From contig JAOQAP010000225.1 of NCBI GenBank assembly GCA_025963465.1, positions 74 through 64,073 on the forward strand: a stretch of 64,000 bases of DNA. The letters run 5' to 3'. This stretch comes from Flavipsychrobacter sp. (lineage in GTDB: Bacteria > Bacteroidota > Bacteroidia > Chitinophagales > Chitinophagaceae). The stretch's first letter is position 1. Each line of letters opens with the position of its first letter. Shown here piece after piece: positions 1-64,000 of the stretch. Under the pieces are notes generated by a model that saw only the letters and a list, made by a program, of their open reading frames with translations, did not search any database and had not been told where the DNA came from. A program made the position numbers and the translations under genes.

Positions 1-538
1 CTTTGCCGATGCCCTGAGATGCGAAACATTCTATTGCATCTACACTTTTGAGCATCATATCTTTTACCATTGGTACTTCTGATGGTTTCCATTTACCAAG
101 CACAAATTCTACCTGGCGGCCTTTTGGGAAATCGCTGCCTATGCCGAAACGGAGCCGCTGGTACTTGTCTGTAAGTAGTGTAGTCTCAATGCTTTTAAGC
201 CCATTGTGGCCTGCAGCACTGCCGCCGCCACGTATACGGATAGTGCCTAACGGTAATGCAAGCTCATCAACGATCACCAACATGTTCTCCATAGGTATTT
301 TCTCCTTGTCCATCCAATATTTAATAGCTTTTCCACTCAGGTTCATGTAGGTGGTGGGCTTAATGACAATGAATGTCTTGCCTTTCCATTTTACTTCTGA
401 TACGAATGCATGGCGGTCTAAAGCGAATGTGCCGCCATTTTTTATTACAAATGTATCTGCCACATCGAACCCGATGTTGTGACGTGTGGCGTCATATTCA
501 GCACCTATATTGCCTAAGCCGGCGATGAGGAATTTCAT
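1..538 (-). CDS. pth: peptidyl-tRNA hydrolase, 3' end cut by window edge
   Basis: Not in the ORF track because it runs off the window. Manual reverse translation from ATG at 538-536 gives MKFLIAGLGNIGAEYDATRHNIGFDV...IRGGGSAAGHNGLKSI...RLRFGIG, typical Pth motifs. Confidence 0.9.
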   Translation of the reverse strand, partial: MKFLIAGLGNIGAEYDATRHNIGFDVADTFVIKNGGTFALDRHAFVSEVKWKGKTFIVIKPTTYMNLSGKAIKYWMDKEKIPMENMLVIVDELALPLGTIRIRGGGSAAGHNGLKSIETTLLTDKYQRLRFGIGSDFPKGRQVEFVLGKWKPSEVPMVKDMMLKSVDAIECFASQGIGK

Positions 539-589
539 GTTGCGAAAATAGGTTAATTAGTTAATTGGTCAGCGGGTTATGAGCACCAA

Positions 590-2812
590 TTAACGAATAA
601 GCAGGACATCTCCCTTTGATTCTTCTTTGTTACCTGTGAGGCACTTTGCTTTGAAGAAATAGTAATAGTTGCCCATATCGCATGGTATGCCATTAAAGGT
701 GCCGTCCCAGTACTGGCGAGGATCAGCGGTCTCAAATACTTCCTGTCCCCATCGGTTGTAAATAGCCAGCTTGTATTCGACCAGGTTACCATAAGATATA
801 ATACGGAAACCATCATTTACACCATCATTATTAGGTGTGAACGCATTGGGGTATGAGAATTTGCAGCAATACTGGATATCTTTATAACGGTAGGTAGCAG
901 AGTCTGCACATCCAAAAGAGTCAATCGCTTTGATCTGTATCAACACAGGTTCGGTGACCCGTATGTATGGCATATTTGCTGTATCAAAAAGCACCTGGTC
1001 CGCAGGTGTCCACGTATACGTGACACCTCCTGTAGCCCTAAGAGCAATGGTGTCACCTATACAAATTGTTTCCGGCTTGCTCGCAGCAAGCAATTCAGGT
1101 AGGGGTAGCGGATGGACTACCGCGCTGACAGGTACATTGGTTTTAATACACTGCCTGTATTGTTCTGTATAAGAGAAATGCTGTGTACCCACAGTTTTTG
1201 TATCAGGTATAGGAGGATAAAAAAGCAGGTCGCCATTAGAATAGTACCAGGTGATAATAGCTTCGGCGCCTATGGGTTCTATAATGATAGCTGCGGTAGG
1301 GCCGTTGATACAGTAGTTTTTCACCAAAGGTAACAGGGGCAGATCCCCGCTATCCGTAATGCCAATGGTGCTTGTACTCTTACAGAATTCATTTGAGCTG
1401 GTGACAACGCTATAAAAGCCTAAGGGCAGACTATCTACAATAGTACCTGTACTATCAATATAAGTTTTATAAACATCAGCACCTTGTGAAATGGTCACAG
1501 TGCGAGGTGCATAACCATAATTTAAATTATACTGCAATAACGCTTTGTGCAGGCATTGTGTGGAAGAGAGCAAAGTATAACTTAATACAGGGGGAGGCGC
1601 TACATTAATGGTATATGCTACGGTAGACCTGTTTGCCAAAGGGCAATGATCGTTGTTGATGTTGAGATAGAAGGTGTAAATGCCTGAGGGGATATTGCCT
1701 GTGGCCCAGTCGAAGGTGACTGAAGGGGAAGTAGAATTGTTGTTGATAATATTAAGGGTAGCGCCTGATGGTGTGTTGTTTGTTACCAAAGCAGTATTGT
1801 CGTTGTCAGGGTTATCAATGTTAATATTGAAAGTGAGGTGAGGCGTGCCGGCACAAATGTTGATAACATTATTTCCGGTAACAGTCCCGCCGGATACATT
1901 GTTTAACCTGGCTGTTGGCGGAACACCCTTACAGCCGTCAATAACAATAAATGTCATTTCGCGTTCGCTTGTACCGACAAGTACCCCTTTCCTGTATTCC
2001 GACACCTGGCACACAACCAATGCGTACTGAATAGCATCCGGTGTAAAGGATATTTGCCCGTTCAACGGGCTGAAAATAAACTTACCTGAGGTTGACAATG
2101 GTTCAGTGGCAGTATAAGGTGACGTATAGAACACATCAGTTTCTAAATTCCCGTCTCTGCCCGGTACAAGGGCAAATGCCAGCGAATCCCCATCAGGATC
2201 AATAGCGCCCTGACTATATTCTCCCTGCAAATTGATGCAATAATATGGCGTAGGAATGGTGGAATAAGCAGGTGAAGAATTGTCTTCAGCCAATGTATTA
2301 TCCAGCCTGGCTTTAAGCTCCATAATAGAGCTGTTATTGATAGGTTGTATGATGTTGGTTATATTACGGCTACGGCCTGCACCAGAATTGACACTGCCAA
2401 GCCCTCCCGGAAAAACAAACACCCAGTTTTTGGATCTGTGTGGAAGCGTTATCGTTTTGGAATACTTAAATCGTTTAACACCGGGTTGTGTGCCTCCATT
2501 ACATTTGGTATTATGTAACTCAGCTGCACATACCGGAGATACTTCAGTGCCGGCTTCTTCTACGTCAAGGTTGATCTGAGCGCCCTGGACGTTCCCGTCG
2601 TAAATTAATATATCGGGCCTTGCGTGATAGAGTGAATCAAATATTCCGGGGTCAGCGCCGCAATCGCCATATAGAGTGAGTGTGAGTTTATATGTGGTAC
2701 CTCCAATGTGTGTGTATAGCAACTCACCACCAAATATATGACTGGCAAAACTGTCAGGTCCTTTAAGAAGGATAAAGAACAGCAGGAATATTTTTAATGC
2801 TTTATTGTTCAT
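590..2812 (-). CDS. secreted protein with T9SS type B (gliding-motility-associated) C-terminal sorting domain, paralog 1 of 3
   Basis: 740-aa ORF with ATG start and signal peptide. N-terminus reads SHIFGGELLYTH. C-terminal ~90 aa (PNAFTPNNDGVNDGF...YNRWGQEVF...WDGTFNG...GDVLLIR) matches the type B CTD as I remember it. Only 32 nt downstream of paralog 2, so probably co-transcribed. Confidence 0.85.
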   Translation of the reverse strand: MNNKALKIFLLFFILLKGPDSFASHIFGGELLYTHIGGTTYKLTLTLYGDCGADPGIFDSLYHARPDILIYDGNVQGAQINLDVEEAGTEVSPVCAAELHNTKCNGGTQPGVKRFKYSKTITLPHRSKNWVFVFPGGLGSVNSGAGRSRNITNIIQPINNSSIMELKARLDNTLAEDNSSPAYSTIPTPYYCINLQGEYSQGAIDPDGDSLAFALVPGRDGNLETDVFYTSPYTATEPLSTSGKFIFSPLNGQISFTPDAIQYALVVCQVSEYRKGVLVGTSEREMTFIVIDGCKGVPPTARLNNVSGGTVTGNNVINICAGTPHLTFNINIDNPDNDNTALVTNNTPSGATLNIINNNSTSPSVTFDWATGNIPSGIYTFYLNINNDHCPLANRSTVAYTINVAPPPVLSYTLLSSTQCLHKALLQYNLNYGYAPRTVTISQGADVYKTYIDSTGTIVDSLPLGFYSVVTSSNEFCKSTSTIGITDSGDLPLLPLVKNYCINGPTAAIIIEPIGAEAIITWYYSNGDLLFYPPIPDTKTVGTQHFSYTEQYRQCIKTNVPVSAVVHPLPLPELLAASKPETICIGDTIALRATGGVTYTWTPADQVLFDTANMPYIRVTEPVLIQIKAIDSFGCADSATYRYKDIQYCCKFSYPNAFTPNNDGVNDGFRIISYGNLVEYKLAIYNRWGQEVFETADPRQYWDGTFNGIPCDMGNYYYFFKAKCLTGNKEESKGDVLLIR

Positions 2813-2844
2813 TTATATTACCTGGTCTTGTGAACTATTGTTTG

Positions 2845-5079
2845 TTATCGGATCAGGATAACATCGCCTTTTGATTCCTCTTTATTTCCCGTAAGGCATT
2901 TTGCCTTAAAATAGTATACATAGGTGCCAAGGTCACATGGTGTGCCATTCCATGTCCCGTCCCAGTAACGTAGCGGATCTGTGGTGTGAAATACCTCTAT
3001 ACCCCACCTGTTATAAATAAAGAGATCGTATTGTGTCAGATTGCCATAGGAGATTATCCGAAACCCATCATTTACCCCATCTTTATTTGGTGTAAATGCA
3101 TTAGGATAAGAGAAACGGCAACAATACTGAATGTCTTTGTAATCGTATACAATGGAATCGGCACAACCAAATGAGTCTATTGCTTTTAACTGCATAGAAA
3201 CCGGAACTGTGATCCTTGCATATGGCTTGCCGGCAGTATCGGAAAGTACCTGGTCGGCAGGCGTCCATACATAGGTTACACCCCCCGTGGCCCTGAGAGG
3301 GATAGTGTCTCCAAGGCAAATAGTTTCAGGCATACTTACGGCAAGTAGCTGAGGCTCCGGTAGCGCATGAACCGTAGCAGTGAGTGGTATTTTTGCAGAA
3401 ATACATTTTGCGTATTCTTCTATAAATGCATAATATTCTGATCCAATCACTTTAGTATCAGGGATAGGGGGGTAAAAGATAAGTCCACCTTTAGTGTCGA
3501 ACCAGGTGAATATCGCACCGGGACCTATAGGGTCAACACTGATAGGTACAGGGGTGCTGTTGATACAATAATTTTTTATGACAGGGGATAATGGCAGGTC
3601 GCCACTATCGCGCACAGATACCGGTATAGATGTGCTACACTGGGGGTTAGAGCTACATGAAACAATATAATCGCCAGTCGGCAGGCTATCAATTAGTGTA
3701 CCGGTGGAGTCGGTATATGTTTTATAGGTAGTGGTCCCATTCATTATGGTGATGGTCCTGGGGGTGTAACCATAATTCATGTGGTACTCCATAGTGGCTT
3801 TATGCACACATTGGGTAGGTGAGAGTAGCTTAGATGATATCTCCGGGAATGGTGTTACATTGATGGTGTAAGCCACTGTTGCTCTTGTAGCAAGCGGGCA
3901 GTGGTCATTCTGGATGGTAAGGTAAAAAGTGTATACCCCTATAGGAGTGCTGCCCGTAGACCATTCAAAAGTACCATGTGGCGAAGCGCTGCCATTGTCG
4001 TCTATGGAAAATGTGGCGCCGGCTGGTAATGCACTTGCACTGAATGTAGTTTTATCACCATCCGGGTTACTGATGCCGATACCAAAAGAAACGTGAGGGG
4101 TATTTACACATACATTTATTATGTTTCCGCCGGTTGCATTGCCCGATGCGACAGCTCCGCCTTCGTTTACCGTAAGTTTACTGGAAGGAGGTGTGCCCTG
4201 GCAGTTGCTAAGCACTACAATTGTCAATTCTCTTTCACTTGTGCCTATCAATATACCGTTCCTGTATTCAGATACTTTGCAGACAACCAATGCTTTCTGT
4301 GTGTTGGCGGGTGTAAAAGTTATCTGCCCGTTCAACTCATTGAAAAAGAAAGTATTGGGGTCCGTGTCCAATGGTTTTACCGCTGTAAACGGGAAAGTAT
4401 AATTAACAGAAGTGCCTCCATTATTAGCATCGGCCGCTGCCACCAGGCTGAATGCCAATGAATCTCCATCGGGATCAATAGCGCCATGGTTGTATTGTTG
4501 GGGCACCTTTACACAATAAAACGGAGTGGGTATAGAAGAGTATGCCGGTGAGGAGTTGTCTGAAACAAGGTTATTCAGATCGGCTTCCAGCTGAATAACG
4601 GAGCTTAGTGAGGCTGGTATTACATTGGAGATACTATTACTTCGCCCTGCCTGTGTGGCCGTGCCCATATTCCCTCTAAACAAAAATGCCCATTTCGCAG
4701 CCCTATACGGCAGTTTTACCGTGGCTGAATAGCTAAACCGCCGTACACCCTGTAATTTGCCACCTTTGCAGTTTGTACTATCTGCCTGTGCGGTGCAAAC
4801 CGGGGATACTTCGGTCCCCGATTCGTCTATTGTTAAAGAAAGGTCAGGCAACGTTGTGGTACCGTCGGTGATATAAATAACAGGAGAAGCTGTATACAGC
4901 GTATTAAAGATATCATAAGTGGCGCCACAATCACCATAAACAGTAAATGTAACTTTATAAACACTGTCTTTAATGTACGTGTATAGTAGTTCTCCGCCGA
5001 AAATATGGCTGGCAAAGCTATTTGTGCCCTGTACGAGCATGAATAATAATAAAAGTACCCTTATTAACTTTCTTCCCAC
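2845..5079 (-). CDS. secreted protein with T9SS type B C-terminal sorting domain, paralog 2 of 3
   Basis: 744-aa ORF. The start codon at 5079-5077 is GTG. Signal peptide and same N-terminal SHIFGGELLYTY and C-terminal PNAFTPNKDGVNDGF...YNRWGIEVF...WDGTWNG motifs. Confidence 0.85.
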   Translation of the reverse strand: MGRKLIRVLLLLFMLVQGTNSFASHIFGGELLYTYIKDSVYKVTFTVYGDCGATYDIFNTLYTASPVIYITDGTTTLPDLSLTIDESGTEVSPVCTAQADSTNCKGGKLQGVRRFSYSATVKLPYRAAKWAFLFRGNMGTATQAGRSNSISNVIPASLSSVIQLEADLNNLVSDNSSPAYSSIPTPFYCVKVPQQYNHGAIDPDGDSLAFSLVAAADANNGGTSVNYTFPFTAVKPLDTDPNTFFFNELNGQITFTPANTQKALVVCKVSEYRNGILIGTSERELTIVVLSNCQGTPPSSKLTVNEGGAVASGNATGGNIINVCVNTPHVSFGIGISNPDGDKTTFSASALPAGATFSIDDNGSASPHGTFEWSTGSTPIGVYTFYLTIQNDHCPLATRATVAYTINVTPFPEISSKLLSPTQCVHKATMEYHMNYGYTPRTITIMNGTTTYKTYTDSTGTLIDSLPTGDYIVSCSSNPQCSTSIPVSVRDSGDLPLSPVIKNYCINSTPVPISVDPIGPGAIFTWFDTKGGLIFYPPIPDTKVIGSEYYAFIEEYAKCISAKIPLTATVHALPEPQLLAVSMPETICLGDTIPLRATGGVTYVWTPADQVLSDTAGKPYARITVPVSMQLKAIDSFGCADSIVYDYKDIQYCCRFSYPNAFTPNKDGVNDGFRIISYGNLTQYDLFIYNRWGIEVFHTTDPLRYWDGTWNGTPCDLGTYVYYFKAKCLTGNKEESKGDVILIR

Positions 5080-5379
5080 TTTTTTATGATCTCAGATATG
5101 TAAAACAAGGTCTATGCATAAATACAGACCATAATACTAAGCGAATTTCGGGCATTTATAGCGGATTACCTTAAAAAATGTGGAGAAACGATCTTTTCAT
5201 AAAAAACTCAATGATTGGGTAACATCCCACATTCTATATTATCGCCCTAATTGAAGTAACTAAGCCGTAATATGTTATAGACGTATAAAACCGGTGCAAC
5301 CTTTGGTTTTGTGACAGGATTATTTTGGTAACTACCTACCCGCAGCAAGAATTGGGAAGGAATATACGATCGGGGCATA

Positions 5380-7605
5380 TCAACGAATGAGCAGGACATC
5401 GCCTTTTGATTCTTCTTTATTACCGGCGAGGCAGTTTGCTTTGAAGTAGTAATAATAATTACCCATGTCGCATGGTATACCATTGAAGGTGCCGTCCCAA
5501 TATTGGCGCGGATCAGTTGTCTCGAATACTTCCTGTCCCCAACGATTGAAAATGACCAGGTTATATTGGGTGAGGTTGCCATAAGATACTATTTTGAATC
5601 CATCATTTACTCCATCCCTGTTTGGGGTGAATGCATTGGGATAGGAGAACTGACAGCAATACTGGATGTCTTTGTAATTATAAGTTACAGAATCGGAACA
5701 GCCAAATGAATCTATTGCTTTTACCTGTATTGCGACCGGAGTAGTTACTCTTATATATGGATGACCTGCAGGGTCAGAAAGTATGAGGTCTCTAGGTGTC
5801 CATGTATAAGTGACGCCACCTGTGGCCTGCAACATTATGGTATCACCCAGGCAAATAGTTTCCGGTTTGCTAGCCGCTAACAGCTCAGTGACAGGTGGCT
5901 GATGAACCGTGGTGGTAACGGGTATTTTCGCTGAGAGACACTGGTGGTATTGCTCTGTAAAATAATAATATTCAGATCCAGGCGCTTTAGTATCAGGTAT
6001 AGGTGGGTAATAAATAGGTGCCCCGGCGGGATCATACCACGTAATAATGGCGCCTGTGCCAATAGGTAAAATTTCAATAGGGCCGGTAGGGCCATTGATG
6101 CAATAGTCTTTTATTACGGGTGACAAAGGCAGGTCTCCGCTATCAGGTATTACAATAGCTGCTGATACTTTGCAAACCCCATTTGCGCTTGTGATCATGG
6201 TATATGGGCCCTGCGGTAAACTATCTATGATGGTGCCTGTACTGTCGGTATACGTTTTGTAGCTATCATTTCCCGACATAATAGTAAGGGTCCTTGGGGT
6301 ATAGCCATATTTCAGGTTGTACTGAACAAATGCTTTGTGCAGACACTGGGTAGGGGCAATGAGGTTGTAAGATAATTCAGGCTTTTGGGTAATGTTTATG
6401 GTGTAAGCTACTGTTTGCCGGTTAGCAATAGGGCAATGATCATTTTTTATAGTAATGTAAAATGTATAAATGCCGATAGGAATATTGCCGGTGACCCAGT
6501 GGAAGCTGGCATACGGATCGGTTGTGTTATCATTAATGATATCCAGTGTGGAAGACCCCGGCAATGTGCTTGTTTCGATGGTTGTAATATCTCTGTCAGG
6601 GTTGGCTAATTTGATACCAAAAGACAGGTCTTCAGTGCCGGCACAAACAGTGATTACGTTGGGCCCGGTGATAGCTCCACCCGAGACTGCATTCAATGAA
6701 GGTGTTGGAGGTATACCCTTGCAATCGTCCAGTACTACAAAGGTCAGTTCACGCTCACTGGTACCAATGAGTACACCTTTCCTGTACTCAGAGACCTTAC
6801 ATACCACAAGGGCATCCTGTATAATAGAAGGAACGAACGATATTTGTCCATTGATGGCGTTGAATTTAAAAGTGCCGGCATCAGTGGCTAATGGAAGTTC
6901 AGCAGAAAACGGGGGAAGATAGGAGATCGGCATTCCGGCGCTGTTGGCATCAATTGCCGGTACCATGCTGAATACAAGCGAGTCCCCGTCGGCATCAATT
7001 GCGCCCTGGTTATATTCCTGAGGTACCTTTACGCACGAGAACGGAGTAGGAATTGATGAGTATACCGGAGATGAGTTGTATTCGGTTGTATTGTCCAGGT
7101 AAGCTTCCAGTTGCATGAGTGTGCTGCTGCCTGGTAACGGGTTGAGCACATTAGTGATACTACCGCTTCTGCCTGCTGATCCGAAAGAGCCCATACCACC
7201 TTTGAATAAAAAGGTCCATTTCGTATCTGGATAGGGTAGGGTTATCGTGTCATCATAGATAAATCTACGAACCCCGGGCAGAGTGCCGCCGGGCGTACAT
7301 TTTGTATTGCCTATTTCAGCCTTACATACAGGTGATACATCGGTACCCCTTTCTATTATATTAAGTGTGAGTACCATTGGATTGATCCCGTCGGTAACAG
7401 TAACTGTGGGTGTGGCGTCATACAATGATTGAAATAAAGCTTCCGCAGCACCGCAATCGGCGTACAACGTAAGGTATACTCTATATGTGTCGCCTGAAAT
7501 ACGTGTATAAAGGAGCTCACCGCCAAAAATATGGCTGGCAAAGCTATTTGTACCCTGACCCAGGATGAATAGAAACAATAATATCGCAGAAAATTTTCTA
7601 CTCAC
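5380..7605 (-). CDS. secreted protein with T9SS type B C-terminal sorting domain, paralog 3 of 3
   Basis: 741-aa ORF. The start codon at 7605-7603 is GTG. Same conserved termini as the other two. Separated from paralog 2 by 300 nt. Confidence 0.85.
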   Translation of the reverse strand: MSRKFSAILLFLFILGQGTNSFASHIFGGELLYTRISGDTYRVYLTLYADCGAAEALFQSLYDATPTVTVTDGINPMVLTLNIIERGTDVSPVCKAEIGNTKCTPGGTLPGVRRFIYDDTITLPYPDTKWTFLFKGGMGSFGSAGRSGSITNVLNPLPGSSTLMQLEAYLDNTTEYNSSPVYSSIPTPFSCVKVPQEYNQGAIDADGDSLVFSMVPAIDANSAGMPISYLPPFSAELPLATDAGTFKFNAINGQISFVPSIIQDALVVCKVSEYRKGVLIGTSERELTFVVLDDCKGIPPTPSLNAVSGGAITGPNVITVCAGTEDLSFGIKLANPDRDITTIETSTLPGSSTLDIINDNTTDPYASFHWVTGNIPIGIYTFYITIKNDHCPIANRQTVAYTINITQKPELSYNLIAPTQCLHKAFVQYNLKYGYTPRTLTIMSGNDSYKTYTDSTGTIIDSLPQGPYTMITSANGVCKVSAAIVIPDSGDLPLSPVIKDYCINGPTGPIEILPIGTGAIITWYDPAGAPIYYPPIPDTKAPGSEYYYFTEQYHQCLSAKIPVTTTVHQPPVTELLAASKPETICLGDTIMLQATGGVTYTWTPRDLILSDPAGHPYIRVTTPVAIQVKAIDSFGCSDSVTYNYKDIQYCCQFSYPNAFTPNRDGVNDGFKIVSYGNLTQYNLVIFNRWGQEVFETTDPRQYWDGTFNGIPCDMGNYYYYFKANCLAGNKEESKGDVLLIR

Positions 7606-7812
7606 TTTGTATTATCTCAGATGCGTGAAGATAAAGGATACATATGTATACTATAATATTAATAAAAAATTGGCATTTATAGCATATCACCCGGAAATTG
7701 AAGAAAAAAATAGTAGACTATGTATGTATAAAAATGGTAAAAGCCGGGCATAGAGGGCTATTATTTTGGCAACTTCCCTACCTTGCAGCAAAAAACGAAA
7801 ACAATATATTTT

Positions 7813-8727
7813 ATGTCAGGAAAGATAAAAACAGTAACGGTAATAGGGTCAGGTACCATGGGCAATGGTATTTGCCATGTATTTGCCCAAAACGGGTTTG
7901 ATGTGCATATGATGGACATTAACCAAGGTGCACTTGATAAAGCGCTGGCTACAATAGGCAAGAACATGGATCGCCAGGTAGCTAAAGGCTCACTAACTGA
8001 AGAAGCGAAAAACGAAGCTGTAGGCCGCATAAAGACCTTTACGGATATGGCATCGGCTGTAAAAGAGGCTGACCTTGTAGTAGAAGCTGCTACTGAAAAC
8101 GTAGACCTGAAACTGAATATATTCCGCCAGCTGGACGAACATTGTCCGGCGCATTGTATACTCGCCAGCAATACTTCTTCCATATCTATTACCCGTATAG
8201 GCTCTGTGACCAAAAGAGCAAACAAAGTAATAGGTATGCATTTTATGAATCCTGTACCTGTTATGAAACTGGTGGAAGTGATCAATGGATATGCTACAGA
8301 TGCTGAAGTAACCAAAACAGTATATGAATTATCTGAACAACTGGGCAAGGTGCCCTGCGTAGCTAATGATTACCCGGGCTTTGTAGCCAACCGCATACTG
8401 ATGCCTATGATCAATGAGGCGATCATAACACTGCAGGAAGGCGTAGCGGGCGTGGCTGAGATAGATACTATCATGAAGCTTGGTATGGCACATCCTATGG
8501 GCCCATTACAACTTGCTGATTTTATTGGCCTTGATACCTGCCTTTCTATCCTGAATGTATTATATACCGGCATCGGTAATCCGAAATATGCACCGGCCAC
8601 GTTGCTGGTGAATATGGTGCAGGCAGGCAGACTTGGTGCAAAATCAGGTGAGGGTTTTTACAAGTACACAGCAGGCAGTAAAGACCTGGTAGTAAGCGAG
8701 AGCTTTGCAACTGTACAATGGAAATAA
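7813..8727 (+). CDS. hbd: 3-hydroxybutyryl-CoA / 3-hydroxyacyl-CoA dehydrogenase
   Basis: Rossmann motif VIGSGTMGNGI near the N-terminus and the family-typical FMNPVPVMKLVEVI and GFVANRIL segments. I prefer the ATG at 7813 (MSGKIKTVTVIG) to the ORF-track start at 7783. Confidence 0.85.
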   Translation: MSGKIKTVTVIGSGTMGNGICHVFAQNGFDVHMMDINQGALDKALATIGKNMDRQVAKGSLTEEAKNEAVGRIKTFTDMASAVKEADLVVEAATENVDLKLNIFRQLDEHCPAHCILASNTSSISITRIGSVTKRANKVIGMHFMNPVPVMKLVEVINGYATDAEVTKTVYELSEQLGKVPCVANDYPGFVANRILMPMINEAIITLQEGVAGVAEIDTIMKLGMAHPMGPLQLADFIGLDTCLSILNVLYTGIGNPKYAPATLLVNMVQAGRLGAKSGEGFYKYTAGSKDLVVSESFATVQWK

Positions 8728-8731
8728 CACA

Positions 8732-9328
8732 ATGCAACAGGTAGTAATAGCATCTAATAACAAAGGCAAGATCAGAGAAATACGGACAATGATAGAAGAA
8801 ATAGAACTTCTGTCATTAGCTGATATTGATTTTACTGATGATATACCTGAGCCTTATGATACATTTGAAGAGAATGCGTTGGCAAAAGCATCGGCAATAC
8901 ATGTGTTTTCCGGTAAAAATGTTTTTGCTGATGATAGTGGTATATGCATAAATGCACTGAATGGCGCACCCGGTGTAATAAGCGCCCATTATAGCGGAGT
9001 AAGAGATGATGAGCACAACCTGCAAAAAGTACTGAGCGAGCTGAAGGATGCGACAGACAGAACAGCATTTTATAAGGCAGTGATATGCCTGGTTTGGGAT
9101 GGAGAGGTCTACTATTTTGAAGGTATTTGCGGGGGAAGGATCATTAAAGAGAAAAGAGGGGAGGGTGGATTTGGTTATGACCCCATATTTGTTCCTGATG
9201 GTTACATGCAGACATTTGCAGAGCTACCCCTGTCTGTGAAAAATGAAATAAGCCATAGGGGAAAGGCGGTGAAGAAAATGGTGGCTTTTTTGAAAGAAAG
9301 AATAAGGGAGGACAGCTCATTTATATAG
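8732..9328 (+). CDS. rdgB: non-canonical purine NTP pyrophosphatase (RdgB/HAM1 family)
   Basis: VIASNNKGKIREI, DDSGICINALNGAPGV, FGYDPIF and NEISHRGKA motifs. Start moved to the internal ATG 8732 (MQQVVIASNN). Confidence 0.85.
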   Translation: MQQVVIASNNKGKIREIRTMIEEIELLSLADIDFTDDIPEPYDTFEENALAKASAIHVFSGKNVFADDSGICINALNGAPGVISAHYSGVRDDEHNLQKVLSELKDATDRTAFYKAVICLVWDGEVYYFEGICGGRIIKEKRGEGGFGYDPIFVPDGYMQTFAELPLSVKNEISHRGKAVKKMVAFLKERIREDSSFI

Positions 9329-9331
9329 CAC

Positions 9332-10330
9332 ATGAAATTTTCGATAGGAGACAGGATCGTGCTGAACCGCACCGGTGAAGAAGGATTTGTAACGGCTTAC
9401 ATCAACGAGCAGATGCTGGAGGTGGAAGTGGGCGGTACTGTGTTTCCTGTGTACCTGGAAGATATAGACCATCCTTACATGAGGTGGTTTACAGATAAAA
9501 ATAAAAAGAAAAGTTCCACTCCAAAGGAACAACTGCCCATTGAAAAAATAGCGGAACGCAGGCCGCGGCTTGCGAAGGGTGTTTACCTGTCCTTTCTACC
9601 TGTTTTTAAAACAGATGGTATGGATGAAGTAGCAGATGTACTGAAGGTGTACCTTCTGAATGAAATGCCACAGCCTATAAAATATGTGTATGATGTGCGG
9701 CTTTCGCAAAAAAGCGAATTCAGGCATGAGGGAACTTTGCATGCATTCGGCAATGTGTACCTGCACAGCGTGAGTTATGCTGATATGAATGACCAGCCAA
9801 GGTTTCACTGGCAGATAGCGGACACGGTAAACACTGATCTGCAAACGGAGGAGGGTATACTACGCATAAAGCCAGCCAAATTGTTTGAACATATCAATGA
9901 TATACAGTTCAATGGCGGGCCAACGTTCAGTTACCTGCTGATAGATGACCTGGTGCCAAAGAAAAAAGCAGAACCGGTGGAGCAATTTGTACCACCCCTG
10001 AGATCGCAGGCTATAAACCACGTGACCACCAGGACGATAGAAGCCGCAAAATATGAAGTCGACCTGCACATAGAGGCCTTGCTGGATGACAGAAAGGGAT
10101 TGACGAATGCAGATATTGTGAACATACAGATGGAGGCACTGCGCCACTATCTGCAACTGAGTATTGTACACAGGCAGGAGCGAATGGTTGTGATACATGG
10201 ACTGGGCAAGGGGAGGCTGAAAGAAGAGGTGCATACTATTCTGAAACAAACACCTGAGGTAAGCAGGTATAAAAATGAATGGAGTGCTAAATATGGTTTT
10301 GGTGCAACCGAGATATTTTTCAAGTTTTAG
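9332..10330 (+). CDS. Smr (MutS2-like small) domain protein with N-terminal DUF2027-like region
   Basis: The C-terminal ~80 aa (VDLHIEAL...VVIHGLGKGRLKEEV...FGATEIFF) is Smr-like. The N-terminus (MKFSIGDRIVLNRTGEEGFV) resembles the Bacteroidota DUF2027 arrangement. Confidence 0.7.
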   Translation: MKFSIGDRIVLNRTGEEGFVTAYINEQMLEVEVGGTVFPVYLEDIDHPYMRWFTDKNKKKSSTPKEQLPIEKIAERRPRLAKGVYLSFLPVFKTDGMDEVADVLKVYLLNEMPQPIKYVYDVRLSQKSEFRHEGTLHAFGNVYLHSVSYADMNDQPRFHWQIADTVNTDLQTEEGILRIKPAKLFEHINDIQFNGGPTFSYLLIDDLVPKKKAEPVEQFVPPLRSQAINHVTTRTIEAAKYEVDLHIEALLDDRKGLTNADIVNIQMEALRHYLQLSIVHRQERMVVIHGLGKGRLKEEVHTILKQTPEVSRYKNEWSAKYGFGATEIFFKF

Positions 10331-10431
10331 CAAGTTATGCACAATCCGCCCCAACATTTGTATTCTTAACACTACGGTGACGGTTTGAATACATTTAATT
10401 CATATCTTGCGATTCAAATATTCTAATAATT

Positions 10432-11850
10432 GTGAAGAAAGTATCGTTATTCCTAGTTTCATTAGTTGTGTGCAAGCTCTCTTTTGGTAAGGCTGTGAAT
10501 GAACAGGCTGCAAAGATGACCGGCTATAATTTCTTAAAGACAGAAGGTGTACAAGTAGACCCTTCCGCAATGTCATTGGTTTACAAAACCACGTCTACTG
10601 TAAAAGGTGAAGCAGTGACAGACTTTTATGTGTTCAGTACGGGAAATACAGGGTTTATCATCGTATCAGGTGATGATAATGTAACTCCGGTTTTAGGTTA
10701 TTCTACCGAGGATGCATTCAGAGCCGATAATATTCCCGGAAGTGTAAATGACTGGCTGAATAATTATAAAGACCAGATCAACTATACTATAGAGCATGAT
10801 GTAACTGCTACTGACCAGACAATGGCGCAGTGGACCAAACTACAGACAGCAGTAACTACCAGAAGCGCGGCTAAAACAACAGGAACGGCTGTTGCTCCTT
10901 TTCTGAAAACAAAATGGGGACAGGGTGCCTACTATAACGATCTGTGTCCGTTTGACGTATCTGCAGATACCAATGTGGTTACAGGTTGCGTAGCTACAGC
11001 AATGGCGATGGTGATGAAATTCTGGAGCTGGCCTAACGTAGGCAAAGGTACCCATTCTTACAATTCAGGACCATATGGTATGCTTACAGCTAACTATGGT
11101 ACTACTACTTATGTATGGGATTCTATGCCAAACTCACTGACCAAGCCCAATAGCTATGTAGCTACATTAATGTCCCAGGCAGGTATTAGTGTAAATATGA
11201 GCTATAGCCCTACATCAAGCGGTGCTTTTGTGACAGTGGGATCCAGCCCGATAGTAAACTGCGCAGAATATGCAATGAAAACTTACTTTAACTATAGGTC
11301 TACCCTAAAAGGATATTCGCGTTATGCATATGATGATTCAGAATGGGTCGGATTGATAAAAAATGACCTGGACAATAAATGGCCGGTGATACATACAGGT
11401 TCAGGTGCCAGTGGGGGGCATTGTTTCTTAATAGATGGTTATACTACCGGTGATAAACTGCATGTGAACTGGGGCTGGGGTGGTTTTTACAATGGTTATT
11501 TTGTATTTGATAACTTATCACCAAGCACAAGCGAAACATTTAATGACAACCAGACAATAATATTAGGTGTGATACCGAATAACCCTGCAACACTTGGTGT
11601 AAATGAAGTAACAGGCACTACTGCCGCTATTTATCCTAACCCAGCGAAGGATGTCATCAATATAGACATGCAGCAGGTGAAGGCAACCAAAATAACGCTG
11701 AGCGATATGCAGGGCAGAATATTAAAGACAATTACTCCCGATAATACTATAATAGCAACAATGAAGGTGAGCGATCTTTCTGCGGGTATTTACTTAGTAT
11801 CGCTTGAAACAGCGGAAGGCGTAGAAACAAGGAAAGTGGTAATAGAATAA
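10432..11850 (+). CDS. C10 family (streptopain-like) cysteine peptidase with T9SS type A C-terminal domain
   Basis: GTG start followed by a signal peptide. TKWGQGAYYNDLCP and the catalytic Cys context GCVATAMAMVMKFW. His context GGHCFLIDGY. C-terminal YPNPAKDVINI...GIYLVSLETAEGVETRKVVIE sorting domain. Confidence 0.85.
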   Translation: MKKVSLFLVSLVVCKLSFGKAVNEQAAKMTGYNFLKTEGVQVDPSAMSLVYKTTSTVKGEAVTDFYVFSTGNTGFIIVSGDDNVTPVLGYSTEDAFRADNIPGSVNDWLNNYKDQINYTIEHDVTATDQTMAQWTKLQTAVTTRSAAKTTGTAVAPFLKTKWGQGAYYNDLCPFDVSADTNVVTGCVATAMAMVMKFWSWPNVGKGTHSYNSGPYGMLTANYGTTTYVWDSMPNSLTKPNSYVATLMSQAGISVNMSYSPTSSGAFVTVGSSPIVNCAEYAMKTYFNYRSTLKGYSRYAYDDSEWVGLIKNDLDNKWPVIHTGSGASGGHCFLIDGYTTGDKLHVNWGWGGFYNGYFVFDNLSPSTSETFNDNQTIILGVIPNNPATLGVNEVTGTTAAIYPNPAKDVINIDMQQVKATKITLSDMQGRILKTITPDNTIIATMKVSDLSAGIYLVSLETAEGVETRKVVIE

Positions 11851-11881
11851 ACAAGCGAAATTATATAATTGAAAAAAGCGC

Positions 11882-11911
11882 TCCGAAAGGGCGCTTTTTT
11901 TGTTACAGTCT
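11882..11911. terminator. bidirectional rho-independent terminator between convergent genes
   Basis: AAAAAAGCGCTCCGAAAGGGCGCTTTTTTT: a GC stem flanked by an A-run and a T-run, between the C10 peptidase gene (+) and trxA (-). Confidence 0.8.
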
Positions 11912-12203
11912 AGTATCTGCTGATGATATCTTTCAGCTCTTTTGCGGGAACCACGCCGGATTGCCGCCATTTGAGTTGGCCCTGCTTAAATATGATGAGT
12001 GTGGGTACACCTTGTACATGAAAGTGATTGGCCACGTCAGGATTTTTGTCTACATCTATTTTTAGTATAGTTACTTTGTCGCCCAGTGCCGATTTTACTT
12101 CCTGCAAAATAGGCGCCATCATTTTGCATGGTCCGCACCATGTAGCATGAAAATCGACCAATACAGGTTTGTCAGAGTGAATGATCTCGTTGAAACTACT
12201 CAT
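11910..12203 (-). CDS. trxA: thioredoxin
   Basis: 97 aa with the WCGPCK active site and typical thioredoxin length. Confidence 0.9.
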   Translation of the reverse strand: MSSFNEIIHSDKPVLVDFHATWCGPCKMMAPILQEVKSALGDKVTILKIDVDKNPDVANHFHVQGVPTLIIFKQGQLKWRQSGVVPAKELKDIISRY

Positions 12204-12256
12204 AAACTGTTTTATTGTAAAGACACAAAATCAATGCCAGTAAATTTACAGGCGTG

Positions 12257-12565
12257 TCATTTCCTGTTCATCTGCAACGATTTCAGCATTTCGTCCGTCA
12301 TCTCATCGGTATAGATGCCTGCGCCATTGACAAGGATGCCCTTTATGTCGTACTTAGGGCAGGATATAGCGTAAACTGTTGCTTCATCTGCCGGGTCGCT
12401 ATCACCTTCGAAACGGTACACTTTGTCGATCACAAATTCATTGTGGAACACGCTGTAATGCCCCGTCCTGCATACCAGGCAGTTTTGCTGCAGGTTGAAG
12501 TCTTCTACATAGCCTGATTTGCGGAGGTGGTCTATGACCTCGGTCATGGTGGTCATTTCTTGCAT
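12257..12565 (-). CDS. small conserved hypothetical protein
   Basis: 102-aa ORF with compact spacing to neighbours. The sequence (LRKSGYVEDFNL...FRFEGDSDPADEA) resembles a small Bacteroidota family of unknown function that I recall only vaguely. Confidence 0.6.
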   Translation of the reverse strand: MQEMTTMTEVIDHLRKSGYVEDFNLQQNCLVCRTGHYSVFHNEFVIDKVYRFEGDSDPADEATVYAISCPKYDIKGILVNGAGIYTDEMTDEMLKSLQMNRK

Positions 12566-12620
12566 ATAGTAAAGTTAGGAAAAATGCGGAGAGGGAACAA
12601 TAAAAGAGGTGTTATATGCA

Positions 12621-12650
12621 AAAAGAAAAAGCCCCGTTGAGGGGCTTTTT
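12621..12650 (-). terminator. rho-independent terminator downstream of the SBBP-repeat gene
   Basis: GCCCC-GTTGA-GGGGC hairpin flanked by A/T runs, 20 nt after the stop at 12670. Confidence 0.8.
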
Positions 12651-12669
12651 CTTTTAAAGGTCTGTTCAA

Positions 12670-15600
12670 TTATCGGTTGATGGTAAAACGAAGTGTTTTT
12701 GTGTGCTCATTATCAGAAATGCGCAGCATATAAACACCGTCAGGTATGTTGTTCAACGATATTGTTTTATTAATGGTATTGTTCTGCGGAACGGTATTGG
12801 TAGTATAAACTACCTGGCCCAGAGGGTTCAGCACATCTATAGAAAGGTTTTTAGCAGTAGTGCTGTAGTAATCGCCTTTTACAGAGAAGCTACCATTGTT
12901 TGGATTCGGGAAAAGCTCGACGTTGTCAATAGTTGTTGCAAGGTTGGCTACACCCACATTTGTGTTTGCAATGATTGGTTCGCTTGTACTGTAGTTAGGT
13001 ACAGAGCAAAGCATGGTGCTGGTGAGCTCCAGTGAAATAGTAACAGGACCAGTAACATTGTGCAGTACATAGCTATCGGAGTTTGCACCCGGAATATTTA
13101 CACCGTTCTTTTTCCACTGGTAAAGAGGAGCGATACCGCCATTGTATATAGCAGATGTAAACTCAATGCTGTCACCCGGTGCAACATGGATCTTGTCTGC
13201 AAATATCTTTACAATCGGAGGATTGCTGATCACATTCATTCTGAAGCCATTGCTTATTGCTGTGATAGGTGACGGGCATATAACGCTGCTGGCCATAGTT
13301 ACATAAACACTATCGGCATCGATAAGCGACGTAGTTGAATACAGATCAGATACAGCACCCACTATAGGTACAATAGTAGTGCCACGGTATATTGTCCATT
13401 GATAAAGCGGCGAAACACCTCCATTGAGCGGTGTAGCAGTAAACTTCACCAGTGTGCCTTTGCACACAGTATCGTCAGGAGATATAGCTATGCGTACTTC
13501 ATCGTGGATCGTATCAGTGATGGTTACTACTATAGTGCTGGTTAGAGACGGACAGCCATTTAAGTAGTCAGTGAGGGAATAAGTGCCTGTATAGCTCAAT
13601 TTTGCACCTGTTCTCACCGGGTTTTGCAACGTTGACGTGAAGCCTGCAGGGCCACTCCAATTGTAAGTGAGTGGAGCAGTTGTATCAGGGTTAGCAAATA
13701 AATTCAGCGGGCTGCCTGCACAGTTAAGCGTTGCAGCTGAAAGTATAGGAGTAGGAGGAATGAGATCGTTCACTTCAATGCTCACAGAATCTACGTGAGC
13801 AGGGCAGCCGTTATGGACGGTTGTAACATAATACCTGCCAGAGTCATTCTTAGTGATACCCAGACCTGAAAGGCCGTTATTGAACGGATTCTTCAGATTA
13901 GAAGTAAAGCCTGTGCCCGAGAAGCCTGAAAGTGCAGGGCCGGTCCAGCTGTAGCTGGAAACGGTATAAGATGCGTTGTCTGCCAATGAGATAACGCCAT
14001 CTACACAAACTGGTGTAGACCCTGTGACTGTAGTACCGCCAATAGAAGATACTACGCGGATGTCAAAATAGCTGTCTGGCGATGTAAACGCCGGGTTAGA
14101 TGCTACGATACGTATACGATATCCTGTACCAAGCGGGGTAGTTAACGGAACAGTGCAGGATATAGTACCAGTAGAAGCATTTGATATAAGAAAACCGATA
14201 TTAGCAGGTGAAGCAAAGCTGCCGGCTCCATTTGACAATTGAACTGTGAATGTATTAGCCAAATTGAAGTTGCTGCTTGCTGTATAATTTACATTTAAAA
14301 CGCCACCAGCGCATACCAGGGTATCAGAATAAGGGATGTTGAGCGCAACGAATGTGTCTAAGTTGAATTTTGTGATAAAAGCATCGTAGACGCCACCCGA
14401 AAACGTTGTTTGAGGCGCGCCGGTTGTTGCAACGCCGTCGCTGCCATAAATGCCCGATGATGGTGAGCTGGTAGTAAAGCCTGCCAGTACTATCTGGTTG
14501 TTGTTGTCTACGGTAACTGAGTTAGCATAATCATAATACAACCCGCCGAAGTAAGAAGACCATATGCGCTGGCCGAGGATATTGAATTTTGCAAGGTAAG
14601 CATCATAGTCGCCATACTTGGCAGGCTGTGATGCACTGGCTGAAGAAATACCTGTAGTGCTGAATGTAGCCCCTGCAATAACCACATTATTATTATTATC
14701 TATGCAAACAGTTTGTCCGTATTCAGGTTGTGCGCCACCGAAATAAGTACCCCATACAAGTGACCCGTCATTATTGAAATAAGATATGAATGCATCCTGC
14801 GGGCCACCGGCATAAACAGACTGGTAAGCCTTAGCGGTAGCAATATTGTCAGGGCTTGTGGTGTTGCCTATTACAGCTATTTTACCTGTTGCCGGGTTAC
14901 AGGCAACAGCATTTCCCTGGTCCTGGTTTGAACCGCCGAGATAAGTGCCCCATATACGTGCTGTACCGGATGGGTTGAGCATGCCGACAAAGGCATCGTT
15001 AGTACCCATGAGCGTGGTATGATAAGCGCCCGTTGTAGAAATATTGATCACACTGTTTGTCTGGCCTGTGATGATCACATTATTTGCATTATCCAACGCA
15101 ATACCAAACGCATTTTCCTGTGCGGAACCGCCATAGTAAGTACCCCATGTAACCGTACCTGATGCGCCGCTGAGTTTTGCTACGAATGCATCATTGATAC
15201 CCGAGATGCCTGTCTGGAATGTACCTGCAGTAGCTATGCTGGCAAGGCTGTTTGTCTGACCTGTAATGTAAATGTTGTTGCTGGCATCACATGTGATCGC
15301 ATTGATCTGATCATTATTTGTGCCGCCATAGTAAGTAGCCCATGAAAGAGCAGTGCCCGAGTTATTAAGTTTTGCTACAAAGCCATCACTCAGTAAATGA
15401 TAGGCAGTTGTAGTAAAGCCAATTGGTGCAATGGTGGGAGAGTTTGTAACACCGGCTATATACACAAATGGATTGCCGGCACCGGTATTATCAAGTGTGA
15501 TAGCATTTACTTTGTCAGTTTGTACTCCACCGAAATAAGTCATAAACATTAAAGCACCTGTATTGCTATACTTGGCGAGGAAGCCATCGTAGGTGCCGCC

Positions 15601-16485
15601 AAGCATAGTAGTATGCAACGCAGGGCCTACTCCTATACCAATTGTCGAAGTAAACCCGCCTACGAATATATTGCCCGTGGTAGTTGATTTAACAGATGTA
15701 GCAACGTCTTCATTGGCTCCACCAAGGTAAGTGCTCCACTCAAGCAATGGATCAATAGTAAGCGCGCCCGTGTGTGCACCTGCTTCGAAGCTTACAATAT
15801 TGTTATGCAGCACAAAATTAGATGCAACAAGCTTGCCTGTTTCTGTTTCGTAGGCATATGGGCTCTTTTCTTTTACTGTACCCAATGGTGTTTCTGCAGC
15901 TATGCCTCCGTCTTTGGTGATGTTAAGCGCTGTGGTGCCATCATACTTCAACTGTATATCATGTATGTTGCCACCCGCACGTACCACGAAGTCGTATTCT
16001 ACCTTATGGTTCTTTACATAGATCATCCAGTCGATATTCGGATATACATCTTTGTATATGATCTTATCAAAGGAATGAACGGTCAGCGCTTCATTGCTGG
16101 TCATTGACTGGAAGTAGTTCTCGTAATACTCCTGCTGTTCTGCGCTTATTACTTTAGCATTTGGATTTGCACCCAGCAATGTTACGTCCATCCTGTACGT
16201 GGTAGCTTTAGCATCATTAGTGCCCAGCGTGCCTTCGCCTTTTATGAACTGGTAGTGCAACTGCCCGTTACCAACATAAAGACTCATGCCTGGAGCAGAT
16301 AATTTGTAGTGTATATCGGCGCGCGGGTTATTGTCCTGGTCTTTTACCTGGCCTTTATTTTCCACAAAACACAATGGTTTGTTCAGGCCTTGTGTGTTGA
16401 TCGTCTTTATATCCTTAGCCGCCAGTGATAGCGATAAAAAGCAGGAAAGTATTAACGCACAGGATTTTGTACCATTAAAATACAT
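12670..16485 (-). CDS. large secreted SBBP (beta-propeller) repeat protein with Ig-like domains and T9SS type A C-terminal domain
   Basis: 1271 aa with a signal peptide. There are about 8 repeats of the form YGG...D.a.(I/V)..D..gN(I/V)(I/V)..G.T....DAF(V/I)AK(L/F). Cys-containing Ig-like modules follow. C-terminal LFPNPNNGSFSV...GVYMLRISDNEHTKTLRFTINR. Confidence 0.8.
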   Translation of the reverse strand: MYFNGTKSCALILSCFLSLSLAAKDIKTINTQGLNKPLCFVENKGQVKDQDNNPRADIHYKLSAPGMSLYVGNGQLHYQFIKGEGTLGTNDAKATTYRMDVTLLGANPNAKVISAEQQEYYENYFQSMTSNEALTVHSFDKIIYKDVYPNIDWMIYVKNHKVEYDFVVRAGGNIHDIQLKYDGTTALNITKDGGIAAETPLGTVKEKSPYAYETETGKLVASNFVLHNNIVSFEAGAHTGALTIDPLLEWSTYLGGANEDVATSVKSTTTGNIFVGGFTSTIGIGVGPALHTTMLGGTYDGFLAKYSNTGALMFMTYFGGVQTDKVNAITLDNTGAGNPFVYIAGVTNSPTIAPIGFTTTAYHLLSDGFVAKLNNSGTALSWATYYGGTNNDQINAITCDASNNIYITGQTNSLASIATAGTFQTGISGINDAFVAKLSGASGTVTWGTYYGGSAQENAFGIALDNANNVIITGQTNSVINISTTGAYHTTLMGTNDAFVGMLNPSGTARIWGTYLGGSNQDQGNAVACNPATGKIAVIGNTTSPDNIATAKAYQSVYAGGPQDAFISYFNNDGSLVWGTYFGGAQPEYGQTVCIDNNNNVVIAGATFSTTGISSASASQPAKYGDYDAYLAKFNILGQRIWSSYFGGLYYDYANSVTVDNNNQIVLAGFTTSSPSSGIYGSDGVATTGAPQTTFSGGVYDAFITKFNLDTFVALNIPYSDTLVCAGGVLNVNYTASSNFNLANTFTVQLSNGAGSFASPANIGFLISNASTGTISCTVPLTTPLGTGYRIRIVASNPAFTSPDSYFDIRVVSSIGGTTVTGSTPVCVDGVISLADNASYTVSSYSWTGPALSGFSGTGFTSNLKNPFNNGLSGLGITKNDSGRYYVTTVHNGCPAHVDSVSIEVNDLIPPTPILSAATLNCAGSPLNLFANPDTTAPLTYNWSGPAGFTSTLQNPVRTGAKLSYTGTYSLTDYLNGCPSLTSTIVVTITDTIHDEVRIAISPDDTVCKGTLVKFTATPLNGGVSPLYQWTIYRGTTIVPIVGAVSDLYSTTSLIDADSVYVTMASSVICPSPITAISNGFRMNVISNPPIVKIFADKIHVAPGDSIEFTSAIYNGGIAPLYQWKKNGVNIPGANSDSYVLHNVTGPVTISLELTSTMLCSVPNYSTSEPIIANTNVGVANLATTIDNVELFPNPNNGSFSVKGDYYSTTAKNLSIDVLNPLGQVVYTTNTVPQNNTINKTISLNNIPDGVYMLRISDNEHTKTLRFTINR

Positions 16486-16620
16486 ATATAATAGTTTTGT
16501 TTGTTATTGTCAAGACTGCAAAGTAAGCATAATATCTGGAAACCCCAACCCCTGCGGTAACTAAATAAACGGACGGAAAAAGGCAGTATTTCAGGCTATA
16601 AAGACCGATCTTTCGGAGTA

Positions 16621-17079
16621 TCAACTAATGAGTGTCAGGGACATATCTCTTTCTGTAGGGCTTGTTACATTTATGCTGACCCATAAATAAGGAGCATGAA
16701 GCAGCTCTTTTGCTTTTTCAGGCCATTCTATAAGACAAAATGCATTTCCTGTCCTGGCCTGGTCTACGCAATCTTCCATACCGGCATTAAACGCCTCCTC
16801 GCTGTTGCGAAGGCGGTACCAGTCCATATGGAAGATCATATTATCTGTTCCGCCGGTACCTGCAAAATGATATTCATTGATAAGTGCAAAAGTAGGGCTG
16901 CTAACAACATCATGTACCTTAAGGTGATCGCATAAATGATGAATGAAGGTGGTCTTCCCAGCACCCATATCACCGCTAAATGCGAAAACACGATACCTGC
17001 CCGCTGTTTTCCAAAACGACCGTACCGCAGTATCGATAGTATCGAGCGAATAAGAAAGGCGCAGCAGTTCTGTTTCCAT
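16621..17079 (-). CDS. tsaE: tRNA threonylcarbamoyladenosine biosynthesis ATPase TsaE
   Basis: P-loop GDMGAGKTT followed by SPTFALINEY. Start set to the ATG at 17079 (METELLRL), giving 152 aa. The ORF-track start at 17142 is a TTG. Confidence 0.85.
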   Translation of the reverse strand: METELLRLSYSLDTIDTAVRSFWKTAGRYRVFAFSGDMGAGKTTFIHHLCDHLKVHDVVSSPTFALINEYHFAGTGGTDNMIFHMDWYRLRNSEEAFNAGMEDCVDQARTGNAFCLIEWPEKAKELLHAPYLWVSINVTSPTERDMSLTLIS

Positions 17080-17084
17080 CGGCG

Positions 17085-17092
17085 CAAAATTA
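17085..17092 (-). promoter_or_regulatory. candidate Bacteroidota -7 promoter box TAATTTTG
   Basis: Exact TAnnTTTG match 5 nt upstream of the tsaE ATG, which implies a leaderless or near-leaderless mRNA. Confidence 0.35.
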
Positions 17093-17210
17093 GTAATTAT
17101 TGGAAGTGATGAATGGTAAAGAATGGAAATTCTTACAGGCAAATGAATAATATAATTTCGAAATGGTTTAATTTTAGCAACTTTAAGGATAGGTATATAA
17201 TATAAAGATA

Positions 17211-19475
17211 ATGAGAAGTGTATCTGCTGGAATCATATTGCTGATTGTTTTGTTTAATGTGACTATGGCATCGGGGCAAAACACCTGGACGCTGGTAGAT
17301 AAACAGCAAGAGGTAAAAGGCAATTCTTCTATAGCTATTGATCGCTATTTTTTATATACTCTAAACGAATCAGTTCTCAACAGTCAACTACGTAACACTT
17401 CAGATGTGCCATTGCAAGGCCAATTGATGCAACTGCCATTGCCGGATGGTACGATGAGAAGCTTCAAAGTGCGTGAGACGCCTATGATGCCTGATCAGCT
17501 GGCAGCTAAATATCCGGAACTGAGAACATATACTGGAGTAGCTACAGACGATGAACGTGTTACCGCAAAACTGGACCATACAGCGTATGGTTTTCACGCT
17601 ATGATATTTGATGGTGATCATACGTCTTTTGTCGATCCTTATGATAATACGAACAGCGGATACTATATAGTGCATTATAAAGCAGATGAGCGTACACAAT
17701 CAATAGTATCGACTCACTGCATGGTAAGACGAGATGGCACAGGTAAAGAAGAGCAGCCTGTGCAGTTGGAGCGAAAACGTGGTGCAGCGAAGACGGTGAA
17801 TGGTTCACAGTTGCTTACATACCGCCTGGCCCTGGCTTGCGATCATGAATATGCAATAGCATCGACAGGTGCTGCCAGCCCAACGATAGCGCAGGTGATT
17901 AGCAAAATGCTGACATCCATGAACCGTATCAATGGTTTGTATGAAAGGGAGCTGTCTGTGACAATGAATTTTGTGGCAAATGAAGATACGCTGATATGGA
18001 CAGCAGCTACAGGTGGCATAAACGGTGTTGATCCGTTTAACGGGAACGACAACCTTGCTGCGGTCTGCAACACGATAAATCAAGCGACATGCGATAACAG
18101 GATAGGGAACGCTAACTATGATATTGGTCATGTATTTACAACAGGTGCCGGAGGTTTTTCACAGGTAGGCTGTGTGTGCCGCACTACTGTTAAAGCTCAA
18201 AGCTCTACTGGCCGTCCAAACCCTGTTGGTGACGGGTTTGATATAGATTTTGTAGCCCACGAGATAGGTCATGAATTTGGCGCAAATCATACATTCAACA
18301 ATGGAAGCGATGACAATTGCGGCGATAATAACCGGTACCAGGAAACAGCCTATGAGCCTGGCAGCGGATCTACATTGATGGCATATGCCGGCATATGCTC
18401 ACCGGATAATATACAGCCTCACAGCGACGATTATTTCCACACGGCCAGCCTAATAGAGATACAGAATTTTATTGCCAGCTTCGGTGGTGCCTGTGCGGTG
18501 AAAACGACATTGAATAACAATCCAAGGTCGGTACCTTCTTTTTCATGGTCATATGATATTCCTTATCTCACTCCCTTTGAGCTGACACCCCCGGACGCAA
18601 CAGGCACTGATACATCTGTGAGCTATTGTTGGGAGGAATGGGACCTTAGCATAGCAGGTGAACGGCTGGAAGATACACATGCCGAGGGACCATTGTTCAG
18701 GTCTTATGGTCCTGTAAAGTCAGTGACAAGAGTATTCCCTAAAATAGACATGGTACTGGCGCAGGTATTAAGTAATGCCGGGAAAAATAATGCAGAAGGA
18801 GAAAAGGTGCCTGATGTGTCGCGGAAGATGATATTTAAACTTACTGTGCGTAATATAGTAGACGGGCGTGGTGCTTTTACCGTACCTGACGATAGTATAA
18901 ACCTTAATGTAGTAAATACGGGCGAAGGGTTTAAGGTGACCAGCCAGAATACCTCGGGGAGCATATATAATGGTAATAGCACGCAACATATCTCCTGGAA
19001 TGTCGTAGGGACAGATCAGGTGCCGGTAAATACGCCGAATGTAGACATTTACATGTCTGCCGATGGGGGCTATACATGGCCGTACCATATAGGGCGATAT
19101 GTGAACAATGGCGGGGCAGATGTAACTTTACCAAACCCGGATACGACAATCAGCGCTGCACGAATAAAAGTAAAAGGGGCAGACAATGTATTCTTTAATG
19201 TGAACAGCAACAACTTTAGTGTGGTACATAGTGATGCAGGAGATACGGACATACAGATACGCCCTGTGCCTGTACATAGCGTATTGAGGGTGTCGTCAGG
19301 TAATAAAGGCGCATTGCAGACAACCGTATTTAATGCCATTGGCCAGGCAATATGGAATGGTGAGGTGAACGGAGAACTGGATATGCGGGTAGCCTATTGG
19401 GCTAGGGGAATTTACCTCATCCGCTTCGTAGACGTAAAAGGCAAGCGTACGGTCATGAAATTTGTTGTAGATTAG
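17211..19475 (+). CDS. reprolysin-like zinc metalloprotease with T9SS type A C-terminal domain, paralog 1 of 2
   Basis: 754 aa with a signal peptide. Zincin motif HEIGHEFGANH, then EPGSGSTLMAYAGIC. C-terminal sorting domain (IRPVPVHSVLRV...GIYLIRFVDVKGKRTVMKFVVD). Confidence 0.85.
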   Translation: MRSVSAGIILLIVLFNVTMASGQNTWTLVDKQQEVKGNSSIAIDRYFLYTLNESVLNSQLRNTSDVPLQGQLMQLPLPDGTMRSFKVRETPMMPDQLAAKYPELRTYTGVATDDERVTAKLDHTAYGFHAMIFDGDHTSFVDPYDNTNSGYYIVHYKADERTQSIVSTHCMVRRDGTGKEEQPVQLERKRGAAKTVNGSQLLTYRLALACDHEYAIASTGAASPTIAQVISKMLTSMNRINGLYERELSVTMNFVANEDTLIWTAATGGINGVDPFNGNDNLAAVCNTINQATCDNRIGNANYDIGHVFTTGAGGFSQVGCVCRTTVKAQSSTGRPNPVGDGFDIDFVAHEIGHEFGANHTFNNGSDDNCGDNNRYQETAYEPGSGSTLMAYAGICSPDNIQPHSDDYFHTASLIEIQNFIASFGGACAVKTTLNNNPRSVPSFSWSYDIPYLTPFELTPPDATGTDTSVSYCWEEWDLSIAGERLEDTHAEGPLFRSYGPVKSVTRVFPKIDMVLAQVLSNAGKNNAEGEKVPDVSRKMIFKLTVRNIVDGRGAFTVPDDSINLNVVNTGEGFKVTSQNTSGSIYNGNSTQHISWNVVGTDQVPVNTPNVDIYMSADGGYTWPYHIGRYVNNGGADVTLPNPDTTISAARIKVKGADNVFFNVNSNNFSVVHSDAGDTDIQIRPVPVHSVLRVSSGNKGALQTTVFNAIGQAIWNGEVNGELDMRVAYWARGIYLIRFVDVKGKRTVMKFVVD

Positions 19476-19616
19476 GGATTGAAACGGTTTTGCACTCCAG
19501 ATTTTTCAACAAAAGACAGGTTTGTACGCCACATCTAAGGGTTATTTAGCCACAAGATTTTTGTTTACTATGTAGTTACTACGTAACTTTCTGTTTGATA
19601 TGGCGTTGATAAGATG

Positions 19617-19640
19617 CCTGGCCAGCGGCCTGGTTTTTTT
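19617..19640 (+). terminator. terminator-like GC hairpin plus T7
   Basis: CCTGGCCAGCGGCCTGG followed by TTTTTTT. It lies 142 nt after the stop of paralog 1 and only 19 nt before the ATG of paralog 2. Confidence 0.5.
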
Positions 19641-19659
19641 GCCGTAAAAAACAGATACA

Positions 19660-21942
19660 ATGAAACGATCATTTTTTATACTGACGCTTGCTGCATATCT
19701 ATGCTGCGCGGCTACTACGCAGGCTGCTAATACATGGGTACCTGTAACTGCTTCGGAAGCCCCGCAGAATCTGCAGATCATGCATCCGAAGAATTTCCTG
19801 GTTTATCGTTTCAACAACGAGGAACAGCGGTTGCAACTATTCGCACTTTCTACCAGCCCATCAGAGGGTATGGTTATTTCTTTGCCCTTGCCAGATGGTA
19901 CTTTCAGGGATTTTAAAGTATGGCAGGCGCCTATGATGCCTGCCGACCTTGCAGCGCAATTTCCGGAGATCAGGACGTTTACAGCAGAGGCGGTAAACGA
20001 TCCGCGCGTAACAGCAAAGCTGGATTATACATTGTATGGCTTTCATGCAATGATATTTGATGGTGAAAACACTTCTTTTATCGATCCGTATGATAATTTC
20101 AGCGATGGCTATTATATGGTCCATTATAAAAGGGACGAGATCCGTGCTTACACAGACATGATGAAATGTGAGGTTCATAATTATGCAGAGCAGGGACCGG
20201 GTGGTGCAAGTACAACGATATTGTCTAAGCAACCCGAGAAAGCAGCAGCAAAAACCGTTAATGGCTATGACCTGCGTACCTACCGGCTTGCATTGTCTGC
20301 CGATCATTATTATTGCCAGAAAGCTACCGGGGTATCATCGCCTACTACAGCACAGGCGCTTGCCAAAATGACTACCACGATGAACAGGGTGAACGGTGTA
20401 TATGAGCGTGAATTTTCTGTTCATATGGATTTTGTTTCTGCAGAAACATCTATCATTTTTACTACTTCGACAGGTGATCCGTTTGATGCGATAGACACTG
20501 ACCCAAATGCATGCACCAATAAAAATCAGACCGTGTGTGATGGTACAATACTTAGTGCAAACTATGATATAGGCCATGTGTTCACAACAGGAGCCGGCGG
20601 CTTGTCTTCGTTTGGAGTAGTATGCAAGACGGGCAGGAAAGCGCAAAGTGTGACCGGTAGCTCAACACCAACCGGTGATGGTTTTGATATAGATTTTGTG
20701 GCTCACGAAATGGGGCATGAATTCGCAGGAGCGCATACTTTTAATAATGGCACAGATGGCAGCTGCGGCGGCGATAACCGTAGCCAGCCTACAGCTTATG
20801 AGCCGGGCAGCGGATCGACCATCATGGCCTACGCAGGTATTTGCACTCCTGATAATATACAGTCGCACAGCGATCCGTATTTTCATGCGGCTAATCTGGC
20901 ACAAATGCAGGCATACCTTACTGGCAGCGGTAATGCATGTGCTGTAAAAACACCTACAGGAAACAAGCTGGTTGGTTACTCTCCTTTTGCTGCAACCTAT
21001 TCTATTCCTTATCTTACTCCGTTTGAACTTACTGCACCGGTGCTTACAGACTCGGTAGCCGATTCTGTTGTGCTATATGACTGGGAAGAGTTCGACCAGG
21101 GTATTAATGATGTGAATAACGAAGGAACGACTTTTGCAGCTACGCATGATATAGGTCCGTTGTTTCGTTCTTTCAGCCCTACCACATCTGCTACACGTGT
21201 TTTCCCCAGGATGAGTATAGTATTGGTGGGAGTACTAAGCAGTGGTGGTGAAAAAGTGCCGGATGTAGCAAGAACCCTGAATTTCAAGTGCACATTCCGT
21301 GATATTATCAATAATCATGGCTGCATTACTATACCGGATGATAAGATAACATTGAATGCTATCAATACAGGGGCAGGGTTTAAGGTAACCAGTCAGAATG
21401 CAACAGGTATCAGCTATACAGGTGGCAGCACACAAATCATTACATGGGATGTAGTATCCACAAATGTTGCGCCGATCAATGCTGCTAACGTTGATATATT
21501 TCTGTCTACAGATGGCGGTACAACGTGGCCGTATACGGTAGGCACCTACCCGAATACCGGCTCAGCCACTGTTATTGTTCCTAATCCTCCTACTACATCT
21601 ACTGCCCGCTTTAAAGTGAAGGGTGCAGGAAATGTGTTCTTCAATGTTAACGGCAAGAGTTTTAAGATAAACAATAATTCAGACCTGGTGGGTGTAAAAC
21701 AGGTTAATGTTACAGCAAATGACGCGGCAATATTTCCTGTGCCTGTAAGCAATGTACTGCATGTTGTGTCTGCCGGAACGCAGAAAATGGAGGTGTATAA
21801 TCTTGTAGGTCAGCAGGTATGGAATGGGAGTATGAATAAGACGATGGATATACCTGTAGCTGAATGGGCAAAAGGCATGTATTACATACGATTAACCGAT
21901 AGTAATAATCAAAGCGTGGTCAAGAAATTCGTGGTAGAATAA
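19660..21942 (+). CDS. reprolysin-like zinc metalloprotease with T9SS type A C-terminal domain, paralog 2 of 2
   Basis: 760 aa, collinear with the upstream paralog. HEMGHEFAGAH and EPGSGSTIMAYAGIC. C-terminal FPVPVSNVLHV...GMYYIRLTDSNNQSVVKKFVVE. Confidence 0.85.
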   Translation: MKRSFFILTLAAYLCCAATTQAANTWVPVTASEAPQNLQIMHPKNFLVYRFNNEEQRLQLFALSTSPSEGMVISLPLPDGTFRDFKVWQAPMMPADLAAQFPEIRTFTAEAVNDPRVTAKLDYTLYGFHAMIFDGENTSFIDPYDNFSDGYYMVHYKRDEIRAYTDMMKCEVHNYAEQGPGGASTTILSKQPEKAAAKTVNGYDLRTYRLALSADHYYCQKATGVSSPTTAQALAKMTTTMNRVNGVYEREFSVHMDFVSAETSIIFTTSTGDPFDAIDTDPNACTNKNQTVCDGTILSANYDIGHVFTTGAGGLSSFGVVCKTGRKAQSVTGSSTPTGDGFDIDFVAHEMGHEFAGAHTFNNGTDGSCGGDNRSQPTAYEPGSGSTIMAYAGICTPDNIQSHSDPYFHAANLAQMQAYLTGSGNACAVKTPTGNKLVGYSPFAATYSIPYLTPFELTAPVLTDSVADSVVLYDWEEFDQGINDVNNEGTTFAATHDIGPLFRSFSPTTSATRVFPRMSIVLVGVLSSGGEKVPDVARTLNFKCTFRDIINNHGCITIPDDKITLNAINTGAGFKVTSQNATGISYTGGSTQIITWDVVSTNVAPINAANVDIFLSTDGGTTWPYTVGTYPNTGSATVIVPNPPTTSTARFKVKGAGNVFFNVNGKSFKINNNSDLVGVKQVNVTANDAAIFPVPVSNVLHVVSAGTQKMEVYNLVGQQVWNGSMNKTMDIPVAEWAKGMYYIRLTDSNNQSVVKKFVVE

Positions 21943-21967
21943 TATCAGTCAATTAAATTCTTTTGAA

Positions 21968-22000
21968 AGGGACGGACTAATTGTCTGTCTCTTTTTCTTT
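21968..22000 (+). terminator. rho-independent terminator for the metalloprotease gene
   Basis: AGGGACGGAC-TAATT-GTCTGTCTCT (10-bp stem including 2 G-U pairs) followed by TTTTTCTTTT. It overlaps the 3' end of the convergent gene. Confidence 0.55.
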
Positions 22001-22909
22001 TAGGATAGCGGTGACAGCAGCAGTAATGTCCGGGTAGTTAAATGTAAAGCCTGTACTCAATGTTCGGGCAGCACTTACGGTACAGCTTTTCAGTACTTCT
22101 TCGCTTAGTTCTCCCAATGCTGCTTTCAGCAGGAATGCAGGTACAGGAACCGGTATCTTTATTCCGCCTTTTATCTTTGAAATGGTTTTCATTAGTTGCC
22201 TGTTAGTAACAGGGTTAGGTGTAACAGCATTAAAGGTGCCGGAAATCTGCTGCTGTTCCAGTGCAAACAAGATAAGCCGTGCAAGATCATCAACCTCTAT
22301 CCAGCTGATGACCTGGTTGCCGCTGCCAAGTATTGGTACGACTCCAAAAGAAGTTGGATTGGCAAACTGTGGAAAAGCGCCACTTTCCTCACCTAATACG
22401 ATGCCAAAGCGAAGGATGGTTGTTCGCAGGAATGATGATGCCTTACTACTGGCCGCTTCCCATTTCTGGCAGGTTGTGCCCAGGAAGTCATTGGCCGGAG
22501 GCGCTGCTTCTGTAAAAGCAGCTATGCCGGGAACATCAGCGCCATAGATGCCGGTTGCTGATGCTGCTACCATAGTTTTGCAGTTGGGAGCATGTTCTTT
22601 CAGCTTTGATATGAGGAATTCTGTTCCTTCTACCCTGCTGTCGACTATCTCTTTTTTTCGTTTTTCAGTCAATCGTTTATCTGCTATGCCGGCACCCGCA
22701 AGATGTACTACGGCATCCAGTTGTTTGAGGCCGTTTATGTCGCAGGCTCCCAGGTCTTCATCCCAATGAGCATAGGTGATAGGAGGCTTTGAAGTGGCTT
22801 TGGGGAGGTGACGGGTGAAAATGACCACTTTATATCCTTTACTCACAAGCAAAGAGGTTAAATGCGTACCTACGAAGCCGGTTCCCCCTGTTATCCCTAT
22901 TGTGCTCAT
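21977..22909 (-). CDS. TIGR01777-type NAD-dependent epimerase/dehydratase family protein (YfcH-like)
   Basis: N-terminal GITGGTGFVGTHL Rossmann motif, 310 aa, C-terminal DUF1731-like tail. Confidence 0.75.
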   Translation of the reverse strand: MSTIGITGGTGFVGTHLTSLLVSKGYKVVIFTRHLPKATSKPPITYAHWDEDLGACDINGLKQLDAVVHLAGAGIADKRLTEKRKKEIVDSRVEGTEFLISKLKEHAPNCKTMVAASATGIYGADVPGIAAFTEAAPPANDFLGTTCQKWEAASSKASSFLRTTILRFGIVLGEESGAFPQFANPTSFGVVPILGSGNQVISWIEVDDLARLILFALEQQQISGTFNAVTPNPVTNRQLMKTISKIKGGIKIPVPVPAFLLKAALGELSEEVLKSCTVSAARTLSTGFTFNYPDITAAVTAILKEKETDN

Positions 22910-23045
22910 GAAAAATGATTTGAAAGCGTGAATGTATGAATGAATATTCTATTTAATCGACAATCGTCTATGCTTTAACATTTATTTTCATTCCTGATAC
23001 AATAATTGAAAGCCTTTCGACGTTTTTTCTAAAACCACAAATTCA

Positions 23046-23243
23046 ATGGACAAAACTTTACATAAGAAACTTATTGAAAAAAACCATTCCAGCTATATGC
23101 ACCTGCAGGCGTTCCCTGCGGAAGAAGCCTTGTTGTACGGGCATGCGCATGAAATGAGGATACTGGCAGCAGCTGCAAAAGACCTGATGCAGCCGAGGCC
23201 GGAAGCAATAGCGAGATTGCTGCAGCTGGCAAAAAATATATAG
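23046..23243 (+). CDS. hypothetical small protein
   Basis: 65-aa ORF occupying an otherwise empty 380-nt gap. No recognisable motif. Confidence 0.3.
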   Translation: MDKTLHKKLIEKNHSSYMHLQAFPAEEALLYGHAHEMRILAAAAKDLMQPRPEAIARLLQLAKNI

Positions 23244-23288
23244 TGCAATTAGTGTGAGAGGTGTTTAAAAACAGGAGGCAGTAAGCAA

Positions 23289-24353
23289 TTATTGCCCATC
23301 CTGTTTTTCCTTCCATTCGTCGCGATGTTTGCGGAGCGGGTGTTGTTTTGATTTATTAAATACCATCATCCCGTTTTCACGACCGGCACGGCGTTCCCGC
23401 TGTTCATCGGCAGGCAGGTTCTTTTCTGTCATACAGTCCTGGCTGCAGCAGCCTTCATATTTAGCGGCACAGTCGGCACACTGAATGAACAGCAGGTGAC
23501 AGCCATCATTCATACAGTTGGTGTGTGTATCGCATGGTTTGCCGCACTGGTGACATTCGGAGATAATGTCCTCCGTAATACGCTCTCCCAGCCGTTCGTC
23601 AAACACGAAATTCTTGCCCTTGAATTTTAATGGCAATCCTTCTTCATTTGCTTTGCGGGCGTATTCGATAATGCCGCCCTCTACGTGAAAAACGTTCTCA
23701 AAGCCATTGTATAACATATAAGCACTCGCTTTTTCGCAGCGTATGCCGCCGGTGCAATACATGATGATGTTCTTGTCTTTTTTATCTTTCAGCATTTCCA
23801 CCGCCATAGGCAGCTGATCGCGGAAAGTATCTGACGGCACTTCTATCGCGTTTTCAAAATGGCCCACCTCGTACTCATAATGATTGCGCATGTCCACAAT
23901 AATGGTATCAGGCTGCGCTGATAATTCATTGTATTCTTTGGCTTTCAGGTACTTACCCGTTTTGCCAGGGTCGAAATTCGGGTCGTCAATACCATCAGCA
24001 ACTATCTTCGGGCGTACTTTCATACGTAGTGCCCAGAAAGACTTACCGTCATCGTCTACTGCTATGTTCAGTCTTATGCCATTAAGGTCAGGTGCAGCAG
24101 CATAGAGCGTTTCTTTGAACGCCTCAAAATTTGATGCAGGTACACTCATCTGCCCATTAATACCCTCGTGAGCAATATAGATACGCCCGAAAACCTTCAG
24201 GTTATTGAATTTGACGTAGAGGTCGTTGCGGAATACAGCAGGATCTGCTATAGAGAAATACCTGTAAAAGGAAACTGTAGTGCGTGGCTCAGTCTCGGCC
24301 AGCATCATTTTTTTCAGTTCCTCATTATTTACGCGGTTGTGTAGCACTGGCAT
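23289..24353 (-). CDS. trhO: rhodanese-domain tRNA uridine(34) hydroxylase (UPF0176/YceA family)
   Basis: Family-typical FYRY...[14 protein letters not shown]-terminal region. Rhodanese active-site loop [11 protein letters not shown]. Cys-rich C-terminal tail. Confidence 0.8.
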
Positions 24354-24385
24354 GGTGTACCTTCTTTGTTTTTATTGAGAAAGTG

Positions 24386-24393
24386 CAAAGGTA
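24386..24393 (-). promoter_or_regulatory. candidate -7 promoter box TACCTTTG for trhO
   Basis: Exact TAnnTTTG match, 32 nt upstream of the ATG at 24353. Confidence 0.4.
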
Positions 24394-24471
24394 GGTATCT
24401 GCGGCATTTTTAATGCTGATATATATCAGGATTTACGGGAAATAGTAGCTTTATGTGACAATCTAACAAAC

Positions 24472-24678
24472 ATGAAAGCAGATTACTGGAATGTAGAAGA
24501 CGACCAGGTAATAGAGAAAACAGGCAAGAAAATAACCGAGTGGATGGCCATACTTGACAAATTCAAGGCCGCAGACAAGAAAAGTAACGAGGTGGTTGCC
24601 TATCTGCAAAATGACCATGCTGTACCCAGATATTGGGCAAGAACGCTGACCACACGTTACCTGAAAGAAAAGGAGTAA
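24472..24678 (+). CDS. hypothetical small protein
   Basis: 68-aa ORF in an intergenic slot. No motif recognised. Confidence 0.45.
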   Translation: MKADYWNVEDDQVIEKTGKKITEWMAILDKFKAADKKSNEVVAYLQNDHAVPRYWARTLTTRYLKEKE

Positions 24679-24750
24679 GCGGGAACAGTGCTATTGATTG
24701 TGTATTTTTGATGCCTTAATACTTACCCATTGCCTACAGAAAAACTGATC

Positions 24751-25677
24751 ATGTTCGAGAACCGCCTGCTGAAGGTGTATAAGCACTTTAGCAAGATTGC
24801 CAAACGCCAGGAGGTGGCATGTTACCGTTTTTACGATCACGATCTGCCGGAATTTCCGTTTGCAATAGACTGGTACAATGGGGTGGTGCATGCTGCAGAA
24901 TACAAACGCAGGCACGGCATGGAGGACGAAGAGCATGCTGTATGGCTGCAAAGCTGTAAAGAGGTGCTTGTAAGAGTGCTGGAGATACAGCCGGAGAACA
25001 TATTTATGAAGGTGCGCCAGCGAAAAGCGGGCAGGCAGGGCCAGTATGAAAAATTTGACGAAGAAAAGGAAGAGCGTATAGTGCCTGAGGGCGGGCTGAA
25101 TTTCATCATTAATCTTACAGATTACCTTGATACCGGGCTGTTCCTGGACCACAGGATAACAAGGAATATGGTGCGGGAAGAAGCCAAAGGGCTCAATGTG
25201 CTGAACCTGTTCTGCTACACAGGCTCATTCAGCGTGTATGCTGCAGATGGCGGGGCAAGTAGTATTACCTCTGTAGATCTGTCTAAAACCTACCTGAACT
25301 GGGCAAAGCGCAATATGCAGTACAATAAGCTATATAAGGACACCCAACACGATTTTGTGCATGGAGATGTGATGGAATGGCTGGACTATATGCCTGCCAA
25401 TGCCTATGACCTTATCGTGTGTGATCCTCCCACTTTTTCCAACAGCAAACGCATGGAGGATAATTTTGATGTGCAGCGCGACCATGTCTTCCTGCTGAAA
25501 AAGCTGCTTAAAGGCTGTACCGATGGCGGGAAGATATATTTTAGTAATAACTACCGTGATTTTGTACTGGAGCGGGATAGTATACCCGCTTTGACTGTAA
25601 AAGACATTACCGGCCAAACTACGCCTTTCGACTTCCAGGGGAAACTGAATAGGAAGTGTTATATGATTGAAAAGTAG
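24751..25677 (+). CDS. class I SAM-dependent methyltransferase, RlmK/RlmI-like (probable rRNA methyltransferase)
   Basis: LNLFCYTGSFSVYAADGGA (SAM-binding motif I) and DLIVCDPPTFSNSK (DPPxF catalytic motif). ATG 24751 preferred over the TTG at 24730. Confidence 0.7.
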   Translation: MFENRLLKVYKHFSKIAKRQEVACYRFYDHDLPEFPFAIDWYNGVVHAAEYKRRHGMEDEEHAVWLQSCKEVLVRVLEIQPENIFMKVRQRKAGRQGQYEKFDEEKEERIVPEGGLNFIINLTDYLDTGLFLDHRITRNMVREEAKGLNVLNLFCYTGSFSVYAADGGASSITSVDLSKTYLNWAKRNMQYNKLYKDTQHDFVHGDVMEWLDYMPANAYDLIVCDPPTFSNSKRMEDNFDVQRDHVFLLKKLLKGCTDGGKIYFSNNYRDFVLERDSIPALTVKDITGQTTPFDFQGKLNRKCYMIEK

Positions 25678-25700
25678 CAAATGTCATTTATCTTTATTTT

Positions 25701-26255
25701 ATGCGACAATTCTTAATGTTTATTTTCTTTATTGCTCTGTCAACTATAGGAATATGCCAAACAAAACCACAATACGTTAACAGCGCAAGAGAAAAGATAA
25801 AGAACAAGTCGTGGGAGTGTGTGAAGGCGTGTATAAATGGCGACTGCCACACTGCAAAGAATAAGGAACATTACATAACTTACTTAGACGAGGCAGATGA
25901 ACATTGGTTGGGAGAAAAATATAGAGGACTATATAGATATAGTACTGTCATGAAACATGACTACACAATAGACAGTTCTAATAAGTATAAGACAGACTTA
26001 GGGACAGATAAGCCGGCATGGTTGTTCATTGATTCGATTACAAGCAGGCCAGGGGAATATTTTTTTGTTAATAGAAGCCCAGTGCCAGCTGATGATGAGT
26101 ATGATATGGATCACATCATAGAAATATCTTTTTTGTCGGATACTGAATTTGTTAGTTCATATGTAGACGGTATGGGATGGTACAGAAAGGGATATTATAA
26201 ATTATGTAACACCAGACCTGAGTTCTATAAAGACCAACATGTAACCCCACGTTGA
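25701..26255 (+). CDS. secreted hypothetical protein (distant paralog of 34624-35139)
   Basis: 184 aa with a signal peptide ending ...GICQ. Shares EKI..K.W...K.C.N..C and SF(L/I)SD(T/S)EFV motifs with the 34624-35139 product. Confidence 0.6.
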   Translation: MRQFLMFIFFIALSTIGICQTKPQYVNSAREKIKNKSWECVKACINGDCHTAKNKEHYITYLDEADEHWLGEKYRGLYRYSTVMKHDYTIDSSNKYKTDLGTDKPAWLFIDSITSRPGEYFFVNRSPVPADDEYDMDHIIEISFLSDTEFVSSYVDGMGWYRKGYYKLCNTRPEFYKDQHVTPR

Positions 26256-26398
26256 TTCGCGAGATCTGTCATTCCATTTTAACCAAAAGCAATAATACCT
26301 CTGAAATTCGTTAATTTTATACACAATGGGGAAAAATACCCAACCCTTTAGAGGATGACACAGTCTATTATATTGTTTTGTATAAATAACCGACATAC

Positions 26399-26974
26399 TT
26401 GTCTGTAGCTTTGGCATATACCGTACCGGGTCAAACCAGTGAGTTGGAAACACTCATTAACGGATGCATGCGTAATGAGCGCAGTGCACAGGAGAAGTTA
26501 TACCGCCTTTTTTATCCCAGGATGATGGCGGTGGTGAAAAGATACATAGATCATGATGAGCAGGCAGAAGAGGTATTGAACAACGGATATTTAAGGGCAT
26601 TTCAGAAGATAGGGCAGTATAATTTCCAGGGTTCTTTCGAAGGTTGGCTGAGAAAAATAGTATTTCATGCGGTAGCAGACTATGTGAAGCAAAACACAAA
26701 GTATTCTAACCAGATATTACTAATAGAGAAAGACCAGCAGGTAGAGAATACCCACGCAGAGAAACTTTACTACGACCAGCTGTTGAAACTGGTGCAGGAA
26801 CTGCCGGATGCCACACGTAATGTGTTCAATATGTATGTGATGGAAGGATTTACACACAGGGAGATAAGCGAGATAGTAGGAATAAGTGAGGGGACATCGA
26901 AGTGGCACTTGTCTGAAGGACGAAAAATATTGAAAGAGAAGATAGAACGACTGGAATTGCATTTGAAAATATAA
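26399..26974 (+). CDS. ECF-type RNA polymerase sigma-70 family factor
   Basis: Region 2 (RSAQEKLYRLFYPRMMAVVKRY...AEEVLNNGYLRAFQKI) and region 4 HTH (FNMYVMEGFTHREISEIVGISEGTSKWHLSEGRKIL). The only in-frame start before region 2 is the TTG at 26399. Confidence 0.85.
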   Translation: MSVALAYTVPGQTSELETLINGCMRNERSAQEKLYRLFYPRMMAVVKRYIDHDEQAEEVLNNGYLRAFQKIGQYNFQGSFEGWLRKIVFHAVADYVKQNTKYSNQILLIEKDQQVENTHAEKLYYDQLLKLVQELPDATRNVFNMYVMEGFTHREISEIVGISEGTSKWHLSEGRKILKEKIERLELHLKI

Positions 26975-27039
26975 GACCGGAATAAGCGTTATAGAAGAAG
27001 CAATAGTAAAAACATTTTTAAAAATATAAATTTATCCAC

Positions 27040-29112
27040 ATGGATAAAAATTTCATTAACATCGATGACCTGGTCAGGCAGCGATTAGGAGGGGGAGAGG
27101 AGCAGGAGCAGGCAGGTTCCTGGGGGCGTATGCGTGACTTACTGGACAAGGAAATGCCACAGAAGAAGCCAGCCGGTATGTACTGGCGCCGCTCGCTGAG
27201 CGCTATAGCATTGCTGCTGTTTGTGGCAGGTGCAAGCGTAGGCGGGTACATGATGGCCAACAAAAAAACCGCACCCGGAATGACCACCGGCGACCTGGCA
27301 TCTGCTACTATAAATAACAACCATAATACTGCTGCTAATACAGGTAATAATATTGCTACAGAACCAGCTAAAAACAACGTACTATCAGCTAATACTACAA
27401 CAGCAAGCGAAAACAAGAATTTACATGTAGCTGCTACCGCTAAGCAAATAGAAGATGCAGACGCTAAGCCATATGCGATCAGCAATGAGGTAGTGAAAGA
27501 AAAGAAACAGCATAAAGCGCCTGTAACTGTGGCCAATGCCAACAGTAAACCATCTGTTACACATAGAAATATTGCTGTAGCTAAAAATGATGCTACTAAG
27601 AAAGACGGCCAGCTTGCAGCTACGGAACCAAAAACTTTGCAGGAGAAAACAGCTAAAAGAGCTGCTGCAGTTCATGAAAAGATATCAGCGCCAACTAAAA
27701 GCGTAGCAGGTGTTGCAGATAAGAAGAACAATACAGACAACAGCAACATACCGGCCACTGATAGCAAAGAAACAATGGGTGCTATGGCGCTTGGTAGTAA
27801 TATGCCATCAAGCACTCCATCGGTTAAATCAACTGCCGGTGTAACCCATAAAACGGCTAATACTCATAAAAAAGCATCGCACGATAAGGTGGCTGCAAAT
27901 GGTGATAATAAAACTGCACCTGTAGCAAAAAGCAAAGCAGCTACAAATGCACCTGTAGCAGATGCCGACAATAACAGTGCAGATGAGCAAACTGCGATTG
28001 CACATAAAAACAACAAACGGACTGCAGCAAAAACAGTAGCGACCGCAAACGTTCCTAAACATAAAACAGCTGCAATGCCTGCGAATGTTGCTACAATGCC
28101 ACTGGCAAGTGCCGCGCCAACTGCAAATAATACTACTGCTAAAACAGCATCGCTGAAGCCTACGCATAAAGCACAAAGACAAGTACAGAGACTTGTGCTG
28201 ACACAGCGTATGGTGCGAGTGTCACCTACAGAAGTGAAGTATATACTGGATACTATATCACTGGAAAATGCTACTGAGGAGTATGACCTGGTTTCAGCTC
28301 CGGTATATGGCCCGCAGACATACGAAAAATACATCAACAGCATTGATGAGACAAGCACAGTGGCTGTGGCGAAAGAAAATCATGTAAAGAAAGCAAAAGG
28401 AACAAGCTCTATCGAGAACCTGAGCGCTGCATTTAACGACATGAAGACCAAGGTAAAGGGTGCAAATTTTGCAACAGGCCTTACTGCAGGTATCAACGGT
28501 ACATTCTTTGGGCCTAACAGCTTTAAGGGCTTCCAGTTCGGGGCTACGGGTACATTCACTTTCAGCGAAACACTGGCTATCATGGGTGAGCTGAAGTACT
28601 TCCACCGTATCAACAGCGATTATACGCTGAACGATAACTACTACACTTATACGCCATCAGCTGCAGGAGGTTATACAAGAGTAATGGTGAATAATCCTTA
28701 CAGCTTCTCTACGCTGCACAGCATAGAGTTGCCAATATCGGTGAGGTATTGCACCGGTAATTTCAACTTCTTCTTCGGTGGTAATGTTGAGTATTCATTC
28801 GCTATCAACACAGGTGCTTACCCGCTGGCTGACCAGACAACAATGACACAGGTAGCCACCATAGGCAATGACAATACACCTAAGATACAGAACGATGACT
28901 TTAGCTCACGCTTTGGTTTTGGCTACTTGGTAGGCGCATCTTACAGGGTGAATCCAAATGTAATGATCGACTTCCGCAGCGTGCAGAATACATGGGACAA
29001 CAGCAAGACCCAGGGTGCCAAAATAATTTCCAGCCAGTTATACAGGAGCCCATCTTTACAATTATCAGTAGGGTATCGCCTGGGTGGTCATAAAGAAAGG
29101 AACAAAGACTAA
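27040..29112 (+). CDS. membrane-anchored protein: short N-terminal segment, one TM helix, ~400-aa A/T/K/N-rich linker, C-terminal outer-membrane beta-barrel-like domain (possible anti-sigma partner)
   Basis: 690 aa, starting 65 nt after the sigma factor gene. TM helix SLSAIALLLFVAGASVGGYMM at about aa 52-72. The last ~220 aa have alternating aromatic/glycine beta-strand patterns (GLTAGINGTFFG...FGFGYLVGASYRV...LQLSVGYRLG) like OMP_b-brl/PorT-type barrels. Confidence 0.75.
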   Translation: MDKNFINIDDLVRQRLGGGEEQEQAGSWGRMRDLLDKEMPQKKPAGMYWRRSLSAIALLLFVAGASVGGYMMANKKTAPGMTTGDLASATINNNHNTAANTGNNIATEPAKNNVLSANTTTASENKNLHVAATAKQIEDADAKPYAISNEVVKEKKQHKAPVTVANANSKPSVTHRNIAVAKNDATKKDGQLAATEPKTLQEKTAKRAAAVHEKISAPTKSVAGVADKKNNTDNSNIPATDSKETMGAMALGSNMPSSTPSVKSTAGVTHKTANTHKKASHDKVAANGDNKTAPVAKSKAATNAPVADADNNSADEQTAIAHKNNKRTAAKTVATANVPKHKTAAMPANVATMPLASAAPTANNTTAKTASLKPTHKAQRQVQRLVLTQRMVRVSPTEVKYILDTISLENATEEYDLVSAPVYGPQTYEKYINSIDETSTVAVAKENHVKKAKGTSSIENLSAAFNDMKTKVKGANFATGLTAGINGTFFGPNSFKGFQFGATGTFTFSETLAIMGELKYFHRINSDYTLNDNYYTYTPSAAGGYTRVMVNNPYSFSTLHSIELPISVRYCTGNFNFFFGGNVEYSFAINTGAYPLADQTTMTQVATIGNDNTPKIQNDDFSSRFGFGYLVGASYRVNPNVMIDFRSVQNTWDNSKTQGAKIISSQLYRSPSLQLSVGYRLGGHKERNKD

Positions 29113-29137
29113 ATGATAGTTTGCTTATAATATATAA

Positions 29138-29175
29138 CCCCTGAAAGTTTATGCTTTCAGGGGTTTTTCTTTTTG
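29138..29175 (+). terminator. rho-independent terminator
   Basis: CCCCTGAAAG-TTTATG-CTTTCAGGGG followed by TTTTTCTTTTT, 26 nt after the stop at 29112. Confidence 0.85.
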
Positions 29176-29182
29176 AGTGGTT

Positions 29183-29968
29183 TTAATCATTTGCTTTACC
29201 CATGGCTGCATTTTTCATTTCTTGTGTAGCTTCTGCACCAAGGTAATTAGCTATGCTTTTTTCAATGAAATAGATAAGTGGTGTAAGGACTAATGCCATC
29301 GTGAACTTGTAAGTATAGTTGACCAGCCCAATGGCAATAACGCGCTGGTAAGACCAGCCCTTGCCGATCTTGAAGGCGATAAAAAGTACAATAAAGCTGT
29401 CTATCAATTGGGATATAACTGTAGATCCTGTAGCACGCAGCCATACATGCTTTTCTCCTGTTACTTTCTTTATTTTATGAAAGATGTACACGTCTACCAG
29501 CTGGCTGACCAGGAATGCAACAAGGCTGCCGACAATGATCCACATGCCCTGCCCGAAGATATTGGAGAATGCGGCCTGCATATCGGGTACGCCATTCTCC
29601 TTCTGGCTGCCTGTCCAGAACGAGGTATCCGCCGGTATGTGTATCGCCAGGTAGAACATGAGGAACGCATAGCAGATAAGGCCGATGGCTATGTAAGATA
29701 TGCGGCGCACTATTTTAGGTCCATAATATTCGTTGACTATGTCCGTCATAATGAACTCTAACGGCCAGAGCAATACACCGCAGGTGAGCGTAAATGTAAG
29801 GCCTCCCTCACCCAGCAGGGAGAACGGGTGGGGCACAAAGCCAAAAACGCGCTCCAGCGAGAATAATTTGCCGCCTATACATTCGGCAATAAGGGCATTG
29901 GCGACAAAAAACGAGGTAATTATGAGCAGTAGCCTGGTAGGCTTATCGCTGAATGTTTTTTTGATCAT
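29183..29968 (-). CDS. yhhQ: queuosine precursor transporter (YhhQ/DUF165 family)
   Basis: 261-aa polytopic membrane protein. The N-terminal region (FFVANALIAECIGGKLF) and C-terminal QLIDSFIVLFIAF are typical of the YhhQ/VUT family as I recall it. Confidence 0.7.
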   Translation of the reverse strand: MIKKTFSDKPTRLLLIITSFFVANALIAECIGGKLFSLERVFGFVPHPFSLLGEGGLTFTLTCGVLLWPLEFIMTDIVNEYYGPKIVRRISYIAIGLICYAFLMFYLAIHIPADTSFWTGSQKENGVPDMQAAFSNIFGQGMWIIVGSLVAFLVSQLVDVYIFHKIKKVTGEKHVWLRATGSTVISQLIDSFIVLFIAFKIGKGWSYQRVIAIGLVNYTYKFTMALVLTPLIYFIEKSIANYLGAEATQEMKNAAMGKAND

Positions 29969-30082
29969 AGATGGTAAATGTCCTGCAATATTAAATCTAA
30001 ATGTCGGGAGGTGCGCTATAGGGTGTTTCTATATGGTCATGCAGAGATTTAGCAGTAACTTTACGAAACAAACATTTTACCA

Positions 30083-30496
30083 ATGACCGTTACAAAGTAT
30101 GTACTGCCGGTAGTAGTGGGCGCAATGGCTGCCATGATGCTCATAACGCTGGGGGAAACATATGTTGGGACGCTCTATCCATTAAGGCCGGGTACAGACA
30201 GGTATGATGCGGCTTCGCTGGCAGCGGGTATGAGAGATATGCCTGATAAAGCGTTCATGCTGCTGCTGGTCAATTATATGGTCTGCTCTTTTGTAGGAGG
30301 TATCGCAGGTACATTGTTCATCAAAAGGGAGTCTGCACGGCCGTCTGTGGTAATAGGCATAGTGCTTACGTTCGCCGGATTGTATAATTTCCTGTACCTG
30401 CCGCACCCTTCATGGTTTGCGGTGAACCTGCTGGTATATATACCGTTCAGCTACCTTGGTTACCTGCTTTTGCGACGTAAAGAGGCCACTGTTTAA
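30083..30496 (+). CDS. small integral membrane protein, unknown function
   Basis: 137 aa with about 4 hydrophobic helices. Confidence 0.55.
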   Translation: MTVTKYVLPVVVGAMAAMMLITLGETYVGTLYPLRPGTDRYDAASLAAGMRDMPDKAFMLLLVNYMVCSFVGGIAGTLFIKRESARPSVVIGIVLTFAGLYNFLYLPHPSWFAVNLLVYIPFSYLGYLLLRRKEATV

Positions 30497-30582
30497 GTGG
30501 CGGTTACAATGTTAATACACCCCCTATTGTATACAACTTATTAGAAAAATAGCGTACCTTATCCCTCCGTTTTTGTTGCAGC

Positions 30583-31452
30583 ATGTATAGATCAGTACTT
30601 GTCATATTATTCTCCCTTTTCCTTCAGCCTGTTTTTGCACAGCGGGCCAGGGATACCTTTAAACTGTTTTTCGATCTGGGGGTGCCAAAGCTGAATCGTA
30701 CTACCGAAAAAAAGATAGACCTGCTCATCTATAATGACAAGATCATCAGCGGCAGCACCATAATGATAATAGGCTATGCTGACTACCTGGGCACCGAGTC
30801 GAGAAATAAAACACTCTCTATGAAACGTGCAGAGAATGTAAAAGACTACCTGGTGAAATATGGTATAAACGGCAACGACATAAAGCTATGTGAGGGCAAG
30901 GGCGAGATAGACCGCATAGGCGCTACAGATAAGGGTGGCATGCCTACAGACAGGAGAGTGGACATAGTGGTAAATAACAGGACAAAAAAGAAGCCTGTAG
31001 AAAAGCCAAAGCCGGTAAAGCTTTCGAACCAAAAAGTAGTGGTCAATAATATTGATGAAATAAAGAGCCTGAAGCCAGGTAGTATCTTCCTGCTGAGGAA
31101 TGTATACTTCCCGCCTGACAGGCATATCATCAAGAATGAATCGAGGGAGACACTGGAGAAGCTATACATATCACTTAGGGATAACCCGGGACTGAAAATA
31201 AGTATAGAAGGGCATGTGTGCTGTATTTCGCCCGATGCGCCGGATGCGCAGGACGGTGATAACGGAGAGATAGCGCTTTCTGTGAATCGTGCAAAGGCCA
31301 TATACAATTACCTGGTAGGTAAGGGTATAGATGCATCACGATTGAAGTATGAAGGCTTTGGTAAAAGAAGGCCGGTGGTGAAAATGGAAATGACGGATGA
31401 AGACGCCGAAAGAAACCGGCGTGTAGAGATAAGGATCCTTGAGAATAAATAA
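30583..31452 (+). CDS. OmpA-family protein with two OmpA-like peptidoglycan-binding modules
   Basis: Signal peptide. GYADYLGTESRNKTLSMKRAENVKDYL...DRRVDIVV, and a second module NRAKAIYNYLVGKGI...NRRVEIRI. Confidence 0.8.
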   Translation: MYRSVLVILFSLFLQPVFAQRARDTFKLFFDLGVPKLNRTTEKKIDLLIYNDKIISGSTIMIIGYADYLGTESRNKTLSMKRAENVKDYLVKYGINGNDIKLCEGKGEIDRIGATDKGGMPTDRRVDIVVNNRTKKKPVEKPKPVKLSNQKVVVNNIDEIKSLKPGSIFLLRNVYFPPDRHIIKNESRETLEKLYISLRDNPGLKISIEGHVCCISPDAPDAQDGDNGEIALSVNRAKAIYNYLVGKGIDASRLKYEGFGKRRPVVKMEMTDEDAERNRRVEIRILENK

Positions 31453-31478
31453 ATCCTGTAATTGCTGAACTTAAAATG

Positions 31479-31913
31479 TTAAGCTCTTGATATGAACGTA
31501 GGTATTGCTATCGTCTGGTGAGGTATCTTGTACGTTTTCTTGTGGTAGCTTTTTGCAGTTTGCAGCGCCATCTTTACTGCACTTATAATGTTGTCTGCAA
31601 TGTTGGTCCTCTTTCCTTTGGCAGTCGTCCTCTTCTTGGTTACCAGGTATACATCATCGTCGGCTAACGTGAAAATGACCGGTGTTTGTGTATGAGTTAT
31701 ATCACCCACAAAGCTATTGTAGGCATCGGTGATCATATTGTTGGTGCTGTGCGGGTCAAAAAATACCACATCAGGTTTTATCTCTGCTACCAGCTCATCT
31801 ATATTCTGCGGATTGAAAGCAGTAAATGGCAACAGGCCACGCTCTCTTAAAAGCTGTGCATCGGCCACTTTATAAGCCGGATCATCCCCGATAAGTAATA
31901 CCTTGATACGCAT
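31479..31913 (-). CDS. stand-alone CheY-like receiver-domain protein (tentative)
   Basis: Start set at ATG 31913 (MRIKVLLIGDD...DVVFFDP...), giving 144 aa. The acidic pocket DD and a candidate phospho-acceptor Asp are present. No output domain. Confidence 0.45.
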   Translation of the reverse strand: MRIKVLLIGDDPAYKVADAQLLRERGLLPFTAFNPQNIDELVAEIKPDVVFFDPHSTNNMITDAYNSFVGDITHTQTPVIFTLADDDVYLVTKKRTTAKGKRTNIADNIISAVKMALQTAKSYHKKTYKIPHQTIAIPTFISRA

Positions 31914-32002
31914 ACACCATGATTTGCAATAATTTATTAAAAAATCGTGCCACAGTTCTATTCTCCCCATAATGGGGTTATATGGCGTGGTGAAATGTAT
32001 AA

Positions 32003-32010
32003 TATCTTTG
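32003..32010 (+). promoter_or_regulatory. candidate -7 promoter box TATCTTTG
   Basis: Exact TAnnTTTG match 18 nt upstream of ATG 32029. Supports that start over the ORF-track 31972. Confidence 0.45.
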
Positions 32011-32028
32011 CCCACACACAGTATAGAA

Positions 32029-33378
32029 ATGAAAAATACACAAAAACCACTATTGGGCAGCGTTACTGCCCTTACCATTACTACCCCTGACCTGGAGGCA
32101 TCTTTATCTTATTACAACCAACTGGGCTTTGTAGAGGTAATGCGTGCCGATTGGCCCTTCCCATGGATACAGGTCAGCGACGGGGTACTGCTCATTATGC
32201 TGCGCAAAGACCCGAAGCCTTATCTTGCCCTTACTTACTATGTAAAGGACATAACCGGCGTAATAAGCGACCTGAAACAGAAGGGTATCACCTTTGCACA
32301 GGAGCCAAAGAAAGCCGATGCGCTGAAACGCGCTGTCATGATATCTCCTGACGGGCTGAATATAAGCCTGGTGGGTATGGTAGATGGCTTTAAACAACCT
32401 AAGGGGCCGGGTATGCTTAATATGCCGCCGGAAGACTACATGAAACCTGAAAAGTATGTGAACAAAACATGCGGACTGTATGGCGAGCTGGCGCATCCGG
32501 TAAAAGACCTTGAGGCCTCGCTGGCATACTGGGAGCTGCTGGGTTTTAAAGCAGTATCTAAGTATGAGTCGCCATACCCTTGGGCTATTATTAGTGATGG
32601 ATTGAGTGTGGTAGGTCTGCATCAAACAGCTACTTTCGATTATCCCGCCATCACCTACTTTGCTGCAGATATGCGCAGCAAAATAGCAAGCCTGAAAAAG
32701 AACGGACTAACTAACTACACTGATAAAGGTGCAGGCAGCATAGTGCTCACTACGCCCGAGCAGCAGCACATAAACCTCTTTAGTATGGGTATGGGCGAGG
32801 ATCCTATAGAGAAAAAAGTGATACAGCAAAACGTAATAGAAACTGAAAGGCTATTGCTGAAAGAGCTGAACCCATCCTTTGTAAAGGAAATAATGAGCCA
32901 ATGCACAGACGAGGAGCTGATGGGCTGGTTTGGACTGCACACTGCAGAAGCGCTGGAAGCAGAAAAGAATAAGCATACGCTTGGTATAGCCAACTATCGC
33001 ACATCTTATAAACAGTTTATACTGGTAGAGAAGGCTACCGGCATAGTGCTGGGCAGGGGTGGGTTTCATAACTGGTATGCCATGCACCGGCGTGCAGAGC
33101 TGGGCTATGCTATGGACAGCGACTACGGAAAACGGAAAGGCTATATGACAGAAGCGGTTACCGCTATCCTGAAATACGGCTTTGAGCACATGGACCTGAA
33201 CAGGGTAGAGGCCTATGTAGGCAGACACAATGAACCCTCACTGAAAATAGTGAAGGGGCATGGCTTTACACAGGAAGGTATACTCAGGGAGCACTTTTGC
33301 AAGAATGACGTGATAGAAGATTCTGTTTGCTTCGGGCTGCTGCTGAATGAGTATGAACAGGCAAAAAGCAAGGGGTAA
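32029..33378 (+). CDS. fusion protein: two VOC (glyoxalase/bleomycin-resistance fold) modules plus C-terminal GNAT (RimJ/RimL-like) N-acetyltransferase
   Basis: Two repeats of the pattern ...DLEASL.Y(Y/W).(Q/L)LGF... separated by ~140 aa. The C-terminal ~170 aa (IETERLLLKEL...ELGYAMDSDYGKRKGYMTEAV..L..GF..M.LNRVEAYV...N..S.K...K.GF..EG) are GNAT-like. Confidence 0.7.
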   Translation: MKNTQKPLLGSVTALTITTPDLEASLSYYNQLGFVEVMRADWPFPWIQVSDGVLLIMLRKDPKPYLALTYYVKDITGVISDLKQKGITFAQEPKKADALKRAVMISPDGLNISLVGMVDGFKQPKGPGMLNMPPEDYMKPEKYVNKTCGLYGELAHPVKDLEASLAYWELLGFKAVSKYESPYPWAIISDGLSVVGLHQTATFDYPAITYFAADMRSKIASLKKNGLTNYTDKGAGSIVLTTPEQQHINLFSMGMGEDPIEKKVIQQNVIETERLLLKELNPSFVKEIMSQCTDEELMGWFGLHTAEALEAEKNKHTLGIANYRTSYKQFILVEKATGIVLGRGGFHNWYAMHRRAELGYAMDSDYGKRKGYMTEAVTAILKYGFEHMDLNRVEAYVGRHNEPSLKIVKGHGFTQEGILREHFCKNDVIEDSVCFGLLLNEYEQAKSKG

Positions 33379-33464
33379 GTAGTTGTATTGTCATTTTTAC
33401 TGCAATATGCGGCGTATAAGATGACTATAATTGCCGCAATGTGCTTTCTTTCCTATCTTATTAT

Positions 33465-33472
33465 TATTTTTG
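33465..33472 (+). promoter_or_regulatory. candidate -7 promoter box TATTTTTG for fbp
   Basis: Exact TAnnTTTG match 25 nt upstream of ATG 33498. Confidence 0.45.
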
Positions 33473-33497
33473 TACGGTACGTAATATACATAATACA

Positions 33498-34523
33498 ATG
33501 TCGCAGAACAGATTAGTGACCATGGATGAATTTACCATCCAGGAGACAAGAAAATTTCCACAGGCTACGGGCGAATTATCATCGCTGCTGAGAGACCTGG
33601 GCCTTGCCGGTAAGATCATCAACAAGCAGGTGCGCAAAGCGGGTCTGGCTGACGGTATACTGGGTGCTCACGGCGCTACTAACGTGCAGGGCGAAGAGCA
33701 GATGAAGCTGGATGTATTGGCTAATGATACCCTCATAGATATACTGAAGAACAGCAACGAGTGTGCAGGTATAGCTTCTGAAGAGAACGACAACCATGTA
33801 TGCTATGAAGATACCTTCTCTGCCAATTCAAAATATGTAGTGCTGTTCGATCCATTGGATGGCTCATCTAATATAGATGTGAATGCACCGATAGGAACTA
33901 TCTTCTCTATATACCGCCGTGTGAGCGACCTGGGCAAACCATGCACAGAGGCCGACTTTCTGCAGGCAGGCAACAGGCTGATGGCAGCAGGCTACATCAT
34001 CTACGGCAGCAGTACCATGATGGTATATGCAACCCGCCTGGGCGTGAATGGTTTTACACTGGAGCCATCTATAGGAGAGTTCTGCCTGTCGCACCCGAAT
34101 ATGAAGGTGCCGGAGGATGGCAAGATATACTCTATAAACCAGGGTAATACCATAAAGCTGGACGACGGCATGAAAGCATACCTGGACTACTGCATGGAAA
34201 GCAATAAGGAAGAAGGCCGCCCGTATGGTCACCGCTACATAGGCTCTATGGTGGCCGACCTGCACCGTACGCTCATAAAGGGTGGTATATTTATGTACCC
34301 TGCAGACAAGAGCAATGCAAAAGGCAAGCTGCGCCTGCAATATGAGTGCAACCCGATGAGCTTTATAGTAGAGGCCGCAGGTGGCAAGGGCCATACCGGC
34401 TACAGCAATGTGCTGGACGTGCAGCCAACAGAGCTGCACCAGCGTGTACCTATCTTCATAGGCTCTAAGAACATGGTGAACAAGGTGCTGGAGTTTGTAG
34501 GGGAAAAACAAACAGTAGCGTAA
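33498..34523 (+). CDS. fbp: class 1 fructose-1,6-bisphosphatase
   Basis: [42 protein letters not shown] and [10 protein letters not shown] motifs. Start at ATG 33498 ([12 protein letters not shown]). Confidence 0.9.
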
Positions 34524-34544
34524 ACAAAGACTCATAATAGTTGC

Positions 34545-34572
34545 AGCCGGGCCATATGGTTCGGCTTTTTTG
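34545..34572 (+). terminator. rho-independent terminator after fbp
   Basis: GCCGGGCC-ATAT-GGTTCGGC hairpin followed by TTTTTT. Confidence 0.75.
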
Positions 34573-34623
34573 TTTGTAAGGATTGCAGTTGCAAGCGATT
34601 ACTTTCGGGATAATAAATGAGTG

Positions 34624-35139
34624 TTATTTATTGAGATGAATTACTTTGTAATAAGAGGAGTACGTAATGTTCGCAGTATTTAGTGGATCTAAACGAACAA
34701 TTCTCCTCATGACAAACTCCGAATCTGAAATGAAAGAAACTAATCCTTGTTTCAGCCCTCCCATCCCCATAGTATATATTGGATATAAATTTCCATTTGT
34801 GGTTGTATCCATAAAGCAAATCAATGGAATACAATCAAAGCATCGCACATGGCTTGATGTTCCATCGCTGTATTTATATGGTGTAGTAGCAATTGGAGTG
34901 ATACAGGTTAAACTTTCTCCTCCTGAACCTTTATAATATTCTTTGAAATCATCAAAACTACCATCAAAGAATAGACTATCGTTTGAGACGGAACAGCTGT
35001 CATTTTTACAAGATTTGTATTGCCACCATGTTTCCCCCATTATTTTTTCAATAGCCTTATCATACGAATGCCTTTGTTTCTGACAAAACGCCGATGTAGA
35101 GACTGTAATGAAAACTAGAAGGAAAATATATAATCGCAT
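34624..35139 (-). CDS. secreted hypothetical protein (distant paralog of 25701-26255)
   Basis: Start at ATG 35139 (MRLYIFLLVFITVSTSAFCQ), giving 171 aa. Motifs shared with the 25701-26255 product. Confidence 0.6.
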   Translation of the reverse strand: MRLYIFLLVFITVSTSAFCQKQRHSYDKAIEKIMGETWWQYKSCKNDSCSVSNDSLFFDGSFDDFKEYYKGSGGESLTCITPIATTPYKYSDGTSSHVRCFDCIPLICFMDTTTNGNLYPIYTMGMGGLKQGLVSFISDSEFVMRRIVRLDPLNTANITYSSYYKVIHLNK

Positions 35140-35143
35140 CCGA

Positions 35144-35151
35144 CAAAGATA
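35144..35151 (-). promoter_or_regulatory. candidate -7 promoter box TATCTTTG
   Basis: Exact TAnnTTTG match 4 nt upstream of ATG 35139, which implies a leaderless transcript. Confidence 0.35.
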
Positions 35152-35224
35152 AGAATGAACTATTGTAACATAGTAATAGCAACAAAGGAGCACTATTACT
35201 GTTAGGCTGCGTTATCAAGCTTAA

Positions 35225-36538
35225 TTAAAATACCCACTGCTGTGCCAAAAACACAAGTATACCTGCAGCAAAACCAAGCAATGCAAGGCCACCTATTTTT
35301 TTCAGGTACCAGCTGAAGCTGATGTCTTCCATGCCCATCACGGCTACGCCGGCTGCGGTGCCTATAATAAGTGCACTGCCGCCTGCACCGGTGGTAAGGG
35401 CCAGGAACTCCCAGAAAGGATGATCGGTAGGGTAGGTGGCAAGGTCATACATGCCCTGCGACGCGGCTACAAGGGGCACATTGTCTACCACTGCAGACAA
35501 TAGCCCCAAAGCGATACCGATGAGGTAGTCATTTTTTAGACAGTTACTTAACACTGTAGCCAGGCCTTTGAGCGCACCAAAGGATTGCAGGGCCGATACT
35601 GCCAGCAGTATGCCCATGAAGAAAAGAATGCTGGGTGTGTCCACCCGCTGCAGGGCACGGGCAACAGTGAATCGTTCAGCATAGGCCGCGTCTTTGTCTC
35701 TATGCAGAAAAGCGGTGATGAGCCACATAACACCCAACGCAAGCAGCATACCCATAAAGGGAGGCAGGTGTGTAAGCGTCTTGAACACCGGTACGAACAG
35801 CAAAAAGCCAATTCCTGCGAACAGCATGATGTTGCCATCCTTTCTTTCCACATCGGTGCACGGTGTTATGGTTGCAGGGCTTATATGCTGGCCCCTGAAC
35901 CGGTAAGCGATAATAAGGCAGGGCACAAGGCAAACAACCAGGCTGGGCAGGATAAGTTGTTTAATGATGTTCAACGCAGTTACCTGTCCGCCTATCCACA
36001 GCATGGTTGTGGTCACATCGCCCAGCGGCGACCATGCTCCACCGGCATTGGCGGCAATAACGATCATACCTGCAAACCAGAGTCTGTCTTCTTTTTCGTT
36101 CAGTAGCCTGGAGCATACCGATACCATGACAATGGCCGTGGTCAGGTTGTCGAGCAGGGCGGAGAGTAAAAAGGTCAGTATGGATATGGTGATCAGCAGC
36201 CTCGGCTTGGAGGTTGTTTTTATTTTTTGCGTAATGATGTCAAACCCGCTGTGCAGGTCTATCAGCTCTACAATGGCCATAGCGCCCAGCAGGAAGAAAA
36301 GGATAGATGCGATGTCTCCTGTGTGATGCAGCAGTTCTTCCGATGCTGTTTCTGTGACCGGGCTTTGTGTGATGTAGATCGTCCAGCAGAGCACACCGGT
36401 TACCAGGGCAGATGCCGCCTTGTTTATTTTGAGTGTATGCTCAAAAGCAATAGCTACATACCCGATGATAAAGACACAGACGATCAATACTAGCGCCATA
36501 ATAAATGCTCCTGTGAGAGCACCTGCAAAATACAACAT
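35225..36538 (-). CDS. nhaD: Na+/H+ antiporter NhaD-type (ArsB/NhaD permease superfamily)
   Basis: About 437-aa polytopic protein with IAFEHTLKINKAA near the N-terminus and a LLGAMAIVELID segment typical of NhaD. ATG 36538 preferred; the TTG at 36559 is an alternative. Confidence 0.75.
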   Translation of the reverse strand: MLYFAGALTGAFIMALVLIVCVFIIGYVAIAFEHTLKINKAASALVTGVLCWTIYITQSPVTETASEELLHHTGDIASILFFLLGAMAIVELIDLHSGFDIITQKIKTTSKPRLLITISILTFLLSALLDNLTTAIVMVSVCSRLLNEKEDRLWFAGMIVIAANAGGAWSPLGDVTTTMLWIGGQVTALNIIKQLILPSLVVCLVPCLIIAYRFRGQHISPATITPCTDVERKDGNIMLFAGIGFLLFVPVFKTLTHLPPFMGMLLALGVMWLITAFLHRDKDAAYAERFTVARALQRVDTPSILFFMGILLAVSALQSFGALKGLATVLSNCLKNDYLIGIALGLLSAVVDNVPLVAASQGMYDLATYPTDHPFWEFLALTTGAGGSALIIGTAAGVAVMGMEDISFSWYLKKIGGLALLGFAAGILVFLAQQWVF

Positions 36539-36613
36539 TAACCGCGGTTCTGTTCTCAAGCTCAGTGCTGCTTGTCTTCGTGATATAATAGCTACAGGGG
36601 GAACAAATGAATA

Positions 36614-36997
36614 GTAACAGTAGTAACAAAAAGCGTAACACCTTTGTTGTTACGTTACGTTATTACTTATCAATAAAATATTATACTATATATTATAATT
36701 AAGTATTTAATAGTAACGTAACAGTACTAAGTGTTACGAACTGTTACGTTGTTGTTACGTTTAGTACGTAACGTAACAAGGGGAGTGTTACGGATTGTTA
36801 CGTTATTCCGTAACAGTAACAAGTGTTACGAACTGTTACGTTGTTGTTACATTTAGTACGTAACGTAACAGGGGGAGTGTTACGGATTGTTACGATATTC
36901 CGTAACAGTAACAAGTGTTACGTACTGTTACGTTGTTGTTACGTTGTTACGTTTTTTTAAGTTGGTACGTAACACTATTATTGTTACGTTATTACTT
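36614..36997. repeat. dense GTTAC/GTAAC motif array filling the nhaD / T9SS-cargo divergent intergenic region
   Basis: Hand count gives 17 GTTAC and 14 GTAAC, mostly as TGTTACG/CGTAACA. Imperfect flanking direct repeats lie at 36634-36668 and 36968-36997. The AT-rich core 36661-36712 has 5 G/C in 52 nt. Confidence 0.95.
36717..36945. repeat. 92-bp tandem repeat, about 2.5 copies
   Basis: 36731-36822 versus 36823-36914 differ at 3 of 92 positions. A third, partial copy runs 36915 to about 36945. Confidence 0.95.
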
Positions 36998-37067
36998 TTG
37001 CCGGCTGTTAAACCAGAAATTAGTTACCTGACACTAACATTTTTGCAAAAAAATACGCCTAATTAGT

Positions 37068-37991
37068 ATGAAAACCTTAATTATGAAAAGACTGCTACGA
37101 TCGTTGATGTTGCTGATCATTTTTTGCTACGCTTACGTTCCCGCTGTTGCGCAGCTGACAGGAAGTAATCGCTTTACCTTTGAGGCTGATGATACTATAT
37201 GGATTAAGGTGATGCAGATAGATACCGTGAACTACCGCCACAATCAGTGGCAGGCAGGGAAACCACAGAAAACTGTTTTTAATGCCGCTTATGCAGGAAC
37301 TTATGCATTAGTAACAGATACCATCAATGCCTATGCACCCAACGATACATCTGTATTTACATTGACATTCCCCGGCAGAGTGCATCCATCCTCATATCCT
37401 TCCTGGCTGGTGCCATGGATCGATCATTTCTCTTTCTACTACCAGCTAAACATGGATACTACATCTTTTGCGAGGTTAGAGTTTTCACAGGACAGTGGTA
37501 AGACTTGGATAGACCTGCAGGATTCTACACCTTTTGCTGTCGTATGTGATACACTGCTAACAACAACGGGGTGGCATTCCTGGTCTATACGTTTTATTAG
37601 CCCTGGATACTATATGTATAGTGATTCTTTAAAGTTCAGGTTCACTTTTGTAAGTGGCAGTGACACTATGAGCCGTGATGGGTGGATGATAGATGAGATG
37701 TATCTGAACTACATGTTTGAGGGAATAAATGACATACATGCTACTCATGATGTTACACTATATCCTAACCCTGCCTGTGATCAGCTGACCATTATCTCTG
37801 GGGAGACCGCAAACAAGGATGGCAGAACCGCAAGCATTTATGATATTGCCGGACGGCTATGGTGTAAGTATTCTTTAACCGGCAATTCAACGACCATTTC
37901 TACGGCGGATATACCGTGTGGTGTGTACCAGTGTTTAATAGATGCAGGAGATGCGCAAATAGTCAACAAAAAATTAGTGATTGTCAGGTAA
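37068..37991 (+). CDS. secreted protein of unknown function with T9SS type A C-terminal domain
   Basis: 307 aa with a signal peptide. C-terminal LYPNPACDQLTII...GVYQCLIDAGDAQIVNKKLVIVR. Confidence 0.75.
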   Translation: MKTLIMKRLLRSLMLLIIFCYAYVPAVAQLTGSNRFTFEADDTIWIKVMQIDTVNYRHNQWQAGKPQKTVFNAAYAGTYALVTDTINAYAPNDTSVFTLTFPGRVHPSSYPSWLVPWIDHFSFYYQLNMDTTSFARLEFSQDSGKTWIDLQDSTPFAVVCDTLLTTTGWHSWSIRFISPGYYMYSDSLKFRFTFVSGSDTMSRDGWMIDEMYLNYMFEGINDIHATHDVTLYPNPACDQLTIISGETANKDGRTASIYDIAGRLWCKYSLTGNSTTISTADIPCGVYQCLIDAGDAQIVNKKLVIVR

Positions 37992-38021
37992 AGGAGCTAC
38001 GCTATTTCCGTAACTTTAAGC

Positions 38022-38768
38022 ATGCCCGCTTTCAAAGACAACTTCTCGCAACAGGCAGCTATATACGCACAATACCGGCCACATTATCCGGTGGCATTGT
38101 ATGAGCATCTTGCATCATTAACATCGGCACATGAGACGGTATGGGATTGCGGTACCGGCAATGGTCAGGCAGCGGTGGGGCTTACTGCTTTTTATAATAG
38201 GGTAATAGCTACCGACCCGAGTGAGGAGCAGATCAATAACAGCACGCATCATGAGCGGATAGTATACAAAATAGAGCGGGCAGAACAAACTTCTATCTCT
38301 GACCACTCCATAGACCTGCTTACCACTGCCAATGCACTGCACTGGTTCAATTTTGATGAGTTTTACAATGAAGCACGAAGAGTATTAAAGCCCGGCGGCA
38401 TAATAGCTGCATGGTGTTATGAAGTGCCATTTGTAACACCTGGAATAGATAAGATAGTGCGCCATTATCACGATCATACACTTAATGATTACTGGCAGTA
38501 TGAGAACAGGCTGGTAGAAAAGGCATACACTACTATACCATTCCCTTTTGAGCTGATAGACAGCCCGTCCTTTACTTCAGAAAAGATGATGGACCTGGAT
38601 ACATTCATAGCTTACCTGAACACATGGTCTGCAACACAGCGGTATATAAATGACAAAGGCATGAACCCTACTGAACAACTCAGAGATGAATTACGTACCG
38701 TATGGCCGGTCAGCAATAAGGCTCTTAAGGTGACCTGGAAGCTAATACTGAAAACAGGAAGGGTATAA
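38022..38768 (+). CDS. class I SAM-dependent methyltransferase
   Basis: Motif I VWDCGTGNGQAA, then LKPGGIIAAW. 248 aa. Confidence 0.8.
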   Translation: MPAFKDNFSQQAAIYAQYRPHYPVALYEHLASLTSAHETVWDCGTGNGQAAVGLTAFYNRVIATDPSEEQINNSTHHERIVYKIERAEQTSISDHSIDLLTTANALHWFNFDEFYNEARRVLKPGGIIAAWCYEVPFVTPGIDKIVRHYHDHTLNDYWQYENRLVEKAYTTIPFPFELIDSPSFTSEKMMDLDTFIAYLNTWSATQRYINDKGMNPTEQLRDELRTVWPVSNKALKVTWKLILKTGRV

Positions 38769-39020
38769 GTGGTTGCAACTAACTGCAACAATTTCATCTG
38801 ATCAACAGATGTGGTGTATGTCACATTACTGTTACCTTATTACATTGTCGTTTCCTTAACATAAGAATCGCTATATTTACAATAGTTATAGACAATAAAG
38901 CGCAATACAGCTTCTTTCGTTTCCACAGTATGATCTGACACTTCTCAGTGGTTTTGTAAAAAATCCGGTTTTTCCGCACTATCTATTTGCTTTTTTAGTT
39001 CACTTAAAACTGTTTTTTTT

Positions 39021-39788
39021 ATGATCATCTTCGTGTTTTTCGTTGCCTTGTGGTATTCGTCACTTTTTTGCCAAACATTCTTCCAGCATAGATATGCCGC
39101 ACATGGCGCCTTTAAAATGAGTAAGCGCATGGAGAAGTTCTTCTTCATCCTGTCTTATATCACACAGGGGTCATCGTACATGAGCCCACGGGCCTATGCT
39201 ATTATGCACCGTATGCACCATGCGTATACAGATACGGCCCAGGACCCGCACTCGCCGTCATTCTCAAAGAACATCTTTACTATGATGATGCGCACGCGTA
39301 ATTTCTATACTGCCATTTTTAAAGGCACTATGGAAGTAGAGCCCCGCTTCCTTAAGAACGTACCCGAATGGCCTGCGTTTGATAAATGGGCCAACTCCGG
39401 CTTATCAAGATTGCTGTGGGCATTAGCCTACCTGGGTATCTTTATCACCTTTGCGACGTCTCCGTGGGTATACCTGTTGTTTCCTATAGTGTTGGCCATG
39501 GGCGCTTTTCATGGCGCGGTCATCAACTGGTTCGCACACAAGTACGGGTATAAGAATTTTATCCTCAAGAATACTTCAGAGAACCTGCTGACTGTAGATA
39601 TACTGATGCTGGGTGAGTCTTATCACAACAACCATCACAAGTACCCATCGTCACTGAACTTTGGTGTGAAGTGGCATGAGGTAGATCCGATCTATCCGAT
39701 CATACGCCTGCTGGGCTGGCTGCGTGTCATAAAGCTGCCTAATGTAGCGCCGGTGCCACTGGTAGCTGCAATAAAACCTAAAAAATAA
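39021..39788 (+). CDS. membrane fatty-acid (acyl-CoA/acyl-lipid) desaturase
   Basis: Three His boxes: HRYAAH, HRMHH and HNNHH. Hydrophobic helices lie between them. Confidence 0.8.
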   Translation: MIIFVFFVALWYSSLFCQTFFQHRYAAHGAFKMSKRMEKFFFILSYITQGSSYMSPRAYAIMHRMHHAYTDTAQDPHSPSFSKNIFTMMMRTRNFYTAIFKGTMEVEPRFLKNVPEWPAFDKWANSGLSRLLWALAYLGIFITFATSPWVYLLFPIVLAMGAFHGAVINWFAHKYGYKNFILKNTSENLLTVDILMLGESYHNNHHKYPSSLNFGVKWHEVDPIYPIIRLLGWLRVIKLPNVAPVPLVAAIKPKK

Positions 39789-40091
39789 AAGGACCTTCTT
39801 AAGGCCCACGCTGCAACATATGACTTAATAATAAGGCGCAGCTATGTTTAAAATTTCAATAATAAAGCTATAGCAATGCCCTTATATTTCTTGTTACTGC
39901 AGCTCCAGATGTATTTCAATTCGCTTAAGCCGTTCGTAATAGTAGGAGCGGCAAGGGGAATGAATAGCATCAGGGCTTTTCACAAACGCTTCCTGCGGAC
40001 GTTTATAATTTTGACACAAGATGCCAGGTACCTGGATACCGGGAGATAGTAGCCTCAAGGCGTAAAGCTATAACGACTAAATAATAATGTT

Positions 40092-40730
40092 ATGAAACGA
40101 ATGATCATATTCCTGGCCGCGTGCGCTGTAACCGGAACACTGCATGCAACCGAATGGGAATTAAAAAAAGATAAAGACGGTATCAAAGTGTATACCGGCA
40201 CTGTAAGCAACTCAAATCTTAAAGCAGTAAGAGCGGTATTCACGCTGAATGCGAGTATGTCGCAGCTAACGGCACTGTTGCTGGATACTAAAGCCCACGA
40301 GCAATGGGTGTATAACACCAAAACATCTTACACAGTAAAAAAGGTAAGCGCCAACAACCTGGTATACTACTCAGAGGTAAGCATGCCATGGCCGCTGGCT
40401 AACAGGGATGTAGTAGTGGAAATGGCCATAACACAACAGCCGGTAACAAAGGTGCTGTATGTTACAGCCAACACGGCTCCGGGATCAGTGCCCGTAAGCA
40501 AGGATAAGGTGCGTGTGCCGCTCTCAAAAGTGAGTTGGGTGGTAACACCGATAGGCAAGAACAAACTAAGTGTGGAATATGTGGCAGAAGCAGACCCGGG
40601 AGGCGAGGTGCCGGCATGGCTGGTCAACTCTTTTACTACCAAAGGGCCTTTTGAAACATTTAAGAAACTAAAAGAGCTGGTAACGGCCCCTGCCTACAGG
40701 GATGTCCATTTCGACTTTGTGAAGGATTAA
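40092..40730 (+). CDS. START/Bet v1-like lipid-binding domain protein, secreted
   Basis: 212 aa with a signal peptide. WELKKDKDGIKVYT...PWPLANRDVV...AWLVN pattern typical of START domains. Confidence 0.65.
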   Translation: MKRMIIFLAACAVTGTLHATEWELKKDKDGIKVYTGTVSNSNLKAVRAVFTLNASMSQLTALLLDTKAHEQWVYNTKTSYTVKKVSANNLVYYSEVSMPWPLANRDVVVEMAITQQPVTKVLYVTANTAPGSVPVSKDKVRVPLSKVSWVVTPIGKNKLSVEYVAEADPGGEVPAWLVNSFTTKGPFETFKKLKELVTAPAYRDVHFDFVKD

Positions 40731-40785
40731 GCTCCTGTTTTTTTTGCCACAGGTAAATTGTAACTTTAAACTACAATAACTTGTT

Positions 40786-41061
40786 ATGGGAGCGCAAAAG
40801 GTTTGTGATCATATCAGCAATATTACGGAGCTTAAAGCGCCGAAAGTATATGAATGCGAAGAATGTATAAAAACAGGCAGCACCTGGATGCATCTGCGTA
40901 CCTGCCAGACCTGTGGCGTCACGTTGTGTTGCGACAATTCACCAAACAAGCATATGACAGCCCACTACCATAAGACAAAGCATCCGGTAGTAATATCTGC
41001 TGAGCCGGGAGAAAAATGGTTGTGGTGCTATCCCGATGAGCTGTTCGTAGATTATGACTAG
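40786..41061 (+). CDS. UBP-type zinc-finger protein
   Basis: 91 aa. C/H pattern CEEC...WMHLRTCQTCG...CCD...NKH...H..KTKHP typical of zf-UBP. Confidence 0.7.
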   Translation: MGAQKVCDHISNITELKAPKVYECEECIKTGSTWMHLRTCQTCGVTLCCDNSPNKHMTAHYHKTKHPVVISAEPGEKWLWCYPDELFVDYD

Positions 41062-41062
41062 G

Positions 41063-42001
41063 CTATATTTCTTTCAGCGGCACCACTTTCAGGTCTGCCA
41101 CATCCCAGCCGGATAGGGTAGCCCCTGCCATATAGCAGCTCTCCAAAAAATCAAGTAAGTCTTTATGAGGATCGGCAAACGATCTCAGATCATCATACAT
41201 CAGCAATGCCATAGGGCTGCCGTTAGATAGCTGCCACTTTGCTGCCCTTGGCGCTAATGGTTCTTTATCAAGACCACCAGGAGAAGGATAGGTGTAAGAA
41301 TAAAATGCGGCACCTCTCACGTTCTCATCGCCAGCCCAGAAGCCAAAGCTGATAAGCTCATGGCTGTAAGCATCCTTATTAGAGATGTTTGCCTCCGGCG
41401 ACATTGCAGGAGCCCTTCTTCCGCAGAAGCGCGTAACCACAAGGTCCATATGATGCCAGAAGAGCTGGACAGGACTTGTCTTGCCATAGAACCGTCCGCT
41501 GAATTCGGTGAACACTTCGCATGTCCACATCAGGATGCGCCAGAATTTCTGCACATACTCCGCATTATAGCTGTTATAGTCAGTAAGCTGTTCAAATGGA
41601 GTGGTCATAGGGTTCGCATCAGGCATGCCATAAGGATGGGGTATTATTCTTGCCTGTATATTCAGTTTATCCAGTATGGTAAACATCTTCTTATAAAGAT
41701 CAGCAACGCTTAGCCCGTCTGTAAGCGGGAAAGACTCATGAATGCCCTTGCTGGTCACCAGTTCCACCTTATGCTCCAGGAAGTTGAACTGGATATCGAA
41801 AGTAAAATCATTGGCAGGCATGGTATGGGTAATAAGCCCTTTTGCATTTACCAGGAAGGTAATGTTCCACCAGTGGTTCTTACGCGGCATCAGTGCCAGC
41901 TGTATCTTGCCAACTACCTGCAGGTAGAGGTTAAGGGTGGTCTTGCTTTGTTCCCATGCAGCAAGGTCAAGTGATGGTAAGGATGCTGTTTTCATAAGCA
42001 T
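41063..42001 (-). CDS. DUF5996-family protein
   Basis: 312 aa. The N-terminal W..SK.TL.LY.Q.VGKI.LAL.P..NHWW... pattern is as I remember for DUF5996 (Ava_C0101-like). Confidence 0.6.
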   Translation of the reverse strand: MLMKTASLPSLDLAAWEQSKTTLNLYLQVVGKIQLALMPRKNHWWNITFLVNAKGLITHTMPANDFTFDIQFNFLEHKVELVTSKGIHESFPLTDGLSVADLYKKMFTILDKLNIQARIIPHPYGMPDANPMTTPFEQLTDYNSYNAEYVQKFWRILMWTCEVFTEFSGRFYGKTSPVQLFWHHMDLVVTRFCGRRAPAMSPEANISNKDAYSHELISFGFWAGDENVRGAAFYSYTYPSPGGLDKEPLAPRAAKWQLSNGSPMALLMYDDLRSFADPHKDLLDFLESCYMAGATLSGWDVADLKVVPLKEI

Positions 42002-42017
42002 GAAGTTTACTACTAAA

Positions 42018-42025
42018 CAAATTTA
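42018..42025 (-). promoter_or_regulatory. candidate -7 promoter box TAAATTTG for the DUF5996 gene
   Basis: Exact TAnnTTTG match 16 nt upstream of ATG 42001. The GTTAC cluster starts 16 nt further upstream. Confidence 0.4.
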
Positions 42026-42040
42026 AGGCTATTTGTACAT

Positions 42041-42121
42041 AAAGCGTAACAGCTATAAGTAACAAAGCGTAACACTTGTTACGGTGTTACGCTTTGTTGT
42101 TATGTTACGTTCCTTGTTACG
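42041..42121. repeat. second GTTAC/GTAAC motif cluster with a 12-bp perfect inverted repeat
   Basis: 3 GTAAC and 4 GTTAC in 81 nt. AAAGCGTAACAC (42064-42075) and GTGTTACGCTTT (42084-42095) are exact reverse complements with an 8-nt spacer. The 11-mer AAAGCGTAACA is also at 42041-42051 and 36630-36640. Confidence 0.9.
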
Positions 42122-42122
42122 T

Positions 42123-45100
42123 TTAGCTGAACAGGAATTCGATATCGTCTTTGGTAAGTCGTTTCTGGAATGCGCTGTCGTCACTAACCAGGTCATTGGC
42201 CAGTGCGCGTTTATGCTCCTGTAGCTGCAGCATCTTTTCTTCCAGTGTATCCTTACAGATAAGGCGGTAGGCAAAGATGTTCTTGGTCTGTCCTATACGG
42301 TGCGTACGGTCAATGGCTTGTTGCTCTACAGCAGGGTTCCACCACGGATCTACTATGTATACATAGTCGGCTGCAGTAAGGTTAAGACCTATACCACCGG
42401 CTTTCAGCGATATCAGGAATACACGGCAGTCGTGGTCGTTCTGGAATGTATTGATCGCTGTCTCACGTTCTGCGGTAGTGCTGCTGCCATCAAAGTATAC
42501 ATGGCTTATGTCCTCTTCTTTCAGTTTTTGTTTGATGAGGCCCAGCATACCCAGGAACTGTGAGAACACCAGTACCTTATGGTCGCCCACATTCTCCGTT
42601 ATCTCGCGCGATAGTTCGTCGAGTTTTACAGAGTAGTTGTGGTAGCGCTCTTCTTCGTTCATGATAGCCGGAGAGTCGCATATCTGGCGCAGCTTGGTAA
42701 GGCCCTGCAGTATATGCATCTGCGAGCGTTCCATGCCTTTCTCTTCTATCATGCCCAGTATCTGTGAGCGGTATATATTGCGGTAAGCCTCGTAAATCTT
42801 GCGTTGTTCCACGCCCATCTCGCAATACAGGATCATCTCTGTCTTTTCAGGCAGGTCTTTTGCTACTTGCTCCTTGGTACGGCGCAGCAGGAAGGGGTAG
42901 GTGAGCTTACGCAATTGCAGCTTCACATCATCTTCCCTGAACTTATCTATAGGTGTTGCAAACTCGCTCATGAAAAATTCCCTGCTGCCCAGCATGCCGG
43001 GGTTCAGGAAGTTCATCTGTGCGTACAGGTCAAATGTATTGTTCTGTACCGGCGTACCGCTCAGCGCCAGGCGGTTTTTACTGTTCAGCAGCAAAGATGC
43101 CTTAGCTACCTGCGATTGCGGGTTCTTAATAGATTGCGACTCATCGAGCACCACATAGTCAAATGGGATCTCTTTGAACGTCTTTATATCGCCACGCATG
43201 GTACCATACGTGGTAATGATGATGTCAAAATTGGTATAACTTCCCGGGTCTATGTTACGCTTAGGCCCGTGGTGTATGATATGGGTAAGTTCCGGTGTGA
43301 ACTTCTGAATTTCCTTTTCCCAGTTATACATCAGCGTAGTAGGGCATACTACCAGGAAGCGGACATTGCCGTTCAGGTTCTTGTAATGCTGGAAGAAGGT
43401 AAGCGTCTGTATGGTTTTACCAAGCCCCATGTCATCAGCAAGTATACCGCCCCATCCGGCTTCGTTCAGGAACTTCAGCCATTGGAATCCCGCCAGCTGG
43501 TAAGGACGCAGAGTTGCCTTTAAATGATCAGGAGGAGCCAGCTCAGAATAATCGTTGCTTAATATTGTCTCCAGCTTTTCTTTCTTGGCTTCCAGCTCTT
43601 CCTGCAGGCCATCTTCGTCTATCTCCTTCAGCAGCTCATCCAGTACGCTGAAGTGGTATTTTTTCAGTCTTACTTTGCCGCCCTTGGCTTCACCCATCTT
43701 CAGCAGCAGGCTGTATTTTTTCAGCCAGTCTTCAGGCAGCAGGCCTATAGAGCCATCGCCCAGCTTTACGAAGTTTTGCTTTTGAGCGAGCGCTTTCTTT
43801 ACTTCTATTATAGATACACTCTGCTCACCGAATTTTAGCTCAACAGATGCGTCAAACCAATCTATACCACTGCTTACCTGGACTACTGTTTCCGGCTTAT
43901 GAGTGTTCACACGCAGGTTCTTCAATCCTTCAAAGCCCAGTATGTCCACATTGTTTTCCCGCATCAGTTCTGTGAAACGGTAGAACCAGTTGTTAGCCAG
44001 CACCGAAGTGCCGGGCAGGTAGTAAAACTTATCTTTTTTATTTAATTGTACATCAGTGTGCACTGTTGCCAGCAGCTCCATGAATTCCTGTTCTGCAGGT
44101 TCGTTGCGCTGCATGATCTTCACTATACCATCATGAGGCTGTATCACATCGCCAAAGTAGCCGGGACGTATCTCTACATCATGGTACATATACGCGGGCT
44201 GCAGTATCAGCGACTGATCACGCTCCTGCAGGTACAGGCGGAAGCCCGGCTTATCCTGCACCACATGTTCTATCAGCTCTTCAGAGAAATGGACATGTAC
44301 TATATCGGCCCATTTCATCACTTTCTCTTTCAGGAAGTCAGGCCATTTGGCTTTAGTTATTGCCATTTTACCATTGGCAGGAAACGACTCAGCAAGCTGT
44401 ATCTCCTGCTGGCTGCCTACGCAGCATATGTGTCCATTAGATACCAGTAGCGCAGAGTTAAGAAATGTAACCTCGCTTACCGGCACAGAGTTGTTCTCTA
44501 TGATCCATTCCAGCGTCAGGCTATAGCCTTTTGTTTCCTTGCGTGCTATCAGCTGCGGGTGTACAGGCTTTTCAGAATACTCTACCTGCTCTATGGTTGT
44601 TGAAGAAAGCGCTTTGCCCTTCTTCTTGATATATGTAAAATGATGTGCCGAATAACGGTCTAATAATTTCTGGTATTTAGGCAGCAGGTATTCCCATACC
44701 TGTTCCTTTACTTCTTCTTCCGGGGTGTCTTTCAGCACACTGTCATAATCATGAAGGAAATCACCGAATGGCAGGTTCTTCTTCAGGTATTTCAGTAGTT
44801 CATCCGGCAGGAACTTACGCACAACGGGCAGCAGGTCACGGTCTTCTACTTTGTATCGTGTAGGGTTCACGTATTGTGCCAGTTCCAGCTTGTCTATGCC
44901 GCTTATGAACTTCCTGTCAGCCTCATCGGGCGTGCCGGAAACCAGCAATACATCTACAAAAGGGAAAGCCTTTACATCCGGGTCTATTACTATACCCAAC
45001 CTCTTCTCTTCTATAGGTGCAGGTGCCGCGGCTTCCGCCGCAGGAATCTTTGGAATAACACTCTGTTTGGATTCCAGCTTTTTAATAGATGGATCCAGTA

Positions 45101-45863
45101 CACGCAGGAACGGTTTATTATTCTCGTAAGTGAATGTGAATTTATTGGTCAGGTCATCATCCAGCGTATAGCCATATTGTTCCAGCAGTTTGTTCTTCTG
45201 TATATCGAAGTTCTGCATGCTGGTGAAATACTGTGCGCCATATACCTTTAATACCTGCAGGAACACTGTTGCTTTATGCACACAGAGCGGGTGTGTCTTT
45301 TCAGCACAGCCGCATGAAGTATCAAAGTAGCGTTCCTCGTTCTGCTTTATAGTAACATGGTAGGTCTTGTCATCATCCGGCACCTCTGCTTCTATCCTGT
45401 CGTTCTTGTTCGATATGATGATGGCTCTGCCTGCATTGGCCATACGCTCAGCCATATCCAGCGAGTCGGGCTCGGTGAATATAAGCAGCATCTGCCTGTT
45501 GATCTGGCGCATACGTACTACTGTATGTTTCTGATCGTAAGTGATATTAGTATTTTCAAAGAAGCCGCTTTGTAAAATGTCGTTCAGCTGAAAGAGCGCA
45601 GCTACCTCGTGTCGGCATATCTCTCCCAGGTTGTAAGGACACTGGCACCTTACCGTCATCTCCTTGGGCTGTAAATATTTGTTGACAGTTACAGTGTAAT
45701 AGTTCTGGTACAGGTCGTTGCGTACGCGAAACCTTACCTGCTCCAGCAAGTGATCAACATCAAGCATTTGCACGCCTGACGTATAGAAGATCTTTTTACC
45801 ACGGCGGATAACTTCTTCTGTGCCATGGTTGTAAACGTGTCTGAGTATGGGTGGTAAGGACAT
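42123..45863 (-). CDS. SNF2-family helicase/ATPase with two N-terminal SWIM-type zinc-finger motifs
   Basis: 1246 aa. SWIM-like CQCPYNLGEICRHEVA and CGCAEKTHPLCVHKAT. SNF2 motif I ILADDMGLGKTIQ and motif II VLDESQSIKN. Helicase-C motifs LISLKAGGIGLNLTAADYVYIVDPWWNPAVEQQAIDRTHRIGQ. Confidence 0.9.
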   Translation of the reverse strand: MSLPPILRHVYNHGTEEVIRRGKKIFYTSGVQMLDVDHLLEQVRFRVRNDLYQNYYTVTVNKYLQPKEMTVRCQCPYNLGEICRHEVAALFQLNDILQSGFFENTNITYDQKHTVVRMRQINRQMLLIFTEPDSLDMAERMANAGRAIIISNKNDRIEAEVPDDDKTYHVTIKQNEERYFDTSCGCAEKTHPLCVHKATVFLQVLKVYGAQYFTSMQNFDIQKNKLLEQYGYTLDDDLTNKFTFTYENNKPFLRVLDPSIKKLESKQSVIPKIPAAEAAAPAPIEEKRLGIVIDPDVKAFPFVDVLLVSGTPDEADRKFISGIDKLELAQYVNPTRYKVEDRDLLPVVRKFLPDELLKYLKKNLPFGDFLHDYDSVLKDTPEEEVKEQVWEYLLPKYQKLLDRYSAHHFTYIKKKGKALSSTTIEQVEYSEKPVHPQLIARKETKGYSLTLEWIIENNSVPVSEVTFLNSALLVSNGHICCVGSQQEIQLAESFPANGKMAITKAKWPDFLKEKVMKWADIVHVHFSEELIEHVVQDKPGFRLYLQERDQSLILQPAYMYHDVEIRPGYFGDVIQPHDGIVKIMQRNEPAEQEFMELLATVHTDVQLNKKDKFYYLPGTSVLANNWFYRFTELMRENNVDILGFEGLKNLRVNTHKPETVVQVSSGIDWFDASVELKFGEQSVSIIEVKKALAQKQNFVKLGDGSIGLLPEDWLKKYSLLLKMGEAKGGKVRLKKYHFSVLDELLKEIDEDGLQEELEAKKEKLETILSNDYSELAPPDHLKATLRPYQLAGFQWLKFLNEAGWGGILADDMGLGKTIQTLTFFQHYKNLNGNVRFLVVCPTTLMYNWEKEIQKFTPELTHIIHHGPKRNIDPGSYTNFDIIITTYGTMRGDIKTFKEIPFDYVVLDESQSIKNPQSQVAKASLLLNSKNRLALSGTPVQNNTFDLYAQMNFLNPGMLGSREFFMSEFATPIDKFREDDVKLQLRKLTYPFLLRRTKEQVAKDLPEKTEMILYCEMGVEQRKIYEAYRNIYRSQILGMIEEKGMERSQMHILQGLTKLRQICDSPAIMNEEERYHNYSVKLDELSREITENVGDHKVLVFSQFLGMLGLIKQKLKEEDISHVYFDGSSTTAERETAINTFQNDHDCRVFLISLKAGGIGLNLTAADYVYIVDPWWNPAVEQQAIDRTHRIGQTKNIFAYRLICKDTLEEKMLQLQEHKRALANDLVSDDSAFQKRLTKDDIEFLFS

Positions 45864-46019
45864 TTATCTGTGCTCCGGTTCAAAAAAGGCAATCTGCGAA
45901 AGTAGCGAAAAAGGAGCGTACTTCAAGCGGGACGGGTTTAAATATATGTTAAACAGAGCGCTATATGTTTCGGTACAGAACACTTTATGCAGTACGAATA
46001 ATAAGTATCTGAGTTTACT

Positions 46020-47078
46020 CTAATACAAACGCACCCTGGGATCAATCCACGCATAAAACAGGTCAGTGAATAAATTGATGACGATAAAGATAAATGCGGT
46101 GAGCAGTACAGATCCCATTACAAGCGGAAAGTCAAACTTGTCCAGCGCATCTACCGTTATTTTCCCTACTCCTTTCCAGCCGAAGATGTACTCAACAAAG
46201 AACGAGCCCGCCAGCAATTCTGCCAGCCAGCCTGATACCGCAGTGATGACCGGGTTGAGCGCATTCGGCAATGCATGACGGAAAATAGCCCTTGTTTTCG
46301 AAAGTCCTTTCGCATATGCTGTACGGATGTAGTCTTGTGAAAGGGCATCGAGCAATGCGCTGCGTGTGAGCTGTGTGATAATAGCAAGAGGCCGGATGCC
46401 AAGTGCAAATGCGGGTAAAATAAGATTTCGCAATGCGAGGTGCCTGCCGGTGAAAGGGTCATATTCCCACAGGCTGCCTGTCATATTCAGCCCGGTATAG
46501 TTGTGCAGCAGGTACCCGAATACAAAAGCAATAAGCAGCCCTGCAAAGAAAGATGGCATAGAAATGCCGGCTACACTTGCTGCAATGGCAGAGGTATCCA
46601 TCCACGTCCCTTTTTTCAGTGCAGCCAGTACACCAAGTAATATACCAAACACCGTTGCAAATGTCATGGCTACAATGGCCAGTATAGCGGTTCCGGGCAG
46701 CCCTTCTGCAAGCACCGTATTTACTTCGCGTTTAGAACTGTATGAGCGGCCCAGGTATGGCCATTTTAATACCAGGGAGTTGTTATTGCCCACAGGTGCA
46801 AGCCGTACATAGTTATACCGTTGTTGGCTAATGCTGTCGCTGTTGTTGATGCTTAGCGGCAGCAGATCGTTGATGTAGAGAAAGTATCTTGTAACGAGTG
46901 GTTTGTCCAGGTTCAGCGCTTTACGCGCGTTCTCTATAGATGCCAGATCGCTGCGCTGTCCCATAGTGAGCCGTGCAGGGTCAGCCGGCAACACATTGAA
47001 CATAAAGAAGACAAAAGTAACTACCCCCCACAGCACCAGCAGGCTATAACGTGCGCGCCGTGCTATGAAACGTAACAC
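46020..47078 (-). CDS. ABC transporter permease, DppB/OppB-like
   Basis: 352 aa, GTG start. N-terminal ...LLVLWGVVTFVFFMFNVLPADP and the EAA-like loop DYIRTAYAKGLS..R....HALPNA. Confidence 0.8.
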   Translation of the reverse strand: MLRFIARRARYSLLVLWGVVTFVFFMFNVLPADPARLTMGQRSDLASIENARKALNLDKPLVTRYFLYINDLLPLSINNSDSISQQRYNYVRLAPVGNNNSLVLKWPYLGRSYSSKREVNTVLAEGLPGTAILAIVAMTFATVFGILLGVLAALKKGTWMDTSAIAASVAGISMPSFFAGLLIAFVFGYLLHNYTGLNMTGSLWEYDPFTGRHLALRNLILPAFALGIRPLAIITQLTRSALLDALSQDYIRTAYAKGLSKTRAIFRHALPNALNPVITAVSGWLAELLAGSFFVEYIFGWKGVGKITVDALDKFDFPLVMGSVLLTAFIFIVINLFTDLFYAWIDPRVRLY

Positions 47079-48214
47079 TATTTGAATTCCAGTTTACCGT
47101 TGTCCAATACCATGTCCTTAGGATAGTCCAGGTAGCTCCACTTCGCCTGTACCACACCATCTTTCATCAGCATTAGCCCCGGATTGGTACGTATCGCTGT
47201 TTTGCTAATGGTGTAGTCGAGCGTCATCATTGGTACGCCCATCACGTTCCATTGCTTACGATAAGGTAGAATAACATCGTAACCTGCTGAACTCAGCAAA
47301 TAAAATGGAATACGCAGGGTCGCAGCCTTGTTCATCAGGTTGCGCAGGTTGTCCATATTGGTAACAGGCATCTTGTCCGGTGCACGTACGAACCAAAGGA
47401 ATACATAACCCTTGGCTTTAAGTATTGCCTCTGTCTGGTCTGTGCCGTCAGAGTCTGTGAACGCGAAATCATGCGGTATCTTAGGCTGGCCTGTGCCTTC
47501 TTTTATCAGCTTACTGTCGCTGCTTACAAATTTCCAGGTAGAGTCCTGCCATGGATAATTCTCTGTAGTGAATTCTTTTTTCACACCATCTTTCTCGTAC
47601 ACAAAAGTGGTCTGGAACACAGGTGCTGTAGCGCCCGGCTCAGATTGCATTTTATCCCAGAGATTGTTGCCTACCCTGTAAGCCAGGCAATCATGCACAG
47701 GTAAGTGTTGCAGCGTGTACCACTGGCTGCCAAAGGCAAACAGGACGGCCAGCGTGCCGAGGGAAAAATTGACCGTATAATTTTTGAATACAGGGCGAAC
47801 TTTATTGCGATTGACAAACAGGATGATAGCTATTATCAGCAGCACTACATCTTTATAGAATGTTGCAGTGTTTGATAAAGGGATACAATCACCGAAACAC
47901 CCGCATTCTTTTACTTTGCCTGAGTACAGTATATAGGCTGTAAGGAAGGTAAAAAACACGTTAAGCATCAGCAGCAGTGTAACATACGCGCGGAACGCAT
48001 TGCCCACCAGCATAGCAAAACCACATATGATCTCGAAAGCGATCATGAGAATAGACAGAGCCTCAGAGTAATGGGTCATGAAGTTCATGTTCCATACTTC
48101 AAATATTTCGTCCATCTTATAGGTGAGGCCCAGCGGGTCGTTGGCTTTTACAACGCCTGAGAAAATAAATAAAACACCGATAATGATCCTTAATGCCCAG
48201 AGAAAATATTTCAT
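47078..48214 (-). CDS. DoxX-like membrane domain fused to a thioredoxin-fold-like C-terminal domain (BT_3928-like family)
   Basis: 378 aa. The N-terminal 4-helix DoxX-like region (LRIIIGVLFIFSGVVKANDPLG) contains CGCFGDC. A soluble C-terminal half follows. The stop TAG overlaps the GTG start of the permease (TAGTG). Confidence 0.6.
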   Translation of the reverse strand: MKYFLWALRIIIGVLFIFSGVVKANDPLGLTYKMDEIFEVWNMNFMTHYSEALSILMIAFEIICGFAMLVGNAFRAYVTLLLMLNVFFTFLTAYILYSGKVKECGCFGDCIPLSNTATFYKDVVLLIIAIILFVNRNKVRPVFKNYTVNFSLGTLAVLFAFGSQWYTLQHLPVHDCLAYRVGNNLWDKMQSEPGATAPVFQTTFVYEKDGVKKEFTTENYPWQDSTWKFVSSDSKLIKEGTGQPKIPHDFAFTDSDGTDQTEAILKAKGYVFLWFVRAPDKMPVTNMDNLRNLMNKAATLRIPFYLLSSAGYDVILPYRKQWNVMGVPMMTLDYTISKTAIRTNPGLMLMKDGVVQAKWSYLDYPKDMVLDNGKLEFK

Positions 48215-48296
48215 AATATGCTGTACTAGTTAAGAGGTTAAAGATATTAGATTTACGGGGTCAAACGATAAAAGTTTAAATACTAACTTTACTCAC

Positions 48297-48304
48297 CAAA
48301 TATA
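48297..48304 (-). promoter_or_regulatory. possible -7 promoter box TATATTTG
   Basis: Exact TAnnTTTG match, but 83 nt upstream of ATG 48214, so weaker than the other boxes. Confidence 0.25.
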
Positions 48305-48352
48305 CGCAGTGTAAGGTCAATCTCAAATCAACAATTTAAAATCACAACTAAT

Positions 48353-49180
48353 TTGTCCATACTTCACAGTAAAGGGAGGGTTTTAGATATATCATCACCG
48401 GTAGTGATGGGTATACTAAACGCCACGCCAGACAGCTTTTACAATAAGGGGGAGGGTAGTGATATAGATGGTCTTCTGCGAAATGCTGAAAAAATGTTAA
48501 AAGATGGTGCGGCCATACTTGACATAGGCGGCGCAAGCACAAAACCGGGACAGGAGCTGATAAATGCCGATGAAGAGCTGCAGCGTGTACTACCGGCCGT
48601 TGCCGTTATTCGTCACCATTTTCCCGAAGCTTGGTTATCAATAGATACTTACAATGCAAAAACTGCCCGTGAAGCTGTGGGCGCAGGAATAGATATAGTA
48701 AATGATGTGAGCAGCGGTGCATTTGATATAAGTATGCTGCAGACTGTGGCTGCACTAAACGTGCCCTATATAGCTATGCACATGCAAGGCACACCGCAAA
48801 CCATGCAGGCAGACCCGCAGTATGGTGATGTGGTAGCCGAGGTGAAACAATACCTGTCGGAAGTATGCGATAGATGTAAGGAAGCAGGTATCAGTGAAGT
48901 AATTATAGATCCGGGATTTGGTTTTGGTAAAACGGTACAGCACAATTTTGCATTGCTGCGTTCATTGGAAACATTCAAAACCCTTGACAGGCCCATACTT
49001 GCAGGAGTATCCCGCAAATCACTGATCTGCAAAGTGCTGAAGGTAAATCCGTCACACGCACTGAACGGCACTACTGCGCTGAATATGGTTGCCTTGCAAA
49101 ACGGTGCAGATATACTACGCGTTCACGATGTGAAAGAGGCTATGGAAGTTATTGCACTATACAGGAAGTTGAAGGGTTAA
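48353..49180 (+). CDS. folP: dihydropteroate synthase
   Basis: VMGILNATPDSF, DIGGASTKPG, SIDTY, DPGFGFGK and RVHDV motifs. TTG start at 48353. Confidence 0.9.
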   Translation: MSILHSKGRVLDISSPVVMGILNATPDSFYNKGEGSDIDGLLRNAEKMLKDGAAILDIGGASTKPGQELINADEELQRVLPAVAVIRHHFPEAWLSIDTYNAKTAREAVGAGIDIVNDVSSGAFDISMLQTVAALNVPYIAMHMQGTPQTMQADPQYGDVVAEVKQYLSEVCDRCKEAGISEVIIDPGFGFGKTVQHNFALLRSLETFKTLDRPILAGVSRKSLICKVLKVNPSHALNGTTALNMVALQNGADILRVHDVKEAMEVIALYRKLKG

Positions 49181-49197
49181 GAGTTAATTAGTGAAAT

Positions 49198-49725
49198 ATG
49201 AAGATTGTTGTCAGGAATTTATTTGCTGTTTTACTATTTTGTTTTGCGCTTTTTTGGAGACAGGGGACACATGCTCAATTCTCAACGGCCTATGTAAGTG
49301 TGAATGGGCTTACCTGTTCACAATGTTCCCGAACGGTAGAGCTAAAACTGCGAAAGCTGGATTTTGTAGCAGATGTGCAAATGAACCTGCAGCATACGGA
49401 AGCCAAAATAATATTGAAAAAAGATAAGAAAACAGATATAGACAAGATAGCGCAGGCTGTAATAGATGCAGGATTCTCTGTAGGCTCATTAAGGGCTGAC
49501 CTTGATATGACCGATATCGCATTTGCCCCCACATGTTTTAATTACAATGACGATCAGTACGTATTTATGTTCATGCCGGCAGGTAAGCCAACAGGTGTGG
49601 TAACGCTAAGTTTCTTTGGCAAAAAGTATATGACAAAAGCAGCACTGAAAAGTATGCAATTCCCCGCCCCAACAGAATGTGGTAGTCTTGTCGGTAAAAA
49701 GTACTTTATAAAAATAGCAGGGTAG
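49198..49725 (+). CDS. exported heavy-metal-associated (HMA) domain protein
   Basis: Signal peptide, then VSVNGLTCSQCSRTVE (GMTCxxC-type metal-binding loop) in a ~70-aa ferredoxin-like module. The C-terminal ~80 aa are unknown. Confidence 0.7.
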   Translation: MKIVVRNLFAVLLFCFALFWRQGTHAQFSTAYVSVNGLTCSQCSRTVELKLRKLDFVADVQMNLQHTEAKIILKKDKKTDIDKIAQAVIDAGFSVGSLRADLDMTDIAFAPTCFNYNDDQYVFMFMPAGKPTGVVTLSFFGKKYMTKAALKSMQFPAPTECGSLVGKKYFIKIAG

Positions 49726-49738
49726 TCCTTTATTCCTT

Positions 49739-50530
49739 TTAATCTGCATAGCGGAACATCGTACTGGCTCCGGCTGACAGATACAAAGAAAGTGCGTGAT
49801 TTATGGTGTAAGTATCTGTTGTGTCGCCCTGGGGTTTGTTTGGATAAGTTATTCGCTCTAGTATTTTACCATAATCGCAAATAAGATGCACATGTTGTGT
49901 GTTCCCGGCTGTTAGTATATATGGTTTGAATGAAGGTATTTGATCTCCCCCTCTTACCGGCAACGATACTTTAAGCAAGCCGTTTGCAGCAGCTCCTATA
50001 TCAAAAGAAAATCCGTTTTTTGCAGTGCCCGAAGTGCCGTCTGTTGTATAAACGCCTTGCAGCCTGATGAAGTTATAGCCCTTTGTAGTAGAGCCGTACC
50101 ACATGGACGAGCTGCGTTCGTATCCTGAAGGCGCAAAAATATAAGGAGCCAATGCGTTCGTTGCAGCATCAAGGCCTACATTGAATGATATATTATTGTA
50201 TGTGCCGATGGGCGCAGTACCTGCCAGATAGATCATTCCGCCGGGCGAAACCAACAGGTGTGCGTCAGGTATTGTATAAGAAGAGCCATTTGCATTTGAT
50301 AACGTTATCCCTGAAATAAAGCATTGAGCATTTGTTATTGAGAATATATATCCGCTCATGCTATCATGCATGAATGAACCATACGTTATTTTATTGCCTT
50401 CAATATTACTTTGAATGTCGAAGTATACAGTTGCTGTCTGGTTTCCGGCTTCCTTCTTTTTGCAAGAGGGGACTGATAGCATCAGAATAGACAAAGAGGA
50501 GATAAGCGTACGGCGAGTGGTCATATTCAT
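49739..50530 (-). CDS. lipoprotein, tentatively MbnP-like (copper-binding family)
   Basis: Lipobox LSVPSC. Overall pattern (F.I......ISGITL....GS.YTIPD...LV...Y....AP.G.Y..ISF.VG.D...N...MW...GY.F..L.G.Y) resembles Bacteroidota MbnP-family proteins from memory. Not verified. Confidence 0.4.
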   Translation of the reverse strand: MNMTTRRTLISSLSILMLSVPSCKKKEAGNQTATVYFDIQSNIEGNKITYGSFMHDSMSGYIFSITNAQCFISGITLSNANGSSYTIPDAHLLVSPGGMIYLAGTAPIGTYNNISFNVGLDAATNALAPYIFAPSGYERSSSMWYGSTTKGYNFIRLQGVYTTDGTSGTAKNGFSFDIGAAANGLLKVSLPVRGGDQIPSFKPYILTAGNTQHVHLICDYGKILERITYPNKPQGDTTDTYTINHALSLYLSAGASTMFRYAD

Positions 50531-50620
50531 AGTTGGTGTTTTTAGATGAGTGAAGTTAATGCTCCTTCTTATTTATAGACGTAAAAGCGTTCACTATTCT
50601 TTGGTGCAAAAGGAAAATAG

Positions 50621-50657
50621 CTAAAAAATGAGAAAGGCGCACAGATGCGCTCCTTTC
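50621..50657 (-). terminator. rho-independent terminator after the 50681-51082 gene
   Basis: On the minus strand, GAAAGGAGCGCA-TCTG-TGCGCCTTTC (bulged stem) followed by TCATTTTTT. Confidence 0.5.
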
Positions 50658-50680
50658 CCATTTTGGGTTGCTGCTGCGAC

Positions 50681-51082
50681 TTACGGCTTTGCCGTAAAAT
50701 AAGTAAGCCGTTCTGTTCTTTCATCAGAGTTCGCTACAAATACCGTCACCTTCGCGCACAATACAGTGCTGTCTGTAAGTGTGTTCACCCACGATTCATC
50801 TATTGAATAATGATCTGTATGCAGGTCATGGTCTTCTGCAAACACTACATCACTTGTAGCAGTATCTATTATCTGTATGCCGACGCCTATTATTTCAGCA
50901 TTGTAAGATACCTCAGCACTTACTTGCACTGTATCGTTGACGTGAACAACCTGTCCGGCTAAAGGTGAAGCAAATGTTACTGTAACTTTAGACAGGTCCG
51001 CAGGTGTTGTGTCTTTCTTCTGGCACGAGGCCATCAAAAGTATGGATGCAAAAACCATAAGGCTTTTGGGAATATTTATCAT
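50681..51082 (-). CDS. small lipoprotein, Ig-like, His/Asp-rich patch
   Basis: Lipobox LMASC, 133 aa. Segment EDHDLHTDHYSIDE. Confidence 0.6.
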   Translation of the reverse strand: MINIPKSLMVFASILLMASCQKKDTTPADLSKVTVTFASPLAGQVVHVNDTVQVSAEVSYNAEIIGVGIQIIDTATSDVVFAEDHDLHTDHYSIDESWVNTLTDSTVLCAKVTVFVANSDERTERLTYFTAKP

Positions 51083-51093
51083 TGTGGTTAGTT

Positions 51094-52020
51094 TTAAAAT
51101 AAGAAAAAGAGGCTTGTTTCCAATCGTGGCTTTACGGTTACGTCGTTATCGGCATAGTGCTGCGCTACCGGTATGCTATACATTACCTTAGCGCCATAGC
51201 GTTTGTAGTAAGCCTGCAAACCCACTGTGCCAAACAGTATAGTGCCGCCGCTGCCTTCATTCAGCCATTTACGGCTATAGTTATCATAGTCATGCAGGGA
51301 GTATTCATAGCGTATCCCTGCCTGCGGAAGCAGTGAAAAATTATTCTTACGCAGCCAGTAGAAGGCCATCAACCCGCTGTTCAGCCTGTTGCCATACTTG
51401 TAGCCGGCCTTGCCTGCGGTGGTTATTGTATATGCAGCATCAGCGTTGAGGCCTACACCGTCATGCCTTACTGTATAGTTGGCATTCACTATAAAGTCCC
51501 ATGATCCCGTTCCGGCCTGTACATTGGGCAGACCTTCTTCATCAAGAGTGGTAATGCCCGTATACTTGCCTGTGGACGCTTTTATACCTCCGCCAGCCAG
51601 CAATGCCTGGTGCCATGTGGTGAAATCTGTATCGTTCCTGTCTTTAATAATTACTGCATTCAGCAGTGCCGAAACATCACCTATGCCCTTTACTTTAAAA
51701 GCACTGCCTGCATCGTCGCCGTTATTCGTATGGTAGGGTATAAAGCCGAACAATTGTAATCGGTCGCTGACGTGATACCTGCCCCATACCTGCATGGTAT
51801 TATTAAAGGAATAAGCCCGCTCATGGCCTGCAGGATCCATGAGCGAAGGCTGGTCGGCCGTAAAGCCTGTGTACTGATATTGTATGCCAATAAAATGTTT
51901 GTGGAACTGGGGTAAAATGCCCATGTACTGGCTGCTGGCAGAGCAACCACACAGATCGCAGGCCTGTGCATAATAGCCGCTGCCTGCAATGATAAATATT
52001 GCAATTAAAAGGGATCTCAT
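51094..52020 (-). CDS. outer-membrane beta-barrel protein with mature N-terminal CDLCGC motif
   Basis: Signal peptide ending YAQA, immediately followed by CDLCGCS. The rest has alternating beta-strand patterns. The C-terminal residue is F. Confidence 0.65.
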   Translation of the reverse strand: MRSLLIAIFIIAGSGYYAQACDLCGCSASSQYMGILPQFHKHFIGIQYQYTGFTADQPSLMDPAGHERAYSFNNTMQVWGRYHVSDRLQLFGFIPYHTNNGDDAGSAFKVKGIGDVSALLNAVIIKDRNDTDFTTWHQALLAGGGIKASTGKYTGITTLDEEGLPNVQAGTGSWDFIVNANYTVRHDGVGLNADAAYTITTAGKAGYKYGNRLNSGLMAFYWLRKNNFSLLPQAGIRYEYSLHDYDNYSRKWLNEGSGGTILFGTVGLQAYYKRYGAKVMYSIPVAQHYADNDVTVKPRLETSLFFLF

Positions 52021-52125
52021 ATAATGTGTTTAAGTTAAGCCATGGCATAACCACGCCAATGCTTATTGAATGATAGAATACTACCTGCCGCATTGCCGCA
52101 GGTACATAAAAAGTTCCTTAAAACA

Positions 52126-52458
52126 CTATGCAGCAGGAGGATGGAAAACAGTATGATGGTATGATGCCGTATACAGGTCATCATAACTACAATACTGCAT
52201 AGCAATGAATGCTGAAATATAATGAGGTACTGCCGGCTTGCTGTCTGAACAGAAAAGTGTTATCGAAGACTCTTGTTTCTGGCTTTTAGGTGATGGGGCC
52301 TGGTCTTTGCCTTCTTTGGCCAGTTTCTTTTTCAGGCAGCATTTACCATCACAATGCATTTTGGGCTTATCCCTGTTCTCACACAGGTTTTTGGCTATGT
52401 AGTTTTTGTTGGCGTAATACTCAGCCACTATTACAACCGGGCTAAAGGTTTGCAACAA
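52126..52458 (-). CDS. small Cys-rich membrane protein (true start probably upstream, see findings)
   Basis: YIAKNLCENRDKPKMHCDGKCCLKKKL motif after a hydrophobic segment. The ORF-track start is a TTG in the middle of that helix. The open frame extends to 52512. Confidence 0.55.
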   Translation of the reverse strand: MLQTFSPVVIVAEYYANKNYIAKNLCENRDKPKMHCDGKCCLKKKLAKEGKDQAPSPKSQKQESSITLFCSDSKPAVPHYISAFIAMQYCSYDDLYTASYHHTVFHPPAA

Positions 52459-52586
52459 TATGCCGAAAATGGCAAATATGCCGATCAGTTTTTTCAGGTA
52501 TGGAGCGGTCTGTCAAAATGTAACTGCGACCATTAAGCAAAATTACCGGTAACCCTTATTATTTCCTAATTTTACATTACAGGTCA

Positions 52587-53603
52587 ATGAAAAAAGCAGG
52601 TTCATTATTATTGTTCATCTTTGTTTCACTTTGCGCACATGCACAGGAATTATTTCCTGTGGCAGAGCCGGCAAGCAATGTGCCGAAAGGTGCGCTTGGC
52701 GTAAGGGCATTCAGCGAAGGGTATAAGGAAGCCGATGTGTTCCGTAAGCTGCTTGGCGTAAAATTATTGTATGGGGTTACACCTAAGTTGTCTGTATATC
52801 TCAGCGTTACTGCATCCGATTATCATGAAAAAACACTGCCGTTCGATTTTATTGAGCATAGTCATGTTGGCGGGCAACTGGTAGGCGGCGCCGGTGCAAC
52901 GCAAAAAGGCGATGCATACCCTGTAGTGTTCAATAGTATTGATGCTTATGCCAAATATCGGTTCCTGAGTGTGGATGGGCAGAACACACATTATCGTTTG
53001 GCTGCTTATGCAGAAGCATCGCATGTTGCAGTGCCTTCACACGAGGCGGAGCCCGATCTGCTGGTGCATACATCGGGCGTAGGTGCAGGTGTCATTGGTA
53101 CTTACCTATTACATCATTTCGCAACCTCGGTTACTGTAGGGGGTATATTGCCAAAGGAATACCGGGGCAATGCAACAGATCGCTATGGCGGTATATACCC
53201 CACTACCATTCAGTATGGCAATGCGCTGGCATACAGCTTGTCTTTTGGCTACCTGTTGTGGCCTAAGAGCTACAAGAGTTATGACCAGACCAACTGGAAT
53301 ATATATATGGAACTAACCGGCAGAAAATATGGTGCTGCAAGCGTTAGTCAGAAAGATGGCCCTGCTACTGATGCATTGTCTATCCCCATATCATCAACTA
53401 CACATGAGCTGCATGCAGGCAGTTACCTGGATATCAATCCCGGCATTCAGTGTATCATCAATTCTACTTACCGTATCGAGGCGTCAGTGGGGTTTGCATT
53501 GCTGAATAGTTCTTACCTGCACCAGTATCCAAAGTATGTGATCGGTATGCAGCGCTATTTTTATTTTAAAACCAGGACATCAGCTAAAGAAGATAAAATG
53601 TAG
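52587..53603 (+). CDS. outer-membrane beta-barrel-like protein, unknown function
   Basis: 338 aa with a signal peptide (CAHAQ). Alternating aromatic/small residue strands and several His clusters (EHSHVGG, SHVAVPSHEAE). Confidence 0.6.
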   Translation: MKKAGSLLLFIFVSLCAHAQELFPVAEPASNVPKGALGVRAFSEGYKEADVFRKLLGVKLLYGVTPKLSVYLSVTASDYHEKTLPFDFIEHSHVGGQLVGGAGATQKGDAYPVVFNSIDAYAKYRFLSVDGQNTHYRLAAYAEASHVAVPSHEAEPDLLVHTSGVGAGVIGTYLLHHFATSVTVGGILPKEYRGNATDRYGGIYPTTIQYGNALAYSLSFGYLLWPKSYKSYDQTNWNIYMELTGRKYGAASVSQKDGPATDALSIPISSTTHELHAGSYLDINPGIQCIINSTYRIEASVGFALLNSSYLHQYPKYVIGMQRYFYFKTRTSAKEDKM

Positions 53604-53606
53604 CGT

Positions 53607-53999
53607 ATGGGCAGAGGGATGATATTTGTTGTTGTCTTGCTCGTTGTTGTCGGGTGTAAAAAGCCACAGCAAACAACAAGCATTGGCGGAAAGGGCGGTA
53701 CTAATACTATTGCTGTTACGCCGGAGCATCATGGTGAGTTTGTAGACACCTGTACGGTGTATATAAAATACAATACGCTGGATGCCCCTGCCGATGGCAT
53801 ATACGACGATTCTGCAGCATGTGTGCAGGTAGATACTATTCCTGTCGCCACATTTACAGGATTGAAACAGGGTAACTATTATTTATTCGGTAAAGGCATA
53901 CATGCCACGTATACGCCGCCCAATGTAAAGGGCGGTCTGCCTTGCACTATCAGTAATGTTGCTACTGTAAAAGTATACTTGCCTACTTATTCTTACTGA
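53607..53999 (+). CDS. small lipoprotein, unknown function
   Basis: Lipobox VVGC, 130 aa. Starts 3 nt after the upstream stop, so probably co-transcribed. Confidence 0.6.
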   Translation: MGRGMIFVVVLLVVVGCKKPQQTTSIGGKGGTNTIAVTPEHHGEFVDTCTVYIKYNTLDAPADGIYDDSAACVQVDTIPVATFTGLKQGNYYLFGKGIHATYTPPNVKGGLPCTISNVATVKVYLPTYSY

Positions 54000-55166
54000 T
54001 TATACTTTCCTTCTGGCTATTTCCCTGCTTATCAGCATCAGCTCACGGCCTGTCTGTCCCGCTACCGATGTATTTTCCTGTGCACGGCGCATCAGGTAGG
54101 GCAGCACGTCCTTTACCGGGCCATAGGGCAGGTACTTGGCTACATTGTAGCCGGCATGCGCCAGGTTGAAAGAGATATTGTCACTCATACCGTAGAGCTG
54201 GGAAAAATGGACCCTGTCAGTACCTGCAGGTATATGGTGCTCGTGCATGTATACTGCTGCCAGCAGGTTGCTTTCCTCATTGTGCGTGCCTACGAATAGA
54301 GCCAGGTCATCAAGATGTTGCAGGCAAAAGAGCACGGCATCATTATAATCTTTGTCGGTAGCTTCTTTATTGGGCTGTATGGGGGAGGGGTAGCCTTTTT
54401 CCGCTGCGCGGTTGCGTTCTTTCTCCATATAAGCGCCGCGTACCAGCTTGGCGCCAAGTATAAAGCCCTTACTACGGGCAAACTCGTAAGATTCCTTGAG
54501 GAACACCAGCCTGTCGTGGCGATACATCTGGAATGTATTGTAAACTACCGCTCTGGTTTTGTTGTAGCGGTCCATCATGGCATCAGCCAGGTCGTCTACC
54601 GGTTTTTGTATCCAGCTTTCTTCCGCATCTACCAGCACCATTATTTTATTGTCTGCCGCTGCCTTGCAGATACGGTCTATACGCAGGAATACCCGTTTCC
54701 ATGCTGCGTTCTCTTCTTCAGTAAGCAGCGTTTCTGCATGTATCTTTTCCAGCAGCGCAAAATGGGCGAACCCTGTTATTTTGATGCTGATGAACGGTAT
54801 GTTCTTGTTTTTTGCCGCATATTCTATTGCTTTTATGAATTCAGGCACGGCGGTATCAAAATCCTCTTCACTTTCTTTCCCCTCTACACCATAGTCAAGT
54901 ATAGTATCTACGCCATATTTGCCTATTACTGCCGCAGTCTTTGCTGCTTCGTCCATTGTTTCCCCGCCGCAGAACTGGTCGAACAGGGTGTGCCTGATCA
55001 GCCCTTTTACAGGCAGGTTCCATGATATGGCCAGGCTGGTCATTTTCATGCCTATGCTGGTAAGTACAGGCGAACCCATGGATGAGAAGAGAAAACGGGC
55101 GCGTTTCAGTTCTTTGTCACTACGGTATTTAAAAGCAATTTCTGTATTGTCGAATTCGGGAAGCAT
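54000..55166 (-). CDS. proline dehydrogenase
   Basis: VRGAYMEKER, GTHNEESN and SQLYGMSD...YLPYGPVKDVLPYLMRRAQENTS motifs. Start at ATG 55166 (388 aa), supported by the -7 box at 55187-55194. Confidence 0.85.
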   Translation of the reverse strand: MLPEFDNTEIAFKYRSDKELKRARFLFSSMGSPVLTSIGMKMTSLAISWNLPVKGLIRHTLFDQFCGGETMDEAAKTAAVIGKYGVDTILDYGVEGKESEEDFDTAVPEFIKAIEYAAKNKNIPFISIKITGFAHFALLEKIHAETLLTEEENAAWKRVFLRIDRICKAAADNKIMVLVDAEESWIQKPVDDLADAMMDRYNKTRAVVYNTFQMYRHDRLVFLKESYEFARSKGFILGAKLVRGAYMEKERNRAAEKGYPSPIQPNKEATDKDYNDAVLFCLQHLDDLALFVGTHNEESNLLAAVYMHEHHIPAGTDRVHFSQLYGMSDNISFNLAHAGYNVAKYLPYGPVKDVLPYLMRRAQENTSVAGQTGRELMLISREIARRKV

Positions 55167-55186
55167 AATGAATGAATAAAGGGCTG

Positions 55187-55194
55187 CAAAGGTA
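55187..55194 (-). promoter_or_regulatory. candidate -7 promoter box TACCTTTG for proline dehydrogenase
   Basis: Exact TAnnTTTG match 20 nt upstream of ATG 55166. Confidence 0.45.
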
Positions 55195-55485
55195 GTTGTT
55201 GCAATCTGAAAAAGTGCGTGTGATCGATCGTTGTGTTCGTTTTTAAAGAAATAACAGGGGATGAAGCGGGTGATATCTGTATTATTCAGTAAGACAAAGC
55301 CATTTTTATAGGAAAAGTTAAAATATGGCACACATTTTGCTGCATTTATGACGAAAGCGATCCACTAACGTTGCGTTCCTGTAAAAAAATATTTTAGGTA
55401 TTTGGGGGCTCAAATTTTTTTTTAAAAAAAAAGGTATGTACTTTTAACGTTCAAAATTAAGAATCTCTAAAACAAACATAGAATT

Positions 55486-56931
55486 ATGAAAAAGTTACTT
55501 TTACTCTTAGCTGCAGGCTCTATCGCGATGAACGTAGGAGCGCAGGACCGTCGGGTAATATCGACAATGCAGGGCCAGGAAGTTCCTGGAGATCATAAGA
55601 TCAATATCTCTGCTCTTCACAATGATGCAAAGTATATGCCTCAGGCAGTTACTCCGGGCGCACACAAAACTACAGGTGTTGGTAAGCGTTGGTACAACTA
55701 CGGTATTTACATGGGTTTAAAATCACAGTATGAAGTAAGTATTGGTAATTCTCTTTATGTTGACCAGTATTTTATGCCTATCTGGAATGATACCAACGTG
55801 TTTATAACCTATTCAACAGGTCCTGCTCACCTGAATATGCCATCTACTGGTAATGTTCTTGACCCTACGTTTGTTGGCTTCAACTCCAGCCTTTTGTATG
55901 GTACTGGCGCTATGATGCAGGTTAATGCTTCTAACGCTTATTCTGTCGATTCAGTAGTAGTACCGGGTGTTTATTATGGTGGTAGCAATGCTACTTCTCC
56001 TACTACAGAGGTAGATACATTGCGTCTTGTATTTGTATCTGGTGCCGGTGGTACCCACGCAAGTGGCGATAACATATTTGTTGCTTCTACAAGCGGTGGT
56101 CACTATGGTTCTATCTCTTTCCTGGATATTCCTTATGATAGTATCGTCAATACAGCTGTTTCTAACAACGGATCAGTAGCTATTGCAGGTAAAATGGATA
56201 TCCTGCTGAAAGTTGGTGATACTTCTACTTCTAAGGTATATGCTAAAGCTTATGAAATAAGCCCTGCAATTCCTGTTGCAGCAGGTAACTGGTTTGCTAC
56301 AAGTATTACTTACAAATCAAGCGAGGTTAAACCAATTATCCATTCACTTCCTGGTGATACAGTTATCGGTGCTGTTGCTCCGTACACAAGGTATAACATC
56401 TTCCGTCCTGTAGTTAACTTCTGGACAGCTACAGATCCTACTACTACTACATCACTTCTGCCAGCCTGGGCTCCATTCGTATCTACAGATAAGAACGAAG
56501 GTTTGTTTAAAAACTGGCCTAACTATTACAATGGATGGAAAGACATCTATGTACCAATGTGGGCATGGTCTACAGGCGGCGGTACAGGTGCATCTGTTCT
56601 TCAATATACTGAAGTTGGTTACCACCTGGTATGTCCATCATGTGCTGACGTGAACGTTGGTGTTACTACTATCGCAAACGAAAACAGCATACAGGCAGTA
56701 CCAAACCCTGCTAACAATGAAGTGAACATCACTTTCGCACTGGCAACAACTGCCGATGTAAAGGTTACACTTACAAACGTACTGGGCCAGGTAGTTGCTA
56801 CAAAAACTATCAGCAATACTGCTACCGGTAAAGCAACATTCAATACTGAAGCACTTTCTGCAGGTGTATATGTTTACACACTTACAGCTAACGGTGAAAC
56901 TTCTACAGGTCGTGTAGTAGTAGCTCACTAA
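55486..56931 (+). CDS. secreted protein of unknown function with T9SS type A C-terminal domain, family member 1 of 4
   Basis: 481 aa with a signal peptide. Conserved blocks RWYNYG, IWNDTNV, HLNMPS.GNVLDPTF, VDTLRLVFV.GAGG. C-terminal VPNPANNEVNITF...GVYVYTLTANGETSTGRVVVAH. Confidence 0.8.
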   Translation: MKKLLLLLAAGSIAMNVGAQDRRVISTMQGQEVPGDHKINISALHNDAKYMPQAVTPGAHKTTGVGKRWYNYGIYMGLKSQYEVSIGNSLYVDQYFMPIWNDTNVFITYSTGPAHLNMPSTGNVLDPTFVGFNSSLLYGTGAMMQVNASNAYSVDSVVVPGVYYGGSNATSPTTEVDTLRLVFVSGAGGTHASGDNIFVASTSGGHYGSISFLDIPYDSIVNTAVSNNGSVAIAGKMDILLKVGDTSTSKVYAKAYEISPAIPVAAGNWFATSITYKSSEVKPIIHSLPGDTVIGAVAPYTRYNIFRPVVNFWTATDPTTTTSLLPAWAPFVSTDKNEGLFKNWPNYYNGWKDIYVPMWAWSTGGGTGASVLQYTEVGYHLVCPSCADVNVGVTTIANENSIQAVPNPANNEVNITFALATTADVKVTLTNVLGQVVATKTISNTATGKATFNTEALSAGVYVYTLTANGETSTGRVVVAH

Positions 56932-56954
56932 GCTTTATAAATTATCTTTTTAAA

Positions 56955-56986
56955 AGAGGGTAGCGTTTTCGCTACCCTCTTTTTTT
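56955..56986 (+). terminator. rho-independent terminator after family member 1
   Basis: AGAGGGTAGCG-TTTT-CGCTACCCTCT (perfect 11-bp stem) followed by TTTTTT. Confidence 0.9.
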
Positions 56987-57082
56987 GTGGCTACCACGCT
57001 ACGTTATTCATTAGTTATTGTAAAGAATGATATAATACATTCGTTGTTTTGTTATAACTTTATATTACCTGAAACTTGTAAT

Positions 57083-58537
57083 ATGAAAAAGATACTTTTA
57101 CTCTTGGCTATTATCTGCATAGCATCCAACCTATATGCACAGAAGCGCAGCACACTGAGTACTGCAAGACTTGTAAATGACCGGGTAATAGATGTAGCTG
57201 TCATGCGGGCCGAAATGCAGAAAAGGTATGCAATGCCTGCAGGCGCTCGCAAAACAACTGCCACCCTTTCCCGCTGGTTCAGCTATTCAGATGCAATAGA
57301 TACGAAGGCACTTTATGAGCAGACTGTTGGTGTAGATGTAGCAACAGCGCTTACGAACATAACAATATGGAATGATACTAATGGCACAGCGCTGAATACC
57401 TCAGGTTTCGCGCACAATACAACCGTAAGCCAGGCGGATATTTTCGATCCTTGCGCACCATTGTTGAATAATAGCATGTTTTTTGCCGGGCAAATGGGAG
57501 TAGACACTCTGGATGCCTATACCTGCGACTCTGTGGATATATTTGGTCTTTATAGTTTCAATAAAACGAAGACAACGGTAGTAGATACTTTAAGGATATT
57601 ATTCACAAAAGGTGATCTGGGATTTCCGGCTACAACTAATGTCTGGGCAGATACCACCAGTGGCGGGCATTATGGCCCCATATATTTTTCCGGTATTAGC
57701 TATGACAGTACTGCTAATAAAGGAACAGGCTCGCAGGTGGCAGACCTTCACTACCAGGATGTGATCCTGGACAACAGCGGGCTTACACCGGCATGGGGCG
57801 ATACAATGGCTAATGGTATATGGACTAGAAGAATAGCTGTGAATGGCAGTGCCGGTATCAATGCTGCGGCGAAGGATAAACTTGGCTGGACGTTAACATT
57901 CATTAGCGGTGACCCCGAAACAAAAGGTGCAGGCAAACTGGCCAGCCCTACGCCGGGCGATACCCTGGTCACATCGTCATTCGCCGGGCAGAACGAATAC
58001 AATGTATGGCGCCCGCTGGTAAGATATTATACGATGCCAACAACGAGCCCTGTTCCGTCATGGGCGCCTTTCTATACTAATGATAGGAACGCGGGTTTAT
58101 GGAAGGACATCCCTAACTATTATAATGGTTGGGTGAACATCTATGTTCCTATGTGGTCATGGAGTGAAAAAGGAGGCGTTGGGGCGACGGTAAAACAATT
58201 CCCTGCCGTTTCCTGGCATGTTACCTGCACTACCTGCAAATTACTGAAATCAGGATCTACAGCCTTTACAGAAAACAGCGAACAAAACAATATAGTAAAT
58301 GTATACCCTGATCCTGCAAACAATGAAGTGAATATTACTTTCTCACTGGCAACTGCTGCAGATGTAAAGGTGACACTTACAAACTTACTTGGGCAGGTAG
58401 TGGCTACAAAAGCAGTTGATAATACAGCTGAGGGTATCGCAACATTCAATACTGCATCATTATCGCCGGGTGTGTATGTATATACGCTGCGGGCTAACGG
58501 AGAAACGGCTACGGGACGGGTGGTGGTAGCTCATTAA
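57083..58537 (+). CDS. secreted protein of unknown function with T9SS type A C-terminal domain, family member 2 of 4 (most divergent)
   Basis: Start at ATG 57083 (MKKILLLLAIICIASNLYAQ), 484 aa. Shares IWNDTNG, VDTLRILF, WAPF...DRNAGLWK..PNYYNGW..IYVPMW and the C-terminal sorting domain. Confidence 0.8.
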   Translation: MKKILLLLAIICIASNLYAQKRSTLSTARLVNDRVIDVAVMRAEMQKRYAMPAGARKTTATLSRWFSYSDAIDTKALYEQTVGVDVATALTNITIWNDTNGTALNTSGFAHNTTVSQADIFDPCAPLLNNSMFFAGQMGVDTLDAYTCDSVDIFGLYSFNKTKTTVVDTLRILFTKGDLGFPATTNVWADTTSGGHYGPIYFSGISYDSTANKGTGSQVADLHYQDVILDNSGLTPAWGDTMANGIWTRRIAVNGSAGINAAAKDKLGWTLTFISGDPETKGAGKLASPTPGDTLVTSSFAGQNEYNVWRPLVRYYTMPTTSPVPSWAPFYTNDRNAGLWKDIPNYYNGWVNIYVPMWSWSEKGGVGATVKQFPAVSWHVTCTTCKLLKSGSTAFTENSEQNNIVNVYPDPANNEVNITFSLATAADVKVTLTNLLGQVVATKAVDNTAEGIATFNTASLSPGVYVYTLRANGETATGRVVVAH

Positions 58538-58559
58538 AATAAGACCTTAAACCTATTGT

Positions 58560-60014
58560 ATGAAAAAAATACTTTTATTCTTGGCTGTAGTTTCTATCTC
58601 TATGAGCGTGGGAGCACAGGAGCGTAACGTGATGCTCATGCAAGGCCGTGAACTTATTGCTGACAGTAAGCTGAATAAGGCAGCCCTTAGGAATAGTCTT
58701 GGTAACAGCAGATATATGCCACAGGTGGTTGCTGACGGTGCGCATAAAACCACAGGTATAGGCAAACGCTGGTACAATTACGGTGAGTACATGAGATTAA
58801 AGTCTGCCTATGATGTAAGTGTTGGCGTTACTAATTATGTAGACCAGTATTATATTCCTATATGGAACGACACGAATGTTTGGGTAAGCTATATGGGCAG
58901 CCCTGCACACCTGAATATGCCATCTGTTGGTAATGTGCTCGACCCTACGTTCCCGGGTTTTAACTCCAGTCTTTTATATGGTAGTGGCTTTACCTTACAG
59001 GTAAATGCTTCAGAAGCATATAGTGTCGACTCAATAATAGTGCCGGGTCTTTATCAATACGGCAGCAAGTCTACACTTGCTGCTGCGGAGGTAGATACAC
59101 TTCGTCTTGTATTTGTAACAGGTGCAGGTGGTACTTATGCCAGTGGCGATAATATATTCGCTGCTACTACAGTTAGCAGCCACTATGGTACTGTCACCGT
59201 CCTGGATATTCCTTATGACAGCATCATCAATACATCAGCGTCTAATAACGGAATGGTTGCTATTGCAGGTAAAATGGATATTCTGTTGAGAAATAGTGAT
59301 ACATCTTCGACAAAGCTATATGCTAAAGCGTACGCAATAACTCCGGAAATACCTGTCCCTGCAGGTAACTGGGTGGCTACAAGTATCACTTACAAGAGCG
59401 GCGAACCGGATCCTGTTATTCATTTGCTTCCCGGTGATACTGTGATCGGTTCTGTTGCACCATACACCTATTATAATGTATTCCGCCCGGTAGTTAATTT
59501 CTGGACTACTACTGATCCTACAACAGTTACGGGTTTAGCCCCTGCGGCTTGGGCGCCATTCGGTACATATGACAAGAACGAAGGTTTATTTAAGACCTGG
59601 CCTAACTATGAGGGCGGATGGGGGGATATGTATGTTCCTATGTGGGGATTGGCTACCTCAAGTCCATCTAACCTGCAGTATCCTGAAGTGGCTTATCACG
59701 TAAAATGTCCATCTTGTTTAGACTGGTCACCTGGAGGGGACAATGTCAGAATAGTTGCGAACGATAACAAAATTAAAGCACTACCAAACCCCGCAGACAA
59801 TGAGCTGAATATATCATTTACATTAGGCAGTTCGTCAGATGTAAAAGTATCGCTCACCAATATGCTGGGGCAGGTAGTAGCTGCTGAACATATAAATAGT
59901 ACAACGGAAGGAAGTATAATATGGAACACAGGCAGCCTGCCAGCCGGTATGTATATATATAAGGTACAGGCAAATGGCGAGGTAACGACAGGGAAGGTAG
60001 TAGTAAGGCACTAA
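58560..60014 (+). CDS. secreted protein of unknown function with T9SS type A C-terminal domain, family member 3 of 4
   Basis: 484 aa, 22 nt after member 2. Same conserved blocks. Confidence 0.8.
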   Translation: MKKILLFLAVVSISMSVGAQERNVMLMQGRELIADSKLNKAALRNSLGNSRYMPQVVADGAHKTTGIGKRWYNYGEYMRLKSAYDVSVGVTNYVDQYYIPIWNDTNVWVSYMGSPAHLNMPSVGNVLDPTFPGFNSSLLYGSGFTLQVNASEAYSVDSIIVPGLYQYGSKSTLAAAEVDTLRLVFVTGAGGTYASGDNIFAATTVSSHYGTVTVLDIPYDSIINTSASNNGMVAIAGKMDILLRNSDTSSTKLYAKAYAITPEIPVPAGNWVATSITYKSGEPDPVIHLLPGDTVIGSVAPYTYYNVFRPVVNFWTTTDPTTVTGLAPAAWAPFGTYDKNEGLFKTWPNYEGGWGDMYVPMWGLATSSPSNLQYPEVAYHVKCPSCLDWSPGGDNVRIVANDNKIKALPNPADNELNISFTLGSSSDVKVSLTNMLGQVVAAEHINSTTEGSIIWNTGSLPAGMYIYKVQANGEVTTGKVVVRH

Positions 60015-60036
60015 TTATTAGGCTTAAGCACAGTAT

Positions 60037-61491
60037 ATGAAAAAAATACTTTTACTCTTAGCTGTAAGTTTTATCACCATGAACATGGGAGCGCAGGAGC
60101 GTGGAGTGATGCAACTGCAAGGTAGGGAGCTGCCCGGCGACCGTAACATAAATAAAGTAGCCCTGCGCAATAATGCTGATTACATCAGCAGGTATATGCA
60201 ACAGGTCCCTACTAATGGTGCCAGCAAAACTACAGGTGTACTCAAGCGCTGGTATAACTATGGTGAGTACATGAGATTACGGTCCGCATATGATGTAAGT
60301 GTTGGTATATCAAACTATGTAGATCAGTATTATATTCCTATATGGAACGATACGAACGTTTGGGTAAGTTATACAGGTAGCCCGGCTCACCTGAACATGC
60401 CTTCTGTAGGCAATGTACTTGACCCTACATTCCCCTTCTTCAATTCATGTATTTTATTTGGTACCGGTCCTTTGATGCAGGTCGGATCTGTCGATGCCTA
60501 CATTGTCGATTCTGTGATAGTGCCGGGCCTTTATCAGTATGGCAACAAGTCTACACTTGCTGCTGCAGAGGTCGATACACTTCGTCTTGTATTTGTAACA
60601 GGTGCTGGCGGCACCCATGCAAGCGGCGATAATATGTTTGCTGCTTATACGGTTAGCAGCCACTACGGTTCTATTGCCTTCCTGGATATTCCTTATGATA
60701 GTGTAGTCAATACATCAGCGTCTAATAACGGTTCGGTTGCTATTGCCGGTACAATGGATATTCTGCTGAAAAATAGTGATACTTCTGCTACTAAGCTATA
60801 TAACAAAGCTTATGAAATAAGCCCTGCAATTCCTGTTGCAGCAGGTAACTGGATAGCAACAAGTATCACTTATAAAAGCGGAGAGCCCGATCCCGCTATT
60901 CATTCACTGCCTGGCGATACTGTAATAGGCTCTGTTGCACCATATACATATTACAACATCTTTCGTCCTGTGGTCAATTTCTGGACAGCAATAGATCCTG
61001 CAACTATTACAGGATTAGCTCCTCCTGCGTGGGCTCCCTTTTCTACATCTGATAAGAATGAGGGATTATTTAAGACATGGCCTAACTATGAAGGTGGGTG
61101 GGAAAACATATATGTTTCCATGTGGGGATTAGCGTCATTAAGTCCCTCTAATCTCCAGTATACTGAAGTTAGCTATCATTTAATATGCTCTGCCTGTGAT
61201 CACATTTGGTGCTATGAGAATGTTAGTGCAATTGAGAACGAAAACAACATTAAAGCATTTCCTTCTCCTGCCGATAATGAGCTGAAAATAACTTTCGCAT
61301 TGGGTACAGCATCTGATGTTACTGTTGCACTTATCAATGTACTGGGGCAGGTGGTAGCTTCTGAACATATAATGAGTACAACAGAAGGAAGTATTATATG
61401 GAACACAACCCGCCTGCCTGCCGGTATGTATATATATATGGTGCAGGCAAATGGCGAGGTAACGACAGGGAAGGTGATGATTGAGCATTAA
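60037..61491 (+). CDS. secreted protein of unknown function with T9SS type A C-terminal domain, family member 4 of 4
   Basis: 484 aa, 22 nt after member 3. Same conserved blocks. Confidence 0.8.
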   Translation: MKKILLLLAVSFITMNMGAQERGVMQLQGRELPGDRNINKVALRNNADYISRYMQQVPTNGASKTTGVLKRWYNYGEYMRLRSAYDVSVGISNYVDQYYIPIWNDTNVWVSYTGSPAHLNMPSVGNVLDPTFPFFNSCILFGTGPLMQVGSVDAYIVDSVIVPGLYQYGNKSTLAAAEVDTLRLVFVTGAGGTHASGDNMFAAYTVSSHYGSIAFLDIPYDSVVNTSASNNGSVAIAGTMDILLKNSDTSATKLYNKAYEISPAIPVAAGNWIATSITYKSGEPDPAIHSLPGDTVIGSVAPYTYYNIFRPVVNFWTAIDPATITGLAPPAWAPFSTSDKNEGLFKTWPNYEGGWENIYVSMWGLASLSPSNLQYTEVSYHLICSACDHIWCYENVSAIENENNIKAFPSPADNELKITFALGTASDVTVALINVLGQVVASEHIMSTTEGSIIWNTTRLPAGMYIYMVQANGEVTTGKVMIEH

Positions 61492-61511
61492 TACCTATTA
61501 ATTAGTTACAT

Positions 61512-61549
61512 AAGAGGCTTTCCTTCCGTTTTGGGGTAGTCTCTTTTTT
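61512..61549 (+). terminator. probable rho-independent terminator after family member 4
   Basis: Imperfect hairpin AAGAGGCT...AGTCTCTT followed by TTTTTT. Confidence 0.45.
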
Positions 61550-61624
61550 GTTTTTCAAAACAATATTCTATTATTGCACACGCTTGGCCTGAATTTAGGC
61601 CTGCCGAAAATGTAAAAAACAGGA

Positions 61625-63964
61625 ATGGCAAAACATTTATTAATAGTGGAGTCGCCTGCCAAGGCCAAGACCATAGAGAAGATACTGGGCAGTGATTTCG
61701 AGGTGAAGTCTTGTTATGGCCATATTCGTGACCTGGAAAAGGAGAATATGGGCATAGACCTGAAAAATGGTTTTAAGGCTAAGTACAAGGTGTCGGATGA
61801 TAAGGTGAAGGTGGTAAAGGAACTGAAGGCAATTGCAAAAAAGTCTGAGGACGTATGGCTGGCAACGGATGAGGACCGTGAGGGTGAAGCCATATCATGG
61901 CATTTGTGCGAAGAACTCGGACTTGATCCGTATACAACAAAGCGTATCGTATTTCATGAGATCACCAAACCGGCCATACTGAAAGCTGTGGACAACCCGC
62001 GCCATGTGAACATGGACCTGGTGAATGCACAGCAGGCACGCCGTATATTGGACAGGATCGTAGGTTTTGAATTGTCGCCTGTATTATGGCGCAAAATGAG
62101 CATGCGTAACAACCTGTCTGCGGGTAGGGTACAGTCGGTAGCTGTAAGACTGATCGTAGAGCGTGAGCGCGATATTAATAAGTTCAACGTAGTGAGCAGC
62201 TTCAAGGTAGAAGCATTGTTCGCGGCAGATGATATTAATAAGAAGAAAGTAACCTTTAAAGCAGAAGGGCCGGATAAGATAGCAGACGCACAGGGAGCAA
62301 ATGCTTACCTGGAAAAATGTGTAGGCGCTACCTATACAGTAAAAGATGTGCAGGTGAAGCCGGGCAAAAAATCGCCGTCAGGGCCATTCACCACATCTAC
62401 CCTGCAGCAGGAAGCCAGCCGTAAGCTGGGCTACTCAGTATCAAAGACCATGTTGCTGGCACAAAAGCTGTATGAGAACGGGCATATCACCTATATGCGT
62501 ACCGACTCTGTGAACCTGTCTGAAACAGCAATAGACGCAGCAAGAGAAGCGATCTACTCGCAGTTTGGTGAGAAGTATCACCAGAAGCGCATCTATAAGA
62601 CTAAGAATGATTCAGCACAGGAAGCGCATGAAGCCATCAGGCCTACGGACATGAACGTAAATACCGCCGGTGATGCGGACACAAGCCGCCTGTACGAGCT
62701 GATATGGAAACGTACCATGGCCTGCCAGATGGCAGATGCAGTATTGGAGCGTACCATAGCTAAAATAAATGTATCTACCCAGGCCGACCCGCTGACCGCA
62801 ACAGGTGAAGTAATGCGTTTTGATGGTTTCCTGAAAGTATATAGTGAAGGAAAGGACGATGAGGATGGAGAAGATGAAACAGAAGGCATGCTGCCGCCGC
62901 TGGTAGCAGGGCAGGTGCTGGACATGCAGCGTATGCTGGCTACAGAGCGCTTCAGCCGCCCGCAGCCAAGATATACGGAAGCATCTCTGGTAAAGAAACT
63001 GGAAGAGCTGGGCATAGGCCGCCCGTCTACCTACGCACCTACCATCAGCACCGTGCAGCAGAGAGGATACGTGGAGAAGAGAGAGAAAGAAGGTGTAAGG
63101 CGTGAGTTCCAGATACTTACGTTACAGAATGATAAAATAACAGCAGATAAGAGCAGCGAGAATGTAGGCGCTGAAAAGAACAAGATGTTCCCTACCGACC
63201 TGGGCATGGTGGTTACGGATTTCCTCCGCGAACACTTCCATAAGGTAATGGACTATGACTTTACGGCCAAGATAGAAGCTGAATTTGATAATATAGCAGA
63301 AGGCAGACTACAGTGGAGCAAGATGCTGGCGGATTTCTATACTCCGTTCCATGAACTGGTAGAGCATACCATAGAAAATGCAGGCAGGGCAAAAGGCGAG
63401 CATGAGCTGGGTATAGACCCCGTGAGCGGCAAGCCTGTAGTTGCCCGGTTAGGCCGTTTTGGCCCTATGGTGCAGATAGGTGTGGCAGAGGGCGAAGAAA
63501 AGCCCAAATTTGCCAAGCTACGTGCCAACCAGAGCATTGAGACCATAACTATGGAGGAGGCTATGGAGCTCTTTAAGCTGCCAAGGAACCTCGGCCAGTT
63601 TGAGAACGAGGACGTGACGGTGAATATCGGCCGCTTTGGTCCATACGCACAGCACGCAGGCGCGTTCTACTCCCTGAAGAAGGAGATGGACCCTTACACG
63701 GTAGCTATGGAAGAAGTTGCCCCGCTGATAGAGGAGAAACGGAAAGCGAAACTGGAAAGCGAGATCAAGGTATTTGAGAAAGAAAAGATAAGGATACTGA
63801 AAGGCCCTTACGGAGCATATATAAAACAAGGATTGCGTAACTACAAGATCCCTAAGGAGAAAATAGAAACTGCCGCAGCGCTCACCATAGAAGAGGTAAA
63901 GGCCATAATAGAAGAGGTCAAAGCAAACCCTCCTAAAAAAGCACCGAGAGGCAAAAAGAAATAG
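61625..63964 (+). CDS. topA: DNA topoisomerase I (type IA)
   Basis: TOPRIM LLIVESPAKAKTIEKILG, acidic DxD motif ATDEDREGEAISWH, and active-site Tyr context GHITYMRTDS. 779 aa. Confidence 0.9.
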   Translation: MAKHLLIVESPAKAKTIEKILGSDFEVKSCYGHIRDLEKENMGIDLKNGFKAKYKVSDDKVKVVKELKAIAKKSEDVWLATDEDREGEAISWHLCEELGLDPYTTKRIVFHEITKPAILKAVDNPRHVNMDLVNAQQARRILDRIVGFELSPVLWRKMSMRNNLSAGRVQSVAVRLIVERERDINKFNVVSSFKVEALFAADDINKKKVTFKAEGPDKIADAQGANAYLEKCVGATYTVKDVQVKPGKKSPSGPFTTSTLQQEASRKLGYSVSKTMLLAQKLYENGHITYMRTDSVNLSETAIDAAREAIYSQFGEKYHQKRIYKTKNDSAQEAHEAIRPTDMNVNTAGDADTSRLYELIWKRTMACQMADAVLERTIAKINVSTQADPLTATGEVMRFDGFLKVYSEGKDDEDGEDETEGMLPPLVAGQVLDMQRMLATERFSRPQPRYTEASLVKKLEELGIGRPSTYAPTISTVQQRGYVEKREKEGVRREFQILTLQNDKITADKSSENVGAEKNKMFPTDLGMVVTDFLREHFHKVMDYDFTAKIEAEFDNIAEGRLQWSKMLADFYTPFHELVEHTIENAGRAKGEHELGIDPVSGKPVVARLGRFGPMVQIGVAEGEEKPKFAKLRANQSIETITMEEAMELFKLPRNLGQFENEDVTVNIGRFGPYAQHAGAFYSLKKEMDPYTVAMEEVAPLIEEKRKAKLESEIKVFEKEKIRILKGPYGAYIKQGLRNYKIPKEKIETAAALTIEEVKAIIEEVKANPPKKAPRGKKK

Positions 63965-64000
63965 AGTATAAAGCATCATGCAGTGGTAAGCCGCATGATG

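Follow-up and report, generated by a model that had tools for sequence, protein, structure and literature searches.

A 384-bp intergenic stretch (36614-36997) in a Flavipsychrobacter MAG is packed with copies of the heptamer TGTTACG that face either way, lie 5-15 bp apart and surround an AT-rich core; at the level of sequence, this layout matches that of arrays associated with initiator genes in phage and plasmid-like elements. The comparative evidence favours iteron-origin architecture over the other readings proposed when the region was first described. We see an even chance that this stretch represents an orphan iteron array, belonging to an origin type widespread among mobile elements and active only in trans.

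Layout of the array and its neighbourhood

The window (the whole stretch of DNA analysed, 64,000 nucleotides) is essentially the entire 64,074-bp MAG contig, and is ordinary chromosomal DNA of the Flavipsychrobacter MAG. Pfam upheld the flanking genes named in the initial annotation, a CitMHS/NhaD transporter on the minus strand and a Por_Secre_tail T9SS protein on the plus strand (Table 1); the true start of nhaD is probably 36538, because the database copy has 437 aa. The observation that no rep, par or regulator gene adjoins the array also stood, and rep and par proved to be absent from the whole 64-kb window, where an ECF sigma factor (26399-26974) was the only regulator-type gene found. 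Searches of the 64 kb revealed no integrase, transposase or initiator pseudogene, no RAYT gene, and no homolog of the Prim-Pol/AAA_25 family introduced below, of its C-terminal domain, or of the organiser and D5-type initiators. An initiator gene may be present in other parts of the genome, and the motif may be far commoner genome-wide than it is in the 64-kb window.

Table 1. Positions in the window of the two arrays, their parts and the genes beside them
Feature	Position	Strand	Basis and remarks
189-aa ORF (hyp189)	34624-35193		forms a block with nhaD
NhaD-type Na+/H+ antiporter gene (CitMHS)	35225..36559	-	Pfam; database protein P0001, 100% identity; divergent from array
Left iteron block	36614..36660	.	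five GTTAC/GTAAC sites; site list and repeat families D4, D6
Sites of left block	36614-, 36623-, 36635-, 36649+, 36654+		site list
AT-rich core	36661..36712	.	4 G/C in 52 nt; candidate DNA-unwinding element
Main iteron block	36713..36952	.	24 sites; repeat families D1-D3 and site list
Right terminal direct-repeat copy (~30 bp)	36968..37000	.	CGTAACAC-N6-TGTTACG-TTATTACTT; families D4, D6
T9SS cargo gene, Por_Secre_tail domain	37068..37991	+	Pfam; P0121, 100% identity; on the array's other side
DUF5996 gene	41063..42001	-	Pfam; immediately downstream of second array
Second array	42045..42122	.	between SNF2 stop codon and DUF5996 gene

The recount of the array gave 17 GTTAC and 14 GTAAC, exactly the roughly 31 sites of the earlier hand count; among them are 15 complete TGTTACG and seven complete CGTAACA heptamers. 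At the window's background rate 0.84 sites would be expected in 384 bp (Poisson P ~2e-37 for the array), in line with the earlier estimate of about one. Outside the two clusters (the second is described in the last section) the window contains eight copies of the heptamer, all within coding regions, and this is the chance level (about 7.8 by hand estimate).

Iteron-type origins of self-loading initiator-helicases (SaPI-like / Prim-Pol-helicase replicons) are recognised by many short iterons in a compact non-coding stretch, by an AT-rich region between oppositely directed iterons, and by a cognate initiator gene that lies immediately upstream of the array or contains it. The first is found here (31 sites in 384 bp), as is the second (at 36661-36712); the third is absent, the neighbours being nhaD and the T9SS cargo gene. 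The AT-rich stretch lies where it had been placed and is as poor in G/C as had been claimed, except that it contains four such bases, not five. It is the lowest-GC 52-nt stretch of the whole 64-kb window, merely ~0.01% of whose 52-nt stretches have five G/C or fewer. On its left it is adjoined by GTTACGTTACG, an overlapping doublet of the left block, and on its right by GTAACGTAACA, so that the iterons on its two sides are oppositely directed; an inverted repeat, I1, spans it, with 36654-36685 pairing with 36691-36722. These 52 nt are a candidate DNA-unwinding element. Also present in the left block are the inverted pair CGTAACAC-N6-TGTTACG and a terminator-like hairpin (36654-36634), and the array region as a whole folds strongly as single-stranded DNA (z = -6.2).

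The main block is dominated by the 92-bp unit, which had been described as repeated about 2.5 times over 36717-36945; Tandem Repeats Finder recovered it with period 92 and 94% matches. Copies 36731-36822 and 36823-36914 differ by exactly the three mismatches reported earlier, one of which converts TGTTACG to TGTTACA. Three to five mismatches separate the copies of the unit, the heptamers within units being kept intact and the spacers between heptamers varying. The number of copies may in reality differ from the assembled 2.5, because the assembly is a short-read MAG contig. Each full unit has eight sites, and its first half reads CGTAACA-N8-TGTTACG-N3-TGTTACG-N4-TGTTACG, an 8/3/4 arrangement found three times in the array. 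The CGTAACA-N8-TGTTACG inverted pairs are where they had been reported (at 36717, 36809 and 36901), and the site list bears out the helical-turn spacing, with same-strand TGTTACG copies 10 and 11 bp apart. The flanking direct repeats (36634-36668 and 36968-36997) likewise held up, with 88% identity over 24 nt and an identical 15-mer, offset by a 5-bp indel. Overlapping the right-hand copy, and facing the cargo gene, is a match to TAnnTTTG, TACTTTTG (36993-37000), which we take to be a Bacteroidetes-type -7 promoter box. The curated covariance models of Rfam gave no match above cut-off for the array regions.

Neither array is present in L125, a close and syntenic relative (81% DNA identity, flanking proteins 90-93% identical). 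Also missing from L125 are the hyp189-nhaD block (no match by tblastn), at whose edge the array at 36614-36997 lies, and, by synteny comparison, the START-hyp91-DUF5996 block (40092-42001), which has the second array at its edge; DNA homology to L125 stops at 42124. The initial annotation had proposed a comparison of the nhaD upstream region among relatives: three NhaD homologs at 78-79% identity have neither a motif cluster nor a shared gene neighbourhood. Since these homologs and L125 lack such sites, there is no conserved regulon. Its absence from L125, its place at the edge of a lineage-specific block and its growth by 92-bp tandem units show the array to be evolutionarily young.

TGTTACG arrays beside initiator genes

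All comparison loci were ascertained by searching for the word TGTTACG, and their link to the window consists of that shared 7-bp word and a similar layout. Eighty viral-contig stretches carry the inverted-plus-direct heptamer pattern, while scrambled heptamers of matched composition gave 1, 4 and 7, an 11- to 80-fold enrichment; the 10-11 bp phased TGTTACG triple was found in at least 120 viral-contig stretches. One protein family, with Prim-Pol, PriCT and AAA_25 helicase domains, is abutted by 41 of the 67 sequence-distinct array families (median distance 8 bp), and the start of the array mostly falls between -5 and +20 bp relative to the stop codon of the Prim-Pol/AAA_25 gene. Two other arrangements occur: a Phage_rep_org_N replisome-organiser gene contains the TGTTACG cluster of contigs L248 and L143, and in L248 it is followed by genes for a DnaC-like loader and SSB, and another array type lies 25 bp past a D5_N/DUF5906 helicase gene. 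Of the 56 decidable arrays in a set ascertained independently, 47 were initiator-linked. Arrays of the heptamer at the 3' end of initiator genes, or inside them, with mixed orientation as in the window and a pitch of 8-11 bp, are found in dozens of unrelated phage and plasmid-like contigs. TGTTACG arrays occupy origin positions next to at least three initiator architectures, and the contigs concerned range from 28 to 68% GC.

Across 370 sites from 35 initiator-linked arrays the core is T(83%)-GTTAC-G(92%). The linked arrays have mixed orientations, overlapping 5-bp doublets, a same-strand spacing peak of 8-10 bp and an AT-rich dip nearby; the window array shares with them the core consensus T-GTTAC-G and the doublets. 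Two differences count against the iteron reading: same-strand copies in the window are 10-11 bp apart, versus the 8-10 bp peak of the Prim-Pol-linked set, and the AT-rich core is flanked as TGTTACG...CGTAACA, versus CGTAACA...TGTTACG around the AT spacer of several linked origins. The L248 array has the exact CGTAACA-N8-TGTTACG-N3-TGTTACG-N4-TGTTACG arrangement of the window unit, a match that concerns a single phage family and may be due to chance (about 5-10%).

The conserved C-terminal segment of the Prim-Pol family was modelled as three successive helices and a beta-hairpin (pLDDT 87-89), and the best structural matches of the model are winged-helix DNA binders, so this predicted winged helix is a plausible reader of the heptamer. 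A DNA-binding domain common to the divergent initiator types was not detected, which leaves the identity of the reader uncertain. Searching the protein database with the winged-helix alignment returned seven fragments. In annotated phage and plasmid collections the initiator was matched in its N-terminal Prim-Pol or ATPase parts only, and the same collections held no DNA match to the array. The contig L154 was considered as a minimal circular plasmid and rejected, as it consists of two tandem modules of 93% identity and is not an assembly wrap-around. We found no description in the searchable literature of one heptamer shared by several initiator architectures; every match to the heptamer that was checked there was the 16S primer 1492R.

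SaPI origins have iterons of 5-6 nt immediately downstream of the helicase-initiator gene, read by the C-terminal winged-helix domain of its product, and a central AT-rich region flanked on either side by two or more iterons, those on one side opposed in direction to those on the other; each SaPI Rep protein binds its own cognate origin, and in SaPI5 a primase is fused to Rep (PMC9371898). The TGTTACG arrays beside Prim-Pol/AAA_25 genes reproduce this layout, and the window array has its iteron / AT core / iteron part. The window differs in having no rep or pri gene, and in its ~31 sites compared with 6-12 in SaPIs. Further differences are that the heptamer is common to many unrelated elements whereas SaPI Reps are origin-specific, and that the helicase of the linked family is of the AAA_25 type whereas SaPI Reps are SF3/MCM-type ATPases. 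Lambda (O/ori-lambda) and SPP1 (gene 38 replisome organiser) carry the origin inside the initiator gene, as do L248 and L143 with their clusters within the organiser gene; the window array is unlike these in being non-coding and without an organiser gene. The satellite phage P4 has a short iteron, TGTTCACC, that is recognised by a primase-helicase possessing a C-terminal DNA-binding domain and occurs in two clusters (ori and crr) several kb apart, of which crr is built from long direct repeats. Similarly, 5 kb separate the two clusters of the window, and 92-bp repeats make up one of them, but the iteron word is another, and the initiator of P4 is encoded between its sites, whereas the intervening genes in the window are chromosomal and conserved in L125.

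Competing readings and possible function

The initial annotation had named three readings, an iteron-type origin, a parC-like centromere, and a landing pad for a large cooperative repressor or nucleoid protein. Of the first, the architecture gained support from the initiator-linked arrays found elsewhere, while the notion of a working origin of the array's own DNA lost it; the centromere is unsupported, with no par genes or parS. Iterons beside an AT-rich core are the classical origin layout, and short phased repeats occur in parC-type centromeres also, so the layout itself speaks for a cis-acting origin or centromere of the carrying replicon, be it oriC, a plasmid or chromid oriV, or a parC-type site. 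Such a role is largely refuted, and we give it hardly any credence: GC skew keeps a positive sign to the left and right of 36.7 kb, with cumulative skew rising steadily through the site and no switch; DnaA boxes (TTATCCACA, at most one mismatch) occur at chance frequency in the window (21 matches against 20.2 expected), with none between 36001 and 39558; no parS-like site lies near the array; the annotated genes of the window include no rep, dnaA, parA/B or parM/R; and L125 lacks the array altogether.

Regulation by a host protein has more in its favour. Both arrays fill promoter-bearing intergenic regions, with TAnnTTTG -7 boxes at their edges (36993 on the plus and 42018 on the minus strand), and the motif stands at two separate genes in 64 kb, as it would in a regulon. 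A chromosomal protein, possibly a domesticated relative of the winged-helix domains of mobile elements, would then bind TGTTACG cooperatively and control the nhaD, T9SS cargo and DUF5996 promoters. Among the genome-collection matches listed for three loosely spaced same-strand TGTTACG copies, mostly unrelated tandem or coding repeats, a few are orphan arrays that recur among housekeeping genes in other Bacteroidota, and this recurrence could equally mean that a host protein is the reader; such arrays precede ordinary genes in Alistipes, Sediminibacterium and Cytophagales, and also in contig L126. We nevertheless hold such regulation to be unlikely, though deserving of weight, given that usual operators carry far fewer sites than thirty-one, that NhaD homologs at 78-79% identity and L125 are without the sites, that neither array has a candidate regulator next to it, and that the dominant context of the motif elsewhere is replication origins. 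Response-regulator boxes of the OmpR/PhoB or LytTR type had also been considered and were dropped, the association with replication genes having been found and no such regulator lying near either array. The arrays might instead be functionless, the leftovers of plasmid or phage origins that arrived with the adjoining lineage-specific genes and were expanded by replication slippage or unequal crossing-over. Each array does border a block that L125 lacks, the window has no initiator, and the near-identical 92-bp copies point to recent mechanical amplification. A relic of this kind is rather unlikely in our judgement: no other mobile-element remnants are present in the window, the heptamers are intact within units while the spacers differ, and similar orphans recur across several Bacteroidota lineages (among the matches listed).

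A REP/BIME-like dispersed palindrome, mobilised by a RAYT and locally amplified, would also be an intergenic, clustered and hairpin-forming repeat; the CGTAACA-N7/8-TGTTACG pairs form hairpins, in keeping with the single-stranded fold given above, two intergenic clusters occur in 64 kb, and in the metagenome contig L126 a RAYT-like gene (NCBIfam REP_Tyr_transpos, E = 1.3e-16, 60.8 bits, below the cut-off of 80) lies 226 bp from a similar array. The motif is on one side only of that gene, however, and the gene has no homolog in the window or in the other array-bearing loci. The conserved unit is 7 nt long with variable spacing and orientation, versus a palindrome of 20-40 nt, lone heptamers in the window are as frequent as expected by chance and lie inside genes, and arrays elsewhere are mostly tied to replication initiators, the dominant association. 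We therefore consider this origin of the array very unlikely. Within the window there is neither a high-copy MITE/REP element nor a motif density common to most intergenic regions, either of which the initial annotation had named as grounds for giving up its view of the array. A MITE was rejected, since the ends of the region are direct ~30-bp copies, not inverted ones, and visual inspection of the sequence showed no flanking duplication.

If the region is indeed an orphan iteron array, it cannot fire alone, because no such initiator is encoded within 64 kb; it would act only in trans, given an element encoding a TGTTACG-reading initiator. In the elements with initiator-linked arrays, the winged-helix domain of the initiator would read the heptamers, and the protein would oligomerise on them and open the neighbouring AT-rich DNA, a mechanism established for the Rep proteins of SaPIs. 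Two outcomes can be envisaged: (i) the ~31 sites may soak up or 'handcuff' the initiator, interfering with replication of the element, or (ii) the foreign initiator may fire the array, amplifying neighbouring genes. Any protein bound on the array would, moreover, lie over the promoters at its two edges.

A bolder proposal, by analogy, is that the array is a chromosomal decoy origin against mobile elements, the natural counterpart of 'phage-encoded resistance', with TGTTACG as a near-universal iteron and the orphan copies in Bacteroidota as a defence; we think this quite improbable. Were it true, the ~31 iteron copies would titrate or handcuff the initiators of phage and plasmid-like elements and block their replication, the 92-bp tandem amplification would be an evolutionary response to pressure from such elements, and, more broadly, several initiator architectures would read TGTTACG. 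Extra initiator-binding arrays away from the origin, which titrate or handcuff the initiator, are present in P1 (incA) and E. coli (datA); these differ in serving the replicon that carries them. We know of no demonstration of a natural chromosomal decoy against foreign initiators. In 'Per', a cloned phage origin region in the host blocks the accumulation of infecting phage DNA in a copy-number-dependent manner (PMC6356513); the difference here is that Per has been described for cloned or prophage-borne origin regions.

Iterons are usually regarded as the property of a single replicon and the initiator that goes with it, whereas here one heptamer accompanies at least three initiator architectures. 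Origin-like arrays that lack an initiator and sit among housekeeping genes raise the question of whether bacterial chromosomes retain orphan origins that act as sinks for the replication proteins of invaders or hijack those proteins; if so, that would be a principle of defence or interference based on DNA alone. Even if the array is a relic, the heptamer and the initiator families should be of practical use for origin prediction in phages and plasmids that have not been cultured.

The smaller cluster

The further cluster of the heptamer, which the initial annotation had missed, has seven GTTAC/GTAAC sites in 78 bp (Table 1). It lies ~5 kb from the larger one and is without the 92-bp tandem structure ascribed to the latter. 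Just downstream of it is the minus-strand -7 box TAAATTTG, at 42018. The cluster contains a 12-bp perfect inverted repeat (AAAGCGTAACAC/GTGTTACGCTTT), and its RNA fold has z = -3.8. Two Rfam microRNA models matched its hairpin below threshold, at 27.7 and 21.6 bits (cut-offs 89 and 90).

Two heptamer clusters in chromosomal DNA

Array 1, which fills the space between nhaD and a T9SS cargo gene, holds 17 GTTAC and 14 GTAAC sites on recount, as the initial annotation had it, where 0.84 sites are expected per 384 bp at the window's own background rate (Poisson P ~2e-37); 22 of the 31 extend to the full heptamer, as TGTTACG or as its complement CGTAACA. The sites (extended consensus T-GTTAC-G-T-T) lie on both strands 5 to 15 bp apart, and the site list bears out the same-strand triples at 10/11 bp and the CGTAACA-N8-TGTTACG pairs described initially. 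Tandem Repeats Finder likewise recovers the 92-bp unit, in 2.5 copies, the two full copies in the original register differing at exactly 3 positions. The proposed AT core is indeed the lowest-GC 52-nt stretch in the 64 kb, with 4 G/C instead of the 5 reported; GTTACGTTACG borders it to the left and GTAACGTAACA to the right. The single-strand fold of the region is strong (z = -6.2), which is expected of any inverted-site cluster and does not discriminate in favor of a REP reading.

Array 2, a smaller cluster that had escaped notice, has seven sites. A perfect inverted repeat of 12 bp within it, AAAGCGTAACAC / GTGTTACGCTTT, could double as the SNF2 terminator hairpin (RNA fold z = -3.8). Outside the two clusters the window contains eight heptamers, all within coding regions, close to the ~7.8 expected by chance (hand estimate). 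Both arrays have a candidate -7 box of Bacteroidetes type at their edge, so that any protein bound there would influence how the flanking genes are transcribed as well.

The window covers nearly all of one contig (64,074 bp) of a Flavipsychrobacter sp. MAG (family Chitinophagaceae), and its annotated genes are chromosomal, among them those for FBPase, thioredoxin, a topoisomerase and proline dehydrogenase, along with ABC transporter components and numerous T9SS cargo proteins. The initial annotation saw no rep or par gene adjacent to array 1; among the annotated genes of the 64-kb window we found none for a replication initiator or partition protein, an integrase or a transposase. GC skew is positive across the window with no switch at array 1, DnaA boxes occur at chance frequency in the window with none in or beside the array, no parS-like site was found, and an Rfam search gave nothing meaningful. 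Array 1 is therefore not the origin or centromere of its own DNA: the former is rejected on gene content, GC skew and DnaA boxes, and the centromere, an option raised initially, falls with the lack of a partition gene in the window and of a parS-like site. T9SS cargo genes whose products have Por_Secre_tail or CHU_C domains are unusually abundant on this contig; a C10 peptidase, a reprolysin-like metallopeptidase and a DUF7948 protein of 1271 aa are among the proteins they encode.

Comparing upstream regions of nhaD, as the initial annotation had proposed, we found no motif cluster in three homologs (78-79% identity), whose gene neighborhoods have nothing in common with the window. The syntenic contig L125 is a close relative (FBPase 91%, SNF2 90%, ABC permease 93% identity; DNA ~81% over 7 kb), and it too has no TGTTACG cluster. 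Its DNA homology ends ~48 bp past FBPase and restarts exactly at the SNF2 stop codon, which puts each array at one edge of a block missing in L125. On this sequence comparison we take both arrays to be young and specific to the window's lineage. The methyltransferase and desaturase genes are swapped in order between the two contigs, and in the first slot, where the window has hyp189 and nhaD, L125 carries additional T9SS cargo genes together with an HTH_23 gene.

Coordinates of arrays and associated features (window positions unless a comparison contig is named)
Feature	Contig	Position	Context
T9SS cargo gene regions	window	590-7605, 10432-11850, 12670-16485, 17211-19475, 37068-37991, 55486-56931	Por_Secre_tail or CHU_C
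Array 1	window	36614-36997
AT core	window	36661-36712	within array 1
92-bp unit x2.5	window	36717-36945	within array 1
Array 2	window	42045-42122	between SNF2 helicase stop codon and DUF5996 gene start
Candidate -7 boxes	window	36993 (+), 42018 (-)	array edges
Block missing in L125	window	34572-37000	hyp189-nhaD-array 1
Block missing in L125	window	40092-42122	START-hyp91-DUF5996-array 2
Duplicated initiator-array module	L154	2271-4835, 6101-8665
Second GTTACG-rich cluster	L298	8304-8353	193-aa ORF
Orphan arrays	Alistipes		purL/guaB; oxaloacetate decarboxylase/radical-SAM
Orphan array	Sediminibacterium		upstream of TonB-dependent receptor gene
RAYT-like gene beside orphan array	L126 (Bacteroidota-like)	309-1136 and 1230-1310
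Octamer array	L057 (Cytophagales MAG)	3743-3829
Junction arrays	L007, L107 (Prevotellaceae MAGs)	339-402, 7502-7565

The heptamer at replication genes

A pattern that fits both window clusters, CGTAACA-N1-9-TGTTACG-N1-5-TGTTACG, has 80 matching stretches in IMG/VR viral contigs, against 1, 4 and 7 when the heptamer is replaced in turn by three scrambled versions of matched composition; for three same-strand TGTTACG at 10-11 bp pitch, the other hallmark of the window, the count of viral stretches is at least 120. After clustering, the matches listed, viral and metagenomic, comprise 67 sequence-distinct arrays, on contigs of 28-68% GC. One protein family, with Prim-Pol, PriCT and AAA_25 (RepA/DnaB-like) helicase domains, abuts the array in 41 of these 67 (median distance 8 bp), an association that, since every comparison locus was retrieved by heptamer search, describes arrays of TGTTACG and not iteron arrays generally. 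In most cases the array starts -5 to +20 bp from the stop codon of the Prim-Pol/AAA_25 gene; in L128, L161, L197, L204, L260, L298, L318 and others it starts 4-5 bp inside the listed ORF end, coordinates that apparently place the stop codon within the first iteron (TAA of CG-TAA-CA).

Other initiators also carry the array. In L248 and L143 it lies within a replisome-organiser gene (Phage_rep_org_N), which in L248 precedes genes for a DnaC-like helicase loader and for SSB; in L234 it lies 25 bp past a D5_N/DUF5906 helicase gene, and in L166 at the 3' end of a gene whose product has a terminal winged-helix domain. Of the 56 context-decidable arrays in the independently ascertained phased-triple set, again among the matches listed, 47 are linked to an initiator (41 organiser-type, 4 Prim-Pol/AAA_25, 2 D5-type). 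A few matches are plain tandem repeats or coding Val-Thr repeats, as GTT-ACG encodes Val-Thr. A second GTTACG-rich cluster, ~1.7 kb downstream of the initiator-linked array of a freshwater phage family (L298; similar in L249, L258, L287 and others), encodes Val-Thr repeats and could be an in-gene iteron cluster or a mere coding repeat. The module of initiator gene and array in L154 is present in two tandem copies; at 92.8% identity between copies, assembly wrap-around of a circular plasmid was rejected.

The 370 sites of 35 initiator-linked arrays have a T(83%)-GTTAC-G(92%) core, with mixed orientations, overlapping 5-bp doublets, a same-strand spacing peak at 8-10 bp and usually an AT-rich dip within 100-200 bp. 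In about half of the Prim-Pol family members the C-terminus is formed by a conserved segment, ..RI..LL..G..T.KEIAE.L...VRTTLNR.K..F.K..G..WGL, modeled as three helices and a beta-hairpin (pLDDT 87-89), with closest structural matches to winged-helix DNA binders of ArsR, MarR and Z-alpha type at weak E-values (≥0.07); it would be a plausible reader of the heptamer. In SaPIs, iterons of 5-6 nt immediately 3' of rep are read by the Rep helicase through its C-terminal winged-helix domain, with an AT-rich center between oppositely pointing iterons (PMC9371898), an architecture reproduced by the Prim-Pol/AAA_25-linked arrays and the modeled C-terminus. With the winged-helix profile, the DNA-binding parts of organiser, D5-type and other initiators go undetected. 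The same heptamer occurs at the origin position in at least three initiator architectures that are unrelated to one another, with no common DNA-binding domain detectable by sequence. The window unit CGTAACA-N8-TGTTACG-N3-TGTTACG-N4-TGTTACG has the order, orientation and spacing of the origin of one organiser-type phage family, a match that could be coincidence (roughly 5-10%, with ~55 distinct arrangements sampled).

Orphan arrays and their possible roles

Judged by word and layout, array 1 belongs to the TGTTACG origin-iteron class, a type that is widespread and apparently undescribed. The 64-kb window encodes no homolog of any linked initiator or of the conserved winged-helix segment, and array 1 is therefore read as an orphan iteron array that could act only in trans. 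The iteron-type origin suggested initially is supported for architecture (heptamer and layout) and not for a working origin in cis, given the missing initiator, the skew and the DnaA boxes. We rate array 1 as a probable initiator-less, tandemly amplified copy of this origin in ordinary chromosomal DNA. It may soak up or handcuff an initiator encoded by an element, either resident or invading, on the same principle as 'Per': the origin region of a phage, when provided in the host, prevents accumulation of that phage's DNA to a degree that depends on copy number (PMC6356513); alternatively, such an initiator might fire it, amplifying neighboring genes.

The strongest rival is a landing pad for a host regulator, as orphan arrays also lie between housekeeping genes in Alistipes, Sediminibacterium, Cytophagales and contig L126 (among the matches listed); in Alistipes L068, in contrast, the array is just upstream of an AAA_25 gene. 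The arrays could also be functionless relics brought in with the neighboring lineage-specific genes, consistent with their position at the edges of blocks missing in L125 and with the recent 92-bp amplification. A REP/RAYT element has as its sole support the RAYT-like gene beside the array in L126 (NCBIfam REP-associated tyrosine transposase, below cut-off), where the motif is on one side of the gene only, and no other locus encodes a RAYT-like homolog.

Further details of single array loci: (i) The array of L057 consists purely of direct repeats, eleven perfect tandem CGTAACAC octamers, and lies ~190 bp downstream of a CitMHS-related gene for a Na+/sulfate symporter, of the same transporter superfamily as nhaD. 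(ii) L007 and L107 share the array and its left flank and differ wholly on the right, which places the array at a junction of conserved and variable DNA. (iii) L126 has a GGGATTT tandem repeat between the RAYT-like gene and the array, and a T9SS cargo gene downstream.
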